Counted from the first letter of the stretch, positions 1 to 52,386 are shown. The stretch: 52,386 nt of DNA from Microthyrium microscopicum (GCA_010405405.1 MU004235.1:1750538-1802923), one strand, 5' to 3'. A program made the numbers and translations. The notes: generated by a model from the sequence alone, not told the origin.

Positions 1-3000
1 AGTTTATTTTATATCTTATAAACTAACTATTAAACCTTACTTTACTATTCTTTATCTCTTTATTTTTATTCTTACTAGCTATTTTATATTAGTAAGTAGT
101 CCTTATTTACCTCTATATATAGCAAGTATAAATAAGGACTACTAACTAGTACTTTCTAGGCGTTATCTAATTTTATTTAAGTATAAGTTAAGATTCTATT
201 ATATATTGCTATTTATATAGTAGCTTTTAACTATTATATTAAAGTCTTAGTAGAACTCTTTATTATCTTAAATATAAGGCTAGTAAGCTAAGGCTCTTAT
301 TCCTATATACTTTAGTAATATATAGGGAATATAGGAGTAAAGATATAGAAGTTAGAGTCTTATATAAAGGATAGTATTTTTTAATATAGTAGAGGCGCGT
401 ATTAGTAAGAAGAGAGTCTTAGGAATCTTATTACTACTTTTAGATAGTAGTAATCTAATAATAGTAAAGTCTTAGCTTTTTTAGTATTCCTTTTAGAATA
501 GTAAGTTAGTAGAGCTTAACCTCTTATAGTATTCCTTTAGAATAATAAATTAGTAGAGTTCTAGTAAATAAACTAGAAAGATAAAGAGAATACACGCTAG
601 ATAGTAGCTTAACCTAAATAAACTAGAGAAATTAAGGAAATATATGCTAAATAGTAACTTAACTTATAATTTATAGGAATAATATAGAGATAGTACCTTA
701 TAAGGAATAAAGTCTTATAGCTCTAAGTCTTAAAACTAAATTAGAGTTAATTTAGTGAGCTATAAAGTATAAAGTCCTAACTTTTTTAATAATATTATTA
801 AGGAAATATACGCTAGAGGGTAGCTTAACCTAAATAAATTAGAGAAATTAAGGGAATATATACTAGAGAATAGCTTAACCTAAATAGACTAGAAAGATTA
901 AGAAAATATACGCTAAAGGGTAACTTAATCTATAGTTTGTAGATATAATATAGAAGTAGACTACTAAGAGAGTTAAAATCCTATTTAGATCCTAGTTATT
1001 ATTAGATTATAGTAAATTACTAGAGCTAGTAATATAATATTATAAGAAGGGACTTATTAATAGTATAGATACTAAAGGATAAGTTATTCTAAATAAAAGA
1101 ATAATAGAATAGGAATAGTAAACTAGTGCTAACCTAAGTAATAAAGTAATATATTAGTAAAGATAAGTATTAGATAAGGAAGATAGAGAAGTACTAAAGA
1201 ATAGTAAGTAAAGGATAGATTTTATATCTCTTCTATATTAAGTAATACTAGATTAAGATATATTTATTATAACTAGTCTTTATATTTATACTATGTACTA
1301 ATAAGTAATTTATTAGTAGTAGTAAAGCACTAGTATTTAAGAATAGACTTATATAACTTTAGTATTAAGACTAGAGTAAAGAACTTACTAATAAGAAGAT
1401 AAATAGTAAGAATATATTACTTAGTATTAAGAGAGAGAATAGTAAATACCTAATTTGCTATAGCTAAAGTTATATAGTATTTAAGTATTAAGGAAGAGAA
1501 GTTAAGAACTATTAATAGTATTATATAAAGCTATTATCTATACTAGCCTTAACGTTAATAATATAATTTATTAGTAATATAAGATAATATTACTAAGAAT
1601 ATAGATACTAAGAAGAGAACTACTAGCTACTTATAGTATATAATATTATTATGTATATTAAATTAATAGAATATACTATACTAAGAGATAAAGTTACTAT
1701 ATAATTATAAGTATAAAGTAAGTATAGTATATTAAGAATAGCTAATAATAAGATTATATTTAGGGATAAAGTTTAATAGTTATAAAGCTTTAGGTAATAG
1801 TAAGGTATATAGGTAATTATAATGTAGGTAATAAGGGATAATTATTAGCTATTTATAAATATATCTTTATAAAGTTATAACCTTAGTAGTTAAAGATATT
1901 AATATACTATATTAATCTAAATAATATATATTATAAGTATTTTTAAAGAAGATATTTAGCCCTTATTAAAATCTAGAGATAGTATATTACTCTTTAGTTA
2001 TAATTAATATACTAGTTTTTTATATATTTTTATTTAGCTTTACTATATATTAACTATAATATATATCTTATTTATATTTACTATCTATAGTTTATATAAA
2101 TACTCTAAATAACTCTATCTTTATCTTATTAAATAATATAAAATATTAGGTAAATAGTAGCTTAGTATTAAATCTACTAAAAAATTAGGCTATATTATCT
2201 TACTATTTACTCTCTTAATATTATAAAACTTTATAATTTTACTATAAAACTATAAAATCTAAGAAACTATACTAAGTACTACCTTATAGCTAATATTATA
2301 CGTACTAGTATATAAATCCTAAGTATATTACTACCTACCTATTATAATTAACTTAATAGGTTAATTTCTACTAGTCTATTACTATAAATAGTTACTATTA
2401 CTTACTAATTACTCTTATTAGTATATCTAAATATAATATTAATTTTTTTTTACTATAGTTACAATATAGTATAAGATTATATTTTTAAATCTTTATATTA
2501 TTAGCTATAATAGTAGCTCTACTTTATTTACTTATTATAACTTATAATATTTTCCTTATTACTATCCTAACTATTATAGTTACCTTAATCTTATAGGCTT
2601 TACTACTATAATTAGGTATTAAGTTATACTAAAAGTATTAGTATAGAGAGTTTAATACTTTAGCCTATATTTAATTATAGGTAATAATAACTCTTTATTA
2701 GTAAGTTCTCTTTATTATATTCTTATTATAACTTTCTAAAATGTAGTAGATAATAATATTTATATATTCTAACGCTTATAAAGTCTTATTTACCCTTAGT
2801 TTTTTTTATTACTTCTATAAACTACTTTATATATAATATTTATTAAGAACTCTTTTATAATACTTTATATTTTACTTCTATATCTTTTTATATTATTAAT
2901 TACTCTAATACTTACTCTACTTACTCTATTTACTTTTTATAACCTTAAATTATCTTATTATAATTAATCTATAAGTTCTTAACCCTTAGTATAGTTCTTT

Positions 3001-6000
3001 AGGTTTCTAAGCTTAATACTACTAGTTAGCTCTTAATATAATCTTTAGCTTTAAAAGATATAGTAATATCCTTAATACTAGTAATAGCTTAGTAATTACT
3101 TATAGTACCTAATTTTCTAAAAAGATACTACTTAACTAGAACTCTTTTACTTCTCTAAATATATAAGAATTCTTTACTATAGTACTCTTTCTCTACTATA
3201 TTACTTAACTATGTTATTATAGTACTTAGTACTTAGATTATCTTCCTATAAGTAATACTTAACTTTATTTAATAACTTATACTTATAATTATAACTAGCT
3301 AGATCTATATAAATATATAAGCTATCTTAACTACTAAAGAAGATTATACTCTAATTATATTCTTTATAGTTAACTTATAATTTACTCTCTCTATAATACT
3401 AATACTAATCCTTAAATCCTTTTACCTCTTACTCTAATATAGTACCTATGCTTTATCTTCTTCTTTATAACTTTTTATAACTTTTATTAACTTCTATAAT
3501 ATAACTAAGCGTTCTAAGGGCTTAAATATAGAAATCTAATATTATTTAACTTTCTTACTTTATATAAATAACTTCTTACTAGTAGTTTTAATTATTAAAA
3601 AGTAGTAATAGGATTATAGTATTATTTAATATTTCTACTTTATAAAAATAGCTTCTTATAAATAGTTTTAAAATAGAGAATAGTAGTAATAGAAATAGAC
3701 TAAATATTAGTAGTTAATTATTTCTAAAATTATTATTTACTTAAATTTATAGTTATAAATAGAATATTTAAGAGTAGTTTTTAATTATAACTAATACTAA
3801 ACTACTAATACTATAATAAATAATTTAATTTTCTAAATCTTTTCTACGCTAGTTAAAAGTATTATTCTTAATAAGTAATAAAAGAAATAATTATAAAATA
3901 TATTATAGATATAAAATAGTAAAGGTAAAGTAAAAAATAGGAAAATATATAATAATAAATATAACTTTAGTAAGATTTTAGTAAATTAACTACTTATAAA
4001 TTAATAAGGATAAGCTTAAGTTAGTAAAAAGATACTCCTTAACTTTACTATTAACTACTATGCCTACTACTTACCTAAAACTTACTAACCTACTAAGTAA
4101 TGCTTTCTAAAAGTAGGACTATCTTCTTTATTATTAGGTACGCTAACCTCTTAATTAGTAGGCTATTCCTTAATAACCTAGTTCTTAAAACACTTAATAA
4201 TACTAAGAATCTATATTATTATTAACTCCTAAACTTTTACCTTTACTAATATATAGTAAATAGGATTACTATTCTAAATACCTTCTATTTCTAGAGTAAG
4301 GATATCTATATTATACTAGTTTACTACTCTCTAAATTACTTCTTAATCTTTATTATTACTAATAAGCTTAAACTAAGTAATATAGAAAAAGAATAATTAT
4401 ATAGTATTAACTATTTTTAGCACTAAAGATAATATATATAGTTTAGTATATAGAGATATAGAAGACGTTATATTAGGACTTAATCTAATTTTAATAACTA
4501 AGCCTTTATTAGTAATAGGTAATTACTTTTATAAAAAAGTAGTTTAGCGCTCTAAAGTAGTAGCTTTTATTAAAGTAATTACTAAAGCCTTATATTACCT
4601 TCTTATAATATTTTTAGAACTATATTCTAATAAAGTAATTTAAACTTATAGCTATAGTAAATATTTTTAATAAAGTCTAGAAACTAAGATAGAAGAAGAA
4701 CTTAATATTATAGTATAAGATACTATATTAATATATATTTCTAAGTTATCTTAAATAAATAAAAATAGAGCCTATAGTAAGACTTATAGAACTATTAATA
4801 ATAAGTAACTATAATAACCCTAAGGAAGTTAAAACTAAGGATAATTTAATAAAGGAAGAGGGGCCTAAAGATATATAAATTATTAATAGGCCTACTATAA
4901 AGGAGTATATATTTATAAAGATTTATAATAAAGAATATTAGGAGGATATATAAACTAAAGGTAGCTTACTAATAATAACTAAATAGGTAACTACTAAAGA
5001 GCTAAAGCTACTTCTTTATTATCTTATTCTTAATTATAACGCCTATTATAACGTCTCTCTTATACCTTATACCTATTAGACTTACGTTTATCTTATATAG
5101 TTTACTTATTAGCTTCTTTATTTTTATATTTAATTTGTCTCTTCTTTATATTTAGCTCTAAATAATTAATTTCTTACTAATAATTATAGCGCTCCTTATT
5201 AGCCTTAGCCTTCTTACGCGTAGCTTTTCTCTTATATTTAATAGCCTTTAGCCTTACTTACTCTATAATATTCTCTAGTTCTTATTAATAAGTGCTTAAC
5301 GTAAATATCTTACCTTATAGCCCTCTAGTACTATAAATATTTATAGTTATAAGAGGACTACTAATTATAAGCTAGATATTCTAAAAATACTTAAGAACCT
5401 TTATAAGTAGATTCTTAGTAAAGGCGTTACTACTATTAATATTATTTTTCTATATTTAAAGCTAAGGACTACTTATAACGAAATGCTACTTATTAAAATC
5501 CTTAAAGTAATAGTAGTAAAAGTTAGGATAATATTCCTAAGTATAAGCATTATATATTAAGATAGTAATAAGATTATCTTTCTTCTTAGTATTGTCTTTA
5601 TTATTTAGTAAATATTTATTAGTAAGCCTATTCTACTATTATAATAGAAAGTAAGTATTACTTCTAATATTTATAGTAGAAACTACTTTAGTAGGTAGCT
5701 TTAGTTAAATTACTAGCTATAGCTTAATAATAATAGAATATATACTTTCTTTTAATTAATTTATATAATAATATTAATTTAATACCTAGATCTATAGCTT
5801 AAAGATATTAGCATTAAAGCTAAGTATTATAAAGTTTTTTATTATATTAGTAACTTTAGGATAGTTAAATCTTTAATAAATAGTTATAGTCTTAATATTA
5901 TATTCTTATTTTATAGTATACTTTTTTATAAAGATATACTACTTCTTAATTATTATAGTACTAAAATTCTATTATATAATGCTATTAATAGTATTCTTAT

Positions 6001-7150
6001 ATATTAATAAACTTCCTATATTAGAACTAGGCTTAATCTTATAGAACTTTATATAAAGATTAATAATATAATTAACTAAAGCTAAGAATATATTACTAGT
6101 ATTAAGATTAATAAAGTCTAAGTCTAATATAGATCTATTAGTCTTACTATACTTCTTCTAGCCCTTAATAGACGTCTTCTATAGCTTTTTAAGATTAGCT
6201 TTCTTCTTTTCTTTAAAGAACCTTACTAGATTATTTAGCTCCTTTTCTATAAGTTCTAATAGGTTATTAGAATCTATAGATTCTTTACTTATTAAACCTC
6301 TAACTCTACTACCTAATTTATTTTTATTATTCTCTTTATCTTCTTTACTCTCTTTATTCCTAAGCTCTTTTTTATTATTTTTATTAGACTCTTACTAGCT
6401 ATTTATATAGCTAGTATTAAATACTATATATTTAGCTTTAGTATAAGCTAATTTTACTATATTCTATTTATTTACTACTATTATTATTAAGTAGTTATAC
6501 TCTTACTACTAAAGAATCTTTTCTTTATCTTTAAAATCTCCTTATATAATAAACTTTACTAAAGATTTTACCTTATTCTTTATTAGTAAAGCTTTTAGCA
6601 TAGATTTAGCTTTTAACTTAAGTAGTACTATTTTCTTAGCTTTTAAAGCTAATTTAAACTAAGCCTTATATTCTTTATACTTAACTTTCTTTTATTAATT
6701 TTACTTATACTTATATAGTTAACTATTAGCTATAATACTATAAAAATAAGTAAGGAACTTCTATTAAACTTAAATAGAAATAGATAAGAAAAGTAAAGAA
6801 TATATACTAACTAAGCTTAGCTCTATATTTTAGTTAGTTAGTATTAAGTACTAGAGTATTATTACTCTAGTCTATATAAGTATTATACTTTTTTTTAGCT
6901 CTATTATTTAGGTTTTAAAGATTTTTAGTAAGTTCTTATTATATCTACTAAAGGATAGAGAACTAGGTATGCTTTATAGTAGTAATAAGCTTAAATAGTA
7001 TATTTCTTAGATAAAAAGATATAGATTTATAAGTAGATTATAATAAAGTAGGTTTATATATAAACTTTGTAATAAATAGTAAGTAATCTTAAATTTACTA
7101 TCTTAATCTTAAATTATAATATAGGTAGTTAGGGATAGTCCTTTAAAAAG
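1..7150. mobile_element. AT-rich RIP-degenerated repeat/transposon block (family not identifiable)
   Basis: No ORFs in the track. Very AT-rich with abundant TA/TAG/TAA, almost no CA/TG, and CG dinucleotides surviving, which is the CpA->TpA RIP signature. Sharp switch to normal composition at ~7150. A basic codon relic on the minus strand (~5186-5233, KRKATRKKAKANKERY) suggests former coding sequence. Confidence 0.8.
555..930 (+). repeat. Degenerate ~50-bp tandem repeats inside the left RIP block
   Basis: The unit core tagcttaacc/taacttaa recurs at 605, 655, 821, 871 and 921 (period 50), with shared flanks of the form aactagagaaattaaggaaatatacgcta. Confidence 0.75.
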
Positions 7151-8043
7151 GCCCATGCACGAGATAAAAATAATTCTGCACCCAACAAATCCGCGACCCA
7201 ATGGCGCGTCGCGCGTCTCTGTGCGCCAAAAAGGGGCTACGGTAAAAGTCGCGTCGTTGAACCTGTACGGTACCTGTAGACTGTACTATTTAACTTCGCT
7301 TCATCTTTCTGCTTAACACCGCTTCATCAGACAATCACAAGCGTGCCCGCTATAAGTTTTCACGAATTGAGTACGAAAGCGAAAACTCGACATGCAAGCC
7401 TCATCAATACGAATCTTACTGGACACGTATAGTTGAACAAGTACAGACGATAGGCCAACCATGAAAGTCTACAAACTAGTCGTAGATTACCGATAGAAGC
7501 CTCACAGAACATTTCTGGAGAGAGGTTGCATGCCCGCGATAAGCTATTCCATGAAACCTCTTGCAAATTCAGCCACCTGAGCTAGAGGGACCTAGCAGTA
7601 GTTGTAAGCAGGACGCAGTTTGAGCGCAGAAACGGCAGAAGCTCTACGAGCAAAAGGTTTACTGCCATATTCATCTATGTGCTCAACAGGTTTCAAAGTA
7701 AGATTGGGAACTTCAAAGCATTTTGCAGCATTTCAAAAAGAAGACAACTTTTGTATCTCGCGATAGTATGGAAAGTGCAATTACAGACTCACCACTCACC
7801 TCTCGCTAGCTGAAACAATCCGCCTATACGCCAGTGAAGAACATTTGACAGACAATGCATAAAGCCTATGCAGATAAACTCTGACCCAACTTTTGAGGTA
7901 CCTTGCGTACAACCGCCGTGATAATTTGCTAACAACTTTTGCGAACGAGTTTAATTCCCACAGACAAACCTCATGACACGAAAGCTAAACGATCTATCTG
8001 TCAAACCCTGCAGTATCACTCTACCATCTTCTTGATGCTATAG

Positions 8044-9669
8044 CTACAACTCCTCTACCTCGAGCAGTCGTTGCAACGTGTCCAATTTGTCGTCGCAAAG
8101 CTTGCGCAGCATCTCATTGCTTTCAGGGCTGATCAGAATATAGCTCACTTGCCCGACCTGTTTGATCTGGGCGTCCAAGCTAAACGCTTCTTCCAGCAGA
8201 TCTCGACACACCAGAGGCTTCCCTTTGCAGCTCAACCAACCGTTGCTTTTGTACTGATGGATCCAACTGTTCATACAATCAATGACGTTTTCGGATGTGC
8301 AATGAATTTCCAGTTTCATGCTCGAGCTTGAGCCTGGTCCCCCATTAATCTCGAGTGCTGTCTGTAACGCGAGATTCATTGCATAAATCTCAGCGCGCTG
8401 GGCTGTAGGCACTGGGCTGTCAGGCAAAGCTCCCGTGAAAACAGTGTATCGGCCAAGAACGCTTTTGCGAGCGCAAAGTGCAATACCTGTTGCCTTGCCG
8501 CTGGGCCAACCGCGATCAACACAGCCACTCTCGACATACAAAGCCACGTAGTGCTCTTGCCTATGGACGAATGCTTTATTCGCAACTGAGAGTTTGTACA
8601 GGCTGTGGTCTTTGGGCGCTATAGACCCGTTCGTATAATTCGAGATTGAAGGAGAACGATAGTGGGAGGAGGAAATGTCGCTACGTGTGTTGTTAAATTC
8701 ACTGCTGGACACGCTGCCGGACATGGTGACTCCGTTTTCTTTTTTCAACTCTTGAGATCCCCTGGAATCATTTGATCCTGCTTTCTTATTCTTTGACTCA
8801 CCGAGTGCTTCTGACTTTGCTATCGCTGTGGCACCTTCCAATCTCTTCAGGCCCCCCGCTGGAGCGAGCTTTTCATCCACCTCTTGAATTGATTTCACTG
8901 TTTTAAGTTCGATTGACTTCTCGATATGCTGTTCCATCTTCAGCAGAGGCTGTGTAGCTGATCTCATAGGAACAGTTTGCATCGCAGTTTTGAGACCTTC
9001 AAAACGAGCAGAGAGGTCGTCTATCTTTAGTGTGACCTCTGCTAAATTCAGCTCGTTGATTAGCTTGAGAGCATGTTCTGCTCTCTTGGGTCGTTCAGCT
9101 TTCATAAGATGATCCGCATTCTTGAGTTCCTCTGCTCTTTTGAATGATCCCTTGAGCCCGCTCTCCTGCCTGTCCAGCTGATCGAGCTTTTTCCTACAAT
9201 AGGAGTCAGCCAATGTATTTTCGTCCCTTGGAACCCATTGGTATTGAATACGACTATCAACTATCGCTCTCAATTGCGTATCTAGCCTCCAAGCCTCCTC
9301 AAACAAATCTCGATCCGTTTGACGGTTTCGGTCTGACACTGGTTTCATGCTTTCAAGGCTGCTTTTGGAATCTGAATGAATAATGAGATGGAATGTCCGA
9401 TTAGCGCCGCGCCCTCTGAGTAGTTGAAGGCCTTTTTTCTGGCCTAAGATTAGAGCAGTGATCTCGGCACGGTTGTCGGTGGGAGCTGGCCAAGAAGGAA
9501 GGACTGTATTCCAGACATCGTGATCGCCAGAGGTCTTTGATTTCTTATGAACACAAGTTGCGATGGCTTTGGCGTTTATTGTTCCCTGCTTTCGACAGCC
9601 GCCATCAACGTATAGGCGAACACAGTAGCGGGCCTGGCTCGCGGACGATGGTTGATGCTGCACAGGCAT
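8044..9669 (-). CDS. Tandem double-domain fungal RNase HI-like protein (N domain DEDD intact, C domain degenerate), 541 aa
   Basis: N domain has YVDGGC...PTDNRAEITA...IHSDS...WVPRDENTLADSYC. C domain has YVESGC...PTAQRAEI...IHCTS...WIHQYKSNGW...CRDL. These match Dikarya-type RNase HI motifs. No N-terminal hybrid-binding domain. Confidence 0.85.
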   Translation of the reverse strand: MPVQHQPSSASQARYCVRLYVDGGCRKQGTINAKAIATCVHKKSKTSGDHDVWNTVLPSWPAPTDNRAEITALILGQKKGLQLLRGRGANRTFHLIIHSDSKSSLESMKPVSDRNRQTDRDLFEEAWRLDTQLRAIVDSRIQYQWVPRDENTLADSYCRKKLDQLDRQESGLKGSFKRAEELKNADHLMKAERPKRAEHALKLINELNLAEVTLKIDDLSARFEGLKTAMQTVPMRSATQPLLKMEQHIEKSIELKTVKSIQEVDEKLAPAGGLKRLEGATAIAKSEALGESKNKKAGSNDSRGSQELKKENGVTMSGSVSSSEFNNTRSDISSSHYRSPSISNYTNGSIAPKDHSLYKLSVANKAFVHRQEHYVALYVESGCVDRGWPSGKATGIALCARKSVLGRYTVFTGALPDSPVPTAQRAEIYAMNLALQTALEINGGPGSSSSMKLEIHCTSENVIDCMNSWIHQYKSNGWLSCKGKPLVCRDLLEEAFSLDAQIKQVGQVSYILISPESNEMLRKLCDDKLDTLQRLLEVEEL

Positions 9670-10216
9670 AGTGGTCGAGAGTGTGATGGACAGATCCTGT
9701 CTGATTTGATTCGTTAGCTGTATTCTGTAGACATGTTTAGGAGGAGATTCTTCACTTGTGATGCTGAAGTTGACGAGGTTGGTGGTAATGTCGCAGTTTT
9801 CGTGAAAGCTAACGTATCAAGTTTGTAAAGTAAAGGCAAAGCGCCAACACGCTGGTGCGAGCAAGAGCAAAAAAGCTGTGGTGGGGTTGAGAGCAAAGAT
9901 GAGAGAAATACCAACAGATGAAGAGATGGGAAGAGCTGAATTGAGGTTGTTGGTCATTATCACCTCGTATACGCTGGCGAGGTGTTATGACACTGAACCT
10001 TCATGGCTAAAACCATCTCATATTCATGACATTTGCATGCTTGAAGCACGCGTTCAAATCTCTATCATAATCCTATTCATACAAATCATCTCGGGTATCC
10101 ATACACAAAACAGCAGTCCATCCTTCCCCTAAAAGGTAAGCGATAAACCAAATGCTATTATAACATATCACTTTCGTCATGCATGTGACGATATCTCATT
10201 TCCTTCTTCATGTTTG

Positions 10217-12890
10217 CTAGATCCCCATGAACGGATCAAACCACCCATCGCCCTCAAACTTCAGCCCATCGAAATCCTGCGCAACGCGATTCAACTCATC
10301 ATGCCAATCCGTATCTGCCACCCGACTCGTATGAATCGGGCCCAGCAGTGGCGTCGGCTGATTGGGGAACGGTGCGAATAGGAAACTCGCTTGGTTCGTG
10401 CGGTGTTCTGTTGCTCCTGAACCGGTCGTGTTTGTCGTCTGACCTGATCCTGATCCCGACCCTGCTCCTTTGCCTGGAGCTGCGGTCGCATTGGGTGGTG
10501 TTCCTGGCGCACTGGATCCGCTGCCACTGCGGCTGCCTCCGCGGTCTGCGGATGCTGATGGTGTGCTGAGGACTGGAGCCAAACGCGCGCGTTTTTGGAT
10601 TACTTGGGAGGGGTTTAGGAATGCGGTGCGTTTTGCGCCGCGGACGAGCTCTGCTTGTGGGGCTGCTGGGTCGTCGAAGCGTTCGCGTAAGCTTGTGGGC
10701 AGCTCGGCATGGGAGCGATATAGTGCATCTTCCACGTCTCCTGGTAAGATGACTGACCATTTGCCGACGAGGTCCTTAATAAGTTTGATGGAAGCGAGAG
10801 CCCACGTGTTGTGCGTTACGAGGTCATTGAATGCCTCGCAAGCAGCGCGTAGTGCGGTCGCGGATGATATGGCGGGTAGGTTGATAAGGTGAATGGTACA
10901 AGCGGTGAGTAGGCATTGGATCTGGAAGGTGTAGATTCCTGTCGTGCCGTAGAGGGAGAGATGTTTGGCGAAAAGTTCGGAGATGGCGGTGGCGGATTGG
11001 CGACAGAGTTCAGAGGGGACGATGTCGGATTCAGTGAATTTTGCGCGGAGAAAAGGGCGGAAGAGGAGAAGGACTGCTGCGTGGTAGTAGATGCTGGGGT
11101 TGTTAGTGATAAAATTCACGAAGTGTTGAGTGGAATCTTACTGGAGGCTTATGACGTGTGGTGGTACTTCTTCGTCGGATAATCTTACAATATCGGGTAA
11201 TCTTTCAAACCAGCTAGTGTATTTATGGTATTCGTCCAAAAGTAGTTTGCCTTTGATGATGGAGGAGGGGGCAAAGAACATGAGGAGAGTGGAGTTGACG
11301 ATTTTGGATAATGCAGCACATTGTCGAAAGGTTGAAGCTCGCGCCCCAGGTTTGACTTGCCTCGGACCCCATGGCTGTTCATCTAGGTCGTCATCGAGAG
11401 GAGGAAGCTCTATGGTGACAGCGTTTGTTAATAGTTGCGGTAATCGTCCAAGACTTAGGCTGGTAACTCTGATCGGATATTAACAATATACTGACAAAGT
11501 CTGAAGGTTAAGCTTACTGGTCTGATACGAAACATCCCCAGAAGGCATGTATCCGACCCGTTTCTTGGTTCTGAGCATCTGGACCCATTTGATCAAACGG
11601 AGTCTTTTCGTTTCTCAAATGAAGTCCTAGATCGAGAGCCATTCGCGCGCTTCGACCTACTAGTCCCCACATGGCTCCTAATCGCGCTCTATAACCTTCG
11701 ACATGACTAAGAATGAACACTCCAGCAGTAGTGGGTATACTTGACCGATCCGACTGATTTAGTAGTCGTATTCCTTCCTCGAAGAATCCAGCTCCAGCAG
11801 TCGTTGGATCAGACGGATCTCCACGAGCGTCGTCCCTATCCGATAAGAGGCAGCCAGCGGCGCAAATTGCATTTACAAGCACCCGAGAACAGAACTGGGT
11901 CTTTCCTGCCGCAAAGTCCTTGCGAAAGAGATCCTCTGGAAAGTTTTGGAAAAAGGAATGTTGCCAGGTGAAGTAGGTATCGAGAAGGTGCTCAATGAGC
12001 TCTTTGTCTTGCGTGACTCTGGTCCAGTGGTGATCGTCTGCAATTGGAGGCGTATGAGCATCCGGGGCTCTACTACCTCCCGGTATTGGCTGATTTGAAC
12101 TGAGATGAGGAGCGAGAGAATTACCTGCCATCGGTCGTGCATAGTACGGAGACTGTGTCTCTGCGCCCAGTCCAGGTTCTATATCCATAGCTTCTTGAGA
12201 ACGTGTTCCCTCTATGATGCTTTCGATCGGCTCTTGTCGTCGAAGTCGCATTATTATATCGTCGGTGTCGGGTGTGTTGCTTGTTGTAATAGCCTGGACC
12301 AACCGCTCGTAGGATTCCCTCGACGGGCCAAAAGACGCAGAGGGAGGATCTGTATTGAGAACACGCTGTAAGAAACCATCATACTTGGGGGCAGCATTAT
12401 TGTGAAACTGACTTGAGCCACTAGCTGGAGAGAAGGGACTATCTCCTTTTACTTGGGTAAGTGACCTACTGGCCTGGATCTGTTGAACCAGCGATTGTGG
12501 TTCTGCACCACCACGTATCCTCCGCAATATCTCAAAAGACTCGTCTTCTGTCGAATTTCTCAGATGCATTAGCAATTGCTCGAGGTTGTTCTTTTCTTCA
12601 GCCAATGTTTCAACGTTTTCGCGGAGATATGTAAGTCGACGCTGCTCTTCGTTCATGTCATATTGACAGTTTCCGTCTCTTGACTGGCATTGCGAACAGG
12701 TTGGTCGTTTGCCATCGCATTTGGTCTTACGCCTGCGACATGGTACGCATGCGACAATAGTGATCTTTCCGCGTTTTGAGTATGTAGGCTTTGAGGAACC
12801 ACCAGGTGGTTGTGAGGGTCCAGAGCCGGCAGGATTACCTTCCCTGCCCATGACTGGTTGAAATGACATGAATCCCAAGGGTTCTGTCAT
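10217..12890 (-). CDS. Zn(II)2Cys6 fungal transcription factor with Fungal_trans domain (NirA/Nit-4-like); exons 12890-11518, 11468-11142, 11093-10217
   Basis: ACVPCRRRKTKCDGKRPTCSQCQSRDGNC binuclear cluster; HLLDTYFTWQH, ARMALDLGLH, AFWGCFVSDQ/VTSLSLGRLP and HIYYHAAVLLLFRPFL motifs. Two GT-AG introns join the exons in frame. Confidence 0.9.
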
Positions 12891-15128
12891 AGTAACGAGG
12901 TATAATAGAAAGTGGTGAAGCTAGAGCTAGAGGCATGTAGAGATTATGGAGTGTAGTAATGGGAGTAGAGTTAGGTAGAAATTGCTACAATGATGGACAT
13001 TGGGTGGTTTTGGACAAGACACTAATGACATGGTGTCGAGTGTATATAGCGGGAGGAGAAATAATATCGAAAAGTGAAGAATGTCATGGGCAATTGCTTG
13101 CAATGAGAAAAGGTACATGGAGATGCTCAAATTCCCAGACGATCTTGCCTTGATGCGATGCTAGAGTATTGGAAGCATGTCGACGATGCTCATGGACTCG
13201 CACGATGACGTCGGCCGGACGCAATGACCACAGAAAAATGTTGAGCTCGGGAACAGGCAAAAGTCGCAAGACAGGCACAAGTGTCCATCTTTACTACGGT
13301 TGGACCTAACATTTGTCGGGGCCAGACTTGCCCGCATTAAAAGAATGAGGGTCCAGTCCAACCTAAAGTACTCGCTCTAAGGAATGTACACGTGAGCCAT
13401 GTGCGCATACAATCACTATGCGCCTCTGCTCCCTGGTGTATCATAAGACTGGTTCTTGAAGATTGGGCACAGAAGCTAAACAGAACACAGAAATACCATA
13501 ACCCAACAAAGTATGAGTGGAGCATGTGTGTTGCTGTAAGGTCCATTCGGGCTCTCAATAACGACTGGATTCAATTGGGAGGTTGGTACATGCGGAGGCC
13601 TGGTGCGGTGGAAAACAAAGGTGTGTAGAACGAAGTAGTGTAGCGCATTTTGCTCTATGTTGAAATAATTCGTTGAAGAACTCTTCGAGATCTAGGACGG
13701 TGCTCCGCTTTCTGGCTTACAACCCTCAAATATTAACAAGTAGAAGTTTGCAAAATTCTTGGTGTCGACTTGAAGAACCCCGGATTTTCACGGAGATAAT
13801 TCCGAAGTGACGTTGCAGAACGCAGACATCTTGTTGTTGATCCACAGCTTTGCTCTTGTTGGCCTAGTATGCCGTTGATTCTCGGACTCATCTCCTTCCT
13901 ACCACTAGTCTCAGACGTCGCAATGAGGTCAGAATCAATACCAGGGTGCTATTTTGGGAGTACATGCATTGTGCAAGTGGTAATGATAGGACTGTGTTGG
14001 ATTGATGAGGATGCACGTTACTACATCCAAGCCGATTCGGGCGACGAAACCTCAAGGTACAGCATCGACAGACTGCTGGAGCATCGTGGTTAGCAACGGA
14101 ATATATACCAGGATTACCACGAGGAGACAGGGTAAATATGTAAGACAAGGAAAGATGATCAATAAATGCACAAAGGGTCCAGTGTAGACTGTGAGAGTAG
14201 TCCATGTCTAAACGCGAAAATGACGTCGAGCAATGCTTCAGCTGCCAAGGGCCCAACATCATGATATCACTATGACTGATTCAGCGACCCTCAAGGTCGC
14301 TTTGTGATGGCCTTGTAGATAATCCGCAAAGTGAGCGATGCGACTAACGATGAGATTGGACGAGACATGAACGCTAGAGGGTATATAATTGTATGCGAGG
14401 CTCGACTTCAACGTCGCATGGAGGCTCGCCGAATACAAAATTAATCGCGCCTGACGCGCTCCGCTGTTTGCATGCTACAAAAATGCGCCTGTTCGCTGAT
14501 GATTGCAATGTGACCTCTCCAGTGCATTCAATGATAGACCATTTGTTCCCGTCGCCAACAACTCGGTACGCAAAAGCAAAAGACCACGCACAAACGCGCC
14601 TATAACCAGCCGGCGGCGATACATTTCCATCCAACAACCGCAGCGAGAGTAGGCTTCTGTTTGATGAGCGCACGTCTGAAATGCACACGACGTCGATCCA
14701 GCATCCAGTATCTTCCGCAACGACAGAAATGTCTCCAATCTTTGGCACATGAAACTCCACAGGTTATCGGAGCCCCAGCTTCCTTCAAGGAATTTTAGTC
14801 TACTAAGCGGCATCACAAATAATTGTGACTGGCAACACACACGCTGTTTGTAATTCGAGGCGGTGGTCGTGGCGTGCTCTGAGATCTTTTTGATGGAAAA
14901 AGAAGAAGAAAGTTCCAAAATTATTTTGACGCGAAGAGTTTTATGCCACCAGGTGCTGCTTAGTCAGATTCAGGGCTAGGGCGTGCTTCAACTTCGTGCC
15001 ATCATTAATTGGACATTGAGACTTCAACTTTTCCTTTTTATGGCATCTATATTGTTGCGGTGACTTTGGTTGCTATTCTCCTGTTCGTATCCTTTTATAT
15101 CGCTCCAGTCAATAAATACAGCCTCAGC

Positions 15129-16033
15129 ATGTCAAAGTCTCTCCAGCAGTACCATCCGCTCCAGCGGTTGGCTTCGCCTAGTCGAGGTATATCCGCTCTG
15201 GTTCATGCCACCAGCTTAGGTAGATATTATAGTCTCAAGTAGTAGAGCGAATCTTAACAATTCAAATAGTCAGCTTTGCACTTAGCTTTCGCTAGTAAGT
15301 GTCATGTTTTCCGGAGCTTCCGAGCCACTTTCATCTAACAGCAACCAAGTCTTTTGATAACGCCAAATCCAATGTAAGCCACGCTTTGGAGAATCTCCAG
15401 CTCGATCTAATCAGCCCAAGAAACGACTCGTACGGATGGCATCTTCAATATCTCACCATCATCGGCCTCAGGTGAGCAACAATCCTCACGCGCAAGGCGT
15501 CAACCTGACCCATCTCAAGTCTGTCAACCGTTACTTTTGCGTTTGGACTTCTCGCCGACATAACTCTCTCTCCTGCCCTCTTTTCCATAAAGAATGCGTT
15601 GTCCATAGCAAGTGCACCTTTGGAGATTCTAATCAGTCTACTATACTGGAGTTTGCGAGCCATTGATCCAAAACTCGTCGTTCCAGAGTTTGCGCCGCCT
15701 CTCGCTCCAATAGCAGATATAGGCTTCCATCTAGTCCCCTCAATTGTCATGCTCATCGACATCTTATTTCTCTCGCCTCCGTGGACTATTGCAACCGTAC
15801 CTGCCATTGGTCTAAGCAGCATTATTGCAATCGTCTACTGGTTTTGGGTCGAAGAGTGCGCGAAGCACAACGGCTTCTACCCCTATCCCTTATTTGACGA
15901 GGTCGGGCATAACGGTAGAGTAGCGCTCTTCATCATGAGCGCAGTGATCATGACTACAGGAACATGGTCACTCAAAAAGGTCTTCGGCCGTTTGAATGGC
16001 CGAGAAGTCCCCGGCCGTGTCAAGAAAGAGTAA
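15129..16033 (+). CDS. FAR-17a/AIG1-like integral membrane protein (several short 5' introns)
   Basis: MSKSLQQYHPLQRLASPSRG start, then NDSYGWHLQYLTIIGL, APLEILISLLYW, DIGFHLVP and HNGFYPYPLF motifs. Short GT..AG introns lie between ~15220 and ~15520; exact boundaries are not fully resolved. Confidence 0.8.
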
Positions 16034-16244
16034 GACATGAACAAATTTTCAAATACCATGTAACAACAGCACATCTACAAGCAGCAGCAATTCCTGTTTG
16101 GAATTCAATATACTTCATATCATCACATATAAAAGCCAGCAACGAATTTTGTTTTTGAAAGTCAATATACTTCATGTCATTATTTGGGGGTATTTCCAAG
16201 CGCTATTAAAATATGTACAAACTATCCCCCTTTTTTATCGCAAC

Positions 16245-18219
16245 CTAAACATGATGCGCATGCTTCTCATTAATCTCCTGCACAGTCTGTGGCTCCCTCT
16301 CAACCGCATTCTTCTTATTCCCTTGCAGTCGTCGAGCAACATTGCCGTGCAAGAAGTTCTTCATGTCTGGCACGAAGCAGGCGGCAATGATCAGACAGAC
16401 GCCAAAGGGGATGGTGGAGTAGAAGACGATGTGGAATGCTTCAATGTAGGCGCGGCGCACGGCTACGCTGACGGTGCTGATGATGGCTGGGGTGATGCCG
16501 GGGACGCTGGTGAAGCTGCCGGCGGTTATGCCGGCGAAGAGCGCGGGGAGTGAGGTGCTGGGGAGACCGGCGTTTGTGGCGGCGGGGACGACGTATTTGG
16601 GCAGATAGGTGGTGAGTTTGTTGGTCAGGATGGAGACGTAGAGAGATTGGGCGACTGCTCCACCAAGGGCGCGGACTGGAAGGTTTGGTTAGTGATGGGT
16701 TCATGAGAATGTGTGGGGTGAACTTACTGGATCCGAGGACACCGGTGGCGAGACCGATGTCTTGGGGCTCCCAGACGAGAGTTACGGCGGTGAAGGAGAT
16801 GAGATCGACCCAGCCGATGACGAAGGTTCCCATGACACCGAGGGCGATGAAGGTTGCGTGGTTGTTCTCGTTCAAGCAGGCGAGACCGCCGACGAAAGCG
16901 GTACCGCAGACGGAGAAGAAGATGACTTGCCACTTGACTTTGGGGATGTAGGAAAGTCCGATACCACCAAAGCATTGGCCGAGCAAGATGCCGCCACCGA
17001 CGACGGAAGACTGGAGTCCAACTTGTACTGTGTCAAGACCATATACTGCGACAAGGATGGATGGCCAGAGAATGGTGAGACTGTAGTAGACCATGGCACC
17101 GACGACGGCAACGACAATGATCGCGACGAATGAGACTTTTCGGAACATGCGTGGTGGCATAAGCGCTTGGCCCTTGAAGACGAATTGCTCATAGAGACCG
17201 AAACCAACAAGCACGAGACCGCCGATAACGAGCGTGCAGATGACTTGAGTGCTCTTCCATGGGTATTGAGAACCTCCCCAGGAGAAACCAATGAGGAAGA
17301 CGACAGTACCGCCAATGAAAAGAACAATTCCGATGAAATCGAGCTCCTTGAATTGTTGCCACTTGGTCTTGCCTTGCATATGGAGTTGGTCGAAGCGTGG
17401 TGGGTGGTAGAAAAATTGGTAGAGGATACCAGACAAGGTAGAGATGATGATACCAAGATAGTAGCTCCATCTCCAGCCAGCACCGGTGTGAAGAATGAAG
17501 GCGCGTGCAATGGATGGTCCAAAGACAGCAAATGGCATTGAAGAGAAGAAGATTGCGGATACGGCAATACCTCTGTGCTTGTTGGAGACGAGTTCACCAA
17601 GAATGAAACCGAAACTGAGTTGGCCAGCAGCAGCAATTCCGTTCAACATGTTGGCACCGATGAGAGTGTTGATAGTTTGCGCGGTGGCGCCGACAATCAT
17701 ACCAATCGTTCCGAGAACCTGGCAGCCGAGTACCATCCATTTGCGACCAAAAATATCGGATAGACGACCGACTAAGAGAAATCCAATGGCGGAGCCGAGA
17801 GTCCAGGTTGTGGCGACCCAGTTGAGATTCTTGGATGGACCAATATCTGCGTCAATGAGTGTTCTGATATGCTGGTTAGCGCATGGTTTCGTTGGATATA
17901 CTTTTTGCTTGGTTTCGACTGAGCGGGAGTGGGTGGCATAAACTTACAATGTGTTTGCTGGCAATACCCATCCAAGATAGGCGCAGATGGAGGCAAAGCA
18001 GATGGCGATGAATGTCATGATAAAGTCGAGACTGCGGTAATAGCCTTTAGGCATTGATTGGAGGTCTCCACCCACCGCCTTGTGATCGAGATAGTCAATA
18101 TGACCATCAGCATGAGTGGTTTCAATGGCTTCGAGGCGGGCCATGTCGCTGGTATGTTCGTGATGATTTGTAGTCATCTTGTCGTGATGAACGACATGTT
18201 CAGAGGTATGGTCTGACAT
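16245..18219 (-). CDS. MFS transporter, TRI12 (fungal trichothecene efflux pump-like) family; exons 18219-17948, 17863-16728, 16675-16245
   Basis: MPKGYYRSLDF, GRLSDIFGRKW, GWRWSYY, FYHPPRF, DIGLATGVLGSIRALGGAVA and AFHIVFYSTIPFG motifs; many transmembrane segments; two GT-AG introns restore the frame. Confidence 0.9.
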
Positions 18220-18390
18220 GTTGCCGATTCTACCACTGGTAGTTGTTCAGATGATGTGAAGTATAACAGATGAATACTAATGATAGCTTTCCAAGTATCC
18301 GGTCGAAGAATGAAAGTGGACTCCGGACAGACTGAAGTTTTGGATGGCTCTTCAAAGCTGTAGATCTTTAACGATGGGCAATTGAAGATC

Positions 18391-18397
18391 TTATATA
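18391..18397 (-). promoter_or_regulatory. Candidate TATA box of the MFS transporter gene
   Basis: TATATAA on the minus strand about 170 bp upstream of the ATG at 18219. Confidence 0.35.
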
Positions 18398-21353
18398 CAT
18401 CAATTCCCTATGTTTAAACGATCGACTCGCGTGCAAACCCAAGTTCGAAAAACGCCTTCCGAGCGGATACATTTGGCGCGTGCAACAATTAGCTGTAGCT
18501 AACGACGCCGGAAGATAGTCCCGACGCTCTCGCCCCAGCTCCCATCTCTCTGGGCTCTGGGCGAGTCTTCAATCTCATTGGCTTAAGATGCGCGGAAGCT
18601 TTCCACCTATGCTTCAAAGTAGCCTAGCAGCTTGTCTCAACACAACCAATCTGGGGAAATATGGTCCAGATCAGTCTCGACTTGTCTTCTTGCTGCTTTC
18701 ATCGAATGATGGGAGGCCGGAAATTCAACCCAGGTTACTGGTCTAGCGAGCGGCTCCACTGCATTAACTTCTCCAGTTCTGTGCATCATTTTCCCCAGAA
18801 CCCCAGATGTATCTTGAAGCAAGTTGAAGGCATGCGCTGCGCCCAACGAGTCGTTACTCTCCAATAATGGGAATAATGATCCAATTTGACTCTGCCGCTA
18901 GTCCTTTAGTGACAGCCCTAATATTGCTAGTGGAATCATTCTTACAGGTTTGATTCATGCGTGGTAGACGCCATTCAACTTTGGGCTTGGTCAGTCATGT
19001 ACACGAATAATAAGCTCATGGGCCACGTTTGCATTCCTCTTTGACCGTCTGTCACGCTGTCTTAATTTGTATCCATCGTAAAGGATGCTTGATCGACGTC
19101 CGCTGGGCCATAATTATTTAAAACTGTAAAGTGGTGGTGTTGACAGGTGCAAACCATATTTACCCCGGATATTGTTCAGCGTAACCTTTTCCGAGCTGGA
19201 TATCCAACATCCATCCTTCACCCCAACACCATTTTGAGAACTGTTTTGTACCTGAATGACTCTTTTTGGTTGCTTAAACATTGTAGGAAATGATTCAACC
19301 TCCTATTTCTAGCCTATCCCCAACCTTTGAGTTTTATTTTGCGAAAAACCTTTTTGACCAACTGTAGTTGGAGTTTGGGAAACCAATCCATCCATAAGCG
19401 AAATATTGCCCCGGAAAACACCATGCCTACTTTACTGAATACTCACATTGGTCTTTGAAACGGAAAGTGAACTGTTTCCAAACAGAATCAGTCAAAACAT
19501 AGCTGTTGTACTGGAACATATGTGCCATATAAGCTCAGTGACTGTCTCAACATTCAATCGCCCTCCAGCTTCTCCCCGTATACTTCAAAGTCACTGCAAT
19601 ATGCATGTATAATATGCTCAACTGACCGTTGTCTCCGACGATCATCAGTATAATCTTCCACTTCTAGAATCATGGGAAATATCCAACCTCAAAGAGCCTC
19701 GTCAGCCTTGGCCAGTCAGTCTCTCTCCAAGCGACCCGCCAGTTTGAATCAGACCCACATATGGCAGACGGTGTCCACTGTCACGATCTGGTACCGCCTA
19801 GCGTGACCAGACTACGCGGAACCGTCACCGCAGCCCAATTTGAGGATCTAGAACACTGTGGGGACCCCGCATAGGTTGGGGAAATCTACATTAGTCCGCG
19901 TGTTGCGCCCACGAACCCATTGGCTGGTGTTCTAGGCGAAGATCAATCTTCTGAGATCGCCTGAGATACATGTCACTCCTACATCTGAGATTTCTTAGTG
20001 GTATTGAGCACATTTTGGATTTGCTTCGTGATTAGACAAACTCTTGACCACATCAGAATGAGGCGTTGACTGGCGGCTTGAGCTTTTGGGCTGGGGTTGA
20101 AATCCATGCAACCAGGTGGTATGTCAAGTGATTTCATTTCTCTGGCCAGCTAGGGCTGATATCTTGCATCGATACCGAAGGATTCTGTCTATCCTATTCT
20201 AATCTTACCATTGAAAAAACTCTGAGTATGTACCTCTGATGCGCGTTCTGAGATACCCAGGCTGCAAAATTGCCAGTCTCTCGACAGACCCAAAGGACGT
20301 TTATTATTGGCCGTTTGTAGAGAACATCAAAATATGAGCCAATTAGCTTGGTTTGACAAAGCCCTACTGTTGAAGAGCTTTTTTTCCAACCTGGGTATCT
20401 CAGAACGCGCACCAGAGGTAAGTTATTACTGGATCATTCACGTTCAGTACAGCCAGATCTCAATGACTTGCCGGGGAAACAAGACTAAGATACCTGCTTT
20501 TGAACCCCCACGGTCACCACTCTTTGGAAACAGTTTTCAGAGTCTGATAAGAATTGCCGCAATAGGTGTGAAATTCCACTCATTGCTCTACGCCAGAGCT
20601 TGAAAGTCAAGAATTAGGATCTAACTGAAATGACTGTTGTCGTTCTAGTTCTACCATAACACCAATATGTTCCTTTTTGTAAGTAGTACATATATAGAGC
20701 TGTGGAATTTCTTTTCTTAGTGAAAAGCTCACTAGGTGACGAAAGGCTCGCCTTCTTCATGAGGTAACGGAGCCTGTTGGCCTCTTCCCGAATAAAGAAC
20801 AGAGACCACAGAGAACCCACCGATGAAGTTCAGCATCCAAAGAACTGAAACTTTTTATTCAATCGTTTGAAAGAAACATATTGCCATTTCCAATGGGAAT
20901 TCCCTACCAGATACCGTCCATTGAACCAATCAGCCTGATGTATGGCGCTATTAGCTAGATCTGATTGGTTCTAGAAAAAGCTTTGGTGGGGCTGACAGCC
21001 TTGTAGCTAGCCTGATGGATGAGCCACCTCTACCTTTGTTTATTATTCAAGCTTGATGTCTTGCTCACCTGCACCGCAGCTTCAAGACTTCCACCTATCA
21101 ACCCTCATTGTCAGCCGTACGGTCAATTGCCTCCTGCACTCTCGTAATCTATCATTGTTCCTTCTTCGTTCGCTTCACTAAGACCGAACGCTTCAATTGT
21201 CATGAACAGCTTGGCAATCAGCAATGCTTTCGATTTAAGTCAAGGGTACCTGTCAGGATATGCTAATAAAACTGGACGCCGCAACTGAACATAAACAGGT
21301 CGAACCAGAACTCCCATGTCCGAAACCAAATACTCGTAATAGAAGACCTGAAA

Positions 21354-22289
21354 ATGATCGCCAGGCACAAAGCTGCGTTGAGCAGTTTCGAGGACGCCTT
21401 CCCCGCCAGCGAAGCGTCCTTAATCCACGATTATGCCCTGATGGACGTTGACGCACCACGTGTAGACTTTTATGTCGATGGCGCTTACCGCCCTAAGGGT
21501 GCAATGCATGGCATACGACATGCTAAAGCTGTCGCTGCCTGCGTCCTCAAGAATACTAGTCACAGCAGAGGCCATAACGTCTGGATCAAAGTCTTGCCTG
21601 ATAAGCCACCTCCCACAAACACCCGCGCTGAGATCACTGCAGTCATTCTAGCGCAGGAGACAGCTCTTACGTATCGAAAAAACACTGTTACAAAGAAGCG
21701 ACAACTTCTCACCATTCACTCAGATTGTCGAACCACCGTTGAGCATCTTAATGGAGTTCAAATATCTAGGCAGAACAAGGATTTGCTTAACAAAGCCGTG
21801 GGCCTCGATAAAGAGCTAAGGCGATTCCCCGGATTTTCTGTTACATACACATGGATTCCACGAGGGGAAAACAAACTTGCAGATTCATACTGCACAGTCA
21901 AGCTAGATGAAGTGCAGGAGATCAACAAAAAAGATCTCAAGCAGAAAGCCAAGATTGAGACAAAGTTGCGCGAGTCTAAATCGGGAAGAAAAGTGGCGCT
22001 TGAGAAAAGGAATCTTAAGAAGACGAGGAAGCAGAAGAAGGAGAAAAAGCAGATTGAGGAGAAAGAGAGGCTAGAGAAAAAGCTAGATGCAGAGCGGAAG
22101 CTGAGCGCCGAAAAGACTAAGACAAAAAGGCTTGCGAGGAAAGCGAGGTACGAGCAGAAGAAATTGGACGCTAAAAAGAAGATGGAGACTTCGGAAAGGC
22201 CAATGAGCAAGCTTGAGATGGTTGTAAGGTTGAAGGACAAGCAAAAGGAGGATATGCTCACACACAAGAACATGCCAGCGAGATACTGA
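21354..22289 (+). CDS. Single-domain fungal RNase HI-like protein with Lys-rich coiled-coil tail (may start at 21202 via intron 21246-21298)
   Basis: YVDGAY...PTNTRAEITA...IHSDC...WIPRGENKLADSYC, so all four acidic residues are present. The C-terminal ~120 aa are K/E/R-rich. The upstream ATG at 21202 joins in frame if 21246-21298 (GT..AG) is spliced. Confidence 0.85.
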   Translation: MIARHKAALSSFEDAFPASEASLIHDYALMDVDAPRVDFYVDGAYRPKGAMHGIRHAKAVAACVLKNTSHSRGHNVWIKVLPDKPPPTNTRAEITAVILAQETALTYRKNTVTKKRQLLTIHSDCRTTVEHLNGVQISRQNKDLLNKAVGLDKELRRFPGFSVTYTWIPRGENKLADSYCTVKLDEVQEINKKDLKQKAKIETKLRESKSGRKVALEKRNLKKTRKQKKEKKQIEEKERLEKKLDAERKLSAEKTKTKRLARKARYEQKKLDAKKKMETSERPMSKLEMVVRLKDKQKEDMLTHKNMPARY

Positions 22290-23394
22290 ATAGCCGGGCG
22301 AGGCACGACGTGCGATACATAAAGATCTTATCAGGAAACGGTCTCTCTCGACCAAGGGGAGCAAGTCAAGAGACAGAACGGGGAAGCGATAGCATAATGA
22401 AAAGTTCAATGCAATGAGAATTCATCGTCCCATGTTCGTCTTTTGATATCAAAGGTAGACGAGATTCTGCGCAATCGTACTTTCGATACATGATCCAGGA
22501 CCCAGAAATACATATTCAACGATAGTCTGAGCTGATAATCGGGAAAATGATACCGCTCGTTATGTTTATTTTGATCGTCATGATTGGTGAAGGCACTACT
22601 AGTGTATGGCGATCCAAGGCTTATGAAAGGAAGACTGGCTGGATATTCTCTAGTTCTCTCATCTGAAAGTCTCCGCAGGTGCACAGCTAGATATTCAGAG
22701 TAATACTCGAGATCATGGAATGAGTAGCATGGTCTACAAGGAACATTAGAGTACTTGTATGAGGTCGGTTTTAATAAGCTGTCGCCCCTTTAAGCTACAG
22801 TTTGCGCCTTGAATAACAAGAGAACTGCCAATATCAGCAGTCAAGAAAGCATAACTGAGTTTTTTCGTACTTCTGATTAATCGTTACAGTGTAGCAGAGA
22901 TCAACATCAGCTAATGCTGGCATCGGGAAGGGCATTGTTCAGCTCCTGTGGTTGTATCGTTGAAGTGCCTCCGGTGATATCAAACTAAAAAACTGCACCT
23001 TCATGTCTGTTCTCGTTTTCTTGTCTCTAAAAAATCGTCTCATCACGCCAATAAGCCCCACCATCATATTTTGCTCTACTCGCTACTGGACCCATCACGG
23101 CAACACTTTTGCCTTTGCTTCATCAAACGCCACTTGCGTCTAGTCCTTCGTAACGTGCGATATCACTGATTGAACTACAGGATTGTGAACGCTCTAGATC
23201 ACCTTTAGACTGCAAGTCTCGAGGTAATATACTACTTCCACAGATATTTCGTTGAAAACAACTAATAAAGCGTCTCAGGCCTCAATTATCGCCAGTGCCA
23301 GCCACTATATCCCAAAGAACTCGTCATTACGTCAACATATCTCGAAACCCTTCGTGAGCTCGCTTATATAACTCTCTCCTGAGCGGATGCCAAG

Positions 23395-24837
23395 ATGTCC
23401 AATGAAGTAAACTTCTTTGCCGATGGCGGGTGCCGCCATCAAGGTACATCATCCGCCACAGGTGTCGCTGCTTGCGTGCTCAAGAATTCGCAAGCCTTCG
23501 GACGCAAAAAATCATGGACAGAAGCGCTGCCTGAATATCCGCCACCTACCAATACTCGTGCTGAAATTTCCGCTCTCATACTAGCCCAGGCAAAGGCCAT
23601 CGAACTACAGCGAAAGAGGTGGCGAAAAATCAAGCGCTCCAAGAAGCAAAACATACAAAGCACTAAAATCATCTTCGTTATTCACTCAGACTGTCAGCGT
23701 ACAGTTGAAGCTCTGAATGGCCAGATTTCGAACTGGATAGAGAGTGGCTGGAGTAAGAAAACGGGGGATCGCGTGGCAAATCAAGATCTATTCGAGAAAG
23801 CTTGGAAACTTGACCAAAAGCTAAAGCGCTGGAAAAGTAGGGTACGCGTTGTCTACAAGTGGATTCCACGCGAGCAGAACTGGATGGCCCACCACTGCTG
23901 TGCTGCAAAGCTAGTTGAACTGGAACAGGCTGAGACAAGTGATGAGCAGGAAGAGCAGGAGGAGCATGAGGAGGAATGGGAAAATGCAGAGTCTCAAGAT
24001 CAGTCTGAGGAGTCTGAGGAGTCTGAGGAGTCTAAGGACGATGAGACCGATGAGACCGATGAGACCGATGAGGACGATGAGGACGACGAGACTCATCACT
24101 CTCATGTTGCGGATTCCGCGATTCATACTGACATTTGTCGCGCCAACAACATGGATACCCGTATCATTGCAGAAAAGACCCGCCCCGTCTCAAGCATCAC
24201 ATCTAACAGTTCCCGGTTCATCGGACCGAACCTTACCAACAGTCAAATAGACATGTTGTGTAGTGCTGGCTGGGCACAATTCACGTCAATAATGGTGGAT
24301 AGCCGTTGCAGCAAGGGTGAACAAAGCCCTCGTGTTGGTGTTGCGGCTCATACTTTGGGCACGACTGGTGGACCACATACAGTCTACACCCAAGCTCTAT
24401 CTGATTTCCCGCCTCTTTGCACAAGACGCGCTCGACTGTTTGCAATCATCTCGGCCCAGCAATGGTATCTGGACAATGAAGCGGATGGACGGCTGCAGAT
24501 TCCCCGAGTGTTGGAGATCAATTCAACTTCCAATTGCGCCATTACGTATATGAACGGAAAGATCGAGGAATACAAGAACAACGACTGGCTAGATTCGAAG
24601 GGTGAGCCAGCTGAGTGTCAAGACCTTCTCCAGCAAGCCCTGTTCTTGGACGGAAGACTTAGGCAATTAGCTACAGTACACTACAAGTTGATTGCTCGAG
24701 AAAAGAACACATTCTTGCGCCAGTATTGCAAAGACAAGCTGAAGAAGCTACAAGAGGTGCTTGACTGCGAAGTCATAAATCTGCCTACATTATGTAGAAT
24801 AGCAGATAGCGCTGAGTATAGAGACTCAAGAGCTTAG
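23395..24837 (+). CDS. Tandem double-domain fungal RNase HI-like protein with acidic linker, 480 aa
   Basis: N domain has FADGGC...PTNTRAEISA...IHSDC...WIESGW...VANQDL...WIPREQNWMAHH. An E/D-rich linker follows. C domain (MVDSRC...RRARL...INSTS...YKNNDW...CQDLL) lacks catalytic residues. Confidence 0.85.
   Translation: MSNEVNFFADGGCRHQGTSSATGVAACVLKNSQAFGRKKSWTEALPEYPPPTNTRAEISALILAQAKAIELQRKRWRKIKRSKKQNIQSTKIIFVIHSDCQRTVEALNGQISNWIESGWSKKTGDRVANQDLFEKAWKLDQKLKRWKSRVRVVYKWIPREQNWMAHHCCAAKLVELEQAETSDEQEEQEEHEEEWENAESQDQSEESEESEESKDDETDETDETDEDDEDDETHHSHVADSAIHTDICRANNMDTRIIAEKTRPVSSITSNSSRFIGPNLTNSQIDMLCSAGWAQFTSIMVDSRCSKGEQSPRVGVAAHTLGTTGGPHTVYTQALSDFPPLCTRRARLFAIISAQQWYLDNEADGRLQIPRVLEINSTSNCAITYMNGKIEEYKNNDWLDSKGEPAECQDLLQQALFLDGRLRQLATVHYKLIAREKNTFLRQYCKDKLKKLQEVLDCEVINLPTLCRIADSAEYRDSRA
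23925..24092 (+). repeat. Low-complexity acidic coding repeats (GAGTCTGAG and GATGAGACC 9-mers)
   Basis: Direct 9-bp repeats encode SEESEESEES and DETDETDETDE. Confidence 0.8.
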
Positions 24838-25908
24838 AGCAAGCGAGGATGTACGCAGTGCTGGATGGTAACTTGACAATGAAAATGTACTGCTCACGAG
24901 AAGTGGTTCAAGGCTTCAAACTTTTGCAGAAGTGTCACCGTCTGCGTTGCCAAAGCTTTCTCTCCATTATATAGAACGGTCTTGAAAATGGAACCAACGC
25001 TTTGTACCAGTGGACTTCTTATATACTTTGAATAAACAACGGCTGTAATATCAACCCGTTTCGTAGTTCACGAGCTACACTGTGGAAAAACAATGAGGTA
25101 GTAAGTGGTGAAGTCTGACAAGTATAGTATGTCGTACACCAGTCTTTGCTATCTACTAACAGTATAACCGATGACAGCTCACCTGCATTGTCATGAATCA
25201 TCAAATGGGACATGAAAATCTCTCGACTCGCCTCAATGTAGATGTGCACCCGGTAGCAGCCGCTATGAGCACCACTAAGTGCTCTGCTACTCTCTGAAGA
25301 TGATGTTAGACTTCATATTGGCAACGCGGCGAGCTTGATCAATGCAGTGATCAAGCTCATTTTAGTAAAATAGAGGCCCAGGAGGTTATGGAAGTTGCTT
25401 AGAGTACCACAACAAACATTGGGTTGCGAGGTTTGTTAGTACAATGATGGGGCTGAAGAAGATACAATACAGAAGTTGACAAACAGCAAATAACAAATAC
25501 TGGATCTACTTAGCAGCACGCAGACACTTCAGATCCTCAAATCCGAGAGAGAAAGATCACGATAGGAGACAAATGAATCAAACAAAACCTTCATTATATA
25601 GGCGTTTCCAACACCATACATTATAATCTACAAAAAGCCCTCCCTCCCAATAACTACCAACCGCAACCAACGGAGGAGTATCCCATAGCCAATCTCGGAT
25701 AATCAGTCTATTTTGAGCCAGCGAGATAGCATGTGAAGTAGCGAGACGCCCAATTTCGTCTCCGCTGTAAACTTGTTGGCATGTAGCCAAGCCGTGTACG
25801 GATTAAGAATAACATTTTGCTTTTGCTCGCTCAAGAAACCGGTTATACGACGCGATAGTAGTACAAATTGTATAACGGTGGATGGGGAAACAATTGTTAT
25901 GGTGAGGA

Positions 25909-28900
25909 CTAGACATCAATGTCCATCATCATTTGCTCTTGAAGACCGGCTTGCCATTTGACATCGTCAATGACTTCTTGCAGGACTTCATCGAGTTCTT
26001 CAAGGACGCTTGTGCGGTCCCAGTTTTCGCGGGAGCGCCAGATAGTGTCCATGCCGCGAGCGTCGACCATTTCAAGCTGCTCAATGGTAAAGCCTTCAGT
26101 TTGATGTGCAAATTTTGCGTGGAGGGCGTTGAGAGCTTGTTCGTCGAGAATGAAAGGCGGTGGTGGCGGCGGCGAAGGAGAGGAGGGATTGAGGATGTCG
26201 GCAATATCTGCCGTATGTGCATGGCCGTTGTGTTGTCCCTGTGACTCGGGAGGAGCTGGCATGCTTGTAGGAGGAGCGGTTGCGAGTCCAGTGGCATTCG
26301 TATGATGCTGTGAATGGCTCGGTGGGAAAGGAGGTTTAAATGTCTCCTGGCTTGGCTCAGGAAGACCGTTAGATAACGCTTGAGAGGGCTGAGTCATGTT
26401 GGTAAGACGATGAGACGCCGCACTTTGCGTATCGGGAAGTTGGCTACCATCAACCACATCCGGCATGACTGACCAGTCCGGATAAGGCTGGGACTGTAAT
26501 GCAGGTTGCGTGGAATGACCATTTGTAGACTGGGTGAATTGTAATCTCGGATCGCTACCCCGAGAAGTACGTTCTGATGTCTTTTGGCCAGAGGTTGTTG
26601 TGGAGGCGCTGTTATGCAAGTCTGCAACCTGACTACCCGGGAGCATCTTGGTCACGGGTCCAGATTGCTGGCTTATATGCTCGGTGACCGTCGGGTTAGA
26701 GGGAGTTTGAGTAAAGCCGGCTGGAAACTGTATCCGTGAGCCAGAGGTCGACACATCTCCAAATGCACCGGCAGGAGTCGGGTAGTCAGCGGGAACGGTA
26801 TTGCCGTTGGTATGATTAACCATGTCAACATCTGATTCGATTATTGGTCGAAGTGGAGTGACTGGCTGAACCAAAGCTGGACCCATCTTGATGGGAGTGT
26901 CAAGCTGTATAGGTCCGGAAGGAATGGTACTATCCGGAGCTGGGGGTGGCACATTCGGAACAGCGTCCTTGTCCTTGGCTTTCTGAAGCTCAGCGCGCTG
27001 GAGCTCGCGCTTATAGAGAGCTTCACACTCGGGTAGGAGATCCGGTCGAGCGATTTCAAGCTGATCCAGGTGAGACATGACTGTACTGTACATCTCGCTT
27101 ACTTTGACCATCCGCTCAGCGATCTGAGCGGTTTGATAATCCTTTTGGATGGTCTTAAAATCCCAAAGGAACTCTTTTGGTCGTTTGTAATACCCGTTGG
27201 ATACACGCTGTTCAATCACGAGTGTGTTCATGTTGTAGAAAAATCGGCCAGTGGCAATGTCAATGAAGCCTCGGTTATTGTGCTTATCGGCACCGAATTC
27301 GTATGGTCGATTCACCTCTGGCAATTGATGCTGAGGGAGATCAGAATGTAGATAGGCAGGCTGATTCTCTCGAACCAGGTAATCAATATCTCGATCCGAA
27401 ATGATCGATTTTTGGAACATTCGAAATCGCTCCTTGACCTCCTTAGTGATAGCAAAGAGGGACACCTTCAATGCATTGAGTGTCGAACGATCCTTTTTGA
27501 ATTGCATTTTCAACGCTTCTTTAGAAGGTGGTTGTATGACAACGGGCTCCTCTTTCGCAAAAGGAAGGTCAGGGAGCTTGCGTTTCTTGCGATTTTCAAG
27601 TTCCGGGAACTCTGAGGGTCGCTTGCGAACATATTGGACCAGGGGCTCAAAGAACTGTAAGCGACTTGCCTATAAACTGTTAGTGTACAAATAAGTATTG
27701 TAGGTGATGATGAGACTGACTTCATTGGGTGCCCGAATGCGATATTCATGCTTTGATGAGAATCCAAACAAATTACGCATCATAACTGGATCGGGCTGTT
27801 CATCCTCACTATCAGTCTCCATGATCCCCAAAAGTAGCACAGCATCGTTGGCCGAAAGACTTCGAAGTAGTGTTGAGAAGGTTTGCAAAGCCTCTGAGCT
27901 TATGGTTGCATGCCAAATATTGATTTGAGGAACCACGATAACACTTGGTTGAGCTGTCTTGGCCTCTTTGAATGCTCGAGCTATCAGATGCTCAGGTCTA
28001 TGAAGGGCATCGCCTAAAAGGGTTGCCAAGTCGAGCATCTGAACGTTGTAGCCCTCCAATTTGTCAACGACGGCGCTGACGAGATATTTTTGACCCATAC
28101 CACGAACTCCTTTGATGAGAAGTCTAGGGCGGAAAATACGTCCTCGCTCAAATGCACGCAAGATATCGTCGCGGTCGAAGCCAGCATCATGACCCTGGTC
28201 CTCAAATTCGGCTTCTTCAAGAGCGGTCAATGTCTTACGCTTCGTTGGAATGGTTTGATCAAGCTTGTTTGAAACAGCCTCAACAGTGTCCTTCAACAGC
28301 GACATGACTTTTGCCGGAACAGCTTCTGTGGCCGCGACGGCCTCACGCGTAGAGGAGGGTTTGATTTTTTGCATGGCGAGTAAGAAGTCTTTGGGGACAA
28401 CTTTGATGGTTGAAGTGTCGATTTCCAGCTTCTTGGTTGATTTATAGATTTGTGGATAGGTTCGCTGAATCGCATTAATGACAGATTCAGTGCAAAGAGC
28501 CCTCAAGTCGGAACCACCATATCCTTTGGCCTTATCGGCCAGGTCATCCTTGAGTTTGGGGTCGACAGGAGGGTCCCAATTACGGGTGTGAATGTCGATG
28601 ATAGCTCGTCGAGCTTTTTTATCGGGCAGGGGAAAGTAGAATTCTCGATCAAATCTACCAGGACGTCTGAAAGCCGGATCGATAGAGTCTGGTCGATTGG
28701 TGGCTGCGATGAGAACAACTTGACCAAGGTCATCCATACCATCCATGAGAGCAAGAAGTGTGGTGACAATTGAGTTGTGATGTTGATCTTGTTTGCTGGA
28801 TCGAACAGGTGCTATTCCATCAAACTCATCAAAGAAGATTATAGCGGGTTGATTTTTCTTCGCCTCATCGAACAACAACCGAAGTTGTCGTTCCGCTTCA

Positions 28901-30843
28901 CCAACCCATTTACTCATGACATCGGCGCCTTTTCTCATGTAAAAGGTGACTTTTTTGTTGCCGACGGAAGTACTGCCGGCAAGCGCACGAGCTACCAAAG
29001 TTTTACCAGTTCCTGGAGGACCATGGAAGAGAACACCACGAGGTGGAGGGACCTTGAACTTGGCGTACATGTTAGGGTAAAGTAGAGGAAGCATGACCAT
29101 TTCCTTCAACTGGTTCATTTGATCGTCCAGTCCACCGACGCTGTCGTATCCAATATCTGACGATACAGTGACTGGTGTTATGTCGGCAATGGCTCCTTTA
29201 CCAGTGCCTCTCGCAGCAGCGCCATCTGCATTAAAGGTTTGAGCGATATGTGGTGTCAAAGGTGTAGCTCCAAAAGGTCGAGGAGGGCCTTCATCGTCGC
29301 TGCTATCATCATTAATCATAGCATTGTCGGGTGGAGCACCAAAGAGATTGGCATTGCCGGCTACCGTATTCCCTCCGAATGGGCCAGCTGTGTTAAAGAT
29401 GCCCAAAGGAGTTTTGAATGCGGGACGAGAAGCCGTTGGACGTTCCAGGTTTTGTTCATCCTGTTGTTCCTCAAGATCCAGGTTGGGTTTCAAAAGGTTG
29501 TAGTCAGGCCTATTTTGGTTGGTGCGGCGTGCACGCTGGGGAGGGTCATAGGTCAGGCCAGGATCCGTTCGGTGAACTCGTCGAGGTCTCTTTCTTTCAA
29601 GCCGCAAATCGTCGATCTCATCTTCGACTTCGCTTTGGTTCGGTTCATCATCTTCCTCGGAAGAATCACCTCGCTTACGCTTTCCAAGGGCAGTTTCAGA
29701 ATGGATGGCCTCATCTTCCTCTTCTTCTTCGGGATTGTAATCATCTTCGCTCGCGCTTTTCTTGTTCTTCTGAGACCGGGACTGGGAACGGGGTGGAGAT
29801 TTTTGGCTCTTGGGAGGGTTGGCGTTAGCCTAGAATAGTTAGCAAGATCCGCAGAAGAAGCTCAATAGGTTACTTGCCTGTTTGGTGCGAACGCGTCTGA
29901 CAGGAACGTCATCATCCTCATTGGAGTCTTCATCTTCGGGTTGACTGTTAGCATCCGGACTTTGTTCAATAACTCCAGGTTGGGCCTCTTCTTCGATGGA
30001 TTCCATTAGGATATTTTCGTCTTGCTCACCATGTCCAGGGTTATTAGGATCCATATCCTGGGCGTCCTCTTGGGAATCCTCCACGATAACGCTTGGCTGA
30101 TTAGTTGTTTTTGCAGGTTGTTTTCCAGATGTCTTTGAGTCTGGGCGGGTGTCTGACGCAGCTATCTCCTTTCGTCCCTTAAACTCGAGATGCAAATGTT
30201 CCGTTTCTGGCTCGGCAGATAGTCGTGAGCTGGCTCGTGGTGGGGGCAATTCGGAGGTTGCGCGTCGACTTGATGAACGCGTCTTTGGAGCAGTTTGTTT
30301 GGCGGCCTGTCTCGTAGTTGGTTTGGAAGAAGAGGTTGCGCGCGTTGTGCGCGTGAGAAGGGATTTGAGGTTTTTCGGTGTGACTTGGAGTTTGACTACA
30401 CGGGAAGGGCGTTTCGAGGATGGTTTCTTGATGTCTTCGACGTCGGATGCTGAGGCTTGATCGTCTTCACTATCCTCAATCTCATCTGAGATTCCGTCGC
30501 TCTCGACGTATGTGATGGCCTTCTTGACCGCGTTGCGGGTGGGTCTGCCCGTCTTTGGATTGAGATCAATCTCTTCTTCCTCTTCGGACTCCTTCTCGAC
30601 AAAGGAGTCCTCACCACTCTCCTCGTCAGTCTCGTCTATCTCGTCATCGGAGTCGAACGGGCGACTCTTCCCTTGTCGAGCTGTTTTTTGGCGTTTGGAA
30701 GACTTTGCCTTCTTGGCTCCTTTGGACTTTCTCTTTGGTCGGCGCTCGCGCATTGAGGACTCGGAAAAGTCCCCGTCGTTCTTGTCCGAGCCTGCCTCTT
30801 CGGCGACTTGGGACAACGGTTTTTCGTGGAATTTGGCAGGCAT
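25909..30843 (-). CDS. YTA7: Yta7/ATAD2-like AAA+ ATPase/bromodomain histone chaperone; exons 30843-29878, 29829-27721, 27669-25909
   Basis: Acidic/basic N-terminus; VGGLDDQMNQLKEMVMLPLLYP; Walker A GPPGTGKT; FYMRKGAD; Walker B IIFFDE; RRPGRFDREFYFPLP; degenerate second AAA module (RPRLLIKGVRGMGQ); bromodomain-like region (IEQRVSNGYY..PKEF); C-terminal TEGFTIEQLE. Both introns join in frame. Confidence 0.93.
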
Positions 30844-30899
30844 TGTGATGGTGGTTATGATAAGCCTGGAGAGAGGAAGAATTAAAGGAAGAGGGCGAG

Positions 30900-31380
30900 A
30901 CGCGTTTTGTTGTGGAGGGGCACAATGCCACAACTTTTGGATGGAAGGTGCAACAGCGAAATGCAGCAAGAGCAAAGTTGGGGGCACCTGCCTTTGAGAA
31001 GAGGTCGGCAAGCGCGACGCACAAGCCGCGTTGTAGGCACCAATGGCCACGCTAAACTCTTTTGGGTAGTGGTGCGGCAAATTGGGCCAACGACCCTGCT
31101 CGCTCCAACCAACCAACATGGAAAGAACGACACCTAAATATTCTGCAAACCTCCTCTCGCAAAGAGCATATTAAAACAACATATCGGTCAAAAATAAACA
31201 ACATTGCAAAGATAGGTGCCACTTTCAAATCAAACAAATTCAAATCAATCACACATGATCTCACGAAATCAGCATTCCAAACTCCATGCGCTCCTCCTTT
31301 CCACCCAGCGCATTGCTTTCAGTTTCTTCTATCCTTCTGATCACACACCCTGTTCCTGCGTCCTCGCGTGCCTCGCGTCT
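30900..31380. promoter_or_regulatory. MCB-like (ACGCGT/CGCG) sites upstream of YTA7
   Basis: ACGCGT at 30900-30905, plus CGCG cores near 31012-31030 and 31364-31378. Confidence 0.35.
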
Positions 31381-31980
31381 AACGTCACGGCTACCAGTCG
31401 CCTGGTTTGCGGCTTAAAACCTTAATTCCTTTAAGCTATTTCCCCGGATTTTCTTCACCATTCGTCTCTCTTTCAGCCCGCAAACCACTCCCATGCCATT
31501 CTAATGAGATTCTTTTGATATTTATGGATTTGTGTTTTTGTAGGCTTGGTGGTGGCCACTGAATATGTCATACTGGCCATGTTGTCGGGCGAAAAACGGC
31601 TCTCAAGAGTGGAAGCTGAAAGGCTTGGCTTTTTACAACACCAAGGAGTCCGTGCGCTACTCTAGATTGAGCCGAGGACACGACAAATGTGCGATATCAT
31701 ATTTCCACAGGTACTTGGCGGCCAGTAGGTGTTCCTTTTAATTTGATACTTCATGTATCCAATCCTAGTTATCTACTGTCATGTTCAACTTCTCAAATTA
31801 TCCATGAAGTCTGATATTATGTTCGGTGTGCTAAGTGGCACTTGGGAGCAATTGATCCAACCATGCCACACCTGAGCATTTAAGTGGGCCAATTATGAGC
31901 GATAAAATGCGTCAGTATGATTGCATTGGAGATTTTGATTACAGTTGTATATTTACAGATTCTTCTTTCGGGCCCGTCCA

Positions 31981-33227
31981 TCAATCACGGCCGCCAGTAA
32001 ACTTACTCCATAACGAAGTAGGTTCTCGAGCAGACGGCACAAACCAATCGAATCCTAAGTAGTCAAACTTGTCAGTATGAAAGTCACATTAAGATAACCA
32101 GTTAAACGCTTACCTCTTTCTCCTCTAAACATCACTGCACGCTTATCCAAATACCAAGAACTGAACGCTCGAGTCTGATTATCCTCCGTCCACAACCGCA
32201 CCATTGACGACCTTGTAGAGCCTATCGGCGCAAAAACATTGACGAGCTCCTTCCATACGCGCATAAGCTGTCTCCAAGGCCAAACAAACATCTGCTGAAT
32301 TCCATAGTAGGAACGCAAATCCGGTAACTTCTTTTCAGTCTCTCTTGCCATGCTACAGAGCGGCTTGCTGGTCTTCAAATCCCAGATCGGCACCGTAGTT
32401 GACATCTTCTGCCAAGGGAGAAAGCCAGTGCCTTCTACGTGCGCGACATAGTACTTTTGCCTCTTTTGATTTTGCGAGGGTTTGAGTATGATTGATTTAA
32501 TCACTTTGGATCGTCGCATCATACCTTGCCACATACTAAAGGCGGCTAACGCAAATATGCTCGCATAAGCGATATACACAAACGAGGCCAGGCCAGCGTC
32601 GTGAGCAATGCCTTCGGCCAGAAATCCGGCCTCTCCTACAAGAATGCCAGCACCAGACAGGAAAACGACAAGGCATGCAGTTGAGAGCGGCCACATTCGA
32701 AGTTTTCGTTCGTATAGATTGATATTCATGTCGCGGAATAGACGCTCTGCTGCATATGATTTGATCTTTCCTTCAAAATGAGTTTCCTCGCCATCATTTC
32801 TTATGAGTGGATTGGTTAGGTTGGTTAATTGGCGCTCTTTGCGTTCGTTACGCTCTTTGGCTATTTCTGCGTGGTAGGCTTCGTATTCTTTGTCATATTT
32901 TGGTGCTTTGGCTTGCTTTGTGGGTGCGACTGCTCCTTTTCGTATTGTTGCTCGGAGTGCATTGGCTTTGGCTACTTTGACTTGATGCTCGGCCATTTCT
33001 GCTTTCATCTGTTCTAGTTTGGAACTAACTGTGGCTTTCCCTCTGGCAGGCCGAGGCGGACCTTGACATTTTTGTGAAGAATTTGAGAATGCTCTTTGAC
33101 TTGAGACTATGGACAGTATTGTATTGCGCGAAAGGTTTGTTCGGTGTATGAAAGGGTGTATGAAAGGAGTGACGAAGGAGGGAGTCGAGCTCGACCAGCG
33201 TAGACAGCCCCGAGAGAAGGCGGTCAT
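31981..33227 (-). CDS. Hypothetical, probably mitochondrial, two-TM membrane protein; exons 33227-32114, 32054-31981
   Basis: R/S-rich presequence-like N-terminus (RAFSNSS), two hydrophobic segments, and a GTAAGC..ACTGAC..TAG intron giving the C-terminus GFDWFVP...GRD*. Confidence 0.7.
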
Positions 33228-33569
33228 TGTGTGCTGCCACCAAGTTAGTATTGATCAGTGGGAGCGAGAAAGAACTGCTCTTACCGTAAGGCAGTCAGAG
33301 ATGGCGGCGTGCCTTGGTGTATTGAGCGAAGAAGACTGTCGCCAAAAAAAAGGGCAAATTGCATCTCGATTCTCGATGAAGTTGAAGTCCAAGAACTTCT
33401 GGCCCGTGCATGAGCTCATCGCAGCTTTCTTCCGCCTTTTGTCTTCCTCTCCATCTGTCCCATTACACTCCCATTGAAGCTAGACACTTTCTTCTTCCAG
33501 TGGATCTTGCGCTGAAGAATCTTTTCCGCCGGTGGCCTGGAAAGAATAGGTCAATACCGAAGGGCAATC

Positions 33570-34456
33570 ATGGCATCCCGAAGCTCAACCAGACTGATAA
33601 CCCGCCTTCTCAGAAAACCTACCACCACGCTCCAGTCAAGAAGTAAGTTGCCCCTACACGACATTGAACCACCGAGACTAACTCAATTCTAGCATACTCC
33701 TCATCTTCCTCCACCGAGCGGCCGCTCTATCCCTCCGTTCAAGTCCTTCTCCACACCCACAACCTCTCCGCCTCCGACATAAAAGCCACCGGTCCCCAAG
33801 GCCGACTCCTCAAAGGCGATGTCCTAGCCCATCTTGGGGAAGTCAAAGAGGACTATCCCAAAGAATCTGCCTCTCGAATCTCAAGTCTAAGCCATCTCGA
33901 TCTCTCCAACATCACACCAGCCGCTCCGAAAGCAGCCGAAGCACTAAAGAAAGAGGCAGCGCCGGAGCCAGTGGAGGAGATCTACGAAGTCTCGCTGCCC
34001 ATCGATCTTAAGCCGGTGCTGAAATTCCAGCAACGCATGCAGGACTCGTTAGGCCAAGCGCCTGCGTTGTCAGAACTTATTACAAGGGCTATCAATCTGG
34101 CGAATTTGGACTTACCTGCGCCGGCGAGAGCACCTACGGCAGATGAACTGTTTGATGAGTTGGTTGGGCAGTCAAGCCATGGTGCTGTGCTCGCTGATGG
34201 CCGATTCATTCCCATTATCAACAACACCGGGCCAGCGCCTTCGACGGCACAGCCAGTTGATATCTTTGATGAGCTGCTATCAACTGCACCAAGCAAGAAA
34301 CGTGCGATAGTCCCTCGCTCGCTTCCATCAGCGAATGAAGGTGCGGTCAATGATTTCAGCATCGCGGCATCAGTAGAAGACCGGAAACGAGCGTCCGTTT
34401 TCCTACAGCGTATGAAGAGCGTATTAGAAGTTGAGCCAGGTAGACTAGTCCTATAA
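33570..34456 (+). CDS. PDX1: Pyruvate dehydrogenase E3-binding protein (protein X)-like; exons 33570-33642, 33693-34456
   Basis: Presequence MASRSSTRLITRLLRK; E3-binding domain LYPSVQVLLH..IKATGPQGRLLKGDVLAHLG; HLDLSNI; ADELFDELVG; DIFDELL; fungal E3BP C-terminus FLQRMKSVLEVEPGRLVL. Confidence 0.8.
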
Positions 34457-34636
34457 TCTGCTTGAGATCGAGTCACTTTCAGAGGCGTAGGCGTTTGGGG
34501 AATAATATACTACACAACCGGCTATGTATCACAAGCAATGCTCCCACCCGGGGCTCGAATTCAAATCAGACCAGTATTCGGTCATTCCTCATCCTTTCTC
34601 TCAATCTTGTTGCTAGATGTTTCTTCGTGACCAGTC

Positions 34637-35257
34637 TCAGCTTGACGCCTTCTCTTTTTCCAGCATCTTCCTCCGCGCCGCCAATATCATCTCCTCCCTC
34701 CGTTTTTGCAATAGCGTCTGCCGTTCCGTTTTATTCGTCGACCACTTCGGTTTCGTCTTATCCGCTTCTTCCTGCTCCGCTTGCTCCGCCAACTTCGCAC
34801 TAAGATTGTACCGCTGAATCAGATCCGGACCAGACTTATCAAGCACCCGCGACGCAGAAGGAGTCGGCGTCGAACCCGTCAATAAAACAGGTTGAAAACT
34901 CTGCGGTGGCTACAACACTCAAATCAGCCCAAATAATCCTCTCTCCACCCTGTCCCCTAGTACACATACCGTAGCCAACCCTCGTCCCGTGATAAGCCGT
35001 TCCGTCGTAATCGCCGGATTGTTATTATTCCTCATCAAATCCCACATAATCGCGCGCTGATCCGCCTGCGGAAACATCTGCGAAATCGTCTCGACGTGTT
35101 GAGGATTCGCTCGTGGGCCGTCTGTTGCGCTGCGCGCGCTGGAGCCGGGGGCGGGTTCGGCTCGGGGGGCTAGAACCCAGCGGATTGCGAGGAAGGATAT
35201 TACGAGGAGGACGGCGATTTGGGGGATGTTGAGGGTTGCTTCTGTTGGGTCGGCCAT
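34637..35257 (-). CDS. CUE-domain ER membrane protein (Cue1/Cue4-like); exons 35257-34970, 34909-34637
   Basis: N-terminal TM segment; CUE motif VETISQMFPQ..RAIMWDL; C-terminal DLIQRYNL..WS..ERQ..LQKRREEMILAARRKM; in-frame GT-AG intron. Confidence 0.85.
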
Positions 35258-35876
35258 TTTGGTGGTGGTTTGGTGGAGGAGGGTGACGTGGAGATTGGAT
35301 GAACAGGCGATGGATGGAGGTTGAGGCTGGAGGACTGCGTGTAGTGTTCAGGCTGTGAGAGTGGAAGTAGTGCGATGTATAGAGAAGAAAGAGTTGTGAT
35401 GTTGGAGAGTGAACTGGCAAGATTGGGATGGATCTTGGATGGCACGCGATGATTGTGGCGCATGTGAAATTGTAGCCACCTCACTTCCACGGATCTACAA
35501 ATGGTTAAGGAGCCTGTGGATCGGAAGCCGGCTCATGCCATGAAGAAGGACGAAGAGTAGAAAGATATCAAATGCACGGACTTTGACCATAGGCTTCATT
35601 TCATGAGAAAACAAAGAAGAATTAAAATTCAATTCCATTTGTCTCTTTGTGCAAACTTTTGATATGCCACGAGAGGAACACTGAAGATTGGCCATCAAAA
35701 ACAAAGGGCAGCTTCTACCAACGCCAGGCAAGGAACTTGGGCATCGCAACCTCACCTCCCCACTTCGCGACCTTAGAGTTTTTCTAAAACTCCTTCATCT
35801 ACACTCCAAATTCTAGTTCTTTGATCGCGCCCGGTTCGTCTAGTCAGTCCTTACCAGTTTGATCAATATCAAAGCC

Positions 35877-36559
35877 ATGTCTACCGTGCGGCCCATGACA
35901 GCTCAAGACTTGTTCAAATTCAACCCCTGCAATCTCGACCACTTGACTGAGACATATCATGTCGGTTTCTATCTCGAATACCTCTCCAAATGGCCCCACC
36001 TATGCCAGGTAATCGAAAGTCACGATGGCCAAATTGAAGGCTACAGTAAGTTCTGGATTCAATCGCATCCCTTTATTTCTTCTACCCGTCTGTTGTGCAT
36101 CGCACCCACGTTTCCCCGCCACACAAAGTACATACTGATCGGGTACCTGCAGTGCTCGCCAAAGTCGAAGCGTCACCATGGCCAGCACCAGTTTCTCCAT
36201 ATGCGCCTGGTACTAACCCGGATCCAAACTACTTACCATGGCATGGACATATCACCGCTCTTTCAGTCTCCCCACTGGCTCGACGACTAGGCCATGCGTC
36301 GAAACTGACAGACGCGCTAGAACGAAGTTGTGATGCGAGCAATGCTTGGTTCGTAGACTTGTTTGTTCGCGAAGAAAACGTTGCTGCACAACAACTTTAC
36401 AAGTCGCTGGGCTATTCGGTTTATCGACGAGTGGTTAAGTACTACAACGACAATTCGGATGCTTTCGATATGCGCAAACCGCTATCGAGGGATAAGAAGC
36501 AAGAAACTATTCGAGAAGATGGCGAGAACGTATCTGTGGCACCCGAGGATGTCTGGTAA
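35877..36559 (+). CDS. NAT3: NatB N-terminal acetyltransferase catalytic subunit (NAA20); exons 35877-36045, 36153-36559
   Basis: DLFKFNPCNLDHLTETY..FYLEYL.KWP, WHGHITALSVSP.ARRLG, WFVDLFVR, LGYSVYRRV and DAFDMRKPL motifs. Confidence 0.93.
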
Positions 36560-36848
36560 TATACACAAGAGCGTCGTCAATCGATCACTTTACCAACCTA
36601 GATCCACTGGTGGTTTCCCAAGAATCAAAGCCAATCAAAGGATAGCCCACGAGAGTCATAACGAAAACACTGGACTGACATGTTCAATTCTATATGCATA
36701 GTAAGTAAAGCTTACTTACTGCTCATATCATGATTTCTGACTATCAAACAGAACGAGTGGATGCCAGCAGGCCAGCAAGCCAGCAGATATCAACAATCAA
36801 CCAACAACAAACCTTTCGCCAAACCGATCCATATGCGCCAACCAACTG

Positions 36849-37535
36849 TCATTCAACCTTAGACCCCTGTCTACTTCTTATAGCAAACTCCGCAATAATC
36901 GGATAAATATGCTCAAACGCATAAAAAATATGCTGCTCGTACCGCGCACCAAGAAACATCAACTTCCCATTACTAAACACAATCACCGTAACTTTTCCCC
37001 TTGTCCCCTCCTCGTTCCCCAAATACTCATAAATCAGCCCGCTAAAATGCTCCGGCATATACCGCACATACGGACTCAATCCATGCTTCCTGTACAGTCC
37101 CGGTATCCGAATCACCATCCCCGTCTCCGCGCTCGCCACGAAATTCACAGGATACCAATTCTCTACCCGAGCCACTGGATATCCAATCTTCTGCAAACCC
37201 CTAGCGACTTTCCGCGCCGCCAATTTCCCATCGGCTAAAGTACGTACGCCCATGATGTTACATGCGCCGCTCGAAAACAGCAAACATGTATACTTTGGGT
37301 TCCGGCCACGCATGATCACGCCGTTGAAGCGAGGTTTCTTTTCAACGTTGCGGGCATATTGGGCTACGGTACGCACATCGATTCGCTGGCCGGAGAAGAA
37401 GGAGGCGACGATGTTGTGGATTTTGGGCAGTTGGATTGCGGGGATGCCGTTGGTGGTTGTGAGGCGGGTTATGATTTCGGCGGTGGATTCGAGGGGTTCG
37501 GGGATGGTGGGACGGGGTTTTTTCTTGCGCGGCAT
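36849..37535 (-). CDS. Divergent TATA-binding-protein paralog (TBP-related factor), intronless, ~228 aa
   Basis: Two TBP repeats: HNIVAS..IDVRTVAQYARN..RFNGVIMR.RNPKYTCLLFSSG..KLAARKVARGLQKIGY and VNFVAS..IRIPGL..YMPEHFSGLIY..VIVFSNGK.MFLGA..IFYAFEHIYPIIAEF. Likely start is ATG 37535 (MPRKKK). Confidence 0.88.
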   Translation of the reverse strand: MPRKKKPRPTIPEPLESTAEIITRLTTTNGIPAIQLPKIHNIVASFFSGQRIDVRTVAQYARNVEKKPRFNGVIMRGRNPKYTCLLFSSGACNIMGVRTLADGKLAARKVARGLQKIGYPVARVENWYPVNFVASAETGMVIRIPGLYRKHGLSPYVRYMPEHFSGLIYEYLGNEEGTRGKVTVIVFSNGKLMFLGARYEQHIFYAFEHIYPIIAEFAIRSRQGSKVE

Positions 37536-37913
37536 GGTTGGTGGGTGTTCGCAATCAATGCGAATTGTGTGACTACCTGGGGAGAAGGAAGATGGTTTGG
37601 TTTGGAGTGGTGGATGTTGGATATCGAGAATTGGGTCGAGGACAATAGACAATGGATGTTAGATATAATGGACAATGGACAATGGCTGTGTTGTATACTG
37701 TATAAAGGCATTTTCTAAAAGTTGCATTGTCTCTTTGGCGACTGAGACTTTGTGAGTTGGTGTGAATCCATTGTGTTGAGTGAGCCAGGCTTTGTGTTTA
37801 CTATAGCACCAAGGGACCTTTGTGTTAGACAATGCTCGACATTGTATTAAACACAAAGAGAATTTTCTTTATCCCAATGTCTGGTATTCATATCTCATTC
37901 CATCCATTATATT

Positions 37914-38321
37914 CTACACCTTAAACTCACTCCACCATCTCGCCTTATCTTTCAGCATCCCCTTTGAATCAAACTCAACACCTTCCTCCAAGAGCAGTCT
38001 CAGCTTCCCCTGCTGATTGATACCACTCGGCGCTGATTCCCAGTCACCCTTGTAGCCGCCAACATACCCCGTACTCGATATACATCGATGACACGGAATT
38101 TCAGGAGCTATAAAAACTGTTAGTACATACGATATACGTCAGCTGTGAATTGTGTAGGTACCGAAAGGATTGACGCGAAGCGCACCACCGACAGCTCGTG
38201 GCGCAGAGTCTAGTGCTTTTGCCATGGCTGCGTATGTGGTAACTTTTCCTGCTGGGATTTGTTGGAGGAGGGCGTAGACTTTTTCTTGGAATGGAGATAC
38301 GGTGGTGGCTTTGATGGCCAT
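37914..38321 (-). CDS. O6-alkylguanine-DNA alkyltransferase (MGMT/Ogt C-terminal domain only), 117 aa; exons 38321-38162, 38107-37914
   Basis: FQEKVY..IPAGKVTTY..APRAVGGALRVNPF, then APEIPCHRCI..GYVGGY after splicing; the active-site PCHR is present. Confidence 0.9.
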
Positions 38322-39866
38322 GTTGGGGTATTGGTGTGCGAGTATCGTGATGGAGTCTTGGAAGTACCGTGTCTTTCGTACTGAGGTTTGACTTTGATAT
38401 TTTTGATGTGATGAAATTGTACTTGGTAAGTTGGCTCTTCAATGCTCTTTATGCTGGGACGCGTAGGAGAAGGCACGTTCGTGACACGATCTCACGTGGA
38501 TTCTGTTGCTTTCAAAGTGACCACTTAGAATGCTTCATGTCTACACTTTGGTGACACATCTTGGCTTGGAATGATTACTTAGCAACAAACTTATTATGTT
38601 CATTTTGCTTAAGGCTAGGTAGTATGACTGGTTTGGTCCTTTATGAACTGTAAAATGGCGGTGTCGTGCATGTTCCAGTCATTGGTCGAATATCGCGCAA
38701 AACCGGGGTAGATATTTTATCTGAAAATGACAGCAGAATCGAAAGAGGTTTTGAAAGTGGCGCATCGTAGATATCAATATTCAATAGATGTTTTTCCAGG
38801 CTTACTATGAAAGTAATGGTACCGTACAAGTAGCTTTCAGCAGTGAGTGGCCTCGGCAGCTGATATTAAAATGCATAGAACCATAGTATGTATTATCCCA
38901 ATCTTGGTTCCTGAATTGAAAAGAGCCTCAACATTGAAATGGCAAATCGGGGAGCTCGCCGATGTCGACCGAGGCCTCGGCATTGGATCGTGGTGGATCA
39001 TATTAGGGTCCAAGTGTTTGCTACCTCTTACTACATGTACTAGGGAATAAGAGAAGGTAATTACAAGTTCGTCAAATGAGTCAGATGACAAGATTCAAAC
39101 GAACAGCACAATGGATAGAGGGAAGTTGAGGAATAATGTTGAGAAGCCACTGGCAGCGGCTCCGCGTTTGATGAGTCGCTATTTTCCAGAATGTGGGGAG
39201 AATTCGGATGAAGGGTCTGTTATTATTAAGGCCCATGAGATTTGCTGGAAAGCTGGGGGCGTGGCGTGGGGCCATGCATTGCTCGTGGGAGTACTGGGAT
39301 ACCAATGATTTCTGTGGTACTTTGCTACAATCACAAGTCAACTGAAAAGACAGTTTATCGCTCTAGCTTGGTGGTTTGATAATGAAACCAGGGGATATCT
39401 TGTAAAAGTACTCCGTAGACACATTGCTGTAGGCTTATGACGGGGCAGATTGTTATAAGCTCCTCGTGTCCCTAAGTTTCAAGGAAAGGAGTAGTCAGCA
39501 GCACATGAATTGATAGCAAATATTGGTAGACTTTCCCAAAATTGGGAGGTTTGGAAGGCGGATAGCTGGATCGTCAAGTTCGAATGGAGACTAGCTCGCT
39601 TCACTACGGAAGCTGGCCCTGGCCCATCTTGTCCCTGATGCCAGACTGCCACTACAGCTCCAAGTTTTTTTCAATCACCAACATCCCCTTCTCAAACAAG
39701 ACCACAATTGCCTCGTCTTTACCCTCACAAAATGTTCTTGTGATTATTACTCTCCTCTTTTCCTCCTTCTTTTATTCCTCTTCCACTCCCTCCTTGCGCT
39801 TCCCCTAGCTCTTGAGCTATTTCTTTGTCAGCTGCCAGCTTCCATACCTCAAAACTCACCGCCAAT

Positions 39867-42083
39867 ATGGCGACCGTAACGGATGCCGTTAAAGACACCC
39901 TCGTCGGCTTCACCACCGAATCTCCAGTCGCTAGCGAGACTCGTTCTGCCTTTATGAAACATGCATTGAGCGACGAGAATGGCGAATCATACTTGGACGA
40001 GTCTCGCTTTGTGGACGTGATTGCTCCCGACACCGAGGACTATGTAAGCTCGTTTGCACCCATTGACTGTCTCAACCCCTGTCCTAATTATCACAACAGC
40101 GCAAGATCAAGCGAGAACAATATGCTCTGCTCTTTCGAGTCGCCGATCGACGTCAAACTGGCCGTGTTACCCTCCAAGATTGGGCATATTTCGAAAACCT
40201 CCTTATGAAACCTGATGCCGAATATCAAATCTCTTTCCGCCTTTTCGATACCCGAGGCGAAGGCGTGATCAAATTCGACGACTTCAAACGCCTTTACGAC
40301 GCCAATAAATCACCAACCAGCTTACCATTTGATTGGAACTCGGAATGGGCATCGCTTTATACTGGTGGCCGTAAAAAGCGCCATGACTTGACATATCACC
40401 AATTCTCACAATTGCTTAGAGGGCTTCAAGGAGAGCGTGTTCGACAAGCTTTTCAACATTTCGACAAGAATGGCGACGGGTACATTGAGCCAGAACAATT
40501 CCAACAAATCATTGAAGAGACCGCCAAACACAAGCTATCCGACCATCTCCTAGAAAACCTTCACACACTCATCAATGCTACCGGTGGATCCAAAATTTCA
40601 TATGCGACAGTCCGCGCGTTCCAGAATGTCATCCAATCTTTTGAACAAGTCGAACAAATCATCCGAACTGCCGCAACACAAAGCTCAGATGGAACAATCA
40701 CCCGAGAAGAATTTCTCAACGTATCAGCTCGATCTCGACGATTCTCAAATTTCACGCCGATGGAAACCGATATCCTTTTCCATTTTGCAGGCATGGACAG
40801 CGAATCTGGGCGACTTGGTCTTGGTGCATTTGCCAAAGTGCTCGATGCTTCGTGGTCACTAGGAAATCAGCAAGATAACGCACCTTCTGCCTCTTCTAGA
40901 TCGGGTTTCATGCATCAAGTCTTGGAATCAGCGCATCATTTTGGTCTGGGCAGTATTGCTGGTGCTTTTGGTGCTTTCATGGTATATCCCATTGATTTGG
41001 TCAAAACCCGTATGCAAAATCAGCGTGGTACGGCAGGTCATTTGATGTACAAGAATTCCCTGGATTGCGCCAGCAAGGTCTTGAAGAATGAGGGCGTGCG
41101 AGGCTTCTACTCCGGAGTCTTGCCGCAGATGGTCGGCGTTGCGCCAGAGAAGGCCATCAAGTTGACAGTGAATGACTTGGTTAGAGCGAAATTCACAGAC
41201 AAAGAGACGGGAAAGATTTGGTATCCATATGAAGCGTTGGCAGGCGCATCTGCTGGTGGTTGTCAAGTTGTAAGTACAATGTTCTCATGGGGTTCTAGAT
41301 CTCAGTCCGCAGACATTGATGACTGACATTTTCTGCTAGGTTTTTACCAATCCGCTAGAGATTGTAAAGATTCGGTTACAGGTGCAAGGAGAGTTGGCAA
41401 AAGCCGATGCGAATACTCCAAAGCGGTCAGCCATGTGGATCGTGCGAAATCTCGGTCTCAAAGGTCTCTACAAGGGCGCATCCGCCTGTCTAGCCCGTGA
41501 CAGTAAGTCTTCCTGATCTGCTTTGAATTCCAACAGTTGACGCCTTTCAGTCCCGTTCTCTGCCATATACTTCCCAGCCTACAACCATCTCAAGAGTGAT
41601 TTCTTCGGCGAATCCCCTACCAAGAAACTCGGCGTCCTCCAACTCCTCACCGCCGGTGCCATCGCCGGTATGCCCGCCGCCTACCTAACCACACCTTTCG
41701 ACGTCATCAAAACCCGCCTCCAAGTAGAAGCCCGTAAAGGCGACCAAACATACACATCCCTCCGACACGCAGCAAAACTCATCTACGAGCAAGAAGGCTT
41801 CAAAGCTTTCTTCAAAGGTGGGCCCGCGCGTATCCTAAGATCTTCACCGCAATTCGGCTTCACGCTCGCTGGCTATGAAGTGTTACAAAATCTCTTCCCA
41901 CTTGGCGGCAGCACGGATGATCCAACGATTGTTCAGCCTGTGCTGGCGGAATCGAAAGCCTCATTGCCGTATTTGAGGAGTAGAAATGCGCTGAAGATTC
42001 TGATGGATCTGGATGAAGGTTTCGGAATACCAAAGATTCCCAAAGGCCAGACCTGGACGCTGCCTACTGCACCCCGGAGTTAG
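39867..42083 (+). CDS. AGC1: Mitochondrial aspartate-glutamate carrier with EF-hand N-terminus (Aralar/citrin-like); introns 40044-40099, 41270-41339, 41503-41550
   Basis: EF-hand [10 protein letters not shown]; carrier signatures [25 protein letters not shown] and [35 protein letters not shown]. Confidence 0.93.
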
Positions 42084-45000
42084 AAACCCTGGGATATGAC
42101 CTTTTGGCGCGCTCCGAAGCAGAGTCTGAGAGTGGTGTGGAGTGAAGGGTACGATGGGCAATTGACGTCTATGGCTCGTAATGGGGAGCTTTAGACCGTC
42201 GACTGTTCGTCTCCAAGGCGAAAGAGGCGAACGGTTTGGATGGACGCCGTCGCTGGCACCTCCAGTTATCCTTTGAGGTTTTGGCATTGAATTCGCTTTC
42301 ACGACTGGCGAATGATATGGTTCTTGTTTCTACGGTTGGCGTACAAATTGGCGTGGAGGTGTTGATACTCACTCTGGTAAGTCCTACTTTGTTTCCCTGT
42401 GACTGCCCTGTACTTGTGCCTGTTTGTACCGTGATGTGATGCTAGATGAGCGAGATTGATGACTGCGGAATGCGGATTGGGCAGGCGGCTGAAACTGCGA
42501 TTGTAATTTTTCTAGTCAAGATGACATTTTGGGCTGTAAGGTCAATTCCACATGGTTTTGCTATCTTTCTGCCATTGCTTTACATACTGTTTTCTCTAGT
42601 ACCTACCTAGACATTCTTTCGTATTCTATTAATCCTGACGCAAGCTTTAGGTCGACCTTTTGGTTACCCTCCTTCTACACGCTGTGGTATTGGATTCGTT
42701 TTGTACACTTTTAGCATTGCATTGGTTTAGGAATTGCTTTCTTCTTTGTTCTTCCCTTGTCTTGCTTGTATTCTGGACGCTTGACTGAAGTACAGTCTCG
42801 CAATAGGCATACGGCTGGATTGATGCGATTTGGCGGGCGAAGCGGCATTTAAAATATACATTTACAATGCTCTTAGAGGCTTAGAAGCGGTTGCGAATGG
42901 CTTGAGTTGGATTGTAGATAGAGCGTCAGATCAACGATAGATGGATCTTAGAAATGGATGGCCAGATGATAGAATAAAGCGGAGAGCGTCTGCATGAAAG
43001 TCGCACTTGTATTACTCCATATCGTGGCTTCTAGCTTCTACTTACGGTGATGATTAGGCTGAGAGTACATCACTCCCAATGCCAGTGCTTCAGATCCAGC
43101 ACGCAATCAGCAATGCAACAACTCCAATACTAATCCAAAGGATCAAATCCATCACACAGAAACAGAATCAGCACATCCATCTCGCCAGTCGCCACCAGGA
43201 CCCGACTTCCCTCCCTCCATCTACTACTCTACCTACACACTTCATTCCTGAATATCCCGCACGAATCCGCCTCGCGCAATACTTCCATCCCATTCGCCCA
43301 AACCACAAAGCTCTTCCACAAATATTCTGCAGCTTCCCTCGTCAATGGATGGGGGCGCGGCTCAATCCCGCATACAGTACATGCACTGCAACGAGCTACG
43401 AAAATCCAGCGAACCCGCAGATGTACATGCTGAAAAGCACATGTAACTGGCCCCTGAAAATAGTATCTTTCCACGCAAATACAAGTTTGAAAAAATCGTT
43501 CAGCCGCATAGTTAAATCGCGACGGGAGCCTCCACTATTATATTATGTTATTCATGTGTGGATACATATCTTTGCGCTTTCACCAGCTACAGCCTACAGC
43601 CTAAGACTCACGAGCTATTCATCGGGAGGAGAAGGGGACAACTACTTAGGTAACCGTTTGTTTTTGATCTACGGGCGGACCGCGCCGACGAAAAGTTGGA
43701 ATTTGTGGTTTGTTTCGTGAGACTACTGGACTACGGTACCTTAATGGGAGGCAGGTGGAAGCTGATCTGATTGATGGGTCCCACGGGTTAGTGTGTATAA
43801 TAATGGGCATAAGTGGTTTTTTCAGCCCAGAGTTTAGCTGAAGATACGCTTCGTGTTTCCGTAAGAAGGAGGGAGTACACAAAACTATCGCGTAAACAGA
43901 GCTGTGGTACGGTTATCTTTGATCTTGGATAAGTGTGGTTGTTAGCGAGAACAAGACTCTACCAAACCGACCAGCATAAGCTTTGTTGAAATTTAACTCC
44001 ATGCAAGAGCCGCAAATTGAGACATTGAACCAACGTAAAAAAACTCTGGGGAAGCCCGTAAATCGCATGGATACTAGAATTGATCATGTGTGGGCACTTG
44101 CGCTGCTCTCGATTGGAACTGGGGAAAGTTGTTTGCAAAGAATAAATATATTGGGACTGCAATATCAAGAAATATATTGACCGTGCTTTGAGTTCTCATG
44201 CTTTCAGAATCAGAGCGGACAGGGGGTTTAGCAGATGCCAAAAGAAATGCGGGGAAATAGATGAATTGTATGAAAGTATATCCGTTAAGAGTATGGTTTG
44301 CTGGTAGAGCTAGAGGTTTGGAAATAGGGGATGTACCCTCGTAAAAAGTCTCAGGGCTGGACTGGTTACTGTTTATGGATCGGGATATTTTGGATATGAT
44401 GCTAGGTCGTGTTCTATTGTTAGTAGCAAGTTTAGATTGGATTGCTGGATCTCAAAGCTGTCTCTACTCTATCAATTCCTTTACTCCTGAGTTTTGAGAC
44501 CTGTGTCCTGGCAATGTGAACGTCAAGCGCTGTAGCTGTAAAGTTGTGCCAACGTAATGGAAATCATGCAGCTATTTTTTCCAAGGTGAAGTGGATATAG
44601 TACTTCTAGAGCAGCTTGTATCTGTGCTGACTTTAAGCTCGAGATGTGTGGTGGAGAAATTGGGGCATTTTCTTTGGTGCTAAAATCGTTAGAGTATATC
44701 CAGGGATATCTTGATGGTCGATTATCCATGGCAATCATGGGATGAGCTCCGGGCAGACCAATGGTGGGTGTTTGTTGGGAGGATGCACAGCTGGAACATC
44801 CCCAACAGAGCCTCCCGCAGTGTGGGATGATCATCTCTTGTCCACGTTGAGGCGCATCGTGACGTGGTTAATCACCTATCAAGTATCGACGCCCGAAGTC
44901 GCATCATCTTGATTCCTGGAGGATTGGATACATAGGTATCTAGAGAGTTCAGAATCAGGGCCAGAGGTGGCAGGATAAGAGATGATGTATTTTATTCAAG

Positions 45001-45399
45001 TAGGTCACTCGTGCGTAAAGGAGATGGCAGGTCGCAAGATTTGAAAAAGGGTGGTCAGGCTGTGATAGGCAGCTAAGACTCTAAGAGAAGGCAGAGCGGG
45101 GTTTATTATCAACGGTGTGGTTGCTTTTTAGAGCCGTGCACGGTTCCACGAATCCAGTCAAGCTGATGAGCCGCAAAGCTGGCGCAAAGTCCTGCAGATT
45201 CCTCTGAGGCCAAATCGTCCTTTTCGCCTGCTATACAGCCGCATCTAACGCCAATCAGCTTAGCTTGATGCCAGAGACACACCGGGGCCATGCTCAACAA
45301 GCCAAGCTCCCTCAAAACACCACTCGGATTGGACGGCGCATGCTGAAGAGGGCGAGATGAGTACAGGAGGGGGTCGCGCGCGGGGCCCTGCTCCGCTAA

Positions 45400-48300
45400 C
45401 CCTTAAAAATGTCTAGGCAATTTTAGCATATATAGCGTGAGTTTAAGAGTATGCTAAATATAGGCCCGCGTATATAATATAGCTTATAAGAGTAAGTAAG
45501 AAGTACTTAAACCTAAACTTAGTCTAGCGTATTTAATTAAACTCTTAAGGAGCTTAGTATTATTTTAAAGGTCTTTTAAAATATTACTTTAATACGTGCT
45601 CTTTAGCTTTATATAAAATAAATATAGTAATATAGTATATATTAAATATACTAATTTATATTATTTTTAACTATTACCTAGTTTATAATAACTAAGTAGT
45701 ACTAAGTATTTATAAGATAGTATATACTAAACTAAATTAAAGAAGTACTAAGTTAAACTAAAGAGTTAAAGATATATTTTATAATAAAAGCTTATAAGCT
45801 TAGTATATAATATCTAATATAAGTTTTTAAAAGTAGTAAGTATAGAAGAATAATTAAAGCTTTAAAGTATTAGCCTATATCTAGAATATTTATTTTAAGA
45901 AGTTATAGTAAGAAAGTAAGTATAGCATATACTAAATAATAAATATTAAGTTTAAATAATTAAAACTTACTAAATAATTATTTATAAAAGTTAGTAAAGT
46001 AAGTATATACTTATTTAGGAAGTACTATCTAAACTTCTATTATAAAAGTTTAGTATTTATAAGCTAAGCTTAAGCTTATTATAAAATCTCTTAAGCTATT
46101 TAACTTAACTTCTTTCTTTAACTTTTTCTATATCTTTTAATATACTTACTAAAAATTTATACTTTATTAGCTTATACTAATTTTAAACTATCTACTTACT
46201 TTCTTTTACGCTTTTAGCTTAGTTTTATTCTAAATATAAGCTAAAGATATAGTAGTCTTTATAATTAATTAGGCGTAGTTTTATTTAGTTACTATTTAGA
46301 TAGCATAAAACTTTAATTCTACTATTTATATTTAAGTTTATAATAAGCTTAGTACATACTAGTAAATATTTAAAAACGTATTAATATAAATAGGTTTAAT
46401 TATTAATCCTTATTTAGGCTATATTCTACCTAGTTTATAAAATTAAGTCTAGTACGTACTAGCTATAAATTAACTTAAATAGCTTTCTATACTAGCTACT
46501 TATATATATCTTTAAGTTATTATAAGTTCTCTAAGTATACTTTAGCTAAGTTATTTTAAGATAGTATATTTTAAGCTAGTTATATACTAGGCATAGACTA
46601 ATATAGAAATAGTTTAGAGTAATATTCTACTAGGCTTTATTAATATAAATATATAAGTAAGAGTATAGGTTAGAATTAAATTATGCTTAGTACGTACTAA
46701 TAATATAATAGTTACTAAGTTAAAGATAATTCTATAGCCTTAGGAGTAATATATAGTTAGGTTATTAAGAATAAAATAGGTATAAGTTTCTTTAGTATAT
46801 ACTTAATATAAATAGAACTAATTAAAGAATTTAAATACGTTATTATATTTATAAGACTTATTCTAATTATAGTAAGTTATAGACTAGTCCTATACTAAGC
46901 CTATACTAACTCTATAGTAATAAAATATAGATTAACCTAAAATATACTAAAGCTAATATTAGCTTCTATAGAATAATAAGTTTAAGATTAAGTTGTACTA
47001 AGTATATACTAATCTATTAATACTCTAGCTTACTAGATCCTTTATTATAATTAAGATACTACCTAATTTATAAATAAGCTTAGATAAATTTATATTATAC
47101 TTAATATAGGCTAAACTAATATTTTATAGCTATAGCCCTTATAGTAGTATAATTAAAAAATCTACTAAGATGCTAAGGATATTACGTAAGTTATAATATT
47201 TTAAGCTAAGTACGTACTAACTATAAAAGGGCTATTAACTATATCTTCTACTTAATCTATGCTAGTTCTTTATTCTATTATTATCTAAATTATAGTTATA
47301 CTCTAAAACGTAAAGTAAGCTAATAAATTTTTCTACTTATAATAAGTATATACTAATTATATAATAGAAGAAAGATTCTTTAAGACCTACTCTACTAGTG
47401 CTAAGTAAGTTAATCTATAATAACGTTAAGCTTAGTACGTACTAACTAGTATATTAGTAGTACTTCTAGGACCTTTAGGACCTTTACTAGCGCTAAGTAA
47501 GTTATTCTAGGCTAGATTAAGCTTAATATATACTAACTAATATGTTAGTAGTACCTCTAAGATTATTAGAACTTCTACTATTACTATATAAGTTATTCTA
47601 CGCTAGATTAAGCTTAGTACGTACTAACTAATATATTAGTAGTACCTCTAAGACTTTTAAGACCTCTACTATTACTATATAAGTTATTCTAGGCTAGATT
47701 AAGCTTAGTACGTACTAACTACTATAATAGTAACTCCTTTAAGACCTTTACTACTACCTTTGCTACCTTTAGCGCTACATACTAGTTATAAGTAAAATTA
47801 AGTATAATAACTTATAGTAAGTACGTACTAACTAATAATTATAACGTCTAGATTTTATAAGTATAAGGGTAAGGTACCTATTATCTAAACTATAGCTTTA
47901 AAGTATCTACGTTATAAGTTATATTTAGCTTATATAAACCTTATACTAACTAGATTATTAAGGAACTTAGGCTTAAGTATAGTATATGCTAAAGGTTATA
48001 AGAGTTTATTTTATTATTTAGCTAGGTAATATTAGTAAGCATAGGCTAGATATAGGTAAAAAGATTTATAATATTATAATTTATAAATAATAAAGTAAGT
48101 ATACTAGCTTATGCTAAGTAGAAGTAGCTATATAATATAATAAGTAGTTAATAGTTTATTTATACTTAGCTTAAGCTAAATATAAAGAACTTAACTATAA
48201 TTTTTTTCTAAACTAAGTAACTTACTAAAATAAGATTATAATATTTAACTATAATACTTAAGTAGATAAGTATAATAATAGTAATTTAGTATATACTATA

Positions 48301-51300
48301 TATAAATATAAATAATAGAAGTATTATAATATAAAAAGATCTTATAGTAAATACTACTATATACTAATTATAGGTAATATAAAGTAGTTTAAAGATTAAA
48401 ATATATTTAATTTAGAAAATAGTTACTTTATACTAAGATAGTAACTTCTTTACTAGTACGTATATAGCTTATAAATATACTTTACTCTTTATCTTTTAAC
48501 TAATCTAATAACTTAAAAAATAATTACTATAATTTTCTACTTAAGCTAAAGGTATACTATATAAGATTAAAACTTAAAATAAGTATATACTATACTATAA
48601 AAATAGTACTTATAACCTAAATACTATTATAAGAACGTCTACTCTACTAGTAAGTTTAGGCTATAATAAATATATACTAGCTATAATTTAATTAGTTATC
48701 TTCTACTCTTTAGCTTAATAGTAGTTAAGTAAGATTAGAGTTCTTATATTTAGTATACTATAAGTACGTACTAATAGCTTTTTAGAATATATATATTATA
48801 ATTATTTTATAATTACTACGCCTAGTTAAGTATATATTATACCTCTACTTAGTACGTATTACTAAAAACTAACCTTTAGCTTTACTACTATATTTATACT
48901 ATATATTTAGAACTTTATAAAGTAGAAAGTATACTACCTAAGAATTACTTATATTTAAAATAAGCTAACGCTATATTAGTTAGTACTTCCTCTATAGTCT
49001 CTAAAATCTAATAAGTACGTTTAGCTAATATATATCTAGTATAGGCTAATTATAAATAGTCTTTATTAATTGCTTTATAAACTAGTTTATTAGCTAGATT
49101 AAGGCTTTAGCTTTATTAGAGACTATTCTCTATAAAATAAAATATATATAATTAGTATATGCCTAGCATAGCCTCTTTAATATAGCGTAATAGTCTAATA
49201 AATATAGAATTTATTCTTAGTATATACTATAAGTACTTAATATAATTAAGTAGCTTATTAATTTTATTAATTTAAATATAGTACGTTATAACTTAATTTA
49301 GTATAGAGGTAATATATACGCTAATTATAAAGTAGTTAATAAAATTCTTATTTACTTATAGCTTATACTTAACTTATTTAACTTAGAGGTTTAATTAATA
49401 GCTTTAGTAACATTACTATAGTAAATATTAATATCTAGCCTTAATAGTACATATATAATATATACTAACTAGACTAAAAGTAAACCTTATCTAAAGATAG
49501 TCTTACTTACGTAGCTTAGTATAAATAATAAGCTATACTTAGTATATATATAATATAGTATAATAAGTACTTTACTTCTATGTATTAAAGACATTACGTC
49601 TTTTTCTATAATAACTAGTATATACTTATTATAAGCTAAAGCTAGACTTAGAATAAGTAAGACAATCTATAACGAACTATAACTTTTCTTTAAGTTCGTA
49701 GCTCTTATATTAACTATAAAAGCTTAATAGACTAGTAGCTACACCTATTAATTATAGTAAGTATTCCTTCTATATTAATATATAGTAGCTAATAGACTCT
49801 TACTTATATATATAGTATACCTTATACTTACTTTATTAAGTAGTACTAGCTTACTTCTACGTATATATATAGTAATTAATCTTAAATTACTTATCTTAAT
49901 TAGTACGTACTATATATAAAATTAATTCTTTCTTCTCTTTTAGTCTATATTAACTTTATAAAACCTTAAAAAGTAAGAATTTACGTATTATACTTATACT
50001 TATTACTAGCATAATAATAATCTATATAAGCTAAGCTTATATCTATAGTCTACTTAAAGTATTACCTCTTCTTTACTTCTTTAACTATTCTATATCTTTA
50101 GCTTAAGCTTATTTTAAGCGTAATAACTACCTATTTTAATTTCTTAGCCTAAGCTAAAATTATACGTAGCGTAGATTAGTACTATAAGATTCTTAAGAAT
50201 CTTTCTAGAAATATATACTTAAAATAGGGATATATCTATAGTAAGTTTAGTATATATTATAGCTCTTTTTATACTTATGCTAATATTATACTTATAAGTC
50301 TAATTAAATATCTAAATTCTAAATATATCTTATTAATAAGTAAGTTTTTATATTAAGGCTATAGTTAGTACGTACTAAGCTTATAATAAGTAAAACTAAT
50401 TATACTTTGCTTAAGCTAAATTAATAGGGTAGCTATAATAGTTATAAAGAATAGAGTAATAGTTATAATAGTATAGATATAGGCTTAGCCTATATAAAAG
50501 CTATGCTAATTTCTAAATAGAAAATGATAAGCCTTTTACTAATTTAGTTAAGCTCTCTATAGTTTTAGGCCTATAAGTTTAACTACTATATAGGACTAGT
50601 ATATACTAACTATAATCTAAATAGTTATTAGTATATTAATAAGGAAAGTATAATCTATAGTTATATTATTAAGATATCTATAAATATATATATACTTTAC
50701 TTATACTTAACTTATTACTAATTAAGTAGCTTTGCTACTACTACTAAGTTTAATATTCTAATTTTAGTAAGTCTACTCTACTTATATCTAGCACGTGCTT
50801 ATTTTTTATTAGTAGCTAAAGATACTAAGTTATCTAACTAGTTTATTATTAAGGTTAATGCTTCTTACTAGTAAGTATAACTTCTACTTAGGGCTTATAT
50901 ATACTAACTATATATAGTATCCTTACCTCTATAATTCTAGTTTAGGATTAGAAATCCTAATAGTTTATTAATAAGCCTAAGTAAGTATAGCTTATACGTT
51001 ATATATATTAGACTAATATTAATAGTTATATTTATAATAATTCTCTAATCTCTAATATTTATAATAAGTTAAAGAATTTAGTATAAGTAAAATACTTATA
51101 TAGGCTTAATATATATTAAACTTAAGTAGAAAAAATAATTTTACTTTTTATAAACTTATTAGTACTTATTTATTCTACTATTATAAGCTTAATTATATTA
51201 AGTTTATATATAGTATAAGTTAAACCTTTACTTAATTTAAGCTAAGTATATACTAATATTAATCTAGTAAAAAGTTATTATTCTACCTTTTTCTTCTACT

Positions 51301-52386
51301 TTTAAATATAGTAAGTTTAATAATTTTATATTAAGTATATACTAATACTATAAGTAGAGTCTAAAAATAATAAGATTATTATTTTATTACCTACTTATTT
51401 CTATAAGAACTAAATTTATACTAAGCTTAAGGCTCTTCTAAAATCTTATTACTAAGTACGTATTAATTTTAAGTCTCTTCTAAAATTTTATAGCTAAGCT
51501 TAAGCTAAGTATTATTATAATAAGGAGCTTATAATATTAAAGAAGCGTAAGGCCTTAACTTTAGCTTATATTAAGCCTAAGGCTAAGTCTAAGCGTAAGT
51601 TAACTAAGCGTAAGCTAAAAACTATTAACTAGCGTATTTCTAATAAGTCTAAGTTTTATTATATAAAGTACGTACTAATTATAAAAGCCTAAATTATATT
51701 TAAAGAATATATCTAAGGAGCTAAAAATAAATTACTAGTATATATTAAAGTTAGCTTTACTATTAAAGAAGAAGATATTATTAATAATAAGTACGTACTT
51801 AATACCTATAATTCTACTTTACTACTATCTTAATATAAGACTAATATTTAGGCTTAGTATATACTAGACCTAAATTTAGACTATTATAAAGTAAAAGATT
51901 TACTAAGCTAAGTATATACTTATTTTTATATAGTAGTTAAATTAAAACTATAGCCTTAGTATATACTAAAAAACTTATTTCCTTTTCTTTTATAAATTTT
52001 TATTCTTTAAGTAACCTAAAATGCTATTATACTTTTTACTTATACTTAATCTATACTAAAATATATAGTAATTAAAAGTATATACTATTCTAATATATCT
52101 ACTTTCTTAAAGTTTAATAATATAAGATAATACTATAATATAAAGTTATTAATATAATTTATTATTAATTTATTTTAAATAAAAGTAATATATTAAGCTT
52201 ATATTAATAAATAGATTTTAAATATTTATATATATAATTATATATTTAGTATTTAAATTTATCTTTATTATACTTTATTATTTATATTATATTAATTATT
52301 TTATAATTTATTAGTTTTATATATATAATTTTATCTAATATAATTAAACCTTTAATAATTAAATATAAATTATTATTATATATTAT
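45400..52386. mobile_element. AT-rich RIP-degenerated block containing relics of intron-dense genes
   Basis: RIP dinucleotide signature and no ORFs. Many ordered GTAAGT/ATAAGT..TACTAA(C)..AG units of ~45-55 nt. The last ~250 bp are almost pure A/T. Confidence 0.75.
47405..47730 (+). repeat. 91-bp tandem repeat (52-nt intron-like + 39-nt exon-like), ~3.6 copies
   Basis: Intron-like units at 47405-47457, 47497-47548, 47588-47639 and 47679-47730, separated by 39-nt segments that each start tagtac. Confidence 0.85.

Follow-up and report, generated by a model that had tools for sequence, protein, structure and literature searches.

Three clustered RNase H-like genes of Microthyrium microscopicum with intact-looking and degenerate domains

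The stretch of Microthyrium microscopicum DNA analysed here (52,386 nucleotides, hereafter the window) contains three single-exon genes, A, B and C, whose frames are open from ATG to stop over 541, 311 and 480 codons and are letter-identical to public gene models (P0001 for A, at 100%/100%; P0003 for B; P0002 for C). When each domain was searched against the whole window by tblastn, five RNase H domains were recovered: A_N and A_C in gene A, a single domain in gene B, and C_N and C_C in gene C. These match one another with E-values of 1e-11 to 1e-34, are 24-43% identical in pairwise comparison and share 17 invariant columns, including non-catalytic family motifs. The same searches yielded no sixth copy or remnant in the window, and no DNA-level repeat was found among the three genes. 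A first-pass annotation had proposed three genes encoding five mutually similar RNase HI folds, and both the open reading frames and the domain count agree with it. The features are as follows.

8044-9669, minus strand: gene A, 541 aa, single exon; N-type RNase H, linker and degenerate C-type RNase H
9115-9669, minus strand: A_N, residues 1-185; D-E-D-R-D; short segment between the third catalytic residue and the DL motif
8605-9114, minus strand: A linker, residues 186-355; K/E-rich part predicted helical, then an S-rich unstructured part
8047-8604, minus strand: A_C, residues 356-541; RNase H fold, E-E-T-P-R; best Pfam stretch 375-495
21354-22289, plus strand: gene B, 311 aa, single exon; one N-type RNase H and a strongly basic tail
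21462-21923, plus strand: B domain, residues about 37-190; D-E-D-R-D; 18-residue protrusion segment
21924-22286, plus strand: B tail, residues 191-311; 46 K+R against 20 D+E, net charge +26, pI 10.3
23395-24837, plus strand: gene C, 480 aa, single exon; N-type domain, acidic linker and degenerate C-type domain
23395-23949, plus strand: C_N, residues 1-185; D-E-D-R-H; full-length protrusion; additional basic insert past the first helix
23950-24234, plus strand: C linker, E/D-rich
24235-24834, plus strand: C_C, residues 281-480; D-R-T-R-R; acidic full-length protrusion; longest end branch of the five (1.55)

The linkers that separate the N and C domains of A and C are charged and about 95-200 aa long. 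Residues 171-370 of A have a net charge of +8 and 34 S+T, with helices predicted at 154-267 by a single-sequence model that is weak (pLDDT 38), and residues 173-295 of C contain 41 D+E against 6 K+R (net -35, pI 4.05). The whole B protein has a net charge of +32; B and C are adjacent, encoded on the same strand and opposite in charge.

We found that the PF00075 (RNase_H) model, which the first-pass annotation had named as a check, matches gene A in two stretches (E 2.4e-13, 50.9 bits) and gene C (E 7.9e-10, 39.5 bits), both above the gathering score. Gene B passes only PF13456 (RVT_3; E 1.9e-4, 21.8 bits against a cut-off of 21.6), and the RVT_3 matches are marginal, with scores at or under the cut-off; against a profile of the five domains, B scores 254 bits. 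Neither the hybrid-binding domain (HBD, PF01693) nor any reverse-transcriptase (RT) family has a Pfam match at E <= 1 in the three proteins, as had been stated earlier. The one domain modelled, A_C, gave a confident structure (AF2, 40-row alignment; pLDDT 90.1), for which Foldseek ranked E. coli RNase HI and human RNase H1 highest (E ~1e-9, TM by target at most 0.80), with a probability of 1.00 against RNase HI. As modelled, A_C is a folded RNase H domain despite its degenerate active site.

At the five active-site columns, A_N and B read D-E-D-R-D and C_N reads D-E-D-R-H; A_C reads E-E-T-P-R and C_C reads D-R-T-R-R. The acidic-set columns alone give DEDD in A_N and B, DEDH in C_N, EETR in A_C and DRTR in C_C. 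By these catalytic columns it was correct to describe the N-terminal domains as keeping at least three of the four acidic residues and the C-terminal domains as degenerate: A_N, B and C_N look catalytically intact, and A_C and C_C look dead. An arginine occupies the His-loop column in A_N, B, C_N and C_C. The protrusion segment is shortened to 20 residues in A_N and 18 in B, against a family norm of 31, and C_N, A_C and C_C carry it in full, with 31 aligned residues; only two further full-length rows of the family alignment have a protrusion of 22 residues or fewer. The protrusion of C_C is acidic (6 D+E against 3 K+R), which makes it a poor fit to hybrid binding. A_N and B, short of most of the protrusion, may be weak or inactive alone, and in C_N the final D has become H.

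The domain type is no orphan: 3412 proteins matched the five-domain profile at E <= 1e-3, and the count falls to 313 at E <= 1e-10 and to 30 at E <= 1e-30, the 313 being representatives of a large ascomycete family auto-annotated as 'ribonuclease H(-like)'. Most of the best 150 matches are 150-200 aa long and none exceeds 911 aa; typical members are stand-alone proteins of about 165-180 aa. Members with a named source are spread over Dothideomycetes, Eurotiomycetes, Sordariomycetes and lichen Lecanoromycetes, their labels being 'ribonuclease H(-like) protein' or hypothetical (for example KAF2666074.1 of Microthyrium microscopicum, XP_003852604.1 of Zymoseptoria tritici and KAL4789570.1 of Aspergillus venezuelensis), and the neighbours in the ESM Atlas are clusters of Ascomycota proteins named 'ribonuclease H'. 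When 40 family sequences were combined into a profile, E. coli RNase HI and human RNase H1 matched it at E ~2e-18 and the archaeal-type ST0753 at 1e-4; the profile thus prefers cellular RNase HI/H1 by 14 orders of magnitude over ST0753, and also over retroviral RNase H. In its alignment with E. coli RNase HI the protrusion region is aligned and a 4-residue gap falls at the His loop.

The family consensus D-E-D-R-D is present in 56 of 96 fully aligned domain rows and the arginine column is kept in 84 of the 96, while the protrusion segment has 31 residues in 135 of 159 family rows. Other active sites occur in 40 of the 96 fully aligned rows, many of them in single-domain members, in a row list that is possibly enriched for degenerate forms because two of the five profile sequences are themselves degenerate. 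Judged by these residues, catalytic loss is common in the family without any fused partner, and such frequent degenerate single-domain members weaken the view that the dead domain is there for the sake of the live one. No other fusion of an intact N domain with a dead C domain was seen among the best 150 matches, and no RT was found in fused or long members (Pfam on eight; sequences of 14 inspected). Literature searches returned neither a description of an intact/dead RNase H fusion architecture nor biochemical or genetic data on any family member. This agrees with the earlier statement that no described system of this architecture was known; the domain type itself belongs to a large auto-annotated ascomycete family. 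By sequence, A, B and C are an unusual local offshoot of this widespread, uncharacterised RNase H-like family.

Phylogenetic analysis of the five domains, also suggested by the first-pass annotation, grouped A_N, B and C_N in an N-type clade (support 100/98), joined by the same-species paralogue P0009 (97/81), and A_C with C_C in a C-type pair (99/87). The N-type clade holds only sequences of this genome, in agreement with the view of the group as lineage-specific; at least two more family members are encoded in the M. microscopicum genome, P0009 and P0141, the latter with two degenerate domains and long charged linkers. A_C and C_C are 33-37% identical, which, together with their pairing in the tree, indicates that they persisted over a long period of divergence once catalysis had gone. 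Fast divergence, as described for the domains, is clear only for C_C, with an end branch of 1.55 where the median is 0.74; the N-type domains have end branches of 0.52-0.79, which is not unusual for the family. A single clade of the five window domains with P0009 and P0140 was not rejected by the AU test (p 0.40), so that the origin of the C-type domain is compatible with more than one route. Neither A nor C_C had a close orthologue in word-based searches, a scarcity that is partly due to the isolation of the genome, as a neighbouring transporter is at most 69-75% identical to proteins outside its own genome.

An AT-rich and strongly RIP-like block (GC 0.22; TpA/ApT 1.67; (CpA+TpG)/(ApC+GpT) 0.11) stops near position 7250, leaving about 800 bp between it and the 3' end of gene A, whereas B and C are embedded 14-16 kb deep in an ordinary gene island; the proposed position beside transposon graveyards is thus only partly right, with A alone near such a putative relic block. 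RIP indices over all three genes are normal, unlike those of the flanks. No Pfam match to RT, integrase or endonuclease was found in A, B, C or 14 larger open reading frames of the gene island, and the neighbours there are housekeeping-type or transporter genes, none a known defence gene. Contigs from run X1 are spliced at seven canonical introns in neighbouring genes, and 11 of 11 match at 99% identity or more. Low-depth contigs of the run cover parts of A (e.g. 7954-8412) and C (24340-24761) at a depth of about 1-8, against 88-288 on the neighbours; the RNA status of the run is a guess and DNA carry-over a possible source of these contigs, which give a weak hint that parts of A and C are transcribed.

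From the directly observed family membership, fold, residue patterns, paralogy and architecture, we consider it on balance probable that the locus is a local, lineage-specific expansion, in a Microthyrium-like dothideomycete, of a widespread group of small, stand-alone, HBD-less ascomycete RNase H paralogues of type 1, in which a putative live domain is joined to a tethered dead substrate-binding or regulatory module. By their residues, A_N, B and C_N would be Mg/Mn-dependent nucleases acting on RNA:DNA hybrids, and A_C and C_C would be non-cleaving modules retained for their fold. By analogy, the dead domain probably binds substrate or regulates, replacing the absent hybrid-binding domain. 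Gene A may show a division of labour, its catalytic A_N having lost most of the protrusion 'handle' that the dead A_C keeps, and in gene B the lysine-rich tail that takes the place of a second domain could confer non-specific nucleic-acid affinity or nuclear targeting. Probably, an ancestral gene with N-type and C-type domains was duplicated to give A and C, with B arising beside C from an N-type copy; the C-type domain itself may have originated by duplication within the gene or been acquired when a different paralogue was fused to it.

The genes, or at least their C domains, might instead be duplication relics nearing loss, their dead sites reflecting relaxed constraint. Catalytic residues are indeed gone in A_C and C_C, the C_C branch is long, word-based searches found no close orthologues, contig depth over A and C is far below that of the neighbours, and gene A adjoins the RIP block; however, every frame is open across 311-541 codons, RIP indices over the genes are normal, A_C gives a confident RNase H model, the five domains share their invariant columns, and the C-type pair was kept long after catalysis was lost. 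We therefore regard decay as unlikely. Derivation from a domesticated or fossil LINE-like or LTR RNase H beside a transposon graveyard is a very improbable origin. The marginal matches to RVT_3 ('reverse transcriptase-like'), the proximity of gene A to the RIP-like block and the arginine-bearing P-R-E-x-N-x-x-A-D motif, which resembles the aRNH subtype (2EHG alignment; accessible part of PMC4408406), would fit it. Against it, no RT, integrase or endonuclease match accompanies the genes or the island reading frames, the best 150 family matches are limited in length and their inspected fusions are free of RT, the family profile favours cellular enzymes over both ST0753 and retroviral RNase H, and the genes are neither RIP-mutated nor repeated at the DNA level.

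A further reading, put forward in the first-pass annotation next to R-loop control, sees a fast-evolving nuclease/pseudo-nuclease set that defends against retroelements or viruses or works as a toxin/inhibitor pair. Such a set could, for example, pair basic B with acidic-linker C, or use dead domains as decoys or inhibitors of live ones. The lineage-specific expansion, the frequent turnover of catalytic residues across the family, the adjacent and oppositely charged B and C, the heavily RIP-mutated repeat blocks carried by the genome and the doubly degenerate P0141 are all in keeping with such a conflict. We nevertheless think it rather improbable, as the N-type branches are of normal length for the family, none of the neighbouring housekeeping-type or transporter genes is a known defence gene, charge complementarity is an argument prone to coincidence, and no tested feature ties the genes to retroelements, viruses or toxicity. 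A more far-reaching reading is that ascomycetes have a large and so far unstudied family of RNase H enzymes and pseudo-enzymes, all HBD-less, in which catalysis has been lost again and again, and that in this lineage the family has given rise to self-contained 'reader-cutter' proteins, in which the dead domain senses hybrids (retroelement cDNA, R-loops or viral intermediates) and delivers or restrains the tethered live RNase H. This is a long shot; if true, it would be a host-encoded counterpart, for genome defence, of the retroviral tether-RNase H.

Among known systems, the stand-alone ascomycete family is closest: its members resemble A, B and C in profile (E 1e-16 to 1e-45), share the D-E-D-R-D consensus and have no HBD or RT match where scanned. 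Typical members are one-domain proteins, however, whereas A and C are fusions of an intact and a dead domain and B carries a 121-aa basic tail, and the shortened protrusion of A_N and B is rare in a family whose norm is 31 residues. E. coli RNase HI (1RNH/2RN2) and human RNase H1 (2QK9) have in common with the fungal family consensus the D-E-D-D core, and their basic-protrusion region aligns with the family profile. They differ in that eukaryotic RNase H1 has an N-terminal hybrid-binding domain, for which A, B and C have no PF01693 match, in that their His loop is replaced in the fungal family by a shorter P-R-E-x-N motif with arginine, and in that two of the five window domains lack the catalytic residues. 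Archaeal-type ST0753 (2EHG/3ALY) has a W-(I/V)-P-R-E-x-N-x-x-A-D motif with arginine that aligns to the fungal family, but its overall match is far weaker (E 1e-4 vs 1e-18) and the fungal family has an E. coli-like protrusion. To our knowledge, archaeal-type RNase HI lacks such a protrusion.

Arginine in place of the active-site histidine is given as a mark of the archaeal/retroelement aRNH subtype in the accessible part of PMC4408406. According to the portion of PMC8266564 available, catalytically inactive RNase H1 binds RNA:DNA hybrids specifically, the protein in question being an engineered point mutant that keeps its HBD; A_C (EETR) and C_C (DRTR) differ in having lost three of the four catalytic acidic residues naturally, and their hybrid binding is putative. 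By way of analogy, a degenerate RNase H 'tether' is kept beside an active one in retroviruses and Tat retrotransposons and is proposed to position substrate or modulate cleavage (PMC4408406, same part). Like A and C, the retroviral tether-RNase H and the plant Tat gRNH-aRNH, as presented there, combine a dead and an active RNase H in one polypeptide, located in Pol by RT; their dead domain precedes the live one and adjoins it directly. In A and C, by contrast, there is no RT or Pol, the live domain comes first, a charged linker lies between, and both domains are of cellular type.

Three genes encoding RNase H domains, here called A, B and C, are found in the window, as follows:

8044-9669, minus strand: gene A, uninterrupted from ATG to stop, 541 aa
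21354-22289, plus strand: gene B, uninterrupted from ATG to stop, 311 aa
23395-24837, plus strand: gene C, uninterrupted from ATG to stop, 480 aa

The first-pass annotation had placed three genes at these positions, and the open reading frames were found exactly there; all three are identical letter for letter to public gene models, and are thus annotated as single-exon genes. The annotation had also claimed five mutually similar RNase HI folds free of reverse transcriptase and of a hybrid-binding domain, and both claims were borne out; the interpretation built on them found support in part. Searching each domain against the whole window by tblastn recovered exactly five copies (mutual E = 1e-11 to 1e-34) and no sixth RNase H remnant, including downstream of B. 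The Pfam family RNase_H (PF00075) matches A (E = 2.4e-13, in two stretches) and C (E = 7.9e-10), and the sole Pfam match of B is to the related family RVT_3, just above the cut-off; neither reverse transcriptase families nor the hybrid-binding domain PF01693 gave a Pfam match in A, B or C at E <= 1. Pairwise identity among the five domains is only 24-43%, such that synonymous sites are saturated for dN/dS.

A profile alignment of the domains served to identify the catalytic columns. The N-terminal and C-terminal domains of A and C are denoted A_N, A_C, C_N and C_C; A_N, B and C_N are referred to as N-type, and A_C and C_C as C-type.

Residues in the five active-site columns of each domain
A_N: D-E-D-R-D
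B: D-E-D-R-D
C_N: D-E-D-R-H
A_C: E-E-T-P-R
C_C: D-R-T-R-R

In the fourth column the family has an arginine, at the place of the histidine loop of E. coli RNase HI. These signatures agree with the earlier reading of the N-terminal domains of A and C as intact and their C-terminal domains as degenerate. A further feature, absent from that reading, is a shortened handle in A_N and B. The segment from the third catalytic residue to the conserved D-L motif corresponds in alignment to the basic protrusion of E. coli RNase HI; it comprises 31 aligned residues in 135 of 159 family rows and is full length in C_N, A_C and C_C, but is reduced to 20 in A_N and to 18 in B. Signatures and segment lengths together thus show a complementary pattern in gene A: most of the handle is missing from the domain with intact catalytic residues, and the domain with a full-length handle is the one without catalysis. 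Modelled by AlphaFold with 40 aligned relatives, A_C gave a confident structure (pLDDT 90.1), with E. coli RNase HI and human RNase H1 as its best structural matches.

The regions outside the domains are strongly charged: residues 171-370 of A carry a net charge of +8 and 34 serines and threonines, in residues 173-295 of C, 41 are acidic and 6 basic (net -35), and in residues 191-311 of B, 46 are basic and 20 acidic (net +26). A short and highly basic insert follows the first helix of C_N. Judged by sequence alone, these linkers and tails look like disordered or single-helix spacers, and may serve as nuclear-localisation or nucleic-acid-binding tails. The sole structural prediction covering the linker of A, full-length A folded without an alignment, was uninformative there and elsewhere (pLDDT 38.3).

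All three genes lie in a filamentous-ascomycete gene island of ~45-50% GC, extending from ~7.3 kb to 45.5 kb (about 38 kb). Its surroundings and the other genes near A, B and C are as follows:

1-7250 and 45500-52386: AT-rich blocks, GC about 0.2 (~0.22), bracketing the gene island, strong RIP signature
10058-14884, minus strand: Zn2Cys6 / Fungal_trans transcription-factor gene (Pfam and RNA contig)
15216-18819, opposite strands: adjoining FAR-17a/AIG1-like gene and TRI12-type MFS transporter gene
25909-31170, minus strand: large AAA-ATPase gene (AAA and AAA_lid_3 in ORF 27673-29829)

The AT-rich blocks have TpA/ApT ratios of 1.67-1.68 and (CpA+TpG)/(ApC+GpT) ratios of 0.11-0.24, and their edges are sharp, within about 250-500 bp; RIP indices over A, B and C are normal. 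Scans of the region found no tRNA and no DNA-level repeat joining the three genes. Upstream of B, in a 2.4-kb gap otherwise poor in ORFs, there is an inverted repeat (20231-20420; 39-nt arms, 92% complementary, 112 nt apart) which looks like a MITE or hairpin. The AAA-ATPase gene is directly downstream of C and convergent with it, and long, low-complexity ORFs that match no Pfam family lie on either side of its domain-bearing ORF. Past residue ~338, the transporter ORF continues into either an intron or a change of frame.

Transcription was assessed with a public sequencing run, X1, labelled as RNA by guess, which shares 23% of sampled words with positions 21000-25000. All 11 of its contigs on 7500-25500 are at least 99% identical to the window. 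In the transcription-factor gene, one 4690-nt contig removes three introns (11094-11141, 11469-11517 and 12350-12412; CT..AC on the plus strand); as this contig reaches ~2 kb upstream of the first ATG (12890), it points to a long 5' leader or else to a merger of two transcripts. The FAR-17a/AIG1-like gene has four short introns of 47-55 nt (GT..AG joints, 15216-15518), and one contig of depth 288 covers 15518-18819 across this gene and the transporter. The seven joints in the transcription-factor and FAR-17a genes, which skip 47-63 nt with GT..AG or CT..AC ends, indicate that X1 contains spliced RNA of this organism. Contigs also cover parts of A (e.g. 7954-8412, depth 3.4) and C (24340-24761, depth 7.9), at depths to be set beside 88-288 on neighbouring genes; such cover would fit weak transcription of A and C, DNA carry-over being an alternative source of the contigs. 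X1 is blank over B and over 18919-23125, a blank that carries no weight on expression.

A profile of the five domains, two of which are degenerate, was searched against 1.84 billion representative proteins and yielded 3412 matches at E <= 1e-3, of which 313 reach E <= 1e-10 and 30 reach E <= 1e-30. Most of the 150 matches listed are single-domain proteins of 150-200 aa. Named members come from Dothideomycetes (Microthyrium, Zymoseptoria), Eurotiomycetes (Myotisia, Aspergillus), Sordariomycetes (Hypoxylon, Xylariaceae) and lichen-forming Lecanoromycetes (Protoblastenia, Heterodermia), and are labelled 'ribonuclease H', 'ribonuclease H-like protein' or hypothetical; neighbours in the ESM Atlas are likewise Ascomycota 'ribonuclease H' clusters. 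The domain family is widespread, and already auto-annotated, in ascomycetes. Two members, P0010 (POE86493.1) and P0107 (POE73057.1), are filed under Quercus suber (cork oak) and may be fungal contaminant contigs in that assembly. The domain has been recruited into other proteins elsewhere, as seen in P0075 (626 aa), where it follows a long N-terminal region with no Pfam match at E <= 0.01, and in P0068 (453 aa), which has an unknown C-terminal extension.

A 40-sequence family profile matched E. coli RNase HI and the catalytic domain of human RNase H1 at E of about 2e-18, whereas retroviral RNase H and the archaeal enzyme ST0753 (1e-4) scored far lower. The C-terminal P-R-E-x-N-x-x-A-D motif of the family, with its arginine, resembles the archaeal-type enzyme; PMC4408406 gives this arginine as the mark of the archaeal-type RNase H subtype. 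The D-E-D-R-D signature is kept in only 56 of 96 fully aligned domain rows, so that loss of catalytic residues is common in the family, although the degenerate sequences in the profile (two of five) may enrich the match list for degenerate forms. A search of the openly accessible literature turned up no work on this fungal family, nor any on stand-alone proteins with tandem live/dead RNase H domains, and the family is apparently uncharacterised functionally.

More than one stretch was matched in 12 of 151 proteins. Four of these (P0044, P0067, P0103 and P0144) are proteins of at most 251 aa in which the matches are split or partial. In P0020 (Spathaspora) and P0138 an entire canonical RNase H1 unit is repeated in tandem, with fourth and fifth columns unaligned, as expected of enzymes of the His-loop type. 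Two others, P0093 and P0146, contain partial repeats. P0004, from a lichen fungus, has two domains, the second with its first column unaligned and E-D-R-D intact. Among the best 150 of the 3412 matches, no protein besides A and C fuses an intact N-domain to a dead C-domain. A live and dead fusion with complementary losses, in a local three-gene cluster, is a rare variant of the family.

Word-based searches for close orthologues, using whole A and the C_C region, returned the query alone; such searches are weak here, as a match depends on 5-mers in common and the closest other genome is remote. With the TRI12-type transporter as a distance control, the M. microscopicum match (99% over 100% of the query) is followed by a metagenome fragment at 75% and then by Pleosporales and others at no more than 69%, indicating that no close relative is represented in the collection. 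The lack of close orthologues of A and C is therefore partly a sampling effect. The same genome does encode paralogues on another contig. One is P0009 (171 aa, D-E-D-R-D), the nearest relative of the N-type domains; the other is P0141 (911 aa), which bears the UniRef name 'RNase H type-1 domain-containing', has no Pfam match at E <= 0.01, and contains two degenerate domains (S-E-A-?-? and N-K-S-N-D) separated and followed by long E/K/Q-rich repeats and acidic S/T/E/D stretches. P0141 was rejected as an orthologue of A or C, its domain identity being only 27%. By database matches, the family in this genome comprises at least eight domains in at least five genes; a layout of two domains with charged linkers is found in three of these genes, P0141 included, and so recurs within the genome.

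We inferred a phylogeny with IQ-TREE (LG+C20 PMSF, 160 columns) from 54 of 122 domain rows, hand-selected for run time: the window's five, P0009, the second domain of P0141, neighbours from FastTree, and a range of DEDD members. A_N, B and C_N form a group (100/98), joined by P0009 (97/81), and A_C pairs with C_C (99/87), joined by P0140, an unnamed protein of 191 aa (97/85). As N pairs with N and C with C, the N-type plus C-type layout is older than the duplication that gave A and C. Because B falls among the N-type domains in the tree, and because 1.1 kb separates it from C, which follows on the same strand, it probably originated as a local N-type copy. The backbone is star-like, with 29 of 51 inner branches open and the bootstrap not fully settled, and for this reason we do not rely on the 'degenerate-site' clade in which a first FastTree had placed the C-type domains. 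An AU test of all seven rows (the window's five, P0009 and P0140) as one clade, a group named after seeing the tree, gave p = 0.40; the test rejects neither of two histories for the C-type domain, namely that it arose by internal duplication of the N-type domain or that an older paralogue was fused. The genes had been described as fast-diverging, which holds for C_C (end branch 1.55; P0141, 2.37) but not for the N-type domains, the end branches of which (0.52-0.79) are ordinary against a family median of 0.74.

From their residues, the N-type domains would be metal-dependent nucleases of RNA:DNA hybrids. The E. coli RNase HI mutants D134H and D134N keep partial activity, and the D-to-H change at the last position of C_N may likewise be tolerated. 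Both mutants have been crystallised (structure titles). A_C and C_C have lost three of the four acidic residues and so would be unable to cleave, yet they appear to be maintained as folded domains. We suggest that the dead domain could act as a tethered substrate-binding or regulatory module, substituting for the absent hybrid-binding domain, and that in A it would supply the handle missing from the live domain. The isolated HIV RNase H domain needs such a handle for activity. By analogy, the logic of this proposal is supported by retroviruses and Tat retrotransposons, in which a degenerate RNase H fold (the 'tether') beside an active one positions the substrate, as described in PMC4408406. 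A second such precedent would be the HIV RNase H domain crystallised with an engineered E. coli loop (title of 3HYF).

Two points argue against the proposal: the protrusion of C_C is acidic, and many single-domain relatives also appear, from their residues, to be catalytically degenerate with no partner. A complex prediction for A_N with A_C gave no answer (score 0.00) and weighs neither way. Decay of duplicates would be another account of domains that have lost their catalytic residues, one that we consider unlikely beside the proposal that they are maintained as folded modules. The dedicated conflict or toxin-inhibitor system envisaged in the first-pass annotation is, in our estimation, quite improbable. 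Origin from a retroelement, or survival as its relic, is very improbable: no reverse transcriptase family was matched in the three proteins, in 14 ORFs of the gene island or in eight fused or long family members, the match to cellular RNase HI is much the stronger, and the genes lack the RIP signature of the flanking blocks.

The biology of eukaryotic RNase H1 has been built on a single housekeeping enzyme with a hybrid-binding domain. The present results point to a separate, apparently uncharacterised ascomycete family that numbers hundreds of small RNase H paralogues, in many of which catalytic residues have been lost naturally, and the window shows a rare live/dead fusion in which the losses are complementary, catalysis being kept in one domain and the substrate 'handle' in the other. 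Should the dead domains not bind hybrids, these genes are simply a diverged and uncharacterised family in a fungal lineage with sparse sampling. If they do, they would be natural, catalytically inactive hybrid binders, and the fusions in A and C would be a host example of the arrangement of an active with a degenerate RNase H so far described in retroviruses and Tat retrotransposons.
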